DNA of 64,000 bases. It comes from an uncultured Clostridia bacterium (lineage in GTDB: Bacteria; Bacillota; Dehalobacteriia; UBA4068; CALXSR01). The DNA is taken from the NCBI GenBank assembly GCA_944391215.1, contig CALXSR010000052.1, forward strand, positions 64,511 through 128,510, written 5' to 3'. Below the pieces are notes generated by a model that did not search any database, had not been told where the DNA came from, and saw only the letters and a program-made list of their open reading frames with translations. This document shows, in pieces, positions 1 through 64,000 of the stretch. The position numbers and the translations under genes are program-made. Positions within the stretch are counted from its first letter, which is position 1, and every line of letters starts with the position of its first letter.

Positions 1-875
1 CGATCCCCGTCGATTTTTTATCCATTCGACCATTATAACCAGTATATCCTTTTTCAAAAACTCGCGGTATATCTTCTTCGCTAATGCCAATGCCGCTATC
101 TTCTATAACCAAAGTTTTTTGCTGATTAGGCATCATATAGATAGCAATGACCCCTTGGTTAGTATATTTTAAGGCATTAGAAAGCAATTGCTCTATGACA
201 AAAAGCAGCCATTTTTCATCCGTTAGCACAGTACAGTAAAAAGGCTCCAGCTGTAGTGAGATTCTTTTATAAATAAACTGATCGGCATATTTTTTTACCG
301 CTTGTTTTACGATATCCTCTAAACGATAATTTCTTAACAAAAGATCATGCGACATATCTTCTAATTTTAAATACTGTAATACCATTCCCGTATACTGTTC
401 AATTTTAAAAAGCTCTTGTTGCAACTCTTCTTTGTGCAAAGATTCTTCCATATCCTGCAACAATAAATGCATAGCGGCAATTGGTGTTTTAATTTGATGC
501 AACCACAAAGTATAATAGTCTAACATTTCACTATATTTTTGATCCGTAAATGAAATATAAGACGCCTTATCTTCCAATAAAATACGAATTAAATTTTGAT
601 ATTCCTTTTCGATTAAATCATGCGCTTCAGGCATTTCACTGCGAACTGCTGCAATATGACAGCTTAATAATTGCAACCGTTCCGCTTTTTGACGAAATTT
701 ATAATAATCATATCCAGCAAATAATAAAGCAAAAAAACAAATTAAAACAGCGGCATATTGCACCGCTTCCTTTGGTATATGATACAGTCTATAAACGATA
801 TAATAAATGATGAAAAAAGCCAAAAAGGCTATTATAATACGTAGTCGGCTTTGTAAATACTTTCTTATCAACTTC
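1..875 (-). CDS. Sensor histidine kinase, small intramembrane-sensing type. Partial: the 3' end runs off the window start.
   Basis: Reverse-strand translation from ATG at 873-875 gives MKLIRKYLQSRLRIIIAFLAFFIIYY... with two N-terminal TM segments. An H-box (KTPIAAMHLLL) and N/G-box-like segments (LSNALKYT, IEDSGIGISEEDIPRVFEKGYTG) follow. The ATG overlaps the upstream response-regulator stop codon. Confidence 0.7.
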
Positions 876-877
876 AT

Positions 878-1552
878 CTACTCACCCACTTGATAACCAA
901 ATCCTTTTTTGGTTAAAACAAAATCAATTAAACCAATTTCCTCCAATTTTTTGCGTAGTCGAGCAATATTCACCGTTAAAGTATTATCGTCAATAAAACT
1001 ATCGCTTTCCCAAAGACGCTTCATTATTTCACTGCGTGATACCGTTCGGCCCTCATTCTCTAATAAAATTTGCAGTATTTTAAACTCGTTTTTGGTTAAT
1101 TCCACTTTTTTTTCCTGATAACGCAATGTAGTGTCGCTTAAATTTAAAATGGCGCCTTTATGTTCTAATAATTTGGTTTGCCCTTGAAAAGAATAAGTCC
1201 GCCGCAAAAGCGCTTGTATTTTTGCAACCAATACATTAAAGTCAAAGGGTTTTGCTATAAAATCATCCGCTCCCATATTGACTGCCATGACAATATTTAT
1301 ATTGTCGCTAGCAGAGGAGAGAAAAATAATTGGTACTTTCGATATTTGCCTAATTTGCGCACACCAATGATAGCCATTAAAAAACGGCAAAGAGATATCC
1401 ATTAAAACCAGCTGAGGCTCAAAATCGGCAAATTTCTCTAATACTTTATTAAAATCTGTGACATAAGAAGCAATAAAGCCCCATTTTGCCAAATGTTTTT
1501 CTAATAAAGCCGCAATCGTAAAATCATCTTCAACAATTAAAATTTTATACAT
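878..1552 (-). CDS. OmpR-family response regulator with a receiver domain and a winged-helix DNA-binding domain.
   Basis: 224 aa: MYKILIVEDD...MDISLP receiver domain, then a C-terminal trans_reg_C-like segment (TLTVNIARLRKKLEE...GFGYQ). Confidence 0.85.
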   Translation of the reverse strand: MYKILIVEDDFTIAALLEKHLAKWGFIASYVTDFNKVLEKFADFEPQLVLMDISLPFFNGYHWCAQIRQISKVPIIFLSSASDNINIVMAVNMGADDFIAKPFDFNVLVAKIQALLRRTYSFQGQTKLLEHKGAILNLSDTTLRYQEKKVELTKNEFKILQILLENEGRTVSRSEIMKRLWESDSFIDDNTLTVNIARLRKKLEEIGLIDFVLTKKGFGYQVGE

Positions 1553-1561
1553 AAAAACACC

Positions 1562-2191
1562 CTATCTAGCTACTGGTAAGCGCAACACCGTTTTTAAGCG
1601 TTCTACCGCCGTCTTGCGCGGATCGCTTAAATAAATTTCATGATGCTTGCGCTGTTTTCCAGTCATATTTTTTAAATTATTTTGCTTCATAAAATCCTGC
1701 ATTTGTTCCAAAGAAGCGGATTCCTTTTCATAAGAACCAATATGCAGCATTTGCACACATAACCCCTCTGTAAAGGAACAAAAACGGGCCTTACTGGTAT
1801 CAATTTGCGGCTTCTTTCGACTGCATTCTGCCAAAGCCCACTGAAAGACCTCTTCTGTTACAAAATCTGGTTGGCGAATCATAGAAGTCCAACACCAACT
1901 GCTTTTAGGTTGCGTAAAATCCAATGCGCCATCAGCGCTCCACCATAGGCCCTCTAATGGCGGCACCACATATTCAACATAACCGGGAATTTGTTTATTG
2001 CCCATTTTGCTCATTTTAATGATAAAAGTTAATGCATATAAGGCTTGTAATGCATCTTGATAGGCCGATCCTTGCGGAGCGCCCTGCCCGTCTATCATAA
2101 TAAACTGCATGTGCGGTACGTCTATCAACATCGGTTTTTGTTTCGGTAAATAAAAATCCTTATACTCTTTTTTATAATCCAATTTATTCAT
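1562..2191 (-). CDS. GyrI-like small-molecule-binding domain protein.
   Basis: 209-aa ORF ending 9 nt upstream of the response-regulator start, so it is co-oriented and probably co-transcribed. The PLEGLWW and GLCVQMLHIGSYE segments are reminiscent of the GyrI-like / AraC effector-binding fold. Confidence 0.45.
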   Translation of the reverse strand: MNKLDYKKEYKDFYLPKQKPMLIDVPHMQFIMIDGQGAPQGSAYQDALQALYALTFIIKMSKMGNKQIPGYVEYVVPPLEGLWWSADGALDFTQPKSSWCWTSMIRQPDFVTEEVFQWALAECSRKKPQIDTSKARFCSFTEGLCVQMLHIGSYEKESASLEQMQDFMKQNNLKNMTGKQRKHHEIYLSDPRKTAVERLKTVLRLPVAR

Positions 2192-2306
2192 ATCATGTTG
2201 CCTCTTTCCTACTTGCCTTATGCTAACTTTATCTTACTATTGTATTTTCTCCATTTTAACCCATTTTACTATCCTTGTCGAAGTATTTTTCTCGTAAGCC
2301 AAACCC

Positions 2307-2335
2307 TTGCATTTTTATACCTTTTATGATATATT
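2307..2335 (+). promoter_or_regulatory. Putative sigma-A promoter for tRNA-Leu (TTGCAT, 17-nt spacer, TATATT).
   Basis: The hexamers and spacing are read directly from the sequence. The tRNA starts about 12 nt downstream. Confidence 0.3.
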
Positions 2336-2347
2336 TACTTTCGTTAA

Positions 2348-2434
2348 GCGGCAGTGGCGGAATTGGCAGACGCGCTAGATTCAGGTTCTAGTCCTATTGC
2401 TAGGGTATGGGTTCAAGTCCCTTCTGCCGCACCA
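2348..2434 (+). tRNA. tRNA-Leu, anticodon CAG, type II with a long variable arm.
   Basis: Acceptor stem GCGGCAG pairs with CTGCCGC. The D-arm carries GG. The anticodon loop is ttCAGgt. There is a long variable arm, a GTTCAAGTCC T-arm, and an encoded CCA. Confidence 0.85.
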
Positions 2435-2435
2435 A

Positions 2436-2472
2436 AAAGCCCACTTGATAAAAGTGGGCTTTTTCTTTTTTA
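2436..2472 (+). terminator. Rho-independent terminator immediately after tRNA-Leu.
   Basis: AGCCCACTT-gataa-AAGTGGGCT stem-loop followed by TTTTCTTTTTT. Confidence 0.8.
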
Positions 2473-2497
2473 TCAGGATTCAATTGATAAAAAAGCT

Positions 2498-3543
2498 CTA
2501 CCAAACATGCCCTTCTAATTGTGGCAAGTCGGCCATAAACGTTTCCTTTTTCTTTCGCCAAATAGGAAGCCTTGATTGATACCACCTGTCCGCCAGGTGC
2601 ATCCCTAAAACAATAGCAATCCCATCGAAAAGGCAAAAAATACGATTTTTTATTGCTACAGAAGCATCAAATAATACCAAAGAAGCATTCAAGGCATTGA
2701 TGGCATTGGCTATCTGTTGGTATTTATACTGTTTAGCAAAAGAAAACATGGTGATAAAACCAATAAACAAGATCAAATAAATGGTATCATCATCAGGAAT
2801 TAACCAACAACAGAAAACAAGAAAGCATATGCTACCAATCACAGTACCCGCAAAACGATATTTCATATATTGTATCGTATGCTGGAATTCCGGTTTGGTT
2901 AGCGACATAACTACAATACTAATCCAAAGCGGTTTTGTAAGATGGAATGCCTGACCGATAAACATAGCGCAAGAAATACCCGCCCCCCATACGCAAAATA
3001 AAACTACGGTTTTTGTGCACAAAGCTTTATTTGCTTCGGTAATGAAATCATTTTCCTTGCTCCATAACCACGTTTTTGCCAGGCGTACAACGTAACTACC
3101 ACAACAAAGATAGCCCCTATCGCTAACCCCAATAGGCGCAATACTAAATCCTGTCCATATACCGGGATAACCTGACAAAAAATATAGCACAATAAAAACG
3201 GCATCTGCAACCCCAATTCCTTGGGTTCGCAAGTGAAAAGTAAAATGATAGCAACCATAACAAAATTCAGCATACAACCTAACCAAAGATTGGATAAAGA
3301 AAAGGCTGCAATCAATCCGCAACTAAAATAAAGGGCAAAAATAAACGAAGCAAATTGCTTCGGCTTCATTATAATATTGCAACTTGGGAACATTTGCATT
3401 CCCACTTGAATGGCAATACCTGGCAACATATTTTTTGTTCCAAACAGTAAAGCAAAAATACTGATAAAAGCTAAAATACTAATAAAATGAACCGCATTTT
3501 TTATTACGGTTCTACAAATATTTATGAAAGTCTCTTTGGTCAT
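2498..3543 (-). pseudogene. ArAE/FUSC-like aromatic-acid exporter family membrane protein, interrupted by a frameshift. An N-terminal ORF and a C-terminal ORF overlap in different frames.
   Basis: ORF 3004..3600 (N-terminal TM region; start MTKETF at 3543 with RBS GAAGGAAGGGAA) and ORF 2498..3322 (TM helices plus a cytoplasmic tail) overlap by about 320 bp in different frames. Adding one A to the A5 run (plus-strand T run at 3011-3015) joins ...KLCAQK to TVVLFCVWGAG..., giving one roughly 348-aa protein. Confidence 0.55.
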
Positions 3544-3677
3544 GAATTCTAATTCCCTTCCTTCTTTTTTATTATAGCAAGAAAGAAAAGAGTTATACAA
3601 TAACGTCGCTTTGTGAAGAATTCATGAAAAATAAAAGGAGGCAAAGAAACCCCTTTTACCTCCTGATTATTACTCAA

Positions 3678-4325
3678 TTATGAATTTATATCCGGGTTTT
3701 GCTCCGTCTCTTCCGCTTGGCCGCCATCCGGTTGCCCATCACTTTCCGTTTTTTCTTCCTCATTAGGGCGCAAAACTTGATAAATTTCATCTTCTGTTTT
3801 GGTCACCTTAAAGCTACGAAACATCGTTTGCCAATCTTTATCCCAATCGCCATACCCCTTGCTAGGTACAGTCAAAAGCAAATAATAATGGACGCCGCTA
3901 ATTGGCTCCAAAATAACCAAGTCTAATGTAACATCATCTCCAGCAGCATTCTTACCACTATAAACAATACGAATATCATAAGTGCCTTTGGCAATGCGCT
4001 GCGTATTTACTTCCTTCTTTTCGGTAAAATCGGCTGTTAAACGATTCATCATTTCTTCAGCCAATTCTTGTGGGGTATAATAATTGTATCCCCCAACCTC
4101 CATCATGATATTTAAACTAGCCGGTGGATTTTCTGACACAAATAAAACCTGGTTTTTTTCTTCCAGTTGATTCTGATTCACAAACGTATCCGGTACCTCT
4201 AGGGTATAGCCACTTTGCTCATTCTGATAGGTTATAAAATTGGCATCTTTTTTACCGCAACCACTTAAAATCCCGCCAATACATAATGCCATAATAAGAA
4301 CGGATAAAAGATATTGCTTTCTCAT
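3678..4325 (-). CDS. Lipoprotein of unknown function.
   Basis: Signal peptide with lipobox LSGC (MRKQYLLSVLIMALCIGGILSGCGKK). I recognised no other domain. Confidence 0.6.
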   Translation of the reverse strand: MRKQYLLSVLIMALCIGGILSGCGKKDANFITYQNEQSGYTLEVPDTFVNQNQLEEKNQVLFVSENPPASLNIMMEVGGYNYYTPQELAEEMMNRLTADFTEKKEVNTQRIAKGTYDIRIVYSGKNAAGDDVTLDLVILEPISGVHYYLLLTVPSKGYGDWDKDWQTMFRSFKVTKTEDEIYQVLRPNEEEKTESDGQPDGGQAEETEQNPDINS

Positions 4326-4329
4326 TCCT

Positions 4330-4824
4330 TTAACTCCTAACTTGATTTAATGTTAATGTATCTAAGGCTAATTGTAAAACCGTTTGCACGGACTGTAAAC
4401 GAATTTCCTCGCGATTTCCTTCGAAGTGACATTCCTTGCCAATCACATTCCCGCAATAAAAACAAGAAATATAAACTAAACCGACTGGTTTTTGCTTGCT
4501 TCCTCCGCCCGGACCAGCAATACCCGTAGTTGCCAAAGCCATATCTGTTTGCCTTATTGCAGCAACACCTTCTGCCATTTTTAAAGCAGTTTGTTCACTA
4601 ACCGCACCATAAGCATTTAAAATCGTTTCTGGCACTTGTAAAAAAGTCTTTTTCGCTTCATTGCTGTAAGTAACCACTCCATAATCAAAACAGGCGGAAC
4701 TGCCTGGAATAGAGGTTAGCGCTGCCGCCACTAAGCCTCCAGTACAAGACTCCGCCACAGAAATACGTTTTTTATTTGCAATTAGTTCTTCAATTATACT
4801 TTTAGCTAAACGATTTATTTGCAT
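4330..4824 (-). CDS. pncC: Nicotinamide-nucleotide amidohydrolase PncC: a standalone CinA C-terminal domain.
   Basis: 164 aa with the SVAESCTGGL motif typical of the CinA C-terminal domain. It lies 10 nt downstream of pgsA. No N-terminal MoCF domain is present. Confidence 0.8.
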   Translation of the reverse strand: MQINRLAKSIIEELIANKKRISVAESCTGGLVAAALTSIPGSSACFDYGVVTYSNEAKKTFLQVPETILNAYGAVSEQTALKMAEGVAAIRQTDMALATTGIAGPGGGSKQKPVGLVYISCFYCGNVIGKECHFEGNREEIRLQSVQTVLQLALDTLTLNQVRS

Positions 4825-4833
4825 ATTTGCCTC

Positions 4834-5406
4834 TTATTTTTTAAATAATAAATGCTGACATTTTAAATAATAATCGACCCCAGAATAAACGGTAAAAAAT
4901 ACTGCTAACCATAAAGTAATCTGACCTATCCAATAAATCAAAGTATTGATAATGGTATTACCAAATATGGACAAAATAACCGGGGAATCGTATAAAATCA
5001 AACCGGAAATCGCAACAATTTGTACAATTGTTTTTATTTTACCTAGTTTAGAGGCAGATATCACTTCACCTTCTGCCGCAGCAATCGTACGCAAACCGGT
5101 AACAGCAAACTCTCTGCTAATAATGATGATAACAAACCAAGCGCTAATTTTATCTAATTGCAAAAGGGCGATCAAAGCAGTTGATACCAAAAGTTTATCT
5201 GCCAAAGGATCCAAAAATTTTCCTAAAGTAGTAACCTGCTTTCTAGAACGAGCAATGTATCCGTCCAACCCATCAGTACTAGCCGCAACAATAAAAATAA
5301 TCGCCGCTAATAAACTACCATATTCAGGTATTTCTGTTAACAAAACAATCAAAAAAACAGGAACCAGAAAGATACGAGCTAAGGTAATTTTATTGGCTAA
5401 ATTCAC
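4834..5406 (-). CDS. pgsA: CDP-diacylglycerol--glycerol-3-phosphate 3-phosphatidyltransferase.
   Basis: 190 aa, multi-TM, with the CDP-alcohol phosphatidyltransferase motif DGLDGYIAR...G..LDP.ADK. Confidence 0.85.
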   Translation of the reverse strand: MNLANKITLARIFLVPVFLIVLLTEIPEYGSLLAAIIFIVAASTDGLDGYIARSRKQVTTLGKFLDPLADKLLVSTALIALLQLDKISAWFVIIIISREFAVTGLRTIAAAEGEVISASKLGKIKTIVQIVAISGLILYDSPVILSIFGNTIINTLIYWIGQITLWLAVFFTVYSGVDYYLKCQHLLFKK

Positions 5407-6737
5407 TAGCGAATCAACCTACCTTTCAAATCGTAAATATCGCTATCGGTAATTTCTACTTCTACCACATCGCCAACATTAAGCTGCTCAGCCGCTACAT
5501 AAATTACCCCGTCTACTTCCGGCGCTTGATAACAACAACGGCCCACATAATAAGGACTTCCTGCAACCGGTAATTCCTCAATCAAAACCGTAAAAATTTT
5601 ACCAATACGGGCAGCCCTTTTCTGTGCCGAAATACCCGCTAATAATTGCATTGCCTTATCCTGTCGGCTTTGCTTAATCCAATCCGGAATTTGTCCTTTC
5701 ATTGTTTCCGCCTTGGTTCCATCTTCTGGGCAAAAAGAGAAAACTCCCACCCAATCAAACTGCGCCTTTTCTATAAAGGACAATAAGTTTTTAAAATCTG
5801 CAGCTGTTTCCCCAGGAAAACCAACCATCAAAGTAGTTCGAATTGCGATATTAGGAATATATGCCCGACATTTTGCTAATAGGTCTAAAAGTTGCGCACT
5901 ATCCCCTTGCCGATTCATAGCCTGTAAAACACTTTTCTCACTGTGCTGCAAAGGAATATCCAAATAAGGACAAATTTTTTCTTCTTCTGTCATTACTTGT
6001 AATAATTCGTCCGTAATACGATCCGGATAAGTATATAAAATACGAATCCACAAAAAAGGCAAGCGACAAAGTTTTTTTAATAAAGTAGGCAAATAGTAGC
6101 TGCCATATAAATCTTTTCCATAATTCGTCGTATCCTGCGCCACTAGAATAAGTTCTTTTACGCCTCTCTGCGCTAGTATTTTAGCCTCTTCTATAATATC
6201 TTCCATTGGTCGACTGCTATATTTACCCCGAATAGCAGGAATTGCACAATACGCACAACAATTATTACAACCATCAGCAATGCGTAAATAAGCAAAATGA
6301 CCAGGACTCAATAATTTACGCCGACAATATATGGTATTATCCATTTTAGGCACACAACTACGTAACTTAGCAAAACCATTTATTTGACAAAGCAATGGGG
6401 CCAACTCCCCTACTTTATAGAATCCATCCACCTCAGGGATTTCATGCATTAACTCTTCGGCATATCTTTGTACTAAACACCCCATCGCAATCAATAACTG
6501 ACATTGGCCAAACTCTTTTTCTTTATACTGTGCCATCGTTAAAATGGTTTCAATAGCCTATTCTTTGGCAGACTGAATGAAACCGCAGGTATTCACGATG
6601 ATAATATCAGCGTCCTGCGGTTCTTCTACTATGACATATCCTTCTTGTTGTAATAAACCCAAAAGGATTTCACTATCCACCTGATTTTTGGAACATCCCA
6701 AACTAGCCAAATAAACAGTATTTTGCAATTTAATCAT
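5406..6737 (-). CDS. rimO: Ribosomal protein S12 methylthiotransferase RimO (MiaB-family radical SAM plus TRAM domain). It carries an in-frame TAG at 6558-6560, which is codon 60.
   Basis: The reverse translation from ATG at 6735-6737 reads [73 protein letters not shown]... The MTTase N-domain continues in the same frame into the 376-aa ORF 5406..6536, which holds the radical-SAM CxxxCxxC motif and a C-terminal TRAM domain. Total length is about 443 codons, matching RimO. Confidence 0.75.
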
Positions 6738-7548
6738 TATCCTCCGTATTCAGTGCATAGGTACGTGTTAAAACCTGCCCATCCGTTCCCAAGGGTTTTT
6801 CTATCTCACCATTACAATCGACAGCAACTGCGCCAGCATTCCCGTATTTAATCACAATAGGCTCCCTACTTTCAAAAGTACGGCTTTCCCCATTCCCCAA
6901 AGTATAGTCCACATAGCCGCCATCTATCTGCACACCAATCCAACAAGAGCCGGCATATGCTGTTACCGTTACTTTTACAGTAGTAGGCGGCGGTGGCTCT
7001 TCCACAACAGGCGGCGGCTCCGGTTTCGGTTCTAAATCGCGATATAAAGCATAATAATAGTCGCCAATCCCCATACCGCTATAAGGTTCTGTTACGACAG
7101 GATTCGGATCTATTAATCCTTCCCCGGGTTCTCCTGTTCCCCGATGGGTAAACCAATAAATCCCGGCGATTAATAATATAATCACCAAAACACCCAATAA
7201 AAGGAAAGCAATCAAATTATTCCGCTGTGTTCTTTTTCTTGATTTATAGACAATTGTCTGGTCAACTGGCACCGTTACTTGCTCTTGTTCTGGGACATGT
7301 TCTTTAAAATAAGCAATCACATTATCCGCATGCAAATCTACCACCTGGGCATAAGTACGTAAAAATCCAATGGTATACACCCGACCAGGCAAACTGTCCA
7401 AATCGCCATCTTCCAAGGCTTTTAAATATTTCACCCGAATCTTAGTGAGCTCTTCCACTTGTTCCAAACTCAGGCCTTTTTCCATACGAGCTTGTCTTAA
7501 CCAATCACCCAATTGTTTCAAGCCATATACCTCCGCAAGTAAATGCAA
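6730..7548 (-). CDS. rodZ: Cytoskeleton protein RodZ (XRE-type HTH, single TM segment, C-terminal DUF4115).
   Basis: N-terminal HTH ([37 protein letters not shown]), one TM segment, a Pro/Glu-rich linker, and a C-terminal [12 protein letters not shown]...[11 protein letters not shown]4115-like domain. Its stop codon overlaps the rimO start (ATGATTAA). Confidence 0.7.
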
Positions 7549-7623
7549 AACAATTTACTTCATACTCAAAAACAATGGTCACAAAATATCTTTTATTATA
7601 GCATATTTATTCTAAATTCACCA

Positions 7624-10143
7624 TTATGCGCTAAAGGTTTCTTCAAATTCTTGCAAAGTCATTAAAATAGTGCGTGGCTTTGCCCCATCTGGACCGCCAA
7701 CAACACCTGCTTCCTGTAACATATCCATCAAACGGCCCGCTCTTGGATTACCAATACTCAACCTTCTTTGTAAAAAGCTGGTAGAAGCCTGTCCCGTATT
7801 AATAATCAGCCGTCCGGCCTCTAAAAACAAAGCGTCTTTATCAACAGGGCTTACTTTCTTTTCAACGGGACTTTCTGCCACTACAGTATCCATATAAACA
7901 GGGCTGGCTTGTTTACAACAATAAGCCACCAACTTTTGCGTATCTTGTTCTGAAATAAAAGCCCCTTGTACGCGCAGCGGTTTTGGTAACCCCACTGGAT
8001 GATATAACATATCCCCTTTACCAAGCAACTTTTCCGCGCCGCCCATATCTAAAATAGTCCGGCTATCTGTATTGGAAGTAACAGCAAAGGCTATCCGAGA
8101 AGGAATATTCGCTTTAATTAAGCCCGTAATAACGTCCACCGATGGCCTTTGAGTAGCCACCACCAAATGGATTCCGGCCGCTCTTGCCATTTGCGCCAAA
8201 CGACAAATAGATTCTTCCACCTCATTATGAGCTACCATCATCAAATCGGCTAATTCATCAATAATTACTACAATTTGATGTAAAGGATCATCTTCGTGCG
8301 CTTTATTATACCCTTGAAAATCCTTCACACCCGTTCCAGCAAACAAGGAATACCGTTTTTCCATTTCGCCAACAATCCATTTTAAAGCACCCGCCGCTTT
8401 TTTAGGATCAGTAACAACAGGGGAAATTAAATGCGGTAAACCAATGTAGCTGGTCATTTCTACTTTTTTTGGATCTATCAATAAAAATTTTACTTGTTTT
8501 GGCGTCGCTTTGTATAAAATACTGGCAATAATAGTATTGATGCACACACTTTTCCCGGCCCCGGTAGCCCCGGCAATCAATAAATGGGGCATTTTCGCCA
8601 AATCGCCCACAATGGCTTCTCCAGTAATATCTTTTCCTAAAGCCAAACTTAATTTTGAATTATTTTCTTTAAAAATGGCGCTTTCCAGTACATCGCGAAA
8701 ATAAACAGTAGATACTTCATCCTTCGGCACTTCAATGCCCACAACCGATTTGCCAGGCACAGGCGCTTCAATACGTACTTGGGAAGCAGCTAAAGAAAGA
8801 GCAATATCGTCCGCTAAATTCACAATTTTGCTTACTTTCACCCCGGGAGAAGGTTGCAATTCATAACGCGTAATAGCAGGCCCTGAAACAACTTGTGTAA
8901 CCTTCACCTCAACCCCAAAACTGCTTAAAGTGCTTTCTAATTTTTCAATATTCTCCGTAATCGCAGTATTCATGCGCGGATTTCTTACTTTAATGCCCGC
9001 GGTCAGTAAATTGGTAGATGGCAACACATAGGGTCTCTCAGGTTTCTGCATACTATGCTCTTCATTCCCTAGTTTGTTAGTAGAATTCGTCTTAGGCAAT
9101 TCGCACGGGATATCGCAATCAATATCCGCACCACGAATTTCTTTCCTAACTTTTAACCCATCCTCTTCTCTATCCAGTTGCCGAATAATTGGCCTTTCTC
9201 TTTTTTCCTCCTGCATTGCTTCTTCTTGTTTTTTAGAAACCTGCATCAAAAAGTCGCGAGAAAATGGGTTTTTTTTCATCGTCGTTGCTTTTCCCACATC
9301 TTGCGCTTCTGCACCATTGGCTGCCGGACTTCCTTTACTTTCCGTAATTACAGGAGCTATTTCAGCTGTTGTCTGCATAACCTCTTCCGCCTCATGATCA
9401 ATAATCAAGGGAGGAGGAGAAGCAAATTTACGCTCCATTACAGGCGGCGGGCCATCCACTGCTCTTTTTCTTTCCCGTTCCAATTCCCGCAATTCTCGGC
9501 GCTCTTCTTTTTCTTTTTCAGCAATTCTCCGACTTCTATCTTTTCGCCAGCCCTGCCATTTATTATAAAGTTTAGCAAATATATCAACCCAAGAAATATC
9601 CAATAACAACATAATACCGATTAGTAAAATAGCGGTTAAAATAATAATAGAACCTGTTTGCCCAAAAATAAACCGGGTGAAAAAAGAAAAAATAGCGCCT
9701 ATTACTCCACCGCCGGCTCCCTGCAACCCATTGGTTAGATAATAAGTGAGAAACATTAATTCTTCTTTTAAATGGAAAAAAGATAAAATAGAGGCAAAAA
9801 TGAAAAACACGCCCAAAAAACGTTGCCCACGCCAGGACTGTTTTTTGCCCATAAAAACGGAACCACCCCAAACAATACAAAAAAATGGGAGCAAAAGTTT
9901 CCCTTTTCCGGCCAGGCCGGTCGCAATATTTACTAAAAAACGACCCGCTTTACCGGATTCTGTAGCATCTCCCGCTAAAAGCAAGCTAATAAGCAATAAT
10001 AATCCCAAACAAATTAAAAGAATTCCATATATTTCATCCTGGCGTTTCTTTTTTGCGCTTTTTACTTTTGCTGTACTTGTACTCTTTTTGGTTTTTGATT
10101 TTGTCTGAGCCAAGAAATCCACCTCCATTTTAACATAATTCAT
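7624..10143 (-). CDS. ftsK: DNA translocase FtsK/SpoIIIE.
   Basis: 839 aa. The N-terminal part has four TM segments, then a long charged linker, then a motor domain with Walker A GATGAGKS and a C-terminal gamma winged-helix domain (SFLQRRLSIGNPRAGRLMDMLQ). Confidence 0.9.
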   Translation of the reverse strand: MNYVKMEVDFLAQTKSKTKKSTSTAKVKSAKKKRQDEIYGILLICLGLLLLISLLLAGDATESGKAGRFLVNIATGLAGKGKLLLPFFCIVWGGSVFMGKKQSWRGQRFLGVFFIFASILSFFHLKEELMFLTYYLTNGLQGAGGGVIGAIFSFFTRFIFGQTGSIIILTAILLIGIMLLLDISWVDIFAKLYNKWQGWRKDRSRRIAEKEKEERRELRELERERKRAVDGPPPVMERKFASPPPLIIDHEAEEVMQTTAEIAPVITESKGSPAANGAEAQDVGKATTMKKNPFSRDFLMQVSKKQEEAMQEEKRERPIIRQLDREEDGLKVRKEIRGADIDCDIPCELPKTNSTNKLGNEEHSMQKPERPYVLPSTNLLTAGIKVRNPRMNTAITENIEKLESTLSSFGVEVKVTQVVSGPAITRYELQPSPGVKVSKIVNLADDIALSLAASQVRIEAPVPGKSVVGIEVPKDEVSTVYFRDVLESAIFKENNSKLSLALGKDITGEAIVGDLAKMPHLLIAGATGAGKSVCINTIIASILYKATPKQVKFLLIDPKKVEMTSYIGLPHLISPVVTDPKKAAGALKWIVGEMEKRYSLFAGTGVKDFQGYNKAHEDDPLHQIVVIIDELADLMMVAHNEVEESICRLAQMARAAGIHLVVATQRPSVDVITGLIKANIPSRIAFAVTSNTDSRTILDMGGAEKLLGKGDMLYHPVGLPKPLRVQGAFISEQDTQKLVAYCCKQASPVYMDTVVAESPVEKKVSPVDKDALFLEAGRLIINTGQASTSFLQRRLSIGNPRAGRLMDMLQEAGVVGGPDGAKPRTILMTLQEFEETFSA

Positions 10144-10170
10144 TTCTCCATTTAGGAAATAAAATCCTTC

Positions 10171-10199
10171 AAAAAAGAAGCATAACCTAGTTATGCTTC
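10171..10199 (-). terminator. Rho-independent terminator downstream of the Na/Pi cotransporter gene.
   Basis: GAAGCATAA-cctag-TTATGCTTC stem. On the minus strand it is followed by TTTTTT (plus-strand A run at 10171-10176). Confidence 0.6.
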
Positions 10200-10228
10200 T
10201 TAGCCTATTTTAATTTACAAATTTTTTA

Positions 10229-11837
10229 TTATAAATCTTGCTGAATAACACGAGCAATATTATTTGCATGGTCCCCTACCCGCTCTAAATTACCAATCAT
10301 ATCCAAAAAGACAATGCCGGAAGCCGGAATACATTTTCCATCACTTAAACGCGTAATATGGCTTTTGCGCAGTATCTTTTCCATATCGTCAATGGCATTT
10401 TCCTGGGCTAAAATTCGCTTCGCATACATAATGTCGCTTTTTTTCAACCCCTCAATGGCACTATACAAAATATCGCTTGTTAAAGCCGCCATCGTACGCA
10501 GTTCCTCTAAAGCCAAAGAAGAAAAATACAAATTTTCATCCATACTGGTTTGCGCTAATTCACAAATATTGGTAGAATGATCACTCACTCGTTCAAAGTC
10601 ATGCGTTGCCTGAATTAAACCGGTTACTATAGCCGAATCATGATCCGTTAAGCCTTGTTGCGCTACTTTTGATAAATAAGTATTAATTGCCGTTTCCAAG
10701 CTATCTATCACATCTTCTTTTTCCATCACATCTTTTATCTGTTCTTTATCCTTTTGAAAAAAAAGCCTGCATAGCATTTTCAAAATTCTCAGTTGCCAAC
10801 TCTCCCATACGGGTCAATTCTTTTTTTGCTAGGGAAATAGCAATACTAGGAGTAGCGATGCTTTTATTGTTCAAGTAAAGAGGTCCCTTTACAATCACTC
10901 TTTCTTCCCCAGGCATAATACGGTTAACTAAAGCAACAAACTGATTGATAAAAGGTAATAAAATAATGGTAGTGATGCAGTTAAAGATGGTATGCGCATT
11001 GGCAATTTGCCGGGCAATATCCGCCCCGGAAGATAATGTTTCTACCAAAATTTTAAAATAGGGCAAAAACAACATACATAATATAGCGCCAATTACATTA
11101 AATAAAACATGAGAAAGCGCGGCCTTTCTAGCATTCAGTTTAGTGCCAATACTAGCTAACATAGCGGTAATACAAGTTCCAATATTCATCCCCAGCATAG
11201 CCGGTAAAGCAACGTCTAAACCAATTAACCCCTGCGAACTCATAGCAATCAAAATACCAATCGTAGCACTACTACTTTGCACAACAAATGTAATAAGCAT
11301 CCCAATTAATAAAATTAAAACGCTATGGCCACCAAAACGAATAATAAAATCCTGGAACATAACGGAATCTCGTAAAGGAACCATAGAACTACTCATAATT
11401 TCCATGCCCATAAAAAGAAGGCCAAAGGAGAAGAAAACAAAACCCGTATACTTCAATGTATTTTTTTTCGCAATAAAATAAATTAAAAAACCAAATGCTA
11501 AAATAGGCAAATAATAATCGCCTAAATCAAAGGCAATCAATTGAGCTGTAACCGTAGTACCAATATTAGCACCAATAATAACGGCTACCGCCTGTTTCAA
11601 AGTCATTAACCCGGCGTTAACAAAACCGATTACCATAACGGAAGTTGCGCTACTGCTCTGAATAATAGCAGTAACAACAGTACCCAATAGAACCCCTAAA
11701 ATAGGATTACTTGTCAGAGCGCTTAATATACTCCGCATGCGGTCCCCAGCTATTTTTTGCAGACCGGTTCCCATATTGGTCATACCATAGATAAATAAAG
11801 CTAAGCCGCCAAAGAGGCTCAAAACACTCATTACCAT
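10229..11837 (-). pseudogene. Na/Pi-cotransporter II-related protein (YjbB-like transporter domain plus C-terminal PhoU-like domains), split by a frameshift at a T8 homopolymer.
   Basis: ORF 10746..11837 (363 aa) is the transporter domain; ORF 10229..10783 (184 aa) holds the PhoU-like repeats. They overlap by 38 nt in different frames. Removing one base from the A8 run at 10757-10764 (T8 on the coding strand) fuses ...AMQAFF to QKDKEQIKDV..., giving a single protein of about 547 aa. Confidence 0.6.
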
Positions 11838-11948
11838 GTATGTAAATCCCCCTTAAGTTATGGCATAAAGACAAAATACACCAGTTATCATTATATCATT
11901 AAGAGGGAAACTTGACTATAGCCAAGTTCGAAAAAATTCATCAAATTT

Positions 11949-12155
11949 TTACATTTTTATGGTGGCGCCAGGAGAAAAGCGCCGATCACAATAATCTTTC
12001 GGGTTACTACTTAATAAACGAACAATTTTTCTTTCCCCATTTTTCTCCTTAGTAACTAAAACATCTCTTCCCAAATACTGAAAAGATTCATATTCTTGCG
12101 CTTGTTCAAAACCGTTAAATACAATTTCTTCCGGAATAATACTCCAAAGAAGCAT
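11949..12155 (-). CDS. ylzJ: YlzJ-like protein.
   Basis: A 68-aa ORF immediately downstream of the tepA-like gene and upstream of ftsK/spoIIIE. This matches the B. subtilis tepA-ylzJ-spoIIIE arrangement. Confidence 0.55.
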   Translation of the reverse strand: MLLWSIIPEEIVFNGFEQAQEYESFQYLGRDVLVTKEKNGERKIVRLLSSNPKDYCDRRFSPGATIKM

Positions 12156-12157
12156 CT

Positions 12158-12985
12158 TTAATTCACTTCCTTTGTATTTTTTCCTTTACGTTTCCCTTTT
12201 TTAGATTTTTCTTTTTCCCTTTGGACAATCATTTTATTTAAATAAGATAGTGCTTCCTGCAAACCGCCCGTTTCATCAATTAAACCACATTCTACCGCAT
12301 CTTTTCCCACCAAAATAGTACCAATATCGCGCGCTAGTTCGCCTGTAGCTAACATCAATTCGCGAAATTTTTCTTCTTTGATATGAGAATGCTTGGTAAT
12401 AAAGCCAATAACCCTATCTTGCATACGGTCTAAATAATCAAAACTTTGTTGCACCCCTACCACCAAACCAGTCAAGCGAATTGGGTGAATGGTCATTGTC
12501 GCGGTAGAGGCAATAAAGGTACGATCTGCAGATACTGCCAAGGGGACCCCAATACTATGTCCGCCACCCAAAACCAAGGATACCGTAGGTTTTGATAAAC
12601 TAGCAATCATCTCGGCCATAGCCAAACCAGCTTCAACATCGCCGCCTACCGTATTTAAAATAATAATTAACCCCTTCACATCGGGAGATTCCTCAACTGC
12701 CACCAATTGCGGGATAATATGCTCATACTTGGTAGTTTTGTTTTGCGGCGGCATGACCAAATGACCTTCCACTTGACCAATAATTGTAATAACATGAATC
12801 CCGTTATTTGGCTCTTTAGGGAGTTGCAACTGCCCCATTTCATTTAACAATTCTGTTTGGACTACTGGTTTTGTCTCTTGCTGATTGTCTTCATCGGTAT
12901 CTAAAGGTTCGTTATCCGGATTAATTTCATTTACTGGCATAACGGGTAAAAAAGAACTTCCCGCCAATATTGCCTGGTTTTTCAT
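12158..12985 (-). CDS. tepA: ClpP-like protease-family protein TepA (translocation-enhancing protein).
   Basis: ClpP/crotonase-like core (IIGQVEGH...[17 protein letters not shown]...). Start taken at MKNQAIL (ATG 12983-12985) with RBS AAAGGA. It lies downstream of rnj, as in B. subtilis. Confidence 0.7.
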
Positions 12986-13064
12986 AAAAACCATCCTTTC
13001 GCAAATAGATTGACTGGAAGTTATTATTCCTTTTTTGATACTTTTTATGCTATTTTCCCTATTC

Positions 13065-15023
13065 TTAACTGATCGTGGTAATAATAGGTAAAATAATTGG
13101 TCGCCGATGTGTTCGAGCAAAAACTTGTTTGCTTGTTGTTTCCCGCATTATATTGCGCAAACGATTAAAATCATATTCCCCGCTGTCTTGCAGATAAGTA
13201 TTTAATTGCTGTTCTAATTTTGCTTTTAATTCTTTTAGCCAATCCTCATAATCTTGGGCAAAGATAAAACCTCGGGAAACAATATCCGGCCCAGCAATAA
13301 TTTTTCGACCGTCCTTATCCATAATTAAAGTTAAAATAACAATCCCATCTTCTGATAATTGTTTGCGATCTTTCAAAACGGAATTTCCGATATCACCAAC
13401 CCCCAAGCCGTCTACTAAAATACGACCGGAAGGTACCGTACCACTAATTTTTCCCTGCTTTTTATTGATATCTAAAACTTGACCATTTTCCATTACAAAA
13501 ATATGATTAGCAGGAATACCCACACTTTCTGCTAAGCATTTATGCTTATAAAGCATACGGTATTCGCCATGAATAGGCACAAAGAAAGTAGGCTTTACCA
13601 TCGTTAAAAGTACCTTTAATTCCTCTTGACTAGCATGACCAGATACATGAATACCCAAAGAACGTTCATACATAACATTAGCGCCCAAACGGTACAAATT
13701 ATCAATGGTACGCGAAATGGATTTTTCATTTCCGGGAATTGGGCTAGCTGAAATAACAATCGTATCGCCTTCTTTAATTTGTACCTGACGATGTTCCCCT
13801 TTGGCCATACGGGCTAAGCCGGCCATTGGTTCTCCCTGACTTCCTGTGGTAATAATCAATACATGCTTATCCGGATAATCTTTTACCTGGTCAATATCGA
13901 TCATTGTATTTTTTTTACATTGCAAATAACCCATTTCCCGCGCTATGCTTGTAACATTTTCCATACTACGACCTAAAACCGCCACTTTACGGTTATTTTG
14001 TTCCGCTGCCCAAATTGCTTGCTGAATACGATGCACATTAGAAGCAAATGTAGTTAAAATAATGCGACCGGAAATATTGCGAAAAATGGTATCAAAACGA
14101 TCTCCTACTGTTTTTTCTGACGCCGTATAGCCTTCTCGCTCCGCATTGGTACTATCTGCCAAAAGAAGCAATACCCCTTCTTCTCCCAAAGCTGCAATGC
14201 GGCCAAAATCCATCATTTGTCCGTCAATGGGATTCATGTCCATTTTAAAGTCACTCACATGTAAAACTGTTCCAATTGGAGTATGAATAGCCATGCCCAT
14301 AGAATCTGGAATACTATGAGAAAGCCGAATAAATTCTACTTTAAAAGGTCCCGCCGTAATGGTGTCATGGGCCTTCACTTCTTGCAATTTCACATCATTT
14401 AAATGATGTTCTTTTAATTTTACGCTTAACAGGCCTAGCGTAAGCCTTGAGCCATAAACAGGCACATCCAATGCTTTTAATAAATAAGGTAATGATCCAA
14501 TATGATCCTCGTGGCCATGCGTTAAAAAGATTCCCCGTACCATTTCTTTATTTTCTACCAAATAGGTATAATCGGGCACTACCAAATCAATACCCAATAA
14601 TTCTTCTTCTGGGAACATAACGCCACAATCAACCACAATAATATTATTGCCATATTTGAAAACAGTCATGTTTTTCCCAACTTCGCCCAATCCCCCTAAA
14701 GGAATAATCGATAATTTCGCACTACCATTATTATGGTTTGGGCGCCGCCCTCGGCTTTTTTTATTACCAGTACTATTGGCGGCATTTGTTTCTTTCTCAT
14801 TCTTTTTGTTTATTTTTTCTACTCTTTTTGCTGTGGGAAGATTCTTTTTACCAACATTGCTTTTCGTCTGATTATAATTAGAAGTTCCCTGTTTTTCCCC
14901 AGGTGTTTTCCCGGTATTTTTTTCTACATTTTTTACCGGTTTCTTCCCAGGCAAAGAAGAAAGAATAGACGCCACCCTTCCGCTTTTTGAAGCAGCCACA
15001 TCTTTCTCTTTACTTGCGTCCAT
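13065..15023 (-). CDS. rnj: Ribonuclease J (metallo-beta-lactamase / beta-CASP) with an N-terminal basic low-complexity extension of about 95 aa.
   Basis: HGHEDHIG motif, the beta-CASP region, and the canonical N-terminus [16 protein letters not shown] all lie in frame after 95 codons rich in K, N, G, S and T. A strong RBS (AAGGAGA) sits 7 nt before the ATG at 15021-15023. No in-frame ATG, GTG or TTG occurs near the canonical start. Confidence 0.85.
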
Positions 15024-15217
15024 ATAAATGTCTCCTTAATATCATTATGTTTTTATTTATCATAAGCATACCGGGCTCAACTTCCGGTATGTTAAAATAC
15101 AAATATAAAATAGATACAAAACAAAAGCCCGATTGGCTATTAACCAAACCGGGCATTGCTTGGTAATATGTAATTATTATACCATGAATCAACCAGAAAT
15201 ATCCACTCGCAAAAAGT

Positions 15218-16096
15218 TTATTTTAGACCATATTCCTGCAAAGTTTGCAGAATAATTTGTTCTTCTGCACTGCTCGGAGGAACCAAAGGTAAGCGGAAAG
15301 GCCCCAAATTCCAACCTAACAAATTCATAGCCGCTTTTACTGGAATCGGATTCGATGTAATAAACATCGTTTTAAACGCCTTTAATAAATGTAAATGCAT
15401 TTCTTTTGCAGCTTGCGTATTCTTATCATGGTAACTTTGCACCATTTGTTGAATTTCTTTTCCCCAAATATGCGCAGCCACACTAATAATACCGCAGGCG
15501 CCTACCGCAAGCATCGGTAAAGTCAAAGCATCGTCCCCAGAATAAATCGCAAAATCTTCCTTACATAAAGAACGAATTTTAGCAGCTTGTTCTACAGAAC
15601 CGCCGGCTTCCTTTACCGCCGCAATATTTTTAATTTCCGCCAACCTTGCCACCGTTTCCGGCTGCATGTTGGTACCAGTACGTCCTGTTACATTATAAAG
15701 AATAACCGGTAAATCCGTACATTCGGCAATTGCCTTAAAATGCTGGTATAACCCTTCTTGGGGTGGTTTATTGTAATAGGGAACTACGGCTAAAATACCA
15801 TCCGCTCCCATTTTTGACACCTTTTTTGTCATATCGACAGAAGCCTGGGTATTATTATTGGTAGAACCGCAAATAATTTTAGCCCGATTGCCTACCGCCT
15901 CTTTCACCGCTTTTAATAACTGTATTTTTTCTTCACCGGTCAAAGTAGGACTTTCTCCTGTCGTACCCGCTACCAATATGGAATCACTACCATTTTCTAA
16001 CAAATAAACGGCTAATTCTTGCGCTTTTTCGTAATTGACTGTGCCATCAGCATGAAACGGGGTTAACATAGCTGTCACAACATTACCAAAAATCAT
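15218..16096 (-). CDS. dapA: 4-hydroxy-tetrahydrodipicolinate synthase.
   Basis: 292 aa, DapA family (MIFGNVVTAMLTPF..., GSTGE and related motifs). Confidence 0.9.
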   Translation of the reverse strand: MIFGNVVTAMLTPFHADGTVNYEKAQELAVYLLENGSDSILVAGTTGESPTLTGEEKIQLLKAVKEAVGNRAKIICGSTNNNTQASVDMTKKVSKMGADGILAVVPYYNKPPQEGLYQHFKAIAECTDLPVILYNVTGRTGTNMQPETVARLAEIKNIAAVKEAGGSVEQAAKIRSLCKEDFAIYSGDDALTLPMLAVGACGIISVAAHIWGKEIQQMVQSYHDKNTQAAKEMHLHLLKAFKTMFITSNPIPVKAAMNLLGWNLGPFRLPLVPPSSAEEQIILQTLQEYGLK

Positions 16097-16124
16097 AAAA
16101 ACCCCCTCCTAATTAACTAACAAA

Positions 16125-17135
16125 TTAAAGTAAGTTTTCCTGAATCAACAATTCAGCAATTTGAATACTGTTGGTGGCAGCTCCCTTTCGAATTTGGTCA
16201 GCAACTACCCAAAAAGCCAACCCTTTATCACAAGAAATATCACGGCGAATCCGACCGACATAAACTTCATCGGTATCAGATGCAAATAAGGGCATCGGAT
16301 ATTTTAAATTTGCCGGATCATCTATTACGATAATACCAGGCGCTTTGGCAAACAAAGCACGTGCTTCATCCGGTGTAATATTTTTTTCTAATTCTATGTT
16401 AATGGATTCCGAATGGCTCCGATAAACAGGCACCCGTACCGTGGTAGCACAAATTTTCATGTCTGGAGCATGCATAATTTTTTGCGTTTCCCAAACCATC
16501 TTCATTTCTTCTTTGGTATAATCTTCTTCTAAGAACTTATCAATATGGGGAATTAGGTTAAAAGCAATTTGGTATGGGAATACTTTGGCAACCGCTTCTT
16601 CCCCTTTTACAATCGACGATACTTGATCCGTCAATTCGTCGATAGCTTCTTTACCGGCACCAGATACAGCTTGATAGGTGGATACAATTAAACGCTTAAT
16701 TACCCCCGCATCGTGCAATGGTTTTAAGGCCACCACCATTTGAATCGTCGAACAATTCGGATTCGCAATAATCCCTTTATGCCACCGAACATCTTCCGGG
16801 TTCACTTCTGGTACAACAAGGGGAACTTCCGGATCATAGCGAAACGTGCTGCTATTATCAATAACTACCGCCCCGGCATCCACAGCCGGCTGTGCATATG
16901 CTTTACTAGCGGAACCCCCGGCAAAGAAAACTAAATCCAATCCAGCAAAAGAATTTTCCGTTGTTGCTTCTACTGTGTATTCCTTACCTTGATAATTTAT
17001 CTTCTTACCATGCGACCGTTCCGACGCCAAAAGCTTCAGATCGGCAATGGGAAAATTTCTTTCAGCCAAAACCTTGAGAAGCTCATGACCTACTGCGCCC
17101 GTTGCTCCTACAATACCCACATTGTACTTTTTCAT
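16125..17135 (-). CDS. asd: Aspartate-semialdehyde dehydrogenase.
   Basis: Start set at MKKYNVGIVGATGAVG (ATG 17133-17135) behind RBS GGGAGG. The longer ORF reaching 17204 is a spurious extension. Confidence 0.9.
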   Translation of the reverse strand: MKKYNVGIVGATGAVGHELLKVLAERNFPIADLKLLASERSHGKKINYQGKEYTVEATTENSFAGLDLVFFAGGSASKAYAQPAVDAGAVVIDNSSTFRYDPEVPLVVPEVNPEDVRWHKGIIANPNCSTIQMVVALKPLHDAGVIKRLIVSTYQAVSGAGKEAIDELTDQVSSIVKGEEAVAKVFPYQIAFNLIPHIDKFLEEDYTKEEMKMVWETQKIMHAPDMKICATTVRVPVYRSHSESINIELEKNITPDEARALFAKAPGIIVIDDPANLKYPMPLFASDTDEVYVGRIRRDISCDKGLAFWVVADQIRKGAATNSIQIAELLIQENLL

Positions 17136-17204
17136 TTGAATAGCCTCCCTGCAATTATTTTGCATTTTTCTATTTGGTTTTGTATTTCGTCTATTATATA
17201 CCAT

Positions 17205-17801
17205 TTAAGATTTGTATTGCAAGACCAAAGGCTGAATTTGCTTCCCTTTTAATGCGAAAAGTATCGTATCTTTTATTTTTTGTGGATCAGACAATAAAGA
17301 ATTTGGTTTTTTATCCGGATCATCTTGCCCAAACGGGACCATGAAAATATTTTTACTGTTCAATAACAGTCCTAAATTTTTTGCATTAAATCCCAAGGCA
17401 TCGTTTGTCGCAATGCTTAAAACAACTGGTCTTTCATTACGCAAATGCGCTTTGACAGCCATTAAAACAGAGGAATCGGTAATTCCGTTCGCTAATTTCG
17501 CCATCGTATTACCGGAACAAGGCGCCACCACCAAAACATCACACAATTTTTTAGGCCCAATCGGTTCTGCTGTCGTTATTTTCGTAATCGGTGCTGCACA
17601 CCCCATATCATTCATTTTTTTCTTCCAGCTTTCCGCTGTACCAAATCGACTATCCGTACCATCTACGCTAGCCGATAAAATTGGCATAACAGTTGCGCCA
17701 TCTTCCTGAATTGCTTTTCTCATTTGTTCCATATATTGTTCTAGCGTACAATGAGAGCCGGTTAAAGCCCAACCAATTTTTAACCCTTCTAAAGAATTCA
17801 C
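17205..17801 (-). CDS. dpaB: Dipicolinate synthase subunit B (flavoprotein).
   Basis: 198 aa. Flavoprotein fold with GWALTGSHC...VAPCSGNTMAKLANGI. Confidence 0.85.
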   Translation of the reverse strand: MNSLEGLKIGWALTGSHCTLEQYMEQMRKAIQEDGATVMPILSASVDGTDSRFGTAESWKKKMNDMGCAAPITKITTAEPIGPKKLCDVLVVAPCSGNTMAKLANGITDSSVLMAVKAHLRNERPVVLSIATNDALGFNAKNLGLLLNSKNIFMVPFGQDDPDKKPNSLLSDPQKIKDTILFALKGKQIQPLVLQYKS

Positions 17802-17818
17802 TGAAAAACCCCCTTTCC

Positions 17819-18703
17819 CTAACTGCTTCTTCCAAAAAAACCATCCAACAATAATGGATAATTTTCTGCCAATATCTTTCCCGCACTATCCGGAGCCACC
17901 TTACCCGGTAAGCCGCTTGCTAAAAATGCCCGGATTCCGAAACTTTGTGCCGCTTGAAAGTCTGTACCACCTGGTTTGGAAGCCAAATCAACCACAATAG
18001 CGTCTGCCGGCATTCTTTTTAAAACAGTGGCAGGTAAAACCATGGCCGGTACCGTATTAAAAATAACTTTAGCTCGCGCAGCCAAACGTGGAAGATCCTC
18101 CATCCCAGCAGTTTCTAAGCCATCCCTTTGCGCCATTTTTCTTTTTTCCTCGCCACGATTTACTACTTTTACAACTGCCCCCAATGCTTTTAAGCGTATA
18201 GCCAAGGCCTCTCCTACCCGGCCATACCCCAAAACCAGCATCGTACAACCATAAATTGTTTCTGATAATTCTTCCATAACGAGCTGAATTGCCCCCTCTG
18301 CAGTTGGGACTGCATTAGGAATCGCAATGCGATCCATTTCTGCCGTTTCCATCAAATGCCAACCATTTTCCCGACTTAATTCCCTTAAAAAGGCAGATGC
18401 TTTTCCTACTAATACCGGAGTATCTGCCGGCAAATTGCTCCAAACACTTTTTGGCAAATGTTCTACAGTAGAAAGAGGCGCAAATAATTGCCCATCATTG
18501 CTGATACCCGGCATAGGTAAAATTAAAGCGGTTGCTTTTTGCAGTGCGGCCGATAAGTCATTGCAATATACGACGCCTTCTGGTAATTTCTCCCAAGGCA
18601 ATCCAAAAGCCCAAACAGGATAACCAGCATGCAAAAGGCCTTTCAATAATACCAATTCCCTGGTATCACCGCCTGCAACCAATACCAGTCCTTTTCTTTC
18701 CAC
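17819..18703 (-). CDS. dpaA: Dipicolinate synthase subunit A.
   Basis: 294 aa with a Rossmann GYGRVG motif. It appears to start at GTG (18701-18703), behind a G-rich RBS. Confidence 0.8.
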   Translation of the reverse strand: MERKGLVLVAGGDTRELVLLKGLLHAGYPVWAFGLPWEKLPEGVVYCNDLSAALQKATALILPMPGISNDGQLFAPLSTVEHLPKSVWSNLPADTPVLVGKASAFLRELSRENGWHLMETAEMDRIAIPNAVPTAEGAIQLVMEELSETIYGCTMLVLGYGRVGEALAIRLKALGAVVKVVNRGEEKRKMAQRDGLETAGMEDLPRLAARAKVIFNTVPAMVLPATVLKRMPADAIVVDLASKPGGTDFQAAQSFGIRAFLASGLPGKVAPDSAGKILAENYPLLLDGFFGRSS

Positions 18704-18748
18704 AGATATAATAACCCCCCTTACCCCATCAATCTATTCCATTATATG

Positions 18749-18784
18749 TAAAAAAAGAAAGACCGGTGCTATTAGCACCGGTCT
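18749..18784 (-). terminator. Rho-independent terminator downstream of dapB.
   Basis: AGACCGGTGCT-att-AGCACCGGTCT stem. On the minus strand it is followed by TTTCTTTTTTT. Confidence 0.7.
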
Positions 18785-18804
18785 TTTCCAAGCAACATCA
18801 GCCT

Positions 18805-19602
18805 TTACATAATTTTTTCTAAACCATAAGTTAGCCCTTGTAATCCCAATACCTTTCTTACCGCCAATAAAACACCGGGCACAAAGGAATCCCGCGAAAT
18901 AGAATTATGACTTATGGTTAAGGTTTGCCCCGTATCGCCAAAAATCACGTCTTGACTGGCTACAAAACCTGGTAAGCGAACGCTATGGACCCGCATACCT
19001 TGGAAATCTCCGCCCCGACTGCCATTGATTTTTTCAAATTCATTGGGAGCGCCTTGCGTAAATACTTTCCGTCCTTGCGCAATCCGCTCTAAAGTTGAAA
19101 TCGCGGTACCAGAAGGCGCGTCTATTTTTTGATCATGATGTTTTTCAATCACTTCAACATGCGGCATATAACGCGCGGCAATCTCTGCAAATTGCATCAT
19201 CAATACCGCTCCTAAAGCAAAATTTGGAGCTACAAAAGCTGGCGTTTGCCAAATTTTAGTTAAATTATCAATTTCTTGCAGTTCCGCTTCTCCTAAACCA
19301 GTTGTGCCGACCACAACGGCAACTTTATGTTCCATCGCTGTGCGAATATTTTTCATAACTGCTTGCGGATTTGTAAAATCTACCATTACTTGAGGCTTCG
19401 TCTTTTCTAATACCATTGTTAAATTTTCTTCTATCTTAACTCCTACTGCATCCATGCCGCATAAAGAGCCAATATCTTGTCCAGCGCACTTAATATCCAC
19501 TGCCCCCACAATTTGTAAATCATCTTCTTGCATCAAACCAGTTGCCATTGCTCGGCCCATTTTTCCAGCGGCACCGTTCATTAGAAAAGTAATTCTACCC
19601 AT
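18805..19602 (-). CDS. dapB: 4-hydroxy-tetrahydrodipicolinate reductase.
   Basis: 265 aa; NGAAGKMGR Rossmann motif and DapB C-terminal domain. RBS GGGAGG. Confidence 0.9.
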   Translation of the reverse strand: MGRITFLMNGAAGKMGRAMATGLMQEDDLQIVGAVDIKCAGQDIGSLCGMDAVGVKIEENLTMVLEKTKPQVMVDFTNPQAVMKNIRTAMEHKVAVVVGTTGLGEAELQEIDNLTKIWQTPAFVAPNFALGAVLMMQFAEIAARYMPHVEVIEKHHDQKIDAPSGTAISTLERIAQGRKVFTQGAPNEFEKINGSRGGDFQGMRVHSVRLPGFVASQDVIFGDTGQTLTISHNSISRDSFVPGVLLAVRKVLGLQGLTYGLEKIM

Positions 19603-19665
19603 TTTTTATTTCCTCCCTCAAGTTAATTCCTACACTATTCGAGCTTAAGGCAAAAAATCCTTTTT

Positions 19666-19691
19666 CCCAATTAGAAAAGCCTGGTTTTATT
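19666..19691 (-). terminator. Putative terminator overlapping the ymxH stop codon.
   Basis: AAGCCTGGT-tttatt-ACCAGGCTT hairpin, followed on the minus strand by a TTCTAATT stretch. Confidence 0.4.
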
Positions 19692-19950
19692 ACCAGGCTT
19701 TATTCCCATACAGGCCATCTATTTCTACCACAATCACTTCTGAACCAATTTTTCGCACTGCTTCCCAGGGAACAATCAATTGTCTTTTTTCATTCCGCCA
19801 CGAACGCATTCCTTGACGGCTAGGTAAAATAATAGCGGATATTTCCCCCGTTTCCGGATCTACCATTAAATCAGAATCTCCCACTGTTCCTAAAACGCCA
19901 CCGTCATATATATTTACAATTCGTTTTCCCACTAATTCGCTTAAACGCAT
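19690..19950 (-). CDS. ymxH: YlmC/YmxH-family sporulation protein (PRC-barrel).
   Basis: Start set at MRLSELVGKRIVNIYDG behind RBS GGTGGTG. The family sequence is typical. Confidence 0.75.
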   Translation of the reverse strand: MRLSELVGKRIVNIYDGGVLGTVGDSDLMVDPETGEISAIILPSRQGMRSWRNEKRQLIVPWEAVRKIGSEVIVVEIDGLYGNKAW

Positions 19951-20007
19951 ATTTAACACCACCTAAATGTGATATTTTATTTTATGCGTCTTGTCTTGTT
20001 AATATGC

Positions 20008-20457
20008 TTAAATGCCGGTATGGCCAAAACCACCTTCGTTACGTTCCGTTTCCTCTAATTGCAAAACCGGCTGCCATTGCGCTTGCAAAACAGGAGCAAA
20101 AACCATTTGCGCAATCCGCATTCCTCTTTTTATGATAAAGTCTTTTTCTCCCAAGTTTATCAGAATTACCTGGATTTCTCCGCGAAAATCACTATCGATC
20201 GTACCCGGGCTATTCAACAAAGTAATACCATGTTTCGCCGCTAAACCGCTTCTTGGCCGCACTTGCGCCTCATACCCTTGCGGCAACGCTATTTTAATCC
20301 CCGTTGGTATCATAAGATAATGACCGCGTCGCAATAACACATCTTCCATCACGGCAGCGAGCAAATCCATACCAGCGGCTCCCATTGTCTGGTAAACAGG
20401 CAAAGACAATCCTTCATAATTGGTTAAGGTTTGTACCGGAATCTGTAATAGCTTCAC
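20008..20457 (-). CDS. dut: dUTP diphosphatase.
   Basis: 149 aa with dUTPase motifs ([22 protein letters not shown]). Confidence 0.9.
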
Positions 20458-21707
20458 GCTAACACTTCCTCTAAAGTAATTGGGAACTCTTGCGGCCCAA
20501 CTGCAGAATAAATAAGCTTTTGCGGTTCCAGGAGCTTTTTGGCCATATCATTGACTTCGTCTGCAGTCACCGCCAATAATTTTTGCACATTCTCTTCTAT
20601 CGTAATAATTTTGCCATAAGATAGTTCCGATTTGCCCAACCGGCTCATAACAGAACTCGAATTTTCTAAACTCATTAAAAGGGATCCCTTTAATTGCTGT
20701 TTAGAACGCTCAATTTCGTCCTTCGTAAACCCTTTTTTAACAATATTGCTCAACTGTTTGCTGATTACTTCTACGACTTCAGACATTTTTGCTGGTGTGG
20801 TTGCCGCATAGCAAAGGAATTCTCCTGCCTGTGTATAGCCATTATGGAAAGAATAAATGCTATACGTTAGGCCTCTTTCTTCCCTAGCTGCTTGAAATAA
20901 GCGAGAACTAGCGCCGCCTCCTAGCGCATTAGCCAAAAGGAGCACTTTATATAAATCAGGATCAGTAGTACTTACTCCTGGCACACCTATGCATAAATGC
21001 ATCTGTTCAATATCTTTATGAACAAAAGATTGTCCGGCTTGCGGCACTGGCTGGCTCCCTAATATATGGTTATAGCTGCCTTTAAAATTGCGGAAATATT
21101 TATCTACTTCTTGTAAAACCTGTTCTCTGGTAATATTTCCGGCCACCACAATAACAGTATTTTCCGGGACATAAACACTTTTATAATATTGATATAGATC
21201 ATCTCTGGTCATATCACCCACTGTTTGCAAATTACCAATGATAGGCCAACCATAAGAATTTTCTGGCCAAATAATGCGATCAAAAAGCTCATGCGCCACA
21301 TCTTCCGGACTATCTTCATACATACTAATTTCTTCTAATATTACATTTTTTTCTTTATCAAATTCCTCTTTTAAGAAAGTAGAATGCAAATACATATCGG
21401 CTAATAATTCCATCGATAAACTAAAGTTTTCACTTAGAGATTTTGTATAATAGCAAGTATGTTCTTTCGAGGTAAAAGCATTCATCATACCGCCAACAGA
21501 CTCCATTGCTTCTACAATCTCCTTCGCGCTTCTTTTTTCAGTCCCTTTAAAAAGCATATGTTCTAAAAAATGCGAAATACCGTTTAAATGTTTTTCTTCA
21601 TAGCGCGAACCCGTTGCCACCCAAATACCAGTAGTAACGGAATAAACATTTGGCATGGGATAAGTAATTACCCGCAAGCCATTGGGTAGCACATCTCTAT
21701 AAACCAT
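20454..21707 (-). CDS. M16-family zinc peptidase (MlpA/YmxG-like).
   Basis: [11 protein letters not shown] inverted zinc-binding motif. Start set at [13 protein letters not shown] (ATG 21705-21707) with RBS GGAGGGGG. Confidence 0.8.
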
Positions 21708-21732
21708 TTTCCCCCTCCTAAAACACGGCTGA

Positions 21733-22875
21733 TTACAATATGCCTGCAAATCTTTTTTTACAATTCTGGATAAAATTCTCCACAAACACAAAAAATCCTT
21801 TTTGTTCTTTTGCTGCCCCGCTAACCAATTCAATTTTTCCCCAAAGTTGCCCATTTTCATCTGTCAGGTTCATAACTCCCATCGCCTCTCCTACATTATA
21901 ACTTTGCGGTAAATCTTTTTTTATTTGCCAATTTTCTTGTACCTTTTTTACTGTTTGCGGTAAGGTAAAACATCCATCATTACCGGCCAATAATGGCAGG
22001 GCCTCTTGCCTTCTATTTTTAATGATAGCCAAACAATCACCAGTTTGGGCAATATTGATATTATAAAAGTTTTCCACTCCATAATTTAATAATGCTAAAG
22101 ACTCCTGAAAACGGTCCGGACTATGAAATACAACAGATAATACCCGTCTGCCATCTTTTTCCATAGCCGCCACCAAACAAGCTCCCGCGGCATCTGTGGT
22201 ACCCGTTTTAACCCCGATAACATATTCATTAGACAATAATTTATTGGTATTTTTCAAATAACGCCGGGTTTCATTTTGCCCAATCACATCATTTGGCAAT
22301 TTTACAATCTCAGCAAATATCCTATTCTGCATAGCATAACGCGTAATCAAAGCCAAATCATAAGCGCTAATTTTATGCTGTTCGCTCGGCAAACCGTTGG
22401 CATTATAAAATTCTATTGTAGTAGCCCCCAAAACCATGCCCTTGATATTCAACCAATGAATAAACAAATTTTCGCTTCCGGCCGTGGCTTCCCCTAATGC
22501 ATAGGCAGCATCATTCCCGGATGGAATTAAGGCGCCACGCAATAGCTCTTCCACCGTAAACTGTTGGCCCGCTTCTAAATAAATGCTAGATTCTCCTACT
22601 GCTGATGCTTGCGGGGTAGCCGTATATAAAAAATCTAACGGAGCCATATCCAAAGCTAAGATGGCTGTTACAATTTTTGTAGTACTAGCTGGAGGTAACG
22701 CCTCAAGGCTATTTTTTTCCCATAATATTTGACCCGAATCAAGATCCATCAAGACAGCAGCTTTTGCGGCAATTTTTGGGGTCTCTGCCGCATGGGCAAA
22801 AGAAGCGCTTCCCAAAAGGAAACAACATCCCAATACCAAACAATTTATTATTTTTCTTATCATTCTTTTTTTCAT
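21733..22875 (-). CDS. D-alanyl-D-alanine carboxypeptidase (S11 family, DacF/DacB-like).
   Basis: Signal peptide MKKRMIRKIINCLVLGCCFLLGSASFAHA, plus the SxxK (ASTTK), SGN and KTG motifs. Confidence 0.8.
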   Translation of the reverse strand: MKKRMIRKIINCLVLGCCFLLGSASFAHAAETPKIAAKAAVLMDLDSGQILWEKNSLEALPPASTTKIVTAILALDMAPLDFLYTATPQASAVGESSIYLEAGQQFTVEELLRGALIPSGNDAAYALGEATAGSENLFIHWLNIKGMVLGATTIEFYNANGLPSEQHKISAYDLALITRYAMQNRIFAEIVKLPNDVIGQNETRRYLKNTNKLLSNEYVIGVKTGTTDAAGACLVAAMEKDGRRVLSVVFHSPDRFQESLALLNYGVENFYNINIAQTGDCLAIIKNRRQEALPLLAGNDGCFTLPQTVKKVQENWQIKKDLPQSYNVGEAMGVMNLTDENGQLWGKIELVSGAAKEQKGFFVFVENFIQNCKKRFAGIL

Positions 22876-22939
22876 TTTAACCACCAATACACACGCTTTT
22901 TGTTTCAGTCTATGCCAAAAAAATAGTAGATAAAACAAA

Positions 22940-22968
22940 AAAAGCCCGGTAAATTACCGAGCTTTTTC
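22940..22968 (-). terminator. Rho-independent terminator downstream of pnp.
   Basis: AGCUCGGUAA-uu-UUACCGGGCU stem on the minus strand, followed by UUUUUUUGUUUU. Confidence 0.6.
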
Positions 22969-22989
22969 ATGCTTATAATGGTATGCTTC

Positions 22990-25146
22990 TTATTCTTCAC
23001 TTTTTTCTTTTTGCATTTCATGCATAGCATCTTTCCTGGATAATTTAACCTTACCCTGCGGATCAATGGCCAGCACTTTTACATAAATCTCATCGCCTTC
23101 TTTGCAAACATCCTCTACTTTTGCTACCCGTTTATCATCTAACTGCGAAATATGCACCATCCCGTCTTTTCCAGGCAAATCTAAAACACTGGGAATGATT
23201 TCCACAAAAGCGCCAAAATCCATTACTTTTACAACTTTGCCGTGGTAAATTTTTCCTACTTCCGGTTCGGCAACAATGCTGTTGATGATTTCCAAAGCTT
23301 TTTCGCCTTTTTCAGCATCCACACAAGCTATAAACACGCGACCATCATCTTCAATATCAATTTGAGCTCCCGTTTCTTCAACAATCTTTTTAATGACTTT
23401 ACCCCCGGAACCAATTACCTCCCGAATTTTATCCGGATGAATTTTGGTTTGAATAATACGTGGGGCATAAGGAGAAAGTTCTGTCCGCGGTTCACTAATT
23501 GCTTCCATCATTTTGCCCATAATATGCATGCGTCCTTCTTTTGCTTGTGCCAAAGCTCTGGTAAATACTTCCTTATTGATACCGGCAATTTTAATATCCA
23601 TCTGCATAGCGGTTACGCCTTTGGCAGTACCGGCTACTTTAAAGTCCATATCCCCTAAAAAGTCTTCCATGCCCTGAATATCCGTTAAAATTGTAATATC
23701 GTCTCCATCTTTAATCAATCCCATGGCTACCCCGGCCACAGGCGCTTCAATGGGAACCCCAGCATCCATTAAAGAAAGCGTACTGGCACAAACGCTACCC
23801 ATAGAAGTGGAACCGTTAGATTCAATCGCTTCTGATACCAAACGTAGCGTATAGGGGAATACATCTTCACCGGGAATAACCGGCTCCAAAGCGCGTTCCG
23901 CTAAAGCCCCATGACCAATTTCCCGGCGACCAGGTCCCCGCATGGGTCTCGTTTCCCCAACACTGTAAGGAGGAAAATTATAATGGTGCATATAACGTTT
24001 TGAATCTTCCACGCCAAGGCCGTCTAAAATTTGTTCGTCCCCCATGGCGCCCAAAGTACAAGCATTTAAAATTTGGGTTTGCCCACGTGTAAACAAAGAA
24101 GAACCATGCGTTCTGGCCAAAACGCCAACTTCGCAAGTAATTGGACGGACTTCTGTTAAGGCACGGCCATCAATACGTAATTTATCTTTGGCAATCATTT
24201 TACGGAACTCTTCTTTTTCCAAGCTGTATAAGATAGCATCAATATCCGCTTTATTTTCTTCTTCTTCATCAATAAATTTAGCAGTAATATCTGCTTTTAT
24301 TTCATCTAAATAAGCATCGCGGTCTGCTTTGCTCAGCCGTTCCGCAGCAATTTTGTGTACCGCTTCATAAAGCAATGGCTGACCGTAAGCATAAATTGCC
24401 TCTTTTAAAGCCGCATCAGGTTCCGGTGGATTAAATTCCACTTTTTCTTTCGCTAAACCCATTACCAAAGCTTCTGCACGAAAATCTTCAATAAAGGCAA
24501 CAATCTTTTTAATTTCTTCATGCGCATATAAAATAGCGTCTAAAACAACTTCTTCCGGAATTTGTTTCATACCGGCTTCCACCATCATAACAGCATCTTT
24601 GGTACCCGCCACGGACAAATGCATGGAACTTGCTTCTGCTTCTTCCGTATTGGGGTTTAAAATAAACTTTCCGTCAATCAAACCAATTACTACTCCGCCA
24701 ATTGGGCCGGCAAATGGAATATTAGAAATGTGCAAAGCAGCGGAAGCTGCAATCATTGCCACCATATCCGGCGGATTATTTTGATCTACCGATAAAACGG
24801 TAGCCACTACTTGTACATCATTGCGATAAGCTTTTGGGAACAAGGGCCGAATGGGACGATCAATAATTCGGCTAGACAAAATTGCTTTTTCAGTAGGGCG
24901 ACCTTCCCTTTTGATAAACCCTCCAGGAATTTTCCCTACCGCATACAATCTTTCTTCATAATCTACGGTTAATGGGAAAAAATCTATTCCATCTCTAGGA
25001 CTTGCCGATTGCGTTGCTGTCGCCAAAAGCATAGTATCCCCATAGCTAGCAAAAATAGCGCCCCCAGCTTGTTTGGCCATCCGACCAGTTTCCAATGTAA
25101 GTTGGCGTCCCCCAACTTCCAGGCTTTTCTTTAAAACTGCACTCAT
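22990..25146 (-). CDS. pnp: Polyribonucleotide nucleotidyltransferase (PNPase).
   Basis: About 718 aa: two RNase PH domains, then KH and S1 domains. Start set at MSAVLKK with GGAGG 8 nt upstream. Confidence 0.95.
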
Positions 25147-25244
25147 TGCCTGTAAACCTCCATCTTTTACATCCATTTATTTCTATTTCTTCATAACCTT
25201 TTTTCTTTTCGACATGTATTTATTTTCTCCTGCTAGAGAAATAT

Positions 25245-25273
25245 TTAAACAAAAAAGAGCGTTAAAAACGCTC
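25245..25273 (-). terminator. Rho-independent terminator downstream of rpsO.
   Basis: GAGCGTT-ttta-AACGCTC stem, followed on the minus strand by TTTTTTGTTT. Confidence 0.7.
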
Positions 25274-25285
25274 TTTTCCCATCCA

Positions 25286-25555
25286 TTATCTTCTTAAACC
25301 TAATTCGTTAATAATTTTACGATAGCGGTCAATATCTTTAGACTTCAAGTAGTTCAACAACCCTCTTCTTTGCCCAACCATTTTTAATAAACCGCGGCGA
25401 GAATGAAAATCTTTTTGATGTTCTTTCAAGTGCTCGGTTAAATGATTAATGCGATAAGTTAAAATCGCAATTTGAACTTCCGGAGAACCGGTATCTCCTT
25501 CATGGATTGCAAACTTGTTAATAATCTCCTGTTTCTTTTCGGGTGCCATGTTCAT
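25286..25555 (-). CDS. rpsO: 30S ribosomal protein S15.
   Basis: 89 aa, typical S15 sequence. Confidence 0.95.
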
Positions 25556-25658
25556 GGCTCACACCTCCTGAAATTTTTTATTATCCCCTATATCCAAGCA
25601 CAAAGCCGGAGAACAATGTCCCTAGAAATAGGTTTTACAGCTTTTTTATTATACCGCA

Positions 25659-26630
25659 TCAAAACGTTTTTGGCAAGAGCAGATTCCGGTCAATCGGTCT
25701 TTTCTCCATAAGCGCTTTTGCCGTCTTTTTATCTTGACTTATTTGTTTTTGCAAATGCACCACATTAGCAAATTTTTGCTCTGGGCGAATAAAATCTAAA
25801 AGCCAAACCCATAGCAATTTACCATAAAAATCCTCATTCGTGTCAAATAAATGCGCTTCCAAAAAATGTTGTTCATGATCGCTTATTGTGGGTTGCTTAC
25901 CAATATTGGCTACACCATCATATAATTGGCCTTCGCAGGCCGCTGCAATCCGGTAAACCCCATTTACTGGTTTTTGTTTTTCTTTGGGGCAAATCAAATT
26001 AGCGGTAGGGAAACCCAATTGTCTTCCTAATTGTTTTCCCTTCACAACCTGACCGGAGAAACAATAGGCATAGCCTAATAGTGCATTCGCTTTTTGTAAA
26101 TTTCCAGACTGCAAAGCTTGCCGAATCACGCTGCTGCTAACGATCATACCATTTTGCTTTACAGGAGGAGATACGGTTAATAAAAAACCATGCTGTTGCG
26201 CTAAACGAGCCAGCAATTTTGTTTCACCAGCCGCTTTTGCTCCAAACGTATAATTAAAGCCAACAAATAGATGATTTACCTGCAATTTTTCCACCAAAAT
26301 ATTAGAAACAAATTCTTGAGGCAACATATCGGCCCAAATTTGTGTAAACTCTTGATAAATTAAATAATCAATCCCTAAATAGCGTAATAAAGCTTCTTTT
26401 TCCATATCATTGTTTAGCAAAGAAGGCGCAGTGCCACATAACTTGCTTAGCGGATGCGGATGAAATAAGAAAACACCGGAAGAAGCTTTTTCTTTCTGAC
26501 AAGCTTCCTGCATTTTTGCAAGTAAGCAACGATGGCCTAAATGGAATCCATCAAAATTACCCAATGCTAAATTCAATTTCACTTGCGGATTTTCTCGGCG
26601 AAAATCCTGCCATGCCTGATAAATTTTCAT
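25659..26630 (-). CDS. ribF: Bifunctional riboflavin kinase / FMN adenylyltransferase.
   Basis: 323 aa with the GNFDGFHLGH motif and a C-terminal riboflavin-kinase domain. Confidence 0.9.
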   Translation of the reverse strand: MKIYQAWQDFRRENPQVKLNLALGNFDGFHLGHRCLLAKMQEACQKEKASSGVFLFHPHPLSKLCGTAPSLLNNDMEKEALLRYLGIDYLIYQEFTQIWADMLPQEFVSNILVEKLQVNHLFVGFNYTFGAKAAGETKLLARLAQQHGFLLTVSPPVKQNGMIVSSSVIRQALQSGNLQKANALLGYAYCFSGQVVKGKQLGRQLGFPTANLICPKEKQKPVNGVYRIAAACEGQLYDGVANIGKQPTISDHEQHFLEAHLFDTNEDFYGKLLWVWLLDFIRPEQKFANVVHLQKQISQDKKTAKALMEKRPIDRNLLLPKTF

Positions 26631-27559
26631 ATTTCACAACTTCCCTCTTTAACTGGTGGCGTTAAAAAAACCTTGTCCATCTGTAAAATATAATGTTCCT
26701 CGTTCTGGGTTAAATGGCCGATTCCCAATAATTTCCCTTCCGGAGTTAGAATACAACTTGCTTTTTGCAGTTCTAGCTTTTCTGGCAAAAAACAAACTTT
26801 TCTACCATACATTAAATCAATTTTTTGCTTTTCTGTTACTAGGATTTGCGGCAAATGCGCTATCACCTGTTCCATCGGAATGAAAAAAGAAAAATCTTCT
26901 TTTTGCACCATATCGGCCAAATTTTCTAAAGTGATCGCATTTTCTTTTTTAAAAAAGCCTACTGCACAGCGTTCTAAAGCAGACATATATGCGCCGACCC
27001 CTAAAATAGCGCCGATATCGTGACATAGGGTACGAATATAGGTGCCTCTTGAACAGCAAATATCCAAAACAGCCTTAGGATTTGACTTTTGCCAATCCAT
27101 AGAAACGATTTGCAATTGATAAATCGTGATCTGCCTTGCCGGTCTTTCTACAATCTGACCCTTTCTTTGCAGTTTATATAATGGTTGCCCCTGCACTTTT
27201 ATTGCGGAGGCCATTGGCGGCACCTGCTCAATTTGACCAATAAATTGTGGAATAACTGCTCGTAAATCATCTTCCTTGATATTGGTACAATCCGTTTCCG
27301 TCAAAATCTTACCTTCCCTATCCTGGGTATCAGTCGTTTTACCGAAGGTAATTTCCGCCAAATAACGTTTGGGTAAATCCATAACATATTCCGTTAATCT
27401 GGTTGCTTTTCCAACAGCCACCGGCAAAATGCCGGCCGCAGCAGGATCTAATGTTCCACTATGGCCGGCTTTTTTTATTTGCAATGTTTTTTTACATAAT
27501 GTAATTGCTCTTTGTGAGCTAATTCCTTCTGGCTTATACAGATTGATAAAACCATCCAT
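26627..27559 (-). CDS. truB: tRNA pseudouridine(55) synthase.
   Basis: 310 aa with the GHSGTLDP catalytic motif. There is a 4-nt overlap with ribF. Confidence 0.9.
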   Translation of the reverse strand: MDGFINLYKPEGISSQRAITLCKKTLQIKKAGHSGTLDPAAAGILPVAVGKATRLTEYVMDLPKRYLAEITFGKTTDTQDREGKILTETDCTNIKEDDLRAVIPQFIGQIEQVPPMASAIKVQGQPLYKLQRKGQIVERPARQITIYQLQIVSMDWQKSNPKAVLDICCSRGTYIRTLCHDIGAILGVGAYMSALERCAVGFFKKENAITLENLADMVQKEDFSFFIPMEQVIAHLPQILVTEKQKIDLMYGRKVCFLPEKLELQKASCILTPEGKLLGIGHLTQNEEHYILQMDKVFLTPPVKEGSCEI

Positions 27560-27561
27560 AC

Positions 27562-28542
27562 TCAGTCATTTACCTTTATTTCTTTTTTTACTGTTTCCAC
27601 TACTTGGGCAATACATTCTAGTAAAGAGCACATCATAGTGGCTCCGGCAGCCGCAACATGCCCACCGCCGCCCAAAGCCATTGCTATTTTACCAACATTA
27701 TAATTGTCGCGGCTACGGAAACTTACTTTTACTTTATTTTCTTCTATCTCATCAAATAATAACGCAACTTCAGCGCCTTTCTTATATAAAGCATAATTGA
27801 TGATATTATTACAATCTTGCGCCCTTGCACCATATTTTTGCTTGTCCGCTATTGTCAGCTTCATCATAACCAGCCAGGGTTCCACTTCCTCCAAACTAAC
27901 CATAGCCGTCCCTATCATTTTAATGCTGGCTAAAGTGCGACATTCGAACAGTTGAACTCGAACCAACTGCGTATCAATATGATACGTAAGTAAATCGCTC
28001 GCATAGATAAAACACTCTGGCGTTGTATTTTGGTAACGAAAACAACCGGTATCGGAAACAATTCCGGCATAAATACAAGTTGCAATTTCCTTATTCAAAG
28101 GGATTTGTAAATTTTTCAGCAATTCATAAATCAATTCACAAGTAGCGGAAGCTGCAGGTTTAATCCATAGGAGATCACCCATTGGCGTCGCACTATCATG
28201 ATGGTCAATGACAGCGATAGGAATATCTCGCCACGATTCTATCATGGCCTCCGCTCCTGCCCGCTCTAAATCAGAACAATCTACCAACAGAATCATATCT
28301 GGCTTTTGCTGATACTGTTCTAAAGGAATAATCTGCTCAATACCAGGTAAAAAAAACAGATTATCCGGCGGTTGATTAGCTAAAACAGCATCAATCTTTC
28401 TAGTTTCATTTTCTAAAGCTAATTTTATCGCCAACATAGCGCCAATGCAATCCGCATCCGGGTCCACATGTCCCATAACCACAATATTTCGGCAACGGTT
28501 TATGGCAGTGTCAATTTTATAACAAATCGCTTGTTCTTTCAT
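27562..28542 (-). CDS. nrnA: DHH/DHHA1 phosphoesterase (NrnA-type oligoribonuclease / pAp phosphatase).
   Basis: 326 aa carrying the DHH motif (DHHD) and a GGGH DHHA1 motif. Confidence 0.8.
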   Translation of the reverse strand: MKEQAICYKIDTAINRCRNIVVMGHVDPDADCIGAMLAIKLALENETRKIDAVLANQPPDNLFFLPGIEQIIPLEQYQQKPDMILLVDCSDLERAGAEAMIESWRDIPIAVIDHHDSATPMGDLLWIKPAASATCELIYELLKNLQIPLNKEIATCIYAGIVSDTGCFRYQNTTPECFIYASDLLTYHIDTQLVRVQLFECRTLASIKMIGTAMVSLEEVEPWLVMMKLTIADKQKYGARAQDCNNIINYALYKKGAEVALLFDEIEENKVKVSFRSRDNYNVGKIAMALGGGGHVAAAGATMMCSLLECIAQVVETVKKEIKVND

Positions 28543-28883
28543 TCTTTTTCTAATCCCTCAATAATTTTAGCAATTTTAATACTATGCGCAATAGAATCGT
28601 CATCAATAAAATGCAATTCTGGGACAGTTCTAACTTTTAAACGCTTTGATAATTCATGACGAATAAAGCCAGCCGCATTTTGAATGGTTTGCAAATTCTT
28701 TGCCACGGCTTCTTTATCGCCAATAGAGCTTAAATATACCTTTGCATGTTTTAAATCACCAGACACTTCTGTTTTTAATACAGAAACTAAAGTGCCGTTT
28801 TCTATTTGAATTTGGTTAGCAATAATATCTGCTACTTCTTTTTTTACTTCTTCGGCCATCCGGCCTAACCGATATTGGGCCAT
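28539..28883 (-). CDS. rbfA: Ribosome-binding factor A.
   Basis: 114 aa, RbfA family. Confidence 0.9.
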   Translation of the reverse strand: MAQYRLGRMAEEVKKEVADIIANQIQIENGTLVSVLKTEVSGDLKHAKVYLSSIGDKEAVAKNLQTIQNAAGFIRHELSKRLKVRTVPELHFIDDDSIAHSIKIAKIIEGLEKE

Positions 28884-28897
28884 AAAAACCCTCCTTT

Positions 28898-31800
28898 TTA
28901 GAGCGCTCTTTTTATCTCTTCCATAACAAAAGCTTCTATCACGTCGCCTTCATGGAAATCATTAAAGTTTTCAAAACTAATGCCGCACTCAAAGCCTTCC
29001 ATAACTTCTTTCACATCATCTTTAAACCGTTTTAAAGAATCAATTTTATCTTCCGTTACCACAATACCATTGCGCGTTAAACGCACTTGCGCCTGTCTTG
29101 TAATTTTGCCATCTGTGATATAGGAACCCGCTACCATGCCAGCTTTTGGTACTTTAATAACTTGACGCACTTCAGCATGACCAATAACGACTTCTTTAAA
29201 TTCAGGATCAAGCAGACCAGACATCGCTTTTTTCACATCCTCAATCGCATCATAAATAACGCGATAAGTGCGAATATCCACTTGTTCTGTTTCCGCCAAT
29301 TTACTAGCCGGAATAGATGGCCGTACATTAAACCCAATAATGATAGCAGTAGAAGCCGTTGCCAACATAACATCAGACTCTGTAATCGCCCCAACGCCAC
29401 TATGAATAATATTTACTTTCACTTCATTATTATTCAAATTAGTTAAGGATTGTTTTACCGCCTCAACAGAACCCTGCACATCAGCTTTTACAATTAAGTT
29501 TAATTCCTTAATTTCCCCTTCGGCAATATGGGTAAATAAATCTTCTAAAGTAATTTTGCTGTTTTTACGCAATTCTTCTTCCCGTTTTTTAGATTGCAAT
29601 TTTGCCGCCACAGATTTTGCATCACGTTCATCCTTAGCCACAATAAAGATTTCACCCGGCGGCGGTACTTCAGAAAAACCAATTACTTCAACCGGCATGG
29701 AAGGTCCAGCAGCCTTTACCTTACGACCTTTATCATCTAGCATCGCCCGTACTTTACCAAACACCGAACCGGCTAAAATATTATCGCCCACTTTTAAAGT
29801 ACCTTTTTGTACTAATAAAGTGGCCAAAGGCCCTCTTCCTTTATCTAATTGCGATTCGATAATGGTGCCACGAGCTTTCCGTTTGGGGTTCGCTTTTAAT
29901 TCAGCCACTTCGGCAACCAATAATATCATTTCTAAAATTTGTGCAATATTTTGGCCAGTCTTCGCAGCTACAGGAACCATAATGGTATCGCCGCCCCATT
30001 CTTCTGCAACCAAACCATATTCCATCAATTCCTGTTTTACTTTATCCGGATTCGCCCCTTGTTTATCTATTTTATTAATTGCAACAATAATAGGCACATT
30101 TGCTGCTTTGGCATGGTTAATAGCTTCCACCGTTTGTGGCATAACGCCATCATCAGCGGCCACTACTAAAACTGCAACATCCGTTACCTGTGCTCCACGG
30201 GCACGCATCGATGTAAAAGCTTCATGACCAGGCGTATCTAAAAATGTAATTTTCTTATTATTGATTTCTACTTGATAAGCCCCAATATGCTGTGTAATAC
30301 CGCCAGCTTCGGTAGCAATTACATTGGTTTTACGAATCGCGTCCAATAAAGAGGTCTTCCCATGGTCAACATGCCCCATTACCGTAACAACAGGAGGCCG
30401 TTCCATCAAATCATCCTCATCATCATCTGCATCTTCCATAATTTCTATGGCTTTATCGGCCGCTACTTCCACGGTAATGCCGAATTCTTCCGCCAGCAAA
30501 ATGGCAGTATCCGACTCTAACTCCTGATTGATAGTTGCCATAACGCCCATTTCAAAAAGCTTTTTAATCACTTCAGCAGCTGTTTTTCCCATACTTTTTG
30601 CTAAATCTTGCAAAACAACGGTTTCGCCAATCACAACCTTTTTCGGCACAACAGGCGGCATTTGTTTCTTCGGCGCTACATTTTTATTTTTACGCCCTCT
30701 ATCGTTGCGATGAGGAATTTTACCGCTTTTTTTTCCCATCCCATCTTCGCCAAAATTATCATTTAATACATCACGATTATCCTTAAATAATTTTTTATCT
30801 GGCCTACGACTGGTCGGCTTTTCTACCGCTGGAGTTGTATATTTCATACCGCCTTCTATACTGCCGGTTGTCTTTGGACCACGGTTCTGCCCACTATTTC
30901 CGGCAAATCCGCCAGCAGGGCGCAGACCACGGTTTCCTTGACTGGGACTTCCTTGAAAACCACCGGCAGAACGCGGACCGCGATTATCCTGCCCTTGATA
31001 ATTGGGGCGCGGACCGCGATTGTCTTGCCCTTGCTAATTGGGGCGCGGACCGCGATTGTCCTGCCCTTGGTAATTGGGGCGCGGACCGCGATTGTCCTGC
31101 CCTTGGTAATTGGGGCGCGGACCGCGATTGTCTTGCCCTTGATAATTCGGGCGCGGACCGCGATTATCTCTATTATCTTGTTGATAATTTGTATTTTGAT
31201 TTCTTTGTTGTTGATGAAAATCACGATTAGGAACAGGCGTATTTTGTCTGCTTGCTTTCTTTTCAATAGTTTCTTCCAGCATGGCATCATTTGTTGTTTT
31301 CACTGCTTGTTGCGGCGGAGTAACCGGAACAATAGTTGGTGGTGCTTCTTCTTTTTCCGTATTATTAACAGGAGTCTCAGGAGTAGTTTTCAGTTCTTCA
31401 GACACCGAAAGAATGGGCGCCTTTTCCGCAACAGATGCTTCTGTTTTTGGCATTTCTTTTTTAGGAGCAGATTGAACTACCGGCTCTTCTTTTTTCTCAA
31501 TTACAACTGCCTTCTTCTCTTCAGACGGTATCACGGCTTCTTTTTCCACAATTTTTTCCGTCTTTTTCTCCTCTGTTTGCGCTACCACTTTTTCTGAATT
31601 AACCAAAACATCTGCTTCTATTTTTGTTACCATATTTTCTTCGGTTCCTTTATTCCCCTCTGTTATTTCTGTTTTCTTCTTAGCATCCAAGTTAAAGGCC
31701 TCCATTTCAGAAGCTTCTAAATCCGTTTTTCGAATTCTTTTTACCCTTGGGATAAAAGAAGTATCATCATTTTTATTTTTGCTGCTTTTTTTCCCACTTA

Positions 31801-31948
31801 TACTTTCCCGCAAAGCTTTACAGTACTGTTCTTCCACAGTACTCATATGATTTTTGGCCTCGCTTCCCAAAGCATTTAAGCGGCCCAGCAAATCTTTTGT
31901 TTCTAAATTCAACTCCTTGGCCAACTCATGCACTCTTATTTTAGCCAT
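28898..31948 (-). CDS. infB: Translation initiation factor IF-2. The reading frame is continuous apart from one in-frame TAG at 31034-31036.
   Basis: The canonical N-terminus [13 protein letters not shown] sits at 31946-31948 behind RBS AGGAG. The G-domain ([24 protein letters not shown]) and C-terminal domains lie in ORF 28898..30847. Both ORFs share one frame (31036 minus 30847 equals 189, a multiple of 3). The only interruption is the TAG inside the repeat array. Confidence 0.85.
30968..31165 (-). repeat. About 5.4 tandem copies of a 36-bp unit inside the infB N-terminal region, encoding repeats of [12 protein letters not shown].
   Basis: Near-identical 36-nt units (gcggaccgcgattgtcctgcccttggtaattggggc and variants) can be read directly. 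They generate the alternative-frame ORFs 30856..31290 and 30938..31597. Confidence 0.85.
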
Positions 31949-31959
31949 ACAACCACTCC

Positions 31960-32283
31960 TTATTTTTCATCGCCTGGTTTTCCAACAAATAACACCTTTT
32001 CAATACCTGCTGCAAAATTTTTATCCAATATAGCAACGGCAGCTCGAGGCGATTTGCCAATTGCCATACCAAACTCCATCTTAGTTCCATAGAAATAATA
32101 ATTCATCTTATAACGTTGTGCTTTCTTGCTCAGTAATGCCCTACTATTATCAGAAGAATCCTCTGCAATCAAAACCAAAAAGCTCTTCTTCCTTTCCATT
32201 GCCATAAGAACAGCGTCATCCCCTGCGGCCAATTTTCCAGCTCTTTGCGCTAAACCCAATAAAGAAGCAACTTGTTTTTCCAT
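31960..32283 (-). CDS. L7Ae-family ribosomal protein (YlxQ).
   Basis: 107 aa of L7Ae/L30e fold, between infB and ylxR. Confidence 0.8.
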   Translation of the reverse strand: MEKQVASLLGLAQRAGKLAAGDDAVLMAMERKKSFLVLIAEDSSDNSRALLSKKAQRYKMNYYFYGTKMEFGMAIGKSPRAAVAILDKNFAAGIEKVLFVGKPGDEK

Positions 32284-32541
32284 TTATAATCTCTCTTTAA
32301 TATCTTCCAAAATTTCTTGGCTAATTTTTACTTTTAGCGCCCTTTCCAAAGCTTTCGATTTTACCGCCTTAGCCAAACATTCCTCATTAGGACAAAGATA
32401 AGCACCCCGGCCAGGCAATTTTCCATTGCCATCTAAAAGAAGTTGCCCTTCTGGATTTCTGACGACTCGAATTAATTCTCTTTTGTTTTTCATTTCCCGA
32501 CAGCCAACGCACATTCTTTGCGGCATACTCTTTTGTGCCAT
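32284..32541 (-). CDS. YlxR-family RNA-binding protein (DUF448).
   Basis: 85 aa carrying the MCVGCREMKNKRELIRVV motif, between nusA and the L7Ae gene. Confidence 0.8.
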   Translation of the reverse strand: MAQKSMPQRMCVGCREMKNKRELIRVVRNPEGQLLLDGNGKLPGRGAYLCPNEECLAKAVKSKALERALKVKISQEILEDIKERL

Positions 32542-32552
32542 ACGAATCTCTC

Positions 32553-33674
32553 CTAATCCTCTACTGGCATATCTAACTCATTTATTTCGTTACTACCATC
32601 ATTATTTTCTTGTTCCTCGGCACTTTCAGTCGCCAATAATTCCGCATATTGCGATTCACTTTTTATATCGATCTTCCAACCAGTTAATTTCGCTGCCAAA
32701 CGAGCATTCTGCCCTTCCTTACCAATTGCTAAAGAAAGCTGCGAATCTGGTACAATAACTCTAGCAAATTTCCCATCTTCTACAATATCCACTGAAAGCA
32801 CTTTCGCCGGACTCAAGGCATTACTTACAAACACAACTGGGTCCGCATCCCAAGTAACAATCTCAATTTTTTCCCCATTCAATTCATTAACAATATTTTG
32901 TACCCGCATGCCTTTTGCCCCAACACAAGCGCCGACTGGATCAATATTGCTGTTACGGCTATACACCGCTATTTTAGAACGGCTACCAGCCTCTCTTACC
33001 ACTGATTTTATTTCCACCGTTCCGTCATGAATTTCCGGCACTTCCATTTCAAATAAACGTTTTAATAAACCTGGGTGAGTACGAGATACCACAATTTGCG
33101 GACCTTTGGTGGTCTTTTTCACTTCTAACACATAAACTTTCAAGCGTTCCCCTTGACTATAGTGCTCCCGGGGAATTTGTTCGGCTGGTAATAACAAAGC
33201 TTCTGCTTTTCCCAAATCAATAAAAACGTTCCTGTTTTCAATTCTAGCTACTTTGCAATTTATAATGTCACCTTCCCGACCAGCATATTCATCATAAATC
33301 ATGCTACGTTCTGCTTCTCTTAACCTTTGTACCACCACTTGTTTCGCAGTTTGCACCGCAATCCGCCCAAAGGAACGAGGCGTTACTTCCGATTCTAAAA
33401 TATCCCCTATTTCAAATTCCGGATCAAGCTCCTGCGCTTCCTGCAAAGAAATTTGCAAACGATCATCTTCCACTTCTTCTACCACTTCTTTACGGAAAAA
33501 CACATGTGTTTCCCCAGTCATTCTATCAATTTCTACTCTTACATTTTGAGAAGAGCCAAAATTCTTTTTATAAGCGGAAATTAAAGCCGCTTCAATTGCC
33601 TCAATTAAAACATCACTATCAATTCCTTTTTCTTTTTCCAAATCTCTTAGCGCTTCAATAAACTCTAAATTCAT
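32553..33674 (-). CDS. nusA: Transcription termination/antitermination factor NusA.
   Basis: Start set at MNLEFIEALRDLEKEKGI (ATG 33672-33674) with RBS GAGGAG. It carries S1 and KH domains. Confidence 0.9.
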   Translation of the reverse strand: MNLEFIEALRDLEKEKGIDSDVLIEAIEAALISAYKKNFGSSQNVRVEIDRMTGETHVFFRKEVVEEVEDDRLQISLQEAQELDPEFEIGDILESEVTPRSFGRIAVQTAKQVVVQRLREAERSMIYDEYAGREGDIINCKVARIENRNVFIDLGKAEALLLPAEQIPREHYSQGERLKVYVLEVKKTTKGPQIVVSRTHPGLLKRLFEMEVPEIHDGTVEIKSVVREAGSRSKIAVYSRNSNIDPVGACVGAKGMRVQNIVNELNGEKIEIVTWDADPVVFVSNALSPAKVLSVDIVEDGKFARVIVPDSQLSLAIGKEGQNARLAAKLTGWKIDIKSESQYAELLATESAEEQENNDGSNEINELDMPVED

Positions 33675-33703
33675 TTTCTCACTCCTCAATTTCCCAACAT
33701 CAT

Positions 33704-34177
33704 TTAAAAGGTAAATACCAAATGTGCAGAAGCAATTTCCGCAAACGGCAACCAAATATCGCCTTCTGCCGTTTTTATGCCAACTTTATTATCATTCAAA
33801 CCTAATAAAATGCCCTCATATTCCTTTTGCCCCTGCCACGGAGCATATAAATTGCATTTTGCTTTTTCTCCTGCAAAGCGCTGGAAATGCTCCGGTTTTT
33901 TCAAAGCTCTTTCTACGCCAGGAGAAGAGATTTCCAACATATATTCATGACTAATGGGATCTAAAATATTCAAAGCTTCACTTAATTGTTCACTTACAGC
34001 CTGACAAGCGTCATGATCAATAGGAATTTCCCGATCAATGTAAACGCGCAAAACCCAATTACTGCCTTCTTTTTGATATTCAATATCCAGTAATTCGCAA
34101 CCATTTTCTACAGCGGCTTTTTCCGCCAAAGGCATAACCTGACTTATCACTTTATTTTGCCCAGCCATAAAGCACAT
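33704..34177 (-). CDS. rimP: Ribosome maturation factor RimP.
   Basis: About 155 aa, RimP family. Its 3' end overlaps the nusA start by about 31 nt. Confidence 0.85.
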   Translation of the reverse strand: MCFMAGQNKVISQVMPLAEKAAVENGCELLDIEYQKEGSNWVLRVYIDREIPIDHDACQAVSEQLSEALNILDPISHEYMLEISSPGVERALKKPEHFQRFAGEKAKCNLYAPWQGQKEYEGILLGLNDNKVGIKTAEGDIWLPFAEIASAHLVFTF

Positions 34178-34202
34178 CCTTTTCTATTACTAAGGCTAAC
34201 AA

Positions 34203-34231
34203 ATGAAAAAGTGGGTTTTTGACCCACTTTT
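34203..34231 (-). promoter_or_regulatory. Terminator-like hairpin in the rimP-nusA-infB leader; a candidate NusA-dependent attenuator.
   Basis: The perfect inverted repeat AAAAAGTGGGT-caaaa-ACCCACTTTTT lies 26-54 nt upstream of the rimP start. On the minus-strand RNA it is followed by UUUUUCAUUUGUU. Confidence 0.35.
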
Positions 34232-34373
34232 CCGAAAAACAATCTTTACCTAAATAATATACCATATATTTTCCTGAACAGCAAGTATTATACAAAATTT
34301 CTTTTTTCTATACTGGTTAAATAAGCAGAAATAGACTAAAATAAAAGTACTTCATCAAAGAAAGGATAAAAAA

Positions 34374-34856
34374 ATGTCTATCATTAAAGTAAAAGAATAT
34401 TTTCATCAATATAATCGAGAAAAAGATATTTTAGAATTCACGGTATCTAGCGCTACGGTAGAATTAGCTGCCCAAGCATTACAAGTAATTCCGGCCCGTA
34501 TTGCCAAAACACTTTCCTTTAAAACAGAAAACGGTTGTATTTTAATCGTTACTGCAGGTGACAGTAAAATTGATAACAGCAAATATAAAGCCGAATTTCA
34601 CTGTAAAGCAAAAATGCTTACCCCAGAAGAAGTAATTGATTTTACCGGACACGCCATTGGCGGTGTATGTCCTTTTGCAATTACAAATCCAAAAGTAAAA
34701 ACATATTTGGATATTTCTTTACAGCGTTTTGTTACAGTGTTTCCCGCCTGTGGCAGTAGCAATTCTGCTATAGAATTAACTTGTGAGGAATTATTTGCTT
34801 ACAGCAATGCTTTAGCATGGGTGGATATTTGCAAAGGTTGGCAGGAAGATATTTAG
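34374..34856 (+). CDS. ybaK: YbaK/ProX-family aminoacyl-tRNA deacylase.
   Basis: 160 aa carrying the HAIGGVCPF motif. Confidence 0.8.
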   Translation: MSIIKVKEYFHQYNREKDILEFTVSSATVELAAQALQVIPARIAKTLSFKTENGCILIVTAGDSKIDNSKYKAEFHCKAKMLTPEEVIDFTGHAIGGVCPFAITNPKVKTYLDISLQRFVTVFPACGSSNSAIELTCEELFAYSNALAWVDICKGWQEDI

Positions 34857-34919
34857 GAACTTTATCTTTACGCATGACATATGATAAAAAGTGATTTCTT
34901 GTAATAAGAAGGGCTGTCC

Positions 34920-35834
34920 ATGCGTAAAAAAAATACAACCCCAGCCAATATTGCAATCCATGTTTCTGCTACCACCATTTTTGCTAATACTATACTTTCC
35001 GTTTTTAAATTATTGGCGGGTATTTTGGCGCAATCCAGCGCTATGATATCGGATGCTATTCATACCATTTCCGATGTACTTAGTACTTTATTGGTGATTG
35101 CTGGGGTTAAAATTTCCACCAAATCCGAAGATAAAAACCACCCCTATGGGCATGAAAGAATGGAATGCGTTGTGGCTTTGGCTTTATCCGCGATTTTACT
35201 TGTTGTTGGTACCACGATTGGTTTTGATGGCATACAAAAAATATACCATCATGCTCAGCCGCTGCCACCCAATCTGTTTTTTACCAATTTCGCCCTAGGG
35301 ATGGCAATCCTATCTATTGCGGTCAAAGAATGGATGTATTGGTACACCATCAAAGCAGCAAAACAAATTAACTCTAGCGCCCTACTAGCCGATGCTTGGC
35401 ACCATCGTTCAGACGCCCTTTCTTCCTTAGGTAGTTTTATCGGCGTTTTAGGGATTCGTATAGGACTCCCTTTTTTAGATCCTCTTGCCTGTTTTATTAT
35501 TTGCGTCTTTATTTTAAAAACGTCTTATGACATTGCCAAAGAAGCGATTAACGAACTAATTGACCATGCTTGCGATGAAAAGACCATCCAACAAATGAAA
35601 GAATGTATTTTGCAAAATGTAGAAATATTGCGTTTGGATGTTTTAAAAACAAGGCTGTTTGGAACCAAAATATATGCCGACTTAGAAATTTCTTTGGATA
35701 GCAAACTAAATTTGCAACAGGCACATGCAATCGCAACAAAAGTCCATAACCAATTAGAAAATGCTTTTCCTGATATGAAACATTGTATGGTGCATGTAAA
35801 TCCATATTCTGATGATTCGCATCACCATCTATAA
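34920..35834 (+). CDS. Cation diffusion facilitator (CDF) family metal efflux transporter.
   Basis: 304 aa with six TM segments, HPYGHER and HxxxD motifs, and a C-terminal cytoplasmic domain ending in a His-rich tail. Confidence 0.85.
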   Translation: MRKKNTTPANIAIHVSATTIFANTILSVFKLLAGILAQSSAMISDAIHTISDVLSTLLVIAGVKISTKSEDKNHPYGHERMECVVALALSAILLVVGTTIGFDGIQKIYHHAQPLPPNLFFTNFALGMAILSIAVKEWMYWYTIKAAKQINSSALLADAWHHRSDALSSLGSFIGVLGIRIGLPFLDPLACFIICVFILKTSYDIAKEAINELIDHACDEKTIQQMKECILQNVEILRLDVLKTRLFGTKIYADLEISLDSKLNLQQAHAIATKVHNQLENAFPDMKHCMVHVNPYSDDSHHHL

Positions 35835-35837
35835 AAA

Positions 35838-35876
35838 ATAAAAAGTCCGGTACTTTAAAGTACCGGACTTTTTTAT
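35838..35876. terminator. Bidirectional Rho-independent terminator between the convergent CDF and DcuC-like genes.
   Basis: AAGTCCGGTACTTT-aa-AGTACCGGACTT stem, flanked by an A run and a T run. Confidence 0.75.
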
Positions 35877-35887
35877 GTTTTGACCTA

Positions 35888-37186
35888 TTAATGAACAAAC
35901 AATAAACCATACCATACATAACAGAAAATTAAGCCAACAATGCAAGGTACTGCAGTAAGTTTAATTAAATCCATCGGACTTTGTTTAGAGAAAGAAGCAC
36001 AAAGAATGGTAACACCAGCAACAGGAGACATGGAGCGCCCAAAGCAACCAGCCAAGTCAGCCAAAATACCAATGGACAACGGGCTTAAGCCCATATCAGC
36101 TACATAAGGAGTAATAGCAGTATTGAAAGCAAGTGTAGGAGCATCCCCGGAACCAGAAACAAAAGCAATTGCAAAAGGCCCAATAGCAGCAGCAATCGCA
36201 GCAATATAACTAGCACTGGACATGTAAGCAATCAAAGCATCGATCAAACCAACTTCCTGCATCCCAAAAGTGAATACACCAGCACAAACGATCAAACTAG
36301 ATACTTCAGCATAACCATAGCCAACGCCTTTAAAAGCTTCTTTGATAGCTTGGCCAGGGTTGCATCTGGTTAAAATAACAGCAATAATACAAGAGATATA
36401 CATAGCTTGTCTAATATCCAAAGCCGGAATAACTTCTGTTACACTAGCTAAGCCCATACAACCGAAAATTAAAATAACCGGCAAGAAAGGCATAAGAGCA
36501 TGCAAAATATTGATTTTAATTTTTTCTTCACTATCGCTACCAGTTTGTTCCGCAAAATCCCCATTAACGTCAACATAACCGGAATCTTCTTTTTTCATTT
36601 TTGCCATAATAACTAAAATAATAGAACCACCAATTAAGGTAACAATTGTAGGAATAAGCATTGAAGGAATAACTTCCGGAGGAGTAATACCAGCCCCCTC
36701 AGCAATCAACGCAACTTGAGAACCAAATGCAAGCACGTTACCATAGCTGCAGAATAACAAAGTAGCACCAGCCATTACTGGATGAACACCAGCACCAACC
36801 ATTACGGGAATAATAACCGGACCAACTGCAGCAGCAAAACCAGCAGGACTATTAATAGCATAGCAAATAACGGCCCCAACCACAACAGTAGCAGGAATAA
36901 TAATAGCTTTCATTTTCTTAACGCCACCCATTAACCAGGTAGCTAATTGCACGTCGCATTTGGTATAATTCATCAAATAAGCATACGCACAAGCAGCCGC
37001 AATAACCTGCGGAATGTATCCAGCTAATTGGCTACTGATCGTGTCAATAGCGGGTAAAAATTTACCGGACAACAAAGTCATAATAATACCGGCAGCCAAC
37101 AAAATCAGTCTTGGTTCGAACTTTTTAATAATTAAATAAAAAGACACGATAATGAGAGCCACACTAATCCACATCGTAACAGTCAT
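35888..37186 (-). CDS. DcuC-family anaerobic C4-dicarboxylate transporter-like membrane protein.
   Basis: 432 aa, polytopic, with about 12 TM segments. The length and hydrophobicity pattern fit DcuC or a related ion-transporter family. RBS AGGGGG. Confidence 0.5.
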   Translation of the reverse strand: MTVTMWISVALIIVSFYLIIKKFEPRLILLAAGIIMTLLSGKFLPAIDTISSQLAGYIPQVIAAACAYAYLMNYTKCDVQLATWLMGGVKKMKAIIIPATVVVGAVICYAINSPAGFAAAVGPVIIPVMVGAGVHPVMAGATLLFCSYGNVLAFGSQVALIAEGAGITPPEVIPSMLIPTIVTLIGGSIILVIMAKMKKEDSGYVDVNGDFAEQTGSDSEEKIKINILHALMPFLPVILIFGCMGLASVTEVIPALDIRQAMYISCIIAVILTRCNPGQAIKEAFKGVGYGYAEVSSLIVCAGVFTFGMQEVGLIDALIAYMSSASYIAAIAAAIGPFAIAFVSGSGDAPTLAFNTAITPYVADMGLSPLSIGILADLAGCFGRSMSPVAGVTILCASFSKQSPMDLIKLTAVPCIVGLIFCYVWYGLLFVH

Positions 37187-37671
37187 TTTTTAATTACCCC
37201 CTAAAAATTTCAAGATATTCTTTTTTTAGACATGTTTTATGCTCGCCTAAGATGCCATAAGCCTCCTTTCCTATCCAAATGAAAAAAATAATAATTCAGT
37301 TCTCATAAAAATTGGTCTGACAACAAACCAAAAGGTTAATTCTACAATTTTCGGGGAAATCCTGCTCTGCCTTCTTTTTTAATAAAGGAAATAAGAAAGA
37401 AACTAATTTTTAGTTATAATGGCTGCTTCTATTATACTTTACCTATCAATAGAATAGGTTTTTTATGATATTATTTTTCACAAAATGAACACGATTCATA
37501 AAAAAATAAAAAAATCATATTGAGAATGATGATTACTAATAGTTATAAATACAGTAAGTTATTCCTATTTTTTTAATTTTGCATCACGGGTGATAGGCTA
37601 TAGCCTATTTTCTATATCATATCTCATAAAAACCATACTGACAAGTATTTTTTTTACAGCACGAAAAAACA

Positions 37672-38634
37672 TTAATATCCCAACTTTTTGTTGACCAAAT
37701 GTGTTAATTCGTCTTTCTTTGCATAACGTTTTAAATTTTCCAAAAAAATCTGCAACACATTTTCACATGTTTTGGGTAAAGACATATTACCTGATATATG
37801 CGGCGTTAATATCAAATTTTTTGCCTGCCAAAGCGGATGATCCGTAGGCAAAGGCTCTGGCACTGTCACATCAATAGCAGCACCTCCAAGGGGGCCATTG
37901 CATAATGCATCATATAAAGCTTCTTGATCAATCGCCGATCCGCGTCCAACATTGATTAAAATAGTCCCTTCCTGCATTTTTTGTAGGCGTTCTTTATTTA
38001 TAATAAATTGCGTATCTTGCGTAGAAGGCAAGCATAAAGCAACTACATCTGCCCCGGCTATCGCTTTATCCAAGTCTTCTACCGTATAAACTTCATCAGC
38101 CCACTGCGGTTTTTCTTTCACGGTTCGCCGCACTCCGCGCACTTTTGCCCCCATCGCTTTTACTCTTTGACCAAAATTACTGCCAATATCACCCATCCCC
38201 ACAATCGTAATGCAACTACCATAAATGGATTTCACATTCCCTGCTTGACGCCATTCCCTATTCTTCATCATTTCCATATATTCCGGCATGCGACGCATCA
38301 ACATCAGCAAAACACAAATCATGTGTTCTGAAATAGTCAAACCATAGGCCCCTGCTGCATTGGTAAGCAAAACCTCATCTTTTGCAAACAACCCGCTATC
38401 TTTTATTTTATCAACCCCAGCAAAGGAGCATTGCAACCATTTCAAAGCCTTGGCTTGCTTTAATAAATCTACAGGAAAAGAGCCAAATAAAACTTCACAC
38501 TGCTCAATTGCAGCAACCGGAATTGTCCCATTAAAAAATTGACAAGAGAATCCAAGCTGTTGCGCTGTAACAGCAATTTCGTTTTTATCTGCTTCGCTCA
38601 AAAAAGAACCGTTTATCCCAATCATTCTTGCCAT
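37672..38634 (-). CDS. D-isomer-specific 2-hydroxyacid dehydrogenase family protein (NAD-binding).
   Basis: 320 aa with GxGxIG (GMGDIGSNFGQR) and the catalytic R, E and H motifs (RGS, EALYDAL, PHISG). Confidence 0.8.
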   Translation of the reverse strand: MARMIGINGSFLSEADKNEIAVTAQQLGFSCQFFNGTIPVAAIEQCEVLFGSFPVDLLKQAKALKWLQCSFAGVDKIKDSGLFAKDEVLLTNAAGAYGLTISEHMICVLLMLMRRMPEYMEMMKNREWRQAGNVKSIYGSCITIVGMGDIGSNFGQRVKAMGAKVRGVRRTVKEKPQWADEVYTVEDLDKAIAGADVVALCLPSTQDTQFIINKERLQKMQEGTILINVGRGSAIDQEALYDALCNGPLGGAAIDVTVPEPLPTDHPLWQAKNLILTPHISGNMSLPKTCENVLQIFLENLKRYAKKDELTHLVNKKLGY

Positions 38635-38838
38635 AATATCTTTACCCCCTTATACTGATATTTTATATTCTCCCAATACTCTAGCATGCAAAAAGTAACT
38701 TTGCAACACCTTTACTTTACGAAAAGGTATCGCACAGTTGCTTCTCTTTCTATATAAAATATTCCACATTTTTAAGTTTTCTTTATTTCTATGTTTAATA
38801 AAGCGCTTTTTCGGTTAACCTTTAAAAGAGGTGATAAC

Positions 38839-40290
38839 ATGGTATCTATTTGGGAAAAAACAACCAAAATACAACAAAGGCCAACCTTAACTGAGAACAT
38901 TTCCATACCAGTTGTTATTATAGGAGGCGGCTTAGCTGGGTTATTAACCGCATATTTTTTACAAGCAAAAGGACAAAAAGTTATCGTTTTAGAAGCAAAC
39001 CGCATAGGCAGCGGCCAAACAAAAAATACGACTGCAAAAATAACCAGTCAGCATGGGTTAATTTATCACAAACTCATACAAACGTTCAATGAAGAAACGG
39101 CATTGCACTATGCACAGGCAAACCAAAAAGCAATTTTAGAATATCAACGAATAATAGAAGAAAATAATATTAGTTGCCAGTTCACAAAATGCGCCGCTTT
39201 TTTATATTCTACGGAGCAAGAGGAACCATTGCGCCAGGAAGCGCAAGCTGCAAGCCATTTAGGCATTCAGGCAGAATTCACCACTGATACGGAATTACCC
39301 TTTCCTGTTTGTGGAGCAGTAAAATTTTCTCATCAAGCACGGTTTCATCCTCTACATTTTTTGCAAGAAGTTGCCAAAAATATCACAGTATATGAAAATA
39401 CTTCGGTGCAAAAAGTGCAAGATCATACCATCATCACAAACCGCGGTACGGTAACGGCAGAAAAAATTATTTTTACTACCCACTACCCATTTATCAATAT
39501 GCCAGGCTACTTTTTTGCCCGCATGCATCAGGAAAGAAGCTATGTGCTGGCCTTAGAAAATGTTCCTTTGCTGAATGATATGTACTTGGGAATTGATGAA
39601 GACGGTCTATCTTTCCGTAGCAATGAACCCTATTTGCTTTTTGGCGGCGGCAATCACCGCACAGGAGAAAACTCCGCCGGCGGAAAATATGAAATACTGC
39701 GACAAAAAGCACAACAATACTGGCCTAAAGGCAAAGAAGTAGCTTATTGGTCCGCCCAAGACTGCATGCCCATCGATGGGATTCCCTATATTGGCCAGTT
39801 TTCAGCCTCCACTCCAAACTGGTATATAGCTACCGGATTCCAAAAATGGGGCATGACAAGTTCTATGGTGGCAGCTATGATTTTAAGCGACTCCGTATTC
39901 GGGCAAGAAAACCCATTTGCCGCTACTTTTTCTCCACAAAGATTTGATATTTCCGCTTCAACCGTTAATTTATTAAAGGATAGCATGCAAGCCATAAAAG
40001 GACTTTCTAAAGAGATTTTTGCCATTCCACAAACAAAAATTGAAGAACTACCCAAAGGCCATGGCGGTATTGTTGAGCATAATGGCCAAAAAGTAGGTAT
40101 TTATAAAAATATGCAAGGAGAAGTTTTTCAAGTTTCTGTACGTTGCCCGCATTTGGGTTGCCAATTAGAATGGAATCCCGATGAATTAAGTTGGGATTGT
40201 CCCTGCCATGGTTCCCGTTTTGATTATAAAGGCCAACTCATCAATAATCCTGCGCAGGAAAATTTACCTTATCATCCAGAATTCATATAA
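38839..40290 (+). CDS. FAD-dependent oxidoreductase fused to a C-terminal Rieske [2Fe-2S] domain (YhfW-like).
   Basis: N-terminal GGGLAGL dinucleotide-binding motif; C-terminal CPHLGC...CPCHGSRF Rieske motifs. Start set at MVSIWEK behind RBS AGAGGTGA. Confidence 0.8.
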   Translation: MVSIWEKTTKIQQRPTLTENISIPVVIIGGGLAGLLTAYFLQAKGQKVIVLEANRIGSGQTKNTTAKITSQHGLIYHKLIQTFNEETALHYAQANQKAILEYQRIIEENNISCQFTKCAAFLYSTEQEEPLRQEAQAASHLGIQAEFTTDTELPFPVCGAVKFSHQARFHPLHFLQEVAKNITVYENTSVQKVQDHTIITNRGTVTAEKIIFTTHYPFINMPGYFFARMHQERSYVLALENVPLLNDMYLGIDEDGLSFRSNEPYLLFGGGNHRTGENSAGGKYEILRQKAQQYWPKGKEVAYWSAQDCMPIDGIPYIGQFSASTPNWYIATGFQKWGMTSSMVAAMILSDSVFGQENPFAATFSPQRFDISASTVNLLKDSMQAIKGLSKEIFAIPQTKIEELPKGHGGIVEHNGQKVGIYKNMQGEVFQVSVRCPHLGCQLEWNPDELSWDCPCHGSRFDYKGQLINNPAQENLPYHPEFI

Positions 40291-40298
40291 AAAAATAA

Positions 40299-40333
40299 AG
40301 AGCCGGTTACCACTTTTCGTAATAACTGGCTCT
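40299..40333. terminator. Terminator-like hairpin between the convergent Rieske-oxidoreductase and trmO genes.
   Basis: AGAGCCGGTTA...TAACTGGCTCT stem with a T-rich flank on the minus strand. Confidence 0.45.
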
Positions 40334-40353
40334 TTATCATTTCCCACGCTGAA

Positions 40354-41049
40354 TTATTTTATTGCTTGTTCTACCTCGCAAACGCTAAGTTTCCTTTCTG
40401 CAACATAAAAACGAATATGAAAACCAGCAAATTCCATGCCATAAATACGATTTGGCGCTTCTTGATAAGCGGGCCTTGGATCCTGCGCTAAAACGGCCAG
40501 TAAGGCTTCCCTTTTTTCTACTGGAATTTTCTTTAATAGCCGATCTGGAAAATCTACCTGTAAAGCATTTTGGGAAAAAGGTACTGCAAAACCAGAAACC
40601 GCTTCCGGATGAGAATCCGAATAAACAACATACGGTTTTATATCATAAATAGGAGTATTGTCCAATAAATCGGCCCCGGCAATTTTTAAAATAGGGCCCC
40701 ACTGATGATACATTTCAATTCCTAATAATTTTACGCAGGATAACCCAATAGCATTTGGCCGGAAAGGAGAACGGCTAGCAAAAACCCCTACTCTGGTATT
40801 TCCTCCTAAGCGCGGCGGACGCACGGTAGGAGACCACTCATCCCGCCTTGTTTCTGAAAACTGCCAAAGTAACCAAATATGAGAAAACTTTTCTAAACCG
40901 CGGAAAACATCAGGATTACGATATTCTGGTTCCAGTACAACAGTTGCTTGTAAAGAATCAATCAAACCGCTTTGTCTAGGAATTCCAAACTTAGAAGCAA
41001 AATCGTTATGAATCCGGGCAATGATATGAAGCGGTGGTACTTGTACCAT
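40354..41049 (-). CDS. trmO: tRNA m6t6A37 methyltransferase TrmO (TsaA/YaeB family).
   Basis: 231 aa, YaeB-like (GVFASRSPFRPN, IGLS.VKL). Confidence 0.8.
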   Translation of the reverse strand: MVQVPPLHIIARIHNDFASKFGIPRQSGLIDSLQATVVLEPEYRNPDVFRGLEKFSHIWLLWQFSETRRDEWSPTVRPPRLGGNTRVGVFASRSPFRPNAIGLSCVKLLGIEMYHQWGPILKIAGADLLDNTPIYDIKPYVVYSDSHPEAVSGFAVPFSQNALQVDFPDRLLKKIPVEKREALLAVLAQDPRPAYQEAPNRIYGMEFAGFHIRFYVAERKLSVCEVEQAIK

Positions 41050-41141
41050 GATTACACCTCAATCTATGCAATATTTATTTACTATAGCACGGCATATTTT
41101 ATCCGTCAATGCAAAAAGAAGAAAGCAATACTCTCTTCTTC

Positions 41142-41726
41142 TTAAACCGGATAGATCGTTTTACCAAACTGATAAGCGGATGCTAAATGCCCCGTTTCTT
41201 GTATCTTCCTCTTGCTATGAGAGCCGCCGCAACCGCCAGCCAACAAAACACCCTTATTGTTCCAGCCCAAATAATTTACGACATTAAAACGATAATACGA
41301 TACCGCTTGCTCAAAAGTCCAAAAAAGATCATCCGCAGCAGTCATCAACAAAGCACAATCTTTGGCTGGATATTTTTCATAACGACCCTGAGCGGGGTGT
41401 TCATCCTCCTGCGCAACCGCATAAAGTCTTTCTAAAAAGGCTTTCAGGCGGGCAGAAATCGTCCAAAAATAAAGCGGAGAAGCCAAAACAATGGCATCGC
41501 ATTGCATGAATAAAGGATATAATTCAATCATATCATCTTTTTGCACACAGGGCTTACCAAAATGGCATGCATTGCATCCCAAACAACCATTGATGACTTT
41601 ATTGCCTAAAAATACTTTGGTTACTTTATGCCCTGCTTCCGTAGCACCACGGATAAAAGCATCGGCAAGTTGATCCGTATTACCATTTTTATGCCCGCTC
41701 CCAACGATCACCAAAATATTTTTCAT
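41142..41726 (-). CDS. NADPH-dependent FMN reductase / flavodoxin-like fold protein.
   Basis: Start set at MKNILVIVGSGHKNGNT. Flavodoxin-like fold family. Confidence 0.65.
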   Translation of the reverse strand: MKNILVIVGSGHKNGNTDQLADAFIRGATEAGHKVTKVFLGNKVINGCLGCNACHFGKPCVQKDDMIELYPLFMQCDAIVLASPLYFWTISARLKAFLERLYAVAQEDEHPAQGRYEKYPAKDCALLMTAADDLFWTFEQAVSYYRFNVVNYLGWNNKGVLLAGGCGGSHSKRKIQETGHLASAYQFGKTIYPV

Positions 41727-41750
41727 TCTGTACCGCTTCCTTTCCAACTT

Positions 41751-42941
41751 TTAGCCCAGCATTCTCACCACAGCTAACATATAGTATTCAATAGATTGCA
41801 AATAGTCTTCTATCGGTATCTTTTCATTTGCCGAGGTCGGTTCTATGATATCATCCGCCGCTCCTAAATTCGGCATCGGCGTTCCATATGCTTCATGGAT
41901 ATTCCCCGCATCCGATCCTCCCTGCCTGCGATATGGTTTTGCCTCTTTCCCTGTTACTTCCCCTACGCATTCTAATAAAGTTACAATAAATGGATCGTCT
42001 TCCGGGATTTCCATTGGCGGTCGATCTGAAAACGGCGTTAATTGGTATTCCATATATGGATTCTTTTCCTTTAATCCATCCAATACTTCACGAATTTCCG
42101 CTTCGCATTGTGCCATCGTTTCCCCTGGACCAAAACGTCTATCTATCGAAAAAGTGCTTTTTGTTGCATATGTATTATAAGCTTTTCCAGCATGTAAAGA
42201 TGAAATCGTTAAGTTAGACATGCCATAATCTGGATGCTTTCTAGAACGCACCTTGCTTCTTAATTCATATAAAGCGGCAATGGCATGATGTGATTTTTCT
42301 AAGGCATCCATCGTTGGATGTGGAATGGAAGAATGGCCAGATTCACTTGTATAAGTAACCGTAATGCGATAAATACCAGTATGGCCAACCAATACCTTTC
42401 CCCCGGTGGGCTCCATACAAATACCGAAATCACCTTTTAAATAACCATTCTTCAACAACCATTTGACCCCGTTAGCGCTGCCATTTTCTTCATCGCATAA
42501 ATAGCTCATTTCTATACTGCCTTTCGGATCAAACCCCATTCTCTTTAAAAAAGTAACTGCCATCAAAGCAGCCGCATCGCCGCCTTTCATATCCGCCGCC
42601 CCACGACCATAAATATAACCATCCGCAACTTGACCAGAAAAAGGCCCGTAAATCCCATCATCGCCATCAGTAGGTGGAAAAGCATCCATATGGCCATTAA
42701 ATTGGAATTTCTTTCCGGGCTGCGTGCCTTTCCATTCGGCAATTACATTTGGATGTTCCGGGCTGGGCCCGATAATCTGAACTTCCAATCCAGCTTCCTC
42801 TAATCTTCTAGCAAAAACTTTGCTAATTGCCACTTCATCACCTGTGGTACTAGGAGTTTGCAAAATTTCACAAAGGCAGTCAATGGCTTCTTGCTGATTT
42901 GACCGAACATATTCACGTAATTTCTCTTTGTTAAACATCAA
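41751..42941 (-). CDS. M20-family metallopeptidase (ArgE/DapE/CPG2-like).
   Basis: 396 aa with M20 metal-binding motifs (GHMD, GAADMKGG, E.EENG). RBS AAGGAGGG. Confidence 0.8.
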   Translation of the reverse strand: MMFNKEKLREYVRSNQQEAIDCLCEILQTPSTTGDEVAISKVFARRLEEAGLEVQIIGPSPEHPNVIAEWKGTQPGKKFQFNGHMDAFPPTDGDDGIYGPFSGQVADGYIYGRGAADMKGGDAAALMAVTFLKRMGFDPKGSIEMSYLCDEENGSANGVKWLLKNGYLKGDFGICMEPTGGKVLVGHTGIYRITVTYTSESGHSSIPHPTMDALEKSHHAIAALYELRSKVRSRKHPDYGMSNLTISSLHAGKAYNTYATKSTFSIDRRFGPGETMAQCEAEIREVLDGLKEKNPYMEYQLTPFSDRPPMEIPEDDPFIVTLLECVGEVTGKEAKPYRRQGGSDAGNIHEAYGTPMPNLGAADDIIEPTSANEKIPIEDYLQSIEYYMLAVVRMLG

Positions 42942-43108
42942 TTTCCCTCCTTATTTTTCCATACCATAGCGTGTAAACAACAAAGCCTCTGAAAAGCAGT
43001 TACTATTTTGATATAATAATTTTATCATAAATTCATAGTTCATCGTAAGTAGGAACTTTTCTCCCATACTTCCTAAAAAAATATAGTTGCATAAAACAAA
43101 AACATTAC

Positions 43109-43147
43109 CAAAAAACCGTTGTTTTTCACAACGGTTTTTCCTTTTAT
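43109..43147. terminator. Rho-independent terminator downstream of ybjQ.
   Basis: AAAAACCGTTGT-ttttcac-ACAACGGTTTTT perfect stem with T runs on both strands. Confidence 0.7.
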
Positions 43148-43162
43148 CTTACAATCATTCAC

Positions 43163-43483
43163 TTATTTAACTATCACTGCTGTTCCACTGGCTGTAACCA
43201 TTAACATTCCATTATCCGCACCAAGCACCTCGTAATCAATATCAACCCCAACAACGGCGTTGGCCCCATTTGCTTCCGCGCGTCGTTCCAGTTCCTGCAA
43301 AGCACATTCCCGGGCCCTTAATAATTCATCCTCATAGGTGCCGGAACGGCCGCCAAAAAAATTACTCAATCCAGCCGCAAAATCTTTTATCACATTAATG
43401 CCTGAAATGACTTCTCCAAACACAATACCTCGATATTCTATAATTTCCTTTCCTGCAATAGAGGGGGTAGTGGTAATAATCAT
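43163..43483 (-). CDS. ybjQ: YbjQ-family (UPF0145 / DUF74) protein.
   Basis: 106 aa with the typical YbjQ sequence ([14 protein letters not shown]...[10 protein letters not shown]). RBS AGGAGG. Confidence 0.8.
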
Positions 43484-44025
43484 AGAAAAACCTCCTTCTT
43501 ATCTTTCATACTAAAAATATGATTTTATCTATCATAATATCATATCTTTTATCATTTCCTATAGGATCATTATGTTGTCTTTGTTAAATACTTTTCGATT
43601 AAGTACATCGTAATTAAATACTTTTTATCCCTTCTTTTAGGCTATTCTTATTTATTATGTTGCAGTCGTATTTTCAAATTTTTATCCTTTCCTTTATAAT
43701 AGCCACTTGCACAAAAGTAGCACAAAATATTTTCATAGGAGCAGGAGCAAATTCTATTTTAAAAGATATAGCAATTTAATTTATGCAATCATTTTCCCCA
43801 TCCACCATTGCCATTCTCTTACAAAAATAGCTTGATAGCAATCGTTGCCCTAACAAAACCCACAAATCAAATATGCATATAAAACGAATAAAAATTCGCC
43901 GTTCTTTGAACAGTGGATTTTTGGGCGGAGTGTAATTATTGGACTTTGCTGTCTTCAACTCGTTTAAACCCGCATGGATACAAACATAGCAAAAGACCGC
44001 CAGCAAAAGTCGACGGTCTTTTTCA

Positions 44026-44103
44026 TGGTCGGAGCGACTGGACTTGAACCAGCGGCCTCTACCACCCCAAGGTAGCGCTCTAGCCAAACTGAGCTACGCC
44101 CCG
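44026..44103 (-). tRNA. tRNA-Pro, anticodon GGG.
   Basis: The reverse complement reads CGGGGCG-TA-GCTCAGTTTGGCTAGAGC-G-CTACC-TTGGGGT-GGTAG-AGGCC-GCTGG-TTCAAGT-CCAGT-CGCTCCG-ACCA. All cloverleaf stems pair (with G-U wobbles), and the anticodon loop is UUGGGGU. Confidence 0.85.
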
Positions 44104-44208
44104 TAAGTTACAATAGCTATTATATGGGGAAAAAAGAAAACTGTCAAGAGCAGGAAAAGAAAAAGCTTTTCCCTCTAGACAGTTTTCTCCACCCTATTAT
44201 ATGAATCT

Positions 44209-45435
44209 TTATTCTTTATCCAAATCAAAAGCGGTATGCAATAAACAAACAGCTTCTGCAGCTCTATCTTCTTTCACAATGCAGGAAACTTTAATTTCCG
44301 AAGTAGAAATCAGTTCAATATTAAAACCGTTGTCGGAAAGCGTTTCAAACATTTTAGCTGCAACGCCAGGATTCGTAATCATGCCAGCGCCTACAATAGA
44401 AACTTTAGACACCCCATCGGAAACGGTGTATTCTTTCGCACCAATTTTAGGAACAACATCATTTAATAATTTTTCTAATTTAATTTTCTCATCTTTCCCG
44501 GTCGTAAAAGTAATAGAATTTAACCGATTACGGTCGCCACCTTGAATAATCATATCTACATTGATGCGAGCATCTGCCAAAGCACGGAATAATTTGCTAG
44601 CTACCCCAATTTCATCGGGCACATCAAAAACACTAACTTTAATTACATTTCTATCTAAAGCAACCCCGGAAACAACCATTTCTTTTTCCAAATTTTCCAT
44701 CTTATTTCCCTCCTGCACAATTGTTCCTTTATTTTGAGTAAAAGTACTACGAACATGAACATGAATACCATATTGTTTCGCCAATTCAACACTACGTGGC
44801 TGCAATACGCCTGCACCAGCTGATGCCATTTCCAGCATTTCATCATAAGAAATAGAATCTATTTTATGCGCCTTCGGCACAATACGCGGATCAGCAGTAA
44901 ATACCCCTTCCACATCGGTAAAAATTTCGCATAAATCTGCCTTTAAAGCAACCGCCAAAGCAACGCCACTGGTATCAGAACCACCACGACCTAAAGTACG
45001 AATTTCCCCATCCGGACTTAAGCCTTGAAAACCTGCTACTACAACGATATTGCCTGCGTTCAATTCCTTTTCTAATCTGGCGCAATTCACTTCTGTAATT
45101 TTTGCTTTGCTAGCTACGCAGTCTGTATGTATCCCAGCTTGCGGGCCAGTTAAAGAAATTGCTTTTTTACCCAATTCCTGTAAAGCAATACTCAACAAAG
45201 CAATAGACTGCTGTTCGCCCGTCGCCATCAACATATCCATTTCCCGTTGCGAAGGGTCAAGGGAAATTTGTTTTGCTAAATCAATCAAATCATCCGTAGT
45301 ATCGCCCATTGCTGAAACTACCACTACCACCTGATTTCCTTCATCCGCCGTAGCCGCTACCCTTTTGGCTACATTTTTGATTTTTTCTGCATTGGCAACG
45401 GAACTTCCGCCAAATTTCTGAACAATTCTTGCCAC
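44209..45435 (-). CDS. Aspartate kinase, monofunctional, with C-terminal ACT domains.
   Basis: 408 aa with the KFGGSSV N-terminus and tandem ACT domains. Confidence 0.9.
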
Positions 45436-45466
45436 TTTTTTACTCCTCCTAACAAAGAATGCTTAT

Positions 45467-46375
45467 CTACATTTTCGATTCTTTTTTTACAAATGCACCC
45501 TGCAAATCAGTATATAAAATACGGTAATCACTTGTGACACTATAATGAGCAAAAGCTTTTTGCATAGCCCGACCAATTTTATCACAATTTTCTTCTATTG
45601 TAAAAGCCAATATTGTAGGCCCGCTGCCGCTTAAAACTGCCCCCAAGGCCCCGGCTTTTTTAGCAGCATGCACTACAGACTGCGCGCCAGGAATTAAAGA
45701 AAAACGATAAGATTGATGCAATTTATCCTCTAAGGCCAAAGAAAACATCGTCCACTCTCCGTTTTCTATTGCATTTACCAAGGCAGCTGCCCGACCAATA
45801 TTAAAAACAGCATCGTGAAACGGAACTTCTTTTGGTAAGGACTTCCGCGTCTTTTTTGTGCTTAAAGGAAAGCTGGGAATAGCCGCTACCGCTTTTAATT
45901 CTTTAGCAGGGATAATTTTACTGGTATAATATTCACCTTTGTTCTTTAATGACACTGTAAAACCGCCAAATAATGCTGGAGCAATATTATCCGGATGTCC
46001 TTCTAAAGAAACAGCCATTTGGAATAAATCTTTTTTCGCAAAAGGACACCCCAAATAGGCATTCGCAGCAACAACGCCTCCTACAATCGCAGCCGCAGAA
46101 CTCCCCAATCCCCGCGTAACAGGGATATTGTTCTCAAATAAAAAAGCCAAATCAGTAAAGGGTTCCTCTGCCTTAGCAAAAACCTCTTTTGCAGCTTTAA
46201 TTACCAAATTATGGTCTGGATCAGCCAAAAATGCATTGGATTCCCCCATAATTTGAATATCCAGCCCTGTTCCTTTTTCGATGCTAACATAATTGTAAAA
46301 TTGGAACGCCATGCCAAAAACATCAAATCCAGAACCAATATTTGCTGTTGTGGCTGGTATACGCACTTTTATCAT
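45467..46375 (-). CDS. thrB: Homoserine kinase.
   Basis: Start set at MIKVRIPATTANIGSGFD. GHMP kinase motif PVTRGLGSSAA. Confidence 0.85.
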   Translation of the reverse strand: MIKVRIPATTANIGSGFDVFGMAFQFYNYVSIEKGTGLDIQIMGESNAFLADPDHNLVIKAAKEVFAKAEEPFTDLAFLFENNIPVTRGLGSSAAAIVGGVVAANAYLGCPFAKKDLFQMAVSLEGHPDNIAPALFGGFTVSLKNKGEYYTSKIIPAKELKAVAAIPSFPLSTKKTRKSLPKEVPFHDAVFNIGRAAALVNAIENGEWTMFSLALEDKLHQSYRFSLIPGAQSVVHAAKKAGALGAVLSGSGPTILAFTIEENCDKIGRAMQKAFAHYSVTSDYRILYTDLQGAFVKKESKM

Positions 46376-46424
46376 TTTATCTCTCCCAAACTTTTTCTGC
46401 AATAGGAGAAAATCTGTTTATCAT

Positions 46425-47747
46425 TTATTTTAAGTTATCATTTTCTCCCGCTACCCGAATAACATTGCCGATTTCCGAAACGCATTGTAATGCTTTAATT
46501 TCATCAATCGCTTTTCTCATATGCGCTTCTGCAACTTGATGGGTGACCAGTACCAACTCCGCCCGGCCATCGGCAAAGGTGCAAGCCTGTAAAACAGTGG
46601 CGATGCTGACTTCCTGTTCACCCAAAATCTTAGTGATTTGTGCCAGAACGCCCGGCTTATCCGTAACCGTTAAACGAATATAGTATTTGCAAACTGCCTC
46701 CCCAATCGGCTTGATCCTCTTATGCTCAAAACAAGTACAGCCAATACGAGCCCGGGTATTACTATGAATATCTCGGGTTGCCATAATAATATCTCCTACA
46801 ACAGCACTAGCCGTTGGGAATTCGCCGGCGCCTTTACCATAAAACATCGTTTTCCCAATCGGAAAACCTTCTACAAAAACGGCATTATAAACATCATTTA
46901 CAGAAGATAAAGGGTGATCGGTAGGAATCATCATAGGATGTACCCGGGCCTCAATACCGCTTTCACTTTCCTTGGCAATGCCAACTGTTTTTAAAACATA
47001 CCCCAATTCTTTAGCATACATAATATCACGATCGCTAATCTTAGTAATCCCTTCTACATAAACTTGATCGTCCGTAATACGACTATTAAAAGCAATCGAA
47101 GCTAAAATTGCTACTTTGCGTGCTGCATCAAATCCTTCCACATCGTTGGTTGGATTGGCTTCTGCATAACCCAATTTTTGCGCCTCTTGTAGGCAAACAG
47201 AAAAATCAAGCCCTTTTTCAGCCATTTGCGTTAAAATATAATTGGTGGTACCGTTCAAAATACCCATAATTTCTTGAATTTGGTTCGCTGCCAAACTTTC
47301 TTTTAAAGTATGGATAATAGGAATGCCTCCGGCCACACTGGCTTCAAAATGCAAATCGGTATTATGTTCAGAGGCTAACTGCAATAACTCTCCGCCATGA
47401 GAAGCAATCAAATCCTTGTTAGCGGTAACCACCGTTTTGCCTTTTTTTAAAGCATCCGTAATAAATTCTAATGCCGGATGAACGCCACCGATCAATTCTA
47501 CCATAATATCAATATCATCATTATCGATGATATCGTTCACCGAAGAAGAATACATATTTTGCGGCAAACCAATACTTTCCATTTTAGCCACAGTTGCTTC
47601 TTTAGCTAAATCCACTACCAATGCCAATTCTACCGGCATAGAGCAACGGGACGCAATTAAATCCTTATTTTGTAACAGTACTTTGGCAACCCCGCCCCCA
47701 ATGGTGCCAAAACCAAGCAAACCAACCTTGACCTTATCTTTTGCCAT
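46425..47747 (-). CDS. hom: Homoserine dehydrogenase with a C-terminal ACT domain.
   Basis: 440 aa with the LLGFGTIGGGV NAD-binding motif and a C-terminal ACT domain. Confidence 0.9.
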   Translation of the reverse strand: MAKDKVKVGLLGFGTIGGGVAKVLLQNKDLIASRCSMPVELALVVDLAKEATVAKMESIGLPQNMYSSSVNDIIDNDDIDIMVELIGGVHPALEFITDALKKGKTVVTANKDLIASHGGELLQLASEHNTDLHFEASVAGGIPIIHTLKESLAANQIQEIMGILNGTTNYILTQMAEKGLDFSVCLQEAQKLGYAEANPTNDVEGFDAARKVAILASIAFNSRITDDQVYVEGITKISDRDIMYAKELGYVLKTVGIAKESESGIEARVHPMMIPTDHPLSSVNDVYNAVFVEGFPIGKTMFYGKGAGEFPTASAVVGDIIMATRDIHSNTRARIGCTCFEHKRIKPIGEAVCKYYIRLTVTDKPGVLAQITKILGEQEVSIATVLQACTFADGRAELVLVTHQVAEAHMRKAIDEIKALQCVSEIGNVIRVAGENDNLK

Positions 47748-47801
47748 TCTTTTAAAACCTCCTAAAATATATCAGATAAATAATAAAATTTCATTTATAC
47801 A

Positions 47802-48260
47802 TTACCAGTTATTTTGCCCAATAAGTTCCACCTTTAAAACACCCGGCACATCACTTAAACTTTGAAACAACTCTTCTGTTTCCATTTTCATATTTTCCCG
47901 ATCAATAGAAATGGAAACATGGGCCACCCCCTCTAAAGGCAAACCTTGGTTCAACATTAAAATATTACCGCCCGCTGTACTAATCGTATTCAAAGCAGAG
48001 GATAATACGCCTTCCTCATGCGCCAAAATCAATAAAACAGTGATCGTCTTTACCTCATCATCGCGAAAAATAGGAAAAATACCAGCCCGGTATTTATAAA
48101 AAACACTGCGGCTTAACCCAACCTTTTTTACCGCTTCATTGATGCTTTTGGCTTGTCCTTTGGCTAATAATTCTTTTGCTAAAGCCGTTTTATAAATTGC
48201 TTCAGGCAGAATATCAGCATGTACTAAATAGCTTTTCGCCCCTTTTTTCTCTTCCGCCAT
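47802..48260 (-). CDS. ACT-domain protein (UPF0735 / PheB-like).
   Basis: 152 aa: an N-terminal helical part plus a C-terminal ACT domain. It lies immediately upstream of hom. Confidence 0.65.
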   Translation of the reverse strand: MAEEKKGAKSYLVHADILPEAIYKTALAKELLAKGQAKSINEAVKKVGLSRSVFYKYRAGIFPIFRDDEVKTITVLLILAHEEGVLSSALNTISTAGGNILMLNQGLPLEGVAHVSISIDRENMKMETEELFQSLSDVPGVLKVELIGQNNW

Positions 48261-48330
48261 ATGTACTCCTTCCGCAGACTTTCATCCATGCGTTGCGTAC
48301 AATTATAACAAAGCATGTCCTAAAATACAA

Positions 48331-48366
48331 GAAGAAAAAGAGACGGACCATAAAAGTTCCATCTCT
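48331..48366 (-). terminator. Rho-independent terminator downstream of spoIVA.
   Basis: On the minus strand, a GAGAUGGA...UCCGUCUC stem is followed by UUUUUCUUCUUG. Confidence 0.5.
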
Positions 48367-48378
48367 TTTTCGTAAAAT

Positions 48379-49857
48379 TTAAATAATAATACAAATTAGT
48401 CCACCGCCGGAGTCATTCACAATTCTTTGCAAGGTATCTTGTAATTTCATTTGCGCATTTTCCGGCATACGATACAATTTACCCTGAATTCCCTCCGATA
48501 CCAATTCATTGAGCGGTTTACCAAAAATATTGGTTTGCCAAATTTTTTGCGGATCATCCTCAAATTCATGCAAAATATATTTAACCAATTCTTCACACTG
48601 TTTTTCCGTCCCAATCAAAGGCGTAATTTCTGTAGATATATTCGCCTTAATAATATGGAAACTAGGAGCGCTAGCTTTTAAGCGTACTCCAAAACGACCA
48701 CCTTGCTTCACCAATTCCGGTTCATCCAAGCTCATTTCTTCCACAGTTGGCGTTACTACCCCATAGCCGGTATCTCGTACCTCCAACATAGCACGTTCCA
48801 TCTTTTTCCATTCTTTATTTCCTTTAGAAAAATCACGCACTACTCGTAGAATGGTATGATCCCCTTCGATTGGTTCCCCAGCATATTCTTCTAATACTTT
48901 ATAATAAACAGATTGATCAACACAAATGCCAATAGAAGCAATCCCAGTACCCAACTCCATTTGTGAAAGGCCAATTTCACCAGCTAAGCCCATTTGTTGT
49001 AAATGCTCAATTAAACAATCAATATCACGGATACGGCGAACATCCTGAACTGCCTCCCGAATGCTATCTTCGAATTGACGACGCAACCAATGGTTTCCGT
49101 CCAATTCTTCTACCCAGCGCGGCAAATTCACATTTACTTCTGTTACCGGGAATTCATATAGGGCTTCCTGCATTAAACAAATAACGTCTTCATAAGACAT
49201 TTCCGCAACATTTAAAGGCATAACAGCTACATTATATTTTTCGCTTAACTCCGCCGCCAAATCTTGCGTTTCTTCCGCTTCTGGATTGGTAGAATTTAAG
49301 ATAAGAAGAAATGGTTTGTTTAGTTCTTTTAATTCTCGAACGACTCTTTCTTCGGCATCTACATAATTTTCGCGATCAATACCAGTTACGCTACCATCTG
49401 TAGTAATAATTAAACCAATGGTAGAATGATCCGTAATTACCTTACGAGTACCAATTTCCGCAGCTTCCTGGAAAGGAATTGCATCGTCAAACCAAGGGGT
49501 ACAAACCATACGAGGCCCATCTTCCTCTTCAAACCCCAAAGCTCCCGTAACGCCGTAACCAACACAGTCAATTAGGCGAACTCTTACTTCTAAACCTTCT
49601 TTTACCACAACGGAAACCGCTTCCGAAGGAATAAACTTTGGTTCTGTGGTCATTACGGTTTTACCCGCTCCACTTTGCGGTAATTCATCTTGTGCCCGCT
49701 CCCGTTCATGGAATTCTGTAATATTGGGAAGGACCAACAATTCCATGAACCTTTTAATAAAAGTAGATTTCCCGGTTCTCATCGGTCCGACGCAACCTAA
49801 ATAGATATCTCCACCGGTACGTTCGGCAATATCCCGCAACACATCATAATTTTCCAC
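48379..49857 (-). CDS. spoIVA: Stage IV sporulation protein A (spore coat morphogenetic ATPase).
   Basis: 492 aa. The N-terminus MENYDVLRDIAERTGGDIYLGCVGPMRTGKSTFIKRFMEL, with its Walker A motif, closely matches B. subtilis SpoIVA. Confidence 0.9.
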   Translation of the reverse strand: MENYDVLRDIAERTGGDIYLGCVGPMRTGKSTFIKRFMELLVLPNITEFHERERAQDELPQSGAGKTVMTTEPKFIPSEAVSVVVKEGLEVRVRLIDCVGYGVTGALGFEEEDGPRMVCTPWFDDAIPFQEAAEIGTRKVITDHSTIGLIITTDGSVTGIDRENYVDAEERVVRELKELNKPFLLILNSTNPEAEETQDLAAELSEKYNVAVMPLNVAEMSYEDVICLMQEALYEFPVTEVNVNLPRWVEELDGNHWLRRQFEDSIREAVQDVRRIRDIDCLIEHLQQMGLAGEIGLSQMELGTGIASIGICVDQSVYYKVLEEYAGEPIEGDHTILRVVRDFSKGNKEWKKMERAMLEVRDTGYGVVTPTVEEMSLDEPELVKQGGRFGVRLKASAPSFHIIKANISTEITPLIGTEKQCEELVKYILHEFEDDPQKIWQTNIFGKPLNELVSEGIQGKLYRMPENAQMKLQDTLQRIVNDSGGGLICIII

Positions 49858-49940
49858 TATTATTTCCCTCCCTATTTTGATGCTTTCAATGCTTTCATTC
49901 TATTGCAAACAATAAAAAGTATGGGTGTCTTTCCCTACTT

Positions 49941-49969
49941 TACTTATGCTGCGACATTTTTAAATATGA
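49941..49969 (-). promoter_or_regulatory. Putative sigma-E-type promoter for spoIVA (-35 TCATATT, 14-nt spacer, -10 CATAAGTA).
   Basis: On the minus strand about 85 nt upstream of the spoIVA ATG. It approximates the B. subtilis sigma-E consensus, ATATT - 14 nt - CATACA-T. Confidence 0.3.
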
Positions 49970-50085
49970 TTTTCTTTTCTTATTTTTTCTCATAACTTTT
50001 TAAATCATAAACATCACTCGCCAGCTTCCCCGTTTTCCAACTACTATCTTTTCATATTTACGCAACCTGCCATCTTTTTAGGACA

Positions 50086-50120
50086 AAAAAAGACGATAGA
50101 TTAAATCTACCGTCTTTTCT
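50086..50120 (-). terminator. Rho-independent terminator downstream of the DtxR-family regulator gene.
   Basis: AAGACGATAGA-ttaaa-TCTACCGTCTT stem with one mismatch, followed on the minus strand by TTTTTTT. Confidence 0.6.
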
Positions 50121-50137
50121 TCTTTTATCTTTTTCTT

Positions 50138-50518
50138 TTAATCCCTTTTTGTTACCAAATTAGGAGCTTTTTCCTTTAATTTATTAAAAGTTTGTTCACT
50201 AATAACATGTTCAATGCGACAAGCATCCGCAGCAGCAACTTCTTCTTCAACCCCTATTGCGATTAAAAATTCCGTTAAAAAGCGATGTTTTTCATAAATA
50301 CTTTCCGCAATGGCCAAGCCGGAAGCAGTAAGTTGAATTTGTCCATCTTTATCCATGATAATATGACCCGCTTGTTTTAAAATTGCCATAGCTCGACTAA
50401 CGCTCGGTTTCGTAAAATTTAAGAAACCGGCAATATCAATAGAACGCACGGAACCATTTTTGTTTTTTAAAACTAAAATTGCTTCCAAATAGTTTTCCCC
50501 AGACTCTTGTATTCTCAT
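50138..50518 (-). CDS. DtxR/MntR-family metal-dependent transcriptional repressor.
   Basis: 126 aa with an N-terminal HTH (NYLEAILVLKNKNGSVRSIDIAGFLNFTKPSVSRAMAILKQAGHI) and a dimerisation / metal-binding region. It is adjacent to feoAB. Confidence 0.8.
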   Translation of the reverse strand: MRIQESGENYLEAILVLKNKNGSVRSIDIAGFLNFTKPSVSRAMAILKQAGHIIMDKDGQIQLTASGLAIAESIYEKHRFLTEFLIAIGVEEEVAAADACRIEHVISEQTFNKLKEKAPNLVTKRD

Positions 50519-50756
50519 GGAAGACTCCCCCCCTCTCCCTTTTTATCAATCACAAATTATAGCACGAAAACGAATCATGAGCAATGCAGCAAAATGCTTG
50601 ATAAAACGCTTGTAAAAATTTGATTTACACATCCAAGCTTTATCGTCTAACCAAATGGGGAAACTTCCGGATGCTATTTAGGCTCCACTTATTTCATAAT
50701 AAATAGGGAAAACCAAGTTTCTTATCGTTAACAAATTATATTTTTTGCTTTACAAA

Positions 50757-50785
50757 AGGGATACAAGATATTCTTGTATCCCTTA
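50757..50785 (-). terminator. Rho-independent terminator at the end of the feoA-feoB-small-Cys-rich-gene operon.
   Basis: AAGGGATACAAGA-tat-TCTTGTATCCCTT stem, followed on the minus strand by TTTTG. Confidence 0.6.
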
Positions 50786-50792
50786 AATGAGT

Positions 50793-50978
50793 TTATTTTT
50801 TACAGCGGCAATCGACATTGCAACCATTACAGCTTCCATTATTTTGCTTTTTACTGCTGCAACAAGAACCATCTGGACAGCCAATACACTTTTTACCACC
50901 TTTTTTGGCTTTCCATACATAAAAGGCAGCAAAACCTATGATGATGATCACTATCATAATAATGATACCGTTTTCCAT
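50793..50978 (-). CDS. FeoB-associated Cys-rich small membrane protein.
   Basis: 61 aa: one TM helix (IIIMIVIIIIGFAAFYVW), a Lys-rich segment, then CIGCPDGSCCSS...CNGCNVDCRCKK. It ends 16 nt downstream of the feoB stop. Confidence 0.6.
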   Translation of the reverse strand: MENGIIIMIVIIIIGFAAFYVWKAKKGGKKCIGCPDGSCCSSKKQNNGSCNGCNVDCRCKK

Positions 50979-50993
50979 GAGAAAAACTCCTTG

Positions 50994-53024
50994 CTAATTT
51001 TTTACAGTTGCCGCAGGCCCCGTTTTTCCGCCGCGCAAGGCATATTCTTCCTTTAGTTTCTTATTGGAATTTCTACAAAGCCATGCAACAATGCCAACCA
51101 TAACAACAACCGCAACAAGCCCCGGCAAAAAACCGGCACCAATCGTTCCAGTAGTAACAATAGTCCCAACTTGATATACGAAATAACTCACGATATAGCC
51201 AACCCCAAACTGCAAACCAATACCACCCCAAAGCCATTTTCTACTCTTAATTTCACTTCTCATGGCACCAATAGCAGCAAAGCAAGGCGGTGTATAAAGG
51301 TTAAACATCAAATATGCCAAAGCCGCCACTTTAGTAATAGCTATAATACCAGCCACCTCTGCGCCAGCCCCTTCCATCATAGCCAGTTCCTCGGTATCAA
51401 TAAAGTTTTCCAGGCCCACAAAGCAAACAGCAAGCGTGCCAACAACATTTTCTTTGGCAATAAAGCCGGTAACCGCTGCCGCAGCAAGCTGCCAAGAAAG
51501 AACCCCTACAATTGGAACTAGCAAATAAGCAAACGGCCCAGCAATAGATGCAAGTATAGAACTATCAGCAGTTGCAGCAACGTGGAAGCTCCAATCAAAC
51601 GTCTGCATAATTTGTACTGCCGTGTTACAAAGCAAAATAATTGTAGATGCTTTCACGATGTAAGCCCATCCACGCGCACACATTGATTTAAAACCTCTCC
51701 AAAGGCTAGGTGTCTTATATTCAGGCAATTCAATAATAAAAAACGATTTTCTCACTTTATATCCAGCAATTTTATTAACAAGCAGGGCCCCAAAGAAGAT
51801 AAGAATAATACCAACAAAATACATCAAAGGGCCCACCCAGGGGGCATCCGCAAAGAAAGCACCGGCAAAAAGGGAAATAACAGGAAGCTTCGCCCCACAA
51901 GGCATAAAGGGGGTAAGCATGGCTGTAGCCCTACGTTCCCGTTCATTACGAATCGTGCGGCAGGCCATAACGCCAGGAATAGCACAACCAGTACCAATTA
52001 CAAAAGGAATTACTGACCTCCCCGAAAGTCCCACTTTTTTAAAAATAGGATCTAATACAACTGATGCACGGGCCATATAGCCACAATCTTCTAAAAGAGC
52101 AATCAAGAAATACATTACCATAACAAGGGGCAAAAAACCAACAACAGCAATAACGCCACCAATAATACCATCAATAAGAAGGGCCGATAACAAAGGATTT
52201 GCATTTTCTACCAAACCGCCAACCCAGCCTTGAAAACTTTCGAGTAATGGAACAAGAGCACCATCAGCAATCAAAGGGCCCAGCCACGCTTGGGAAATAT
52301 AAAATACCAAATACATAATGGCGGCAAAAATAGGAATACCAAGCCATTTATTTGTAAGAACAGCATCGATCTTATCACCGAAATTCTTTTCTTTCGTAAG
52401 CACTTTGCGGTTTTCCACCGTCGCTACAATTTTATTAACAAAATCAAAACGTTTCCTGTCTGCAGCTTCTACCGCATTTTTATCTGTAAGATCAATGTCC
52501 TCTTGTACATAAGGAGCAACCTGCTCTTTTCCATACTGTTCAACAACAGCTTTTATTACCTCAGTAAGGCCTTCTGCTGAGGTAGAAACCGTATTTACCA
52601 CAGGACAGCCCAATTTTTCCGCTAATGCTCTAGTATCAATTCGGTTCTCTTTCTTTTTATTAATATCCACTTTATTAAGTGCAACAACCACAGGAATACC
52701 CAACTCTAAAAGCTGTGTAGTAAAAAACAAACTACGACTTAAATTGGTTGCATCAACAATATTAATAATAACGTCCGGCTTTTCATGCTTTACATAAGAG
52801 CTAGTAATACTTTCTTCCGAAGTAAATGGAGACATCGAATAGGCACCTGGTAAATCAACAGCAATGAGTTCCTCAGCTCCATCATAGTAACTTTTTTTAA
52901 TGGGGTGTTCTTTTTTTTCAACAGTAACCCCTGCCCAGTTACCAACCTTTTCATTGCGACCGGTCAGCGCATTATACATAGTGGTTTTCCCACTATTGGG
53001 GTTACCGGTTAAAGCAATTCTCAT
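50994..53024 (-). CDS. feoB: Ferrous iron transport protein B.
   Basis: 676 aa with an N-terminal G-domain (GNPNSGKTT) and a polytopic membrane domain. Confidence 0.95.
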   Translation of the reverse strand: MRIALTGNPNSGKTTMYNALTGRNEKVGNWAGVTVEKKEHPIKKSYYDGAEELIAVDLPGAYSMSPFTSEESITSSYVKHEKPDVIINIVDATNLSRSLFFTTQLLELGIPVVVALNKVDINKKKENRIDTRALAEKLGCPVVNTVSTSAEGLTEVIKAVVEQYGKEQVAPYVQEDIDLTDKNAVEAADRKRFDFVNKIVATVENRKVLTKEKNFGDKIDAVLTNKWLGIPIFAAIMYLVFYISQAWLGPLIADGALVPLLESFQGWVGGLVENANPLLSALLIDGIIGGVIAVVGFLPLVMVMYFLIALLEDCGYMARASVVLDPIFKKVGLSGRSVIPFVIGTGCAIPGVMACRTIRNERERRATAMLTPFMPCGAKLPVISLFAGAFFADAPWVGPLMYFVGIILIFFGALLVNKIAGYKVRKSFFIIELPEYKTPSLWRGFKSMCARGWAYIVKASTIILLCNTAVQIMQTFDWSFHVAATADSSILASIAGPFAYLLVPIVGVLSWQLAAAAVTGFIAKENVVGTLAVCFVGLENFIDTEELAMMEGAGAEVAGIIAITKVAALAYLMFNLYTPPCFAAIGAMRSEIKSRKWLWGGIGLQFGVGYIVSYFVYQVGTIVTTGTIGAGFLPGLVAVVVMVGIVAWLCRNSNKKLKEEYALRGGKTGPAATVKN

Positions 53025-53130
53025 TTTTATATCCTCCTCATTTCTATTTTATATTTTTAAAAATCATATTACAGGAACACTCTAAAAAACATGTTAGCTA
53101 TTGCTAACCAATGTTTAAAAAAATAAGCGC

Positions 53131-53358
53131 TTAAGTATTTTCTTTACATAGTATTATCGCAGCAGCAAGTTGAGAATCAATATTATATCTACCGTCTTTA
53201 ATGGAGACAACACAACCCCCTTTTAAATGAGAAATAACCGTAATAGGTTCACCGCTATAGCAACCAAGAGAAAACAAAAAAGAGTTCAATTCTTCATCCT
53301 CAGTTTCCACTTGTTTAATAATATATTCTATTCCTTCTTGCGCCATATTTAAGTTCAT
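53131..53358 (-). CDS. feoA: Ferrous iron transport protein A (FeoA domain).
   Basis: 75-aa FeoA/SH3-like domain directly upstream of feoB. Confidence 0.8.
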   Translation of the reverse strand: MNLNMAQEGIEYIIKQVETEDEELNSFLFSLGCYSGEPITVISHLKGGCVVSIKDGRYNIDSQLAAAIILCKENT

Positions 53359-53429
53359 AATTTTCCCCTAACTTATCATATACCAAATTACTACATAGAA
53401 ATTGCCGCTTAATCCAATTTTTAAGGCAG

Positions 53430-53443
53430 TTAGCTATCGCTAA
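53430..53443. promoter_or_regulatory. Palindrome TTAGC-N4-GCTAA about 75 nt upstream of feoA; a candidate operator for the DtxR-family regulator.
   Basis: The sequence TTAGCTATCGCTAA has 5-bp arms with a 4-nt spacer, and its arms resemble the IdeR/DtxR iron-box TTAGG...CCTAA. Confidence 0.3.
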
Positions 53444-53683
53444 TTGATGTAAGTATACCGCCAAATTTTCTATTTGTCAACTATTTCATTTTTTAAATTT
53501 CGTCTATTACTTAAAATAAAACGCATAATAGACAATCTGTTCATTATAAAAAGAATTTGATAAAATATATTTTGCTTGGGGATTCTAAAAAGAAAAATGT
53601 TTTTTGTGCTCTCTATTTTGTCTTATAAACAAACAATAAATACAATCTCTTGTTTTTTATCTTGCTAGGAAGGGATGATTTTT

Positions 53684-53866
53684 ATGTCTTGGTTTACAGC
53701 AAACTTAGCAACGATTTTAATTTGTGTTGTTTTATTGACTCTATTTATTTTAGCCATACGCTCTATCGTAAAAAAGAATAAAGATAACGGTTGTGGATAC
53801 TGTACAGGTTGTTCCGCAGACACAAACAAACCAAATAATACCAACTGTCATTGTCATCGCAAATAA
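53684..53866 (+). CDS. FeoB-associated Cys-rich small membrane protein; a paralog of 50793..50978, divergently oriented from feoA.
   Basis: MSWFTANLATILICVVLLTLFILAI is a TM helix, followed by a Lys-rich segment and GCGYCTGCSAD...CHCHRK. Start set at the second ATG with RBS GGAAGGGA. Confidence 0.55.
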   Translation: MSWFTANLATILICVVLLTLFILAIRSIVKKNKDNGCGYCTGCSADTNKPNNTNCHCHRK

Positions 53867-53892
53867 ATACAAACAGATATCCCTTTCGCAAT

Positions 53893-53921
53893 TTGACAAG
53901 ATATTGTTAGAAGAGTATGAT
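53893..53921 (+). promoter_or_regulatory. Sigma-A-type promoter (TTGACA, 17-nt spacer, TATGAT) upstream of the ArsR-family gene.
   Basis: Consensus-like hexamers with 17-nt spacing, read directly. The ArsR RBS AAGGAGGAG is about 35 nt downstream. Confidence 0.45.
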
Positions 53922-53971
53922 TAATTTAGCAAATGTTATAATATTGCGTCTAAGGAGGAGATTGTTTTTTT

Positions 53972-54325
53972 ATGACTGAACCACTCCATGACCATGGTAA
54001 AAATAGCGATAAGTTGTTGGCTTCCATGCCAACAGAAGCCAATTTTATAAAAGCAGCTGATACCTTTCAGCAATTATGCGACAGCACTCGATTAAAAATA
54101 CTTTGGCTATTATGTCATAGTGAAGAATGCGTCTATAATATTGCTGCCGCAGTTGGCATGAGCGGATCAGCCGTTTCTCACCATCTAAGAACCTTAAAAC
54201 AAACTGGCTTGATTCAATACCAACGGATTGGTAAAGAAGTACATTATACTTTAGCAAATACCGCCGAAGCCCGTTTGGTGCATCAAATGATTGATGATAT
54301 TTTTGAAATGCATTGTCTAAAATAA
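53972..54325 (+). CDS. ArsR/SmtB-family metal-sensing transcriptional repressor.
   Basis: 117 aa with an HTH (CDSTRLKILWLLCHSEECVYNIAAAVGMSGSAVSHHLRTL) and Cys and His residues at the positions metal-sensing sites occupy in this family. Confidence 0.8.
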   Translation: MTEPLHDHGKNSDKLLASMPTEANFIKAADTFQQLCDSTRLKILWLLCHSEECVYNIAAAVGMSGSAVSHHLRTLKQTGLIQYQRIGKEVHYTLANTAEARLVHQMIDDIFEMHCLK

Positions 54326-54350
54326 GATATATTTAAAATATATAGTTAAA

Positions 54351-54388
54351 CAAAAAAGAGGCCGGCAAATTGCCGGTCTCTTTCTCAT
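54351..54388. terminator. Bidirectional Rho-independent terminator between the ArsR gene and the NSS transporter gene.
   Basis: AGAGGCCGGC-aaatt-GCCGGTCTCT stem with an A-run flank and a T-run flank. Confidence 0.75.
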
Positions 54389-54397
54389 TCTAACAGA

Positions 54398-55741
54398 TTA
54401 AAGGGTAATGATACCAAGAGCATTTAATACAGAACTAATCAGAATAGCGATAATACAAATAGGGGCAATGTATTTGCACATTACGTTAAACAACTTTTCT
54501 CCATGAAAATCAGATGAAAGCTTTACTTCTTCCGCAACTGCTTTGGTACCAATAATCCAAGCCACAAAAACGCAAGTTAACAAGGCTACAATAGGCATCA
54601 GTACCGAATTGCTCACAAAATCCATAAAATCTAAAATAGACAGCCCAAGCACTGTAAAACTGCTCCAAGAACCAAAGCCCAAAGAAGCAGGCGCTCCTAA
54701 AATAAGCATCCCAATAAATACAACAATGCAACAAACAGGGCGCTTCCATTTAAAGCGGTCTTGTAAAATGGAAACAATGGTTTCCATCAAAGAAATTGCC
54801 GAAGTTAATGCAGCAAAAAGGACTAATACAAAAAACAACACCCCAATTAAGGTGGATAATCCCATATGCTCAAATATTTTTGGTAAGGTCATAAACATTA
54901 AACCAGGACCCGCATTTACCTCACCATTGGAAAAGGCAAACACAGCAGGGATAATTATTAAACCGGCTAAAAATGCAATGCCAGTATCAAACCATTCAAT
55001 TTGCCGAACGGATTTTTCCAGATTAGCCGTTTTCTTCATATAAGATCCATAAGTAATCATAATCCCCATGGCTAAGGACATAGAATAAAACATTTGTCCT
55101 AAAGCGGCCAATACAAGATTAACAGAGAATTTGCTAAAATCTGGTTTTAGATAATACACAAGCCCTTCCATAGCACCAGGACGGGTAACAGAATAAACAG
55201 CAATTACAATCGAAAGAAGAACCAAGAGAGGCATTAAAAACTTGCTGGTTGCTTCCACCCCTTTTTTAACACCTAACAATACAATAAAGAAAGTAATCGC
55301 TGCAAAAATAAAAAAGTATAAGAGCGGTTCCGATGTACTAGAAATAAAATTAGTAAAATAATTCCCATCAGCCATAGCAGTATGCGCGCCACCAAGATAG
55401 GCACCCAAATACTTCAGTACCCAACCGCCAATTACACTATAATATGGCAAAATGATAATGGGTACCAAGGACGCTAACCAACCAATAAAGCAATATTTTT
55501 TGTTCAATACTTTAAAAGCCCCAATTGCACTTAATCCAGTTTTGCGGCCCAAAGCTACTTCAGCAACCATTAAAGTAAACCCAAAAGTAACTACTAAAAC
55601 CAGATAAACCAGTAAAAAAATGCCTCCGCCATATTTTGCCGCCAAATAAGGGAAACGCCAAATATTACCGAGACCAACCGCAGAGCCCGCAGCCGCCAGA
55701 ACAAAGGCTAAACCGCTTGTAAAATTACTTCTTTTTTCCAT
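54398..55741 (-). CDS. Sodium-dependent transporter of the neurotransmitter:sodium symporter (NSS/SNF) family.
   Basis: Start set at MEKRSNFTSGLAFVLAAAGSAVGLGNIWRFPY with RBS GGGAGG. The GLGNIWRFPY motif is NSS-typical. Confidence 0.8.
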   Translation of the reverse strand: MEKRSNFTSGLAFVLAAAGSAVGLGNIWRFPYLAAKYGGGIFLLVYLVLVVTFGFTLMVAEVALGRKTGLSAIGAFKVLNKKYCFIGWLASLVPIIILPYYSVIGGWVLKYLGAYLGGAHTAMADGNYFTNFISSTSEPLLYFFIFAAITFFIVLLGVKKGVEATSKFLMPLLVLLSIVIAVYSVTRPGAMEGLVYYLKPDFSKFSVNLVLAALGQMFYSMSLAMGIMITYGSYMKKTANLEKSVRQIEWFDTGIAFLAGLIIIPAVFAFSNGEVNAGPGLMFMTLPKIFEHMGLSTLIGVLFFVLVLFAALTSAISLMETIVSILQDRFKWKRPVCCIVVFIGMLILGAPASLGFGSWSSFTVLGLSILDFMDFVSNSVLMPIVALLTCVFVAWIIGTKAVAEEVKLSSDFHGEKLFNVMCKYIAPICIIAILISSVLNALGIITL

Positions 55742-55904
55742 TTTCCTCCCTCTTTCAACAGTAATCTGTAAAATTATATCATAATTCATACAGAAAAGGC
55801 CAGACATAATCATGCAAATTTTCGATAATAACATAAATTTCTGAAAATAAGGATAACAAAAAACCTGGCGCTAAAGCCAGGTTTTCCAAACAGGAAAATA
55901 TCAT

Positions 55905-57779
55905 TTATACAATTACTTTATCCATTTCTTCTACTTTTAAGGCACGAATCGCATTTAATATCGCAATTACGGAAACACCAACATCAGCAAATACCGCTGC
56001 CCACATGGTTGCAATTCCCAAAGCACCTAAAATTAAAACAATAAATTTCACCCCTAAAGCAAATACAATATTTTGTTTTACAATGCATAAGGTTTTTTTA
56101 GAAATGCGCATTACTACCGGTATTTTAGATGGCTCGTCAGTCATAATAACAACATCCGCCGCTTCAATCGCAGCATCCGATCCCAAACCGCCCATCGCAA
56201 TACCAATATCTGCCCTAGCTAAAACAGGCGCATCGTTGATACCATCTCCTACAAAGGCCAGCTTACCTCGCGACGATTTCTGTTGTAACAAATCTTCCAT
56301 TTTTTCCACTTTATCAGCCGGTAATAATTCAGTATATGCTTGATCCAGGCCAATTTCCTGCGCAACCTTTTGCCCCACTTCTTGGTTATCCCCAGTCAGC
56401 ATAACCAATTGCTTTAATCCCAAAGAACGCAACTGACCGATTGTCTCCTTTACATCCTCTTTCACCTCATCGGCAATTACCAAATATCCAGCGTAAACTT
56501 GGTCAATTGCAATATGCACAATGGTACCGATTTTATTCGCTTTTTGGTATGAAGCTTGATCTAAAACCTGTTCTTTGCGCATCAACTTATCATTACCAAC
56601 CAATACTATTTTTCCATCTATCTTTACTTTTATGCCACAGCCGGCAATTTCTTCTACTTCAGAAATACGCTTATGATCAATGGGTTTTCCATAAGCCTGG
56701 CGAATAGATAGTGCAATGGGATGGTTCGAATAATTTTCTGCCAAGGCAGCTATTTCTAATAATTCTTCCGGCGCTCCGATGCTGTTTTGAATTTGCGTTA
56801 CGGCAAAAGTTCCTTTGGTTAAAGTACCTGTTTTATCAAAAACCATAATTTCCGTATTGGCTAAAGCCTCTAAATAATTACTACCTTTCACCAATACTCC
56901 GCATTTGGAAGCACCGCCAATTCCGCCAAAAAAACTAAGCGGAATAGAAATAACCAAAGCACAAGGACAGGAAATAACTAAAAATGTTAGGGCCCTAGAT
57001 ATCCATATGCTAAAAGTAGTCCCTTCTATCATAAGAGGAGGAATAAAAGCTAGCATAACAGCAGCAATAACTACTACTGGCGTATAATAGCGTGCAAATT
57101 TTGTAATAAAGTTTTCTGCTTTTGCTTTCTTGCTGCTAGAATTCTCTACCAAATCCAATATTTTAGCTACTGTGGATTCCCCAAATTCTTTTTCCACTTT
57201 TACAGTTAAATTACCAGAAATATTGATACATCCGCTAATAACATGATCCTTTTCCCGAATCTGTTTTGGTACCGATTCACCTGTTAAAGCAGAAGTATCT
57301 ACAGAAGAGCTACCATTAATAACAAAACCATCTAGGGGAATTCTTTCCCCCGGTTTAATAACAATCACATCACCTACAGCTACTTCTTCAGGATCCACTT
57401 TTATTAACTGGCCATCCTTTTGTACATTGGCATAATCAGGGCGAATATCCATCAACCCGGTAATGGAACGACGTGATTTGTCTACGGCATAGGATTGGAA
57501 CAATTCCCCTATTTGATAAAAAAGCATTACCGCTACACCTTCCGGATATTCCCCTAAAGCAAAAGCGCCAACAGTAGCCAAAGTCATCAAAAAATTCTCA
57601 TCAAATATTTGACCACGGAGAATATTACGCACAGCACGCCAAACAATATCCCAACCCACAATTATATAGGCCAGCAGAAAAACAGCAAAACGAAACCATC
57701 CCTGCCAACTCCCTAATATTGCTATAGCAAAAATAAAGGCAGATAAAACTATTCGCATCAGCTGTTTTTTTTGTCTCAT
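55905..57779 (-). CDS. Heavy-metal-translocating P1B-type ATPase (Cd/Zn-type, CPC motif) lacking an N-terminal metal-binding domain.
   Basis: 624 aa carrying CPC in TM6 (SCPCALVISIPLS), DKTGTLT, TGDN and GDGINDAP. Strong RBS GAGGAGGG. The first TM segment begins near residue 9. Confidence 0.9.
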   Translation of the reverse strand: MRQKKQLMRIVLSAFIFAIAILGSWQGWFRFAVFLLAYIIVGWDIVWRAVRNILRGQIFDENFLMTLATVGAFALGEYPEGVAVMLFYQIGELFQSYAVDKSRRSITGLMDIRPDYANVQKDGQLIKVDPEEVAVGDVIVIKPGERIPLDGFVINGSSSVDTSALTGESVPKQIREKDHVISGCINISGNLTVKVEKEFGESTVAKILDLVENSSSKKAKAENFITKFARYYTPVVVIAAVMLAFIPPLMIEGTTFSIWISRALTFLVISCPCALVISIPLSFFGGIGGASKCGVLVKGSNYLEALANTEIMVFDKTGTLTKGTFAVTQIQNSIGAPEELLEIAALAENYSNHPIALSIRQAYGKPIDHKRISEVEEIAGCGIKVKIDGKIVLVGNDKLMRKEQVLDQASYQKANKIGTIVHIAIDQVYAGYLVIADEVKEDVKETIGQLRSLGLKQLVMLTGDNQEVGQKVAQEIGLDQAYTELLPADKVEKMEDLLQQKSSRGKLAFVGDGINDAPVLARADIGIAMGGLGSDAAIEAADVVIMTDEPSKIPVVMRISKKTLCIVKQNIVFALGVKFIVLILGALGIATMWAAVFADVGVSVIAILNAIRALKVEEMDKVIV

Positions 57780-57817
57780 AGAACTGCCCTCCTCAACCTT
57801 TTGTCATATTATAGTCA

Positions 57818-58036
57818 TTATGCTTTTACTATTACATCCGGTTCTACTTTTTTTATTACTTTTAATGCTTCTGCTAATACTGCTTCAAAGTGTTCATCGG
57901 CAGCCTCAATAGTCATTTTTTGCATCATAAAACTTACCGTAGCTTGCTTCATCCCTGTAATTTTATTCAAAGCATTTTCCATTTTAGCTGCGCAGTTAGC
58001 ACAATCTAAATCTTGTAATTTATAAGATTTTTTCAT
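57818..58036 (-). CDS. Standalone heavy-metal-associated (HMA) domain protein with a CANC metal-binding motif.
   Basis: 72 aa. LDCANCAAKMENALNKITGMKQATVSF matches the CadA-type metal-binding-domain motif CANCA. It lies 38 nt upstream of the ATPase, in a different frame. Confidence 0.75.
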   Translation of the reverse strand: MKKSYKLQDLDCANCAAKMENALNKITGMKQATVSFMMQKMTIEAADEHFEAVLAEALKVIKKVEPDVIVKA

Positions 58037-58145
58037 CGTTATGCCCCCTTATGTTTTAAAAATTCAACAACAAAACAATTAAATAATTGTTTATATGTTT
58101 ATTATATCATATGTTTAGCTCCTGTCAATATGTGCATTATTTTTT

Positions 58146-58175
58146 ATAAAAAAAGAAACGCATAAAAAGCGTTCC
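58146..58175 (-). terminator. Putative terminator downstream of gpsA.
   Basis: AACGC-ataaaaa-GCGTT stem, followed on the minus strand by a T-rich run. Confidence 0.4.
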
Positions 58176-58196
58176 TTTTTTCATCATTTTTATCAT

Positions 58197-59195
58197 TTAT
58201 AATAAATTTACCTCATCGGTTTTATCTCGTTCCATTAAGGATAGCAATGCTTGATCGGCAGGCTCATCCTCAAATAGTATTTTATATAATTGACTGCTAA
58301 TCGGCATTTGCACATTTTGTTTTTTTGCTAAGGAACAAGCCGCAGCCGTTGCGCTAACCCCTTCTACCACCATTTTTGTGCCCGACAGTACTTCCTCAAT
58401 TTTCCTTCCTTGCCCTAACCGATAACCAGCCTGCCAATTACGACTAAAACGGCTATTACAAGTTACCACCAAGTCTCCTAAGCCTGCTAAACCAGCAAAA
58501 GTGTTTTGTTTTGCTCCCATACTAAGTCCTAACCGAGTAATTTCCGTCAAACCTCGTGTAATAAGAGCCGCTCTTGAATTATCTCCATACCCTAAGCCAT
58601 CACTAATGCCAGCGGCTAACGCAATAATATTTTTTAAAGCACCTGCCAACTCTACTCCTAATAAATCATCATTGGTATAGACCCGGAAAAATTTAGACAT
58701 AAAAATATTTTGCACTTCTTTTGCCAATTCCATATCTTCACTGGAAGCAACAATGGTAGTTGGCAGCTCCCGTGCAACTTCTTCCGCATGACTAGGACCA
58801 GACAACACGGCAATTTTATTATGTGGCAATTCCTCATGAATCACCTGAGATAAACGCAACAAAGTTCCTTTTTCCAATCCCTTAGCCGTACTTACAATGG
58901 ATGTTGTTTTTAAAACCATTGGGAAAATACGGTGTGCCACTTCCCGAATCGCTTGCGAAGGCACCGACAATACCACAAAATTACGACTGGATACCGCTTC
59001 CTCTAAATTAGCAGTAATCGGCAAATCCTCCGGAACAGCTACCCCAGGTAAAAAGTCCTGGTTCTCTCCGTTGGCTTTGATTGCTTTCACTTGCTCTTCC
59101 TTCCAAGACCACAAAGTCACTTCGTGACCGTTTTTATGTAATAATAAAGCAAGCGCTGTTCCCCAACTTCCTGCGCCCAAAACAGCAATTGACAT
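58197..59195 (-). CDS. gpsA: NAD(P)H-dependent glycerol-3-phosphate dehydrogenase.
   Basis: Start set at MSIAVLGAGSWGTALA. GpsA family. Confidence 0.9.
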   Translation of the reverse strand: MSIAVLGAGSWGTALALLLHKNGHEVTLWSWKEEQVKAIKANGENQDFLPGVAVPEDLPITANLEEAVSSRNFVVLSVPSQAIREVAHRIFPMVLKTTSIVSTAKGLEKGTLLRLSQVIHEELPHNKIAVLSGPSHAEEVARELPTTIVASSEDMELAKEVQNIFMSKFFRVYTNDDLLGVELAGALKNIIALAAGISDGLGYGDNSRAALITRGLTEITRLGLSMGAKQNTFAGLAGLGDLVVTCNSRFSRNWQAGYRLGQGRKIEEVLSGTKMVVEGVSATAAACSLAKKQNVQMPISSQLYKILFEDEPADQALLSLMERDKTDEVNLL

Positions 59196-59237
59196 AATGC
59201 CACCCCCAAACACTTTTTGCAGTTCTATTTTATTTTA

Positions 59238-59834
59238 TCAAACTCGGTTACCAAATTTTGGCTCCGTTCCCGCTAAAATACGCTTTAGATTACTTCTATG
59301 TAAATAAACAATCAAACAGACTAAAATTGTTATTACTACTTTTATTATAGTAGCGTAATCTCCTAAAATAGTCAAAGGAATCATTGCAACACATGTAAGA
59401 ATACTGGCCAAAGAAACATATCTTGTAATCAGTAAAATAACCAACCAAATTAAAACGGCAAAAAATGTGGCTTGCGGCACCAAAACGGTAATAATACCAA
59501 ACCCAGTAGCCATTCCCTTTCCCCCTTTAAAGTGGAGCCATACCGGAAAGCTATGACCAATAATAGCGAAAGCTCCTCCTAAAACAGCAAAAGTAGGGCC
59601 TCCTAACCACATGCCAATCCAAGCTGATAAAAAACCTTTGCTATAATCTAGAAGCAAAACAATAATGGCCCATTTTTTCCCTAAAACACGAGAAGCATTT
59701 GTAGTACCAACATTACCGCTTCCTTGACAACGAATATCCTTTCCCGTCTTTTTTTTCACTAAAATATATGCAAATGGAATAGAACCTAAAAGATATGCCA
59801 ATACGATAACAAGTAGCCCTTTTAAGAGCGGCAT
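59238..59834 (-). CDS. plsY: Glycerol-3-phosphate acyltransferase PlsY.
   Basis: 198 aa, polytopic, with the GSGNVGTTNA motif. Confidence 0.9.
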   Translation of the reverse strand: MPLLKGLLVIVLAYLLGSIPFAYILVKKKTGKDIRCQGSGNVGTTNASRVLGKKWAIIVLLLDYSKGFLSAWIGMWLGGPTFAVLGGAFAIIGHSFPVWLHFKGGKGMATGFGIITVLVPQATFFAVLIWLVILLITRYVSLASILTCVAMIPLTILGDYATIIKVVITILVCLIVYLHRSNLKRILAGTEPKFGNRV

Positions 59835-61159
59835 TATTCATTGGCCTCCTTTTCTCTTTGGCGAATCATTACCCAAATAGGCGTGCCGGCAAAACCAAAA
59901 TTTTTACGAATTTGATTGATTAAATATCTTTCATAAGAAAAATGAATGCCCTCTGGAATATTAGCAAAAATAACAAATTTAGGCGGCTTCACTCCCACCT
60001 GCGTTCCATATAAAATCTTCACTCTTTTTCCTTTATATGTCGGCGGGGGATTATATAATACCGCTTCTTCCAAAACCTCATTAAAACGCGCGGTGGAAAT
60101 GCGGAATGTTTGCTGTTCCGCAATAAATTTAACCAAAGGTAAAATTTTATCTACCCTTTGGCCGCTTAAAGCCGAAACATATAAAGTCAGCGCATAATCC
60201 AAAAAGGTCAATTCCTCTTTCAATTTTTTATCAAATTGATTCATGGTCTTATCATCTTTTTCCAATAAGTCCCATTTATTGATAACCAACAAAATGCCTT
60301 TGCCAGCTTCATGCGCATAACCAACTACCTTTTTATCCTGTTCTGTCACGCCTTCTACTGCATCAATAACCATCAATACAACATCGCTACGGTCTACTGC
60401 TTTTAAAGCACGATCAACACTATAGCGTTCTGTTGGTTCATTTACTTTACCGCGCCTACGCATACCGGCAGTATCAATAATTACATATTGCTGTCCGTCT
60501 TGTGCAAACACACTATCAATCGCATCCCTTGTAGTCCCAGCAATTGGCGAAACAATCACACGTTCTGTACCTAAAATTTTATTGACCAAAGAAGATTTCC
60601 CGACATTCGGTCGACCGATAACAGCCAGTTTAATGGTATCTGGCTCATAATCTTCACTTTCATATTCAGGGAAAAGAGCAACCACAGCGTCTAGTAAATC
60701 ACCAGTATTCATGCCATGAATTGCAGAAACTCCAACCGGTTCCCCCAACCCTAATGAATAAAAATCATAAATATTGGCTGCATGATTAAAATTATCTAAT
60801 TTATTAACTGCCACCACCACAGGCTTTCCGGAACGACGCAAAAGCTGCGCTGCTTCTTCATCATCTACTGTAATACCAGATTTAGCATCTACGACAAAAA
60901 TTATAACTGCAGCTTCCTCAATAGCTAATTCCGCTTGTCTTTTGATTTTTTCGCTAAACTGCCCCGCGTTGTTAAATTCAATACCGCCAGTATCAATCAA
61001 AATAAATTCGTGTTCTTGCCAGGTACAATCACGATATAATCGATCTCTTGTTACCCCAGGCGTATCTTCTACAATCGCTGGACGCCCACCAACCAGTCTA
61101 TTAAACAAAGTAGATTTCCCTACATTCGGTCGGCCTACAATGGCTACAATTGGTTTCAT
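59834..61159 (-). CDS. der: Ribosome-associated GTPase Der (EngA), with two tandem G-domains and a KH-like domain.
   Basis: 441 aa with two GxPNVGKS P-loops. Confidence 0.95.
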   Translation of the reverse strand: MKPIVAIVGRPNVGKSTLFNRLVGGRPAIVEDTPGVTRDRLYRDCTWQEHEFILIDTGGIEFNNAGQFSEKIKRQAELAIEEAAVIIFVVDAKSGITVDDEEAAQLLRRSGKPVVVAVNKLDNFNHAANIYDFYSLGLGEPVGVSAIHGMNTGDLLDAVVALFPEYESEDYEPDTIKLAVIGRPNVGKSSLVNKILGTERVIVSPIAGTTRDAIDSVFAQDGQQYVIIDTAGMRRRGKVNEPTERYSVDRALKAVDRSDVVLMVIDAVEGVTEQDKKVVGYAHEAGKGILLVINKWDLLEKDDKTMNQFDKKLKEELTFLDYALTLYVSALSGQRVDKILPLVKFIAEQQTFRISTARFNEVLEEAVLYNPPPTYKGKRVKILYGTQVGVKPPKFVIFANIPEGIHFSYERYLINQIRKNFGFAGTPIWVMIRQREKEANE

Positions 61160-61173
61160 ATTATTTCCTCTCT

Positions 61174-62487
61174 TTATAAGCCCAAAATTTCTTGTGCTAA
61201 AATTGCTCCATCATTCACAACAGGACGGATTTCTGCGTTTAAAGCATCTTCTACTTCAGTAATATCCATACCGTCCAAAAAAACATCGCTATCAAATTTC
61301 AGCATGGACTGCGAAATAAGAATCAACGGCTTTGTTTCCGTACTACTTTGACGCCATTTTTGCAGTCCAGAAATCAAGGAACCACCAGTTATTAAACCTG
61401 TTACCGTTATTGTTGGGCCAAAGAATTTGTTTTCTAACGCAAAACAATTCACATGTAAATTCTCTATTTGTTGTAATCTTTTTAAAATAGGCTGTAAAAC
61501 CAAATAACCGCTTTTACCTGTCGCAATCGTTACCTCTCTTTTTTGGGGCAAAGAAGCGGGTAAATCGGGTTCTATTTGCCAAAATTCCGCCCACATCAAG
61601 GGCGTTAAACCAATTCCGTTTTCCAACTGTGGGAACTCTTCATAAGTATCATAAGGAGGGAATTCTGCTTCCGCAATAAAATAGAACTCATCTGCCAAAT
61701 AAACAAAATGGGTACCCCATTTTTCCCAAAAATAGCTTTGTTTTTCAGCGATATAAGGAATCAATGCCGCTGCCTCTTCTTTACGGAAAAGACGTAAATT
61801 ATTTTTCTGATAGGCTGTTAACCCTACCGGTACAATGGCTAAAGAACAAATGCCGGGCATTAAAGTTTCTAAATCGGTAATCGTTTTCTCTAAAACCGCG
61901 CCATCATTAAGTCCCGGACATAGTACTATTTGAGCGTGAATATCAATACCCGCTTCCGTTAAACGCCGTAAAAGCGGCATAATTGGTTGCGCTTTTTTAT
62001 TCCCTAACAAATACCGGCGCATTTCATCGTCCGTACAATGTACAGATAGATATAAAGGACTTAGCCCCAAACGGATAATTCTTTGGATTTCCTCTTCTGT
62101 TAAATTCGTACAGGTAATAAAATTCCCTTCTAAAAAGGACATGCGATAATCATCGTCTTTTACCCGCAAAGTTTTCCGACAATCAGGCGGTAATTGGTCG
62201 ACAAAACAAAAAAGACATTTATTATGACATAAACGAATACCGTCAAATACATTAGCGCTAAAAATGAGGCCAATTTCCTCATCGATATCTTTTTCTACTT
62301 CAAATAAAATTTGAGCGCCATTGGGTTTCTCAATCAGTAAATCAACCTCTTCGTCTGCTGTTAAAAAACGATAGTCAATTAAATCTTCCATTTTCTGACC
62401 ATTGATTTCCAACAAATGATCGCCAATCCCAATCCCTAATTCTTCTGCGATACTATCCGGGACAATGCCGGTAATCTCACCGTACAA
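61174..62487 (-). CDS. PDZ-domain-containing radical-SAM-like protein (DUF512 family).
   Basis: 437 aa: an N-terminal PDZ-like segment, then CHNKCLFC (a CxxxCxxC motif). It lies upstream of der, as commonly seen in Clostridia. Confidence 0.6.
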   Translation of the reverse strand: MYGEITGIVPDSIAEELGIGIGDHLLEINGQKMEDLIDYRFLTADEEVDLLIEKPNGAQILFEVEKDIDEEIGLIFSANVFDGIRLCHNKCLFCFVDQLPPDCRKTLRVKDDDYRMSFLEGNFITCTNLTEEEIQRIIRLGLSPLYLSVHCTDDEMRRYLLGNKKAQPIMPLLRRLTEAGIDIHAQIVLCPGLNDGAVLEKTITDLETLMPGICSLAIVPVGLTAYQKNNLRLFRKEEAAALIPYIAEKQSYFWEKWGTHFVYLADEFYFIAEAEFPPYDTYEEFPQLENGIGLTPLMWAEFWQIEPDLPASLPQKREVTIATGKSGYLVLQPILKRLQQIENLHVNCFALENKFFGPTITVTGLITGGSLISGLQKWRQSSTETKPLILISQSMLKFDSDVFLDGMDITEVEDALNAEIRPVVNDGAILAQEILGL

Positions 62488-62562
62488 TCCAAATCACCAC
62501 GTTCTCTCCTTTATTATCCCTTATCTTTTCCCCTTCGTCAAGAGAAGCTGCATAAGCACAAG

Positions 62563-62588
62563 AAAAGGCCGGTTATAACCGGCCTTTT
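62563..62588. terminator. Rho-independent terminator downstream of the S1 gene.
   Basis: AAAAGGCCGGTT-ataa-CCGGCCTTTT perfect hairpin. Confidence 0.75.
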
Positions 62589-62603
62589 CAACAAAAGAAA
62601 TGT

Positions 62604-63968
62604 TTATTTGTTATCGTTTTCCGGATTCATAATATCGCCTAAAGTAACATCCAATTCTTCTTCCATCATATTCGGTTCTTCTTTTTCTTCCACCGCAACT
62701 GTTTCTTGCGGTTCAGGCTTTGGTAAGGTAGCTTTGATAGAAAGACTAATTCTCTTATTGTCTTTATCTACAGACAATACTTTTACTTTTACCATATCGC
62801 CTGGTTTTACAACATCTTCCGTTTTTGCAACTCTCTCATTGGCCAACTGCGAAATATGCACCAAACCTTCTACCCCAGGTTCCAATTGTACAAAGGCTCC
62901 AAAAGGAGCAGTACGCATTACCTTTGCTTCAAATTCCCCGTCAACCGGATATTTTTCATCTACAACACTCCAAGGATTGGGAGTTAATTGTTTTAAGCCC
63001 AAGGAAATTTTTTCTTTTTCCCTATCCAAGGATAATACATAAACGTCGATTTCATCACCTTCTTTTAACAAATCAGAAGGATGATTCAAGCGATACCAAG
63101 CCATTTCCGAAACATGAAGTAAGCCGTCAACGCCACCGATATCTACAAAAGCTCCGAAATTCGTTAAGCGACGAACCACCCCATGCCGGGTTTGACCTTC
63201 TTGTAAACTGGTCCACGCTTCTTCTTTTTTTTGTTTTACTTCTTCTTGTAAAATCGCTTTCGGAGAAAGTAATAATTTGTTATTTGATTTATCGCATTCG
63301 ATAACTCTCGCTTTTACTTCTTTACCAACAAAAGAATTTAAATTTTCCACATAACCCAAACTGATTAAAGAAGCAGGTATAAAGCCTTTAATGCCAACAT
63401 CCACCAAAACGCCGCCTTTTACCACTTCTACCACTTTTCCGACAACCGCTTCGCCAGTTTCTTTGGCTTTGGCAAATTTATCCCAGAAAAGATCCTGATC
63501 AACCCGTTTTTTTGAAAGCAAAGGATATCCTTCTTTGTTTTCTCGTTTCAATACCAAAACTTCAATTTCATCGCCCACTTTAAAGGTACCAGGAATATCA
63601 GCTGCTTCCATCGCATTTAATTCGGAACTGGAAAGTAACCCTTCCGATTTTCCACCAATATCTACCAACAATTCGTCATTACGCACTTGTACCACAACAC
63701 CCTTTATTCTAGCGCCACGACGAACTTCCCGTAAATCTTTATCATAAACGTCAGCAAAAGAAGCTTCCTTAGCCCCTTCGACAGATTCATCCTTTTTTGC
63801 TTCCGCCATTTTTTCAGCTTCGCTTTTCATTTCATCCGGTGCCGTTACTTCTGCCGCTTTCGGATCTACTGCACCAAAAACAGCAGCTTTCGGTACTGAT
63901 TCCAAATAATGACCTTCTTCTTCGATTTTTTCTACATCTTTGTTTTCCATATCAGACATCTTCCCCAC
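62604..63968 (-). CDS. 30S ribosomal protein S1 homolog (four S1 domains) with an acidic N-terminal extension.
   Basis: 454 aa with repeated S1 motifs (G.V..V..G.FV......G..H.S). The N-terminal 80 aa or so are rich in Glu, Lys and Ala. Confidence 0.8.
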   Translation of the reverse strand: MGKMSDMENKDVEKIEEEGHYLESVPKAAVFGAVDPKAAEVTAPDEMKSEAEKMAEAKKDESVEGAKEASFADVYDKDLREVRRGARIKGVVVQVRNDELLVDIGGKSEGLLSSSELNAMEAADIPGTFKVGDEIEVLVLKRENKEGYPLLSKKRVDQDLFWDKFAKAKETGEAVVGKVVEVVKGGVLVDVGIKGFIPASLISLGYVENLNSFVGKEVKARVIECDKSNNKLLLSPKAILQEEVKQKKEEAWTSLQEGQTRHGVVRRLTNFGAFVDIGGVDGLLHVSEMAWYRLNHPSDLLKEGDEIDVYVLSLDREKEKISLGLKQLTPNPWSVVDEKYPVDGEFEAKVMRTAPFGAFVQLEPGVEGLVHISQLANERVAKTEDVVKPGDMVKVKVLSVDKDNKRISLSIKATLPKPEPQETVAVEEKEEPNMMEEELDVTLGDIMNPENDNK

Positions 63969-64000
63969 TACCTCCTCAATTTCCTGTATAATCCAATCCG

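Follow-up and report, generated by a model that had tools for sequence, protein, structure and literature searches.

The gene rimO, which encodes the methylthiotransferase of ribosomal protein S12, is interrupted by an in-frame TAG in the stretch of DNA analyzed here (64 kb in all, hereafter the window), and a second in-frame TAG interrupts infB, the gene for IF-2. The question raised by this locus is whether the rimO TAG is translated as a sense codon, whether it is a genuine nonsense mutation, or whether it is an error in the deposited sequence. The first-pass annotation left two alternatives for the pair of codons, coincidental changes or amber read-through. Coincidence is the alternative favored by the comparisons presented below; read-through is not, given the presence of GAG and TAT at these sites in relatives and the common use of TAG as a stop codon. 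The rimO TAG is probably a nonsense mutation private to this lineage, in which the GAG of Glu60 became TAG, and which produced a loss-of-function allele of a dispensable gene, rather than a recoding signal. The change would be an ordinary gene-inactivating mutation.

The rimO frame runs on the minus strand from an ATG at position 6737 to a TAG at 5408..5406, which is immediately followed by a TGA. Its start, its end at 5406, the TAG at codon 60, and the 59 residues that precede this codon are exactly as first described. The features of the locus are as follows:

5406..6737, minus strand: rimO (30S ribosomal protein S12 methylthiotransferase), 443 sense positions, with codon 60 as the interruption
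6558..6560, minus strand: the in-frame TAG, rimO codon 60, the sole interruption of the frame
6561..6737, minus strand: N-terminal rimO fragment of 59 codons, containing Cys15 and Cys51, two of the three auxiliary [4Fe-4S] cluster ligands of the UPF0004 domain
5406..6536, minus strand: downstream rimO open reading frame of 376 aa, beginning at the ATG of codon 68 and retaining Cys87, the radical-SAM CxxxCxxC motif, and the TRAM domain
4834..5406, minus strand: pgsA (CDP-alcohol phosphatidyltransferase, PF01066), whose GTG start overlaps the rimO stop (TAGTG)

Besides the TAG, no further decay is present in the rimO frame. The conceptual translation (with X at position 60) matches the Pfam domains UPF0004 (PF00919, residues 8-105), Radical_SAM (PF04055, residues 153-322), and TRAM_2 (PF18693, residues 378-442), so the radical-SAM and TRAM domains earlier ascribed to the continuing frame are indeed there. 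The same translation scores 482.3 bits against the RimO equivalog model TIGR01125 (cutoff 356.95); the MiaB and MtaB models, at 257.9 and 237.4 bits, each fall under their own cutoffs. Judged by these profile models, the interrupted gene is a full RimO equivalog. Cys15, Cys51, and Cys87 are all found in the translation, as is the CxxxCxxC motif (C-NNC-C-AY-C). The family motif for the auxiliary cluster is Cys-X35-36-Cys-X32-33-Cys (PMC5352715), and the corresponding ligands in E. coli RimO are Cys17, Cys53, and Cys82 (PMC3347575). In the window the TAG is positioned between the second (Cys51) and third (Cys87) of these ligands, and rimO does not form an uninterrupted single-polypeptide frame. 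The ATG at codon 68 lies 8 codons past the TAG (21 nt after it), and no Shine-Dalgarno sequence was found at this ATG.

The genes rodZ, rimO, and pgsA are closely packed on the minus strand. At one end of rimO the stop codon is shared with the start of pgsA (5403-5408); at the other, the rodZ stop and the rimO start overlap by 8 nt (6730-6737, ATGATTAA). The overlaps at both ends of rimO suggest translational coupling along rodZ-rimO-pgsA, and the translation of pgsA may be coupled to that of rimO via the TAGTG overlap. In model bacteria, pgsA is essential.

Contigs of close relatives were reached by an exact-protein look-up with the product of the neighboring pgsA gene. Two contigs, L001 (ENA sample ERZ27349973) and L002 (NCBI MAG GCA_947853085.1), are 99.2% identical to the window across 8 kb, and in both of them rimO is called as an intact gene of 443 aa. 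Base-by-base comparison with the window shows that codon 60 is GAG (Glu) in L001 and in L002. The window codon is one base away, the change being G to T on the coding strand and C to A at position 6560 of the plus strand. At the protein level, the 90%-identity RimO cluster comprises five members: three distinct full-length alleles, one contig-end fragment (98 aa), and one 376-aa form. Glu60 is present in each of the three full-length alleles (P0001, P0002, and P0005). Codon 60 is covered at the DNA level by two independent samples, to which the protein level adds two further alleles. A look-up with RodZ for additional samples over codon 60 returned just the two known contigs, and patterns written across each of the TAGs, with the variable base left open, had 0 matches in JGI metagenomes.

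Conservation beyond this close group was assessed with an alignment of 76 RimO sequences, in which the two close relatives were joined by distant homologs fetched from a genome collection. The scan of the genome collection with RimO found distant relatives only (identity of 48% or less), which are informative for conservation alone. Glutamate occupies position 60 in 75 of the 76 aligned sequences. The TAG thus falls at a conserved position, as the first-pass annotation had it, and the residue there is Glu rather than the Glu/Gln that was proposed. In these alignments, the rimO TAG is a change private to this lineage, at a glutamate that hardly varies.

The 376-aa form of RimO (P0004) comes from one NCBI contig, 134,038 bp long, and matches the window reading frame past the TAG exactly. 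All three fragment products of the window (P0004, P0007, and P0008) are recorded from this one contig, and in the deposited assembly rimO and infB are both called as fragments, with products of 376, 649, and 304 aa. Since the fragments are on record from the same NCBI contig, both TAGs belong to the deposited assembly, and an origin of the TAGs after deposition was ruled out. Exact look-ups of the RimO fragments (376 and 59 aa) and of the IF-2 fragments (304 and 649 aa) brought up no additional contig.

The report of a single in-frame TAG in infB holds as well, and this codon lies at position 305 of an otherwise open frame. The features of this second locus are as follows:

28898..31948, minus strand: infB (IF-2), a frame of 1016 codons in which codon 305 is an in-frame TAG
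31034..31036, minus strand: the infB in-frame TAG, which falls within a 36-nt tandem repeat (12-residue peptide), in its fourth full unit
30972..31165, minus strand: the array of 36-nt tandem repeats, in the disordered N-terminal linker of IF-2
28898..30847, minus strand: internal infB open reading frame of 649 aa, beginning at the ATG of codon 368, which the deposited assembly lists as a gene of its own (P0007, identical)

The infB TAG lies upstream of the entire IF-2 core. Sister units of the repeat have TAC or TAT (Tyr) at the place where the window has TAG. In the relative L082, infB is intact (1004 aa) and TAT occupies the position matching the TAG; the window has one repeat unit more than L082. 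The 649-aa open reading frame covers positions 2-585 of the 587 positions of the model TIGR00487, with a score of 878 bits, and the Shine-Dalgarno sequence of its ATG is a weak match (AAGG). The 304-aa fragment that precedes the TAG is also on record from the same NCBI contig and is identical to that of the window. In E. coli, shorter isoforms are made naturally from infB, and IF2 lacking the N-terminal third of its residues keeps cells viable if it is present in excess (PMC3334882). Given the complete IF-2 core in the 649-aa frame and this E. coli precedent, read-through of the infB TAG need not be invoked to account for survival. The replacement of Tyr by the infB TAG and of Glu by the rimO TAG further argues against one consistent decoding of the codon. 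An in-frame loss of a 36-nt repeat, or recombination between repeats, could drop the unit that carries the TAG, restoring full-length infB faster than point reversion.

In the window, TAG serves as a normal stop codon. Among the 55 curated genes of the window, 41 end in TAA, 8 in TAG, and 6 in TGA, and the stop codon of rimO itself is TAG. The TAG-terminated gene ends match the gene ends called in relatives, and in the stretches that relatives do not cover, the Pfam domain matches of the genes are complete or nearly so. The only in-frame stops in the 55 genes are the TAGs of rimO and infB, with no other internal TAG, TAA, or TGA. If the natural TAG stops were read through, the cost would be visible: up to 66 extra codons would be added after feoB, and three same-frame genes on the minus strand (2191..1) would be fused.

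The first-pass annotation also suggested a search for a suppressor tRNA or a Pyl cassette, which yielded nothing in the 64 kb of the window or in relatives' contigs totaling about 80 kb: neither a tRNA with a CUA anticodon nor any of the pyl genes (pylTSBCD) was seen there. The tRNAs of the window are tRNA-Leu(CAG) and tRNA-Pro(GGG) only, relatives' contigs hold the same two, and an Rfam scan of the window returned nothing beyond them. A recoding structure 3' of the rimO TAG was likewise lacking: for the 120 nt that begin at the TAG, the folding energy is -20.4 kcal/mol, which gives a z-score of 0.01 relative to shuffled sequences. The related genomes do not have a conserved in-frame UAG at the orthologous site.

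Two gene layouts in the window concern TAG stops and same-frame neighbors. In the region 1-2191 (minus strand), a GyrI-like gene (1562-2191), a response regulator gene (878-1552), and the next downstream gene share one frame and are parted by TAG stops and a 9-nt spacer alone, with no TAA or TGA in frame up to the start of the window. This one-frame layout is probably a matter of chance; amber read-through would fuse the genes. In the region 50793-53024 (minus strand), feoB (676 aa) ends in TAG and is followed 15 nt on, in the same frame, by a small FeoB-associated open reading frame of 61 aa (50793-50978), and the same layout is found in the relative L096.

The background of divergence against which the two TAGs are to be judged was obtained from relatives whose contigs align to 50 kb of the window with an identity of 99.2-99.9%. 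The window and its relatives differ by 112 synonymous, 34 nonsynonymous, 2 nonsense, and 27 intergenic changes. Changes private to the window include 59 synonymous and 21 nonsynonymous substitutions, a ratio that follows the pattern of purifying selection. It follows that most of the private changes are real and that errors do not pervade the consensus. Private changes comprise 83 transitions and 18 transversions, both TAG changes being transversions. No signal of relaxed selection on rimO was detected in these counts (6 nonsynonymous or nonsense versus 11 synonymous changes in rimO; 30 versus 101 in other genes; Fisher p = 0.37). Certain aspects of the background count against a simple reading of the rimO TAG as a tolerated mutation: 2 nonsense changes in about 150 coding differences are more than is usual under purifying selection, both are TAG and both transversions, and one of the two is in the essential infB.

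Private disruption of genes in the window is not confined to TAG codons. A third gene is affected:

10229..11837, minus strand: a Na/Pi cotransporter-PhoU fusion gene, split into 363 and 184 aa by a private T7 to T8 run near 10757

This frameshift indicates that disruptive lesions of the lineage or of the assembly are not limited to TAG. In relatives, the same gene is intact in L093 (535 aa), and L092 has a 1-nt deletion of its own (at the window-equivalent position 11433). That the Na/Pi cotransporter gene was disrupted twice independently suggests that selection on it is relaxed or that its runs are prone to slippage.

An insertion of 4 nt at 3576-3579 was considered as a further disruption and dropped, as the probable true start of the gene (MTKETF) lies downstream of it and has a Shine-Dalgarno sequence of its own; the insertion is probably harmless. 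The surrounding region of the minus strand (2498-3600), with a hypothetical gene and a FUSC_2-like gene, is polymorphic for indels when the window is compared with L001/L092 and with L002; the differences are in a C/G run (2983), in 2 nt at 2875, and in the 4 nt at 3576-3579. In the window, the open reading frames 2498-3322 and 3004-3600 overlap in different frames, and the region may be a decaying transporter gene. At 50532, just upstream of a gene for an Fe-dependent repressor (50138-50518), a C-run exceeds that of L096 by one base. The site is in what is likely a promoter or leader, and the extra base reflects either a length polymorphism of the homopolymer or a sequencing error.

The main rival to a loss-of-function allele is an error of the deposited consensus, according to which the true codons are GAG in rimO and TAT in infB and the TAGs come from sequencing, assembly, or polishing. 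Both TAG alleles are confined to one source contig, one of them falls in an essential gene and within a 36-nt tandem repeat of the kind that is error-prone for assembly and polishing, and the homopolymer length differences at about 10757 and at 50532 are typical of sequencing errors. However, such discrepancies number just 1-2 per 50 kb, which speaks against a generally noisy assembly, and with 59 synonymous against 21 nonsynonymous private substitutions few of these can be random errors. Two nonsense errors are also poorly expected. If the private nonsynonymous excess over the shared ratio consisted entirely of errors, about 0.3-0.4 nonsense errors would be expected and the probability of two or more would be about 0.04-0.07; this probability rises to 0.27-0.38 if all 21 private nonsynonymous changes were errors. 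From these sequence comparisons, a real mutation appears somewhat more likely than a base error, and an erroneous consensus, although the foremost competitor, is judged unlikely.

Three further readings would keep the rimO product functional or the TAG codon decoded. Strain-level amber suppression supposes that a CUA tRNA or a Pyl system is encoded elsewhere in the genome, that TAGs are partly read so that full-length RimO and IF2 are still produced, and that TAG alleles accumulate preferentially. The involvement of the essential infB and the otherwise undecayed state of rimO fit this proposal, as does the fact that both nonsense changes are TAG. The share of TAG expected among random nonsense mutations in this coding sequence is 0.27-0.29, so that two of two would arise by chance with a probability of about 0.07-0.08, which is not significant in so small a sample (n = 2). 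Against suppression stand the absence of the TAGs from 99%-identical relatives, the difference between the residues replaced (an almost invariant Glu and a Tyr), and the frequency of TAG as a genuine stop (8 of 55), at which read-through would give long extensions or fused genes; moreover, neither the window nor relatives' contigs contain a CUA-anticodon tRNA, no structure lies 3' of the rimO TAG, and the infB site is explained by the internal 649-aa frame. Suppression is accordingly held to be quite improbable. A functional split enzyme, in which the 59-aa peptide and the 376-aa product associate into active RimO, is hardly credible: the 376-aa frame is intact and starts only 8 codons past the TAG, but its start lacks a Shine-Dalgarno sequence, the break lies inside the three-Cys cluster motif, the arrangement is found in no relative, and the allele is private and recent. 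The least probable reading is a reassignment of the genetic code with TAG read as sense throughout. In its favor, two conserved genes of the 64 kb each contain an in-frame TAG, yet TAG ends 8 of 55 genes at ends that match those of relatives (including rimO, where TAG is followed by TGA), GAG and TAT occupy the two sites in near-identical relatives, and no other window gene has an internal TAG. Reassignment is effectively refuted by stop-codon usage.

Comparison with known systems bears out the ordinary nature of the rimO allele. Like other amber loss-of-function alleles or young pseudogenes, it consists of a single-base change of a conserved sense codon to a stop, is private to one lineage, and has left the gene otherwise undecayed; rimO is also dispensable elsewhere, E. 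coli mutants being viable (PMC3347575). There is no structural difference from such alleles, and the only oddity is the second private TAG, in the essential infB, within the same 64 kb. The window gene shares with the RimO/MiaB family of radical-SAM methylthiotransferases the succession of UPF0004, radical-SAM, and TRAM domains, the cysteines at positions 15, 51, and 87, and CxxxCxxC. It differs from this family in that the frame is broken between the second and third ligands of the auxiliary cluster, and a full-length enzyme is not expected.

Pyrrolysine (UAG) decoding, known from some Bacillota and from methanogens, resembles the present case in that an in-frame UAG occurs in a gene that is otherwise intact. 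Pyrrolysine sites are conserved among orthologs and are found in methylamine methyltransferase genes. In contrast, the window TAGs are absent from 99%-identical relatives, are located in rimO and infB, and replace Glu and Tyr, and the window has neither pyl genes nor a Pyl tRNA. Laboratory amber-suppressor strains, with tRNA anticodon mutants of the supE and supF type, offer another parallel, as a suppressor of this kind would let private TAG alleles be tolerated; however, no CUA tRNA is present in the window or in relatives' contigs, and a strong suppressor would be costly where TAG is a common natural stop. For infB, the closest likeness is to E. coli IF2-1, IF2-2, and IF2-3, which arise from in-frame internal infB starts, and the window similarly has a full IF-2 core in an ATG-started frame of 649 aa. 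Unlike the E. coli isoforms, the internal start in the window is putative, with its AAGG a weak Shine-Dalgarno match.

If the rimO TAG is a nonsense mutation, as favored here, translation of rimO most likely stops after 59 residues. Cys15 and Cys51 would then be parted from Cys87, so that the auxiliary [4Fe-4S] cluster of UPF0004 could not form. From the requirement of the family for a three-Cys cluster (PMC5352715), we infer that RimO would be inactive, and the conserved Asp of S12 would then carry no methylthio group. Such a loss would probably be tolerated, since RimO is dispensable; the growth of an E. coli rimO mutant is only slightly reduced relative to the wild type (PMC3347575). The premature stop could lower the expression of the overlapping pgsA, which may nonetheless be kept expressed through re-initiation at the ATG of codon 68 or through an independent pgsA start. 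The methylthiolation target of RimO in vivo is Asp88/89 of S12. The infB TAG would be an independent event of like kind. It is located in a disordered repeat that precedes the whole IF-2 core, and initiation at the internal start could yield a 649-aa product, similar to IF2-beta, that provides the essential function.

The remaining content of the window bears on the organism from which it came. The window has a GC content of 39% and includes spoIVA, ylzJ, rodZ, dapB, and a run of rimP-nusA-ylxR-L7Ae-infB-rbfA-truB-ribF-rpsO-pnp. This gene content and GC content point to an endospore-forming species of Bacillota, and the species is otherwise found in metagenome assemblies only. One kilobase (53359-54397), flanked by a small gene (53131-53358) and a gene of the sodium:neurotransmitter symporter family, has little coding sequence; it contains a Cys/His-rich open reading frame of 63 aa (53675-53866, plus strand) and another of 117 aa (53972-54325, plus strand), which by its look we take to resemble an ArsR-type HTH regulator.

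Two of the three private lesions of the window are in genes of the translation apparatus, rimO and infB. The lesion in infB suggests that this organism can do without the long, repetitive N-terminal part of IF-2. The TAG in rimO is of little consequence as it stands: it is a strain-specific inactivating allele or a base error, is fit for a pseudogene annotation or a flag, and is not evidence of an altered genetic code. Were a suppressor tRNA present in the source genome, the two TAGs would instead represent natural, strain-level amber suppression shaping which nonsense alleles survive.

Follow-up and report, generated by a model that had tools for sequence, protein, structure and literature searches.

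We analysed a stretch of 64,000 nucleotides (the window) and found that its infB gene, which encodes the essential protein IF-2, is interrupted by an in-frame amber codon (TAG) that is private to this one assembly. The account that we prefer, with a probability that we put somewhat short of even, is that the TAG arose as an error of the consensus or the assembly, or was picked up as a rare allele, and that infB reads TAT or TAC and yields full-length IF-2. The G at position 31034 would then not be representative of the working gene. It could have entered the deposited consensus while the surrounding array of 36-bp repeats was assembled or polished, or as a rare population allele that happened to be picked up. 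The organism itself would most likely have TAT or TAC at codon 305 and make an ordinary IF-2, with no part for special decoding. Within this account, we infer that the base at 31034 is itself wrong.

Translation of the minus strand from 31948 to 28898 gave one frame of 1017 codons with a single internal stop at codon 305 (T at 31036, A at 31035 and G at 31034), as the original prediction had described. The stop falls in the disordered N-terminal third of IF-2 and, by the Pfam matches, precedes all of the conserved core domains. The 304-aa part upstream of the TAG has an IF2_N domain at residues 1-50, and the 649-aa part downstream has a second IF2_N as well as GTP_EFTU (the G domain), EF-G_D2, IF-2 and GTP_EFTU_D2. 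Thus, the N-terminus and the G and C-terminal domains reported earlier are all found, divided between the two halves. In a public protein collection the gene is stored as two calls on one NCBI contig of 134,038 nt, P0121 (304 aa) and P0001 (649 aa). As both halves are separate public gene calls, the TAG is present in the deposited sequence. Both also match a single intact 1004-aa IF-2 (P0122) of another assembly, and so represent one gene rather than two chance ORFs. The nearest named IF-2 relatives in a protein search are those of Peptococcaceae and Desulfitobacterium-type Bacillota. The features discussed here are collected in Table 1.

Table 1. Positions of the infB features and of two further disrupted genes in the window.
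Feature	Position	Strand	Evidence
infB (IF-2)	28898..31948	-	Translation; Pfam; 99.6-99.7% DNA identity with the intact infB of L004
Codon 305, in-frame TAG in place of Tyr in copy 4 of the repeat	31034..31036	-	TAT at all repeat Tyr codons in L004 and L015
36-bp tandem repeat array, 12-aa unit, 5 full copies	30972..31165	-	Tandem Repeats Finder score 339; unit-by-unit comparison
Upstream remnant ORF, 304 aa: IF2_N sub-domain and disordered region, ends at the TAG	31034..31948	-	ORF list; public call P0121; Pfam
Downstream ORF, 649 aa, from ATG codon 368 (30847), with the whole IF-2 core	28898..30847	-	ORF list; public call P0001; Pfam
ATG codon 430 (MPPVVPKK), possible internal start, no Shine-Dalgarno (-1.8 kcal/mol)	30659..30661	-	Recurs in homologues
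rimO/MiaB-type methylthiotransferase, 444 codons, TAG at 6560..6558 (codon 60)	5406..6737	-	Comparison with L006 and L012
Na/Pi-cotransporter-PhoU gene with a frameshift at a T8 run (10757-10764)	10229..11837	-	T7 in L006, L007 and L008

The TAG lies in an array for which Tandem Repeats Finder reported 5.4 copies of a 36-bp repeat with 94% matches. When the array was cut into units, the Tyr codons of the five copies read, in order, TAT, TAC, TAC, TAG and TAT. This bears out the claims that the stop occupies the second-from-last copy, next to four siblings with Tyr, and that a single-base change separates Tyr from amber. The array is unusually variable, with six differences in about 125 bp (31025-31148) compared with about 0.3% elsewhere. 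It has five units in this assembly, four in the contig L004 and three in the contig L015, and the unit variants differ among all three. At position 31034, the sibling units and the sister assemblies show only T or C. Mixing of sibling units could therefore yield only these two bases, which counts against an error by chimeric joining; the G must have been present in reads, be they right or wrong.

Exact look-ups of small neighbouring proteins brought in further contigs of the species, so that about 55 kb of the window could be compared. Two of the same-species contigs include infB. L004, an ENA contig of 17.2 kb, is 99.65-99.72% identical to positions 20321-37539 of the window, and the sole indel between them is the one repeat unit that it has fewer. 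Its infB is intact, and the product (P0122) falls into the same 90%-identity cluster as the 649-aa product. L015, from a third assembly (NCBI GCA_947853085.1), has an infB that is open for 779 codons, up to the contig end. In both contigs (99.6-99.9% identical) every repeat Tyr codon is TAT and no stop occurs. The amber codon was thus reproduced in neither of the two other assemblies, but these represent different strains, at 0.1-0.5% divergence, so that an error is not proven by the comparison. Alignment with close relatives had been put forward at the outset as a check on the codon, and what it returned was TAT in both cases and a TAG that is not conserved.

The broken version of the gene was found in no second source. 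For the 304-aa and 649-aa products, cluster membership shows one NCBI contig only, and exact look-ups detected no independent contig encoding either the 649-aa infB product or the 376-aa remnant of rimO, a second disrupted gene described below. Scanning a genome collection with IF-2 peptides retrieved only distant relatives (31-35% identity), the species being absent from that collection, and a scan of JGI metagenomes for the repeat unit in its Tyr or amber version gave no match. When the N-terminal and repeat part, which is specific to the species, was searched against proteins for fragments from other samples, one irrelevant match was returned. We found no mention of the sample or assembly accessions in the literature.

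Several observations favour an error in infB. Among them are the lack of a second contig with the broken products and the ordinary use of TAG as a stop, with no tRNA-CUA or Pyl gene within reach. The codon is private, with frames open and TAT in L004 and L015, and the array around it is one that appears hard to assemble, given unit numbers of five, four and three across the three assemblies. Moreover, the downstream in-frame starts have poor ribosome binding sites, and as a consequence little of the IF-2 core would be made if the stop were not suppressed. Reliance on such starts is unlikely in a strain whose abundance sufficed for a contig of 134 kb. There is also a precedent in L005, an error-prone assembly of a relative, in which infB is in three pieces and nusA in two, indicating that broken infB calls are not rare in metagenome assemblies.

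The overall quality of the assembly points the other way. We counted private substitutions at positions where two other assemblies agree, and found 30 synonymous, 8 non-synonymous and 1 stop change in the window, compared with 25 synonymous and 7 non-synonymous changes in the other assemblies. Random base errors are thus not in excess, and the private substitutions look like normal evolution. We also considered that the window might derive from an error-prone long-read assembly. This was unsupported, given the normal substitution spectrum and only one private coding indel, at a homopolymer (a T8 run), in the approximately 55 kb compared. In addition, a stop would be an uncommon outcome of random change: among the codons of the compared window genes, a random base change gives a stop in 4.6% of cases and TAG in 1.2%.

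Two other genes of the window carry lesions that are private to this assembly and that the original prediction did not mention. The first is rimO, in which an in-frame TAG splits the UPF0004 domain and accounts for the one private stop in the substitution count. In L006 and L012 the codon is GAG (Glu), and the intact 443-aa product has UPF0004, Radical_SAM and TRAM domains. The second is the Na/Pi-cotransporter-PhoU gene, which is frameshifted by the T8 run. When the junction was repaired in silico, a PhoU domain spanned it (Pfam, E = 5e-22), and L007 encodes an intact product of 535 aa. The same gene has its own 1-nt deletion, at another place, in L006, and a FUSC_2 gene (2498-3600) is broken differently in every assembly. 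No further stops or frameshifts were detected in 33163-51425 or 57586-64000.

These lesions can be read in two ways. As two more private changes they could be signs of base-level error in the assembly, but other features of them weigh against an error. With 18 private substitutions in this assembly, rimO looks like a dispensable gene on a divergent haplotype of which the TAG would be a real part. Some real gene decay occurs in the species, since L006 has an independent break in the Na/Pi gene and no assembly has an unbroken FUSC_2 gene. As the substitution spectrum allows so few errors, two error-born ambers are unlikely. The balance for infB nevertheless differs from that for rimO, in that infB is essential, the escape routes from its stop are weak, and its array has been resolved differently by each assembler.

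If the G is real, the TAG might be a genuine nonsense allele of recent origin for which there is no specific suppression, an explanation that we consider unlikely but still worth weighing. The 304-aa fragment would be released and the core would be made at a reduced level from the ATG at codon 368, 404 or 430, by internal initiation of the kind that gives E. coli IF2-2 and IF2-3, perhaps with some basal near-cognate read-through, and the cell would survive through the dispensability of the disordered region. The original prediction had held that either the base is wrong or ribosomes read through the codon. That dichotomy is incomplete, as the stop lies in the disordered third and is followed by an ORF with the complete core. 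In E. coli, IF2-2 and IF2-3 are produced from internal in-frame starts, and IF2 without its N-terminal third is active in vitro and sustains viability when present in excess (PMC3334882), while deletion of the disordered region results only in cold sensitivity (PMC11838494). Given that E. coli tolerates the loss of this region, a real nonsense allele of infB need not be lethal. Short-lived in-frame stops are, moreover, common as bacterial polymorphisms (PMC7918605). The lack of excess base errors fits a genuine allele, as do the other private lesions, in the dispensable genes rimO and Na/Pi-PhoU. Of these, Na/Pi-PhoU has a break in L006 too, and FUSC_2 is disrupted in every strain.

The candidate internal starts speak against a genuine allele. 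All core domains lie downstream of ATG codons 368, 404 and 430, but none of these has a usable Shine-Dalgarno sequence. Their predicted pairing with the anti-Shine-Dalgarno is -4.2, -1.9 and -1.8 kcal/mol, respectively, compared with a median of -9.65 kcal/mol for 44 gene starts of the window, and is no better than at random infB codon positions. The first of them (ATG 368) is 189 nt past the TAG, which is far for re-initiation. Met430, in an M-P-P-V motif, is found again in many relatives, where it immediately precedes the second IF2_N domain, and is missing in several lineages; several database IF-2 entries of 587-591 aa start at this motif. Met368 (motif M-K/R-Y) also recurs in relatives, with Val or Ile substituting there. 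The conservation of both residues may reflect a peptide motif rather than start codons. In E. coli, viability required the truncated protein in excess, and the frame is open in both other assemblies of the species. A truncated IF-2 is here a prediction from the DNA sequence.

The TAG could also be real and decoded, by a chromosomal or prophage suppressor tRNA-CUA or by an expressed pyrrolysine (Pyl) system, such that the ambers in infB and rimO act like missense changes and persist. We regard this as improbable. It would account for the two nonsense codons in about 55 kb both being TAG, where random changes are expected to give 51% TAA, 27% TAG and 22% TGA. Both genes are otherwise under purifying selection, and with infB essential and its internal starts poor, the cell could hardly bear a real TAG unless ribosomes read through it. 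The base after the infB stop is C (TAG C), the weakest termination context in E. coli, and some members of the Peptococcaceae and Desulfitobacterium-type lineages carry Pyl. However, the probability that both nonsense codons are TAG is about 0.07, and rises to about 0.27 once it is allowed that the infB codon was the reason for choosing the window, so that the coincidence is suggestive, not significant. The replaced residues differ (Tyr in infB, Glu in rimO), and suppression leaves unexplained the remaining private lesion, a frameshift.

The genes for such decoding were not found within reach of the window. ARAGORN identified only tRNA-Leu(CAG) and tRNA-Pro(GGG), with no tRNA-CUA in the window or in eight same-species loci, and an Rfam scan of the window detected the same two tRNAs and no tRNA-CUA. 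Pfam scans of the window ORFs outside 19603-37539, which left out three small ORFs (19690-19962, 20008-20457 and 53131-53358), revealed no PylS, PylB, PylC, PylD or methylamine methyltransferase. None of these genes occurs among the gene calls of L004, which cover 20321-37539. These tRNA and Pyl searches cover about 64 kb of the genome and hence say nothing of absence from the genome as a whole.

The use of TAG in the window also bears on decoding. TAG terminates 9 of the 56 window genes (16%), including nusA, thrB, feoB and dpaA, with no sign of avoidance, and a share of this size is typical for low-GC Bacillota. If TAG were read through, a GyrI-like protein would be joined to a response regulator, which would in turn run into the gene that follows it. 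We considered FeoB, the GyrI-like protein and the response regulator as possible read-through fusions and rejected them, as all three have Pfam domains of their own as distinct genes, and the same gene calls are made in sister assemblies. After a TAG terminator the next stop in frame follows at a median of 7 codons, and after TAA at 11, a difference to which we attach no meaning with n=9. A pyrrolysine codon would be expected to be conserved in orthologues, and here the orthologues have TAT in infB (L004 and L015) and GAG in rimO (L006 and L012). Reassignment of UAG would be expected to show as conserved in-frame UAG codons in many genes and as near absence of UAG terminators. In-frame UAG was found in only two genes, both private to this assembly, and terminal UAG is used as described. 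Wholesale reassignment of UAG is thus excluded.

In combination, the case for unusual decoding is weak. The suppressor tRNA or pyrrolysine proposed originally finds no support in the genes within reach, in the terminator usage or in the sister codons. The accompanying judgement that misassembly or mispolishing is the more ordinary explanation agrees with our own estimates, in which error comes close to an even chance, suppression or Pyl decoding is improbable, and a small share of the probability is assigned to none of the explanations.

The TAG is present in the sequence, and the finding is an ordinary one unless reads show the G at full depth. If it is an error or a transient allele, it mainly calls for care: when a metagenome-assembled genome shows a stop within the frame of an essential gene, this is by itself no sign of recoding, least of all inside a tandem repeat, nor must such a stop be lethal where, as in infB, it falls in the disordered N-terminal region. 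Should the G be borne out at full read depth, this would be a natural strain that either gets by on IF-2 with a truncated N-terminus, translated from weak internal starts, or copes with ambers by suppression. The most far-reaching version, an uncultured spore-forming Bacillota strain with an active amber-decoding tRNA (a suppressor, possibly prophage-borne, or constitutive Pyl) whose infB and rimO UAG codons persist in a natural population, seems to us quite improbable.

The infB of this window can be compared with several known systems. As in L005, the gene call is split in the repeat-rich N-terminal region; the breaks in L005, however, are frameshifts in an error-ridden contig, whereas the present window is otherwise clean. 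Some Bacillota and gut bacteria use pylTSBCD to decode UAG as pyrrolysine (PMC3941956, PMC7593587), and our case resembles these in that UAG occurs in frame and the bacterium has relatives in lineages with Pyl users. It differs in that Pyl codons occupy conserved positions of methylamine methyltransferases, whereas the infB codon replaces a repeat Tyr and is absent from sister strains, with no pyl gene or tRNA-CUA within reach of the window.

The likeness to the E. coli IF2 isoforms and N-terminal deletions is a core ORF with in-frame ATGs after a long, repeat-rich and disordered N-terminus. The internal starts of E. coli, however, are sites dedicated to this role that act beside the full-length start, whereas here a short form would arise only via a stop in the long form. 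The candidate starts for IF2-2/3-like products also score poorly as ribosome binding sites, and the shorter form is predicted from sequence. Finally, the codon resembles the transient in-frame stops described by Belinky et al. 2021 (PMC7918605) in being a single-base nonsense change in one strain, in a gene under purifying selection. It differs from them in its setting of an essential gene, a tandem repeat and a metagenome assembly, and because of this setting an artefact is at least as likely as a polymorphism.

The codon-60 TAG of the rimO/MiaB-type gene splits the UPF0004 domain of the encoded protein. Two assemblies of the same species (L006 and L012) have GAG (Glu) at this codon and encode an intact protein of 443 aa. 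The gene also carries 18 substitutions private to the window, the majority of them synonymous. For the three consecutive genes near the window start, TAG stops are the sole separators; three codons follow the first of these stops before the next ATG is reached. Reading this frame as one gene was ruled out, as Pfam places the domains in separate genes.

Features with in-frame stops, frame disruptions or repeat-number differences
Feature	Position	Strand	Observation
GyrI-like, response regulator and next gene (runs off window)	878-2191	minus	Three consecutive genes, one shared reading frame
Membrane-protein gene with FUSC_2 domain	2498-3600	minus	Two frames, split
rimO/MiaB-type methylthiotransferase gene	5406-6737	minus	Second in-frame TAG of window at 6558-6560, codon 60
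Na/Pi-cotransporter-PhoU gene	10229-11837	minus	Frameshift from T8 run at 10757-10764
12-residue repeat in infB	Window 30972-31165; L004 6375-6532; also L015		5, 4 and 3 units, respectively

In the Na/Pi-cotransporter-PhoU gene, three same-species contigs (L006, L007 and L008) have T7 where the window has T8, and repair of the junction restored the PhoU domain across it. The L006 gene has its own independent 1-nt deletion, at window position 11433. Lesions in the FUSC_2 gene differ by assembly: L006 shows G6 versus G5 at 2983, and L012 carries a 2-nt insertion at 2874; a 4-bp indel (3578-3581) lies in its upstream region. From its sequence, this gene looks like a pseudogene species-wide.

Variation was also detected in intergenic DNA. 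Seven window-private substitutions fall within ~110 bp (2209-2316) just upstream of tRNA-Leu(CAG) (2348-2434), a density far above the window average. At ~50525-50540, upstream of a DtxR-type repressor gene, a C7 run reads CCCTTC-T in the comparison contig L028, which differs by two substitutions and one indel. The alignment suggests a variable poly-C tract.

Within IF-2, downstream of the codon-305 TAG, Met430 (M-P-P-V-V-P-K-K; window 30659-30661) is found again in many IF-2 relatives of the clade, directly ahead of the second IF2_N domain, and Met368 (G-M-K-Y-T-x-P; window 30845-30847) is likewise recurrent among them. Either codon may be a candidate site at which translation starts internally to give a short isoform of IF-2. 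The window, L004 and L015 come from three assemblies of the same species, and their difference in unit number reflects either true variation of a variable-number repeat in the disordered region of IF-2 or repeat collapse by the assemblers. Relatives have analogous repeats rich in G/Q/R/P/N/Y, with a sequence quite different from that of the 12-residue unit.
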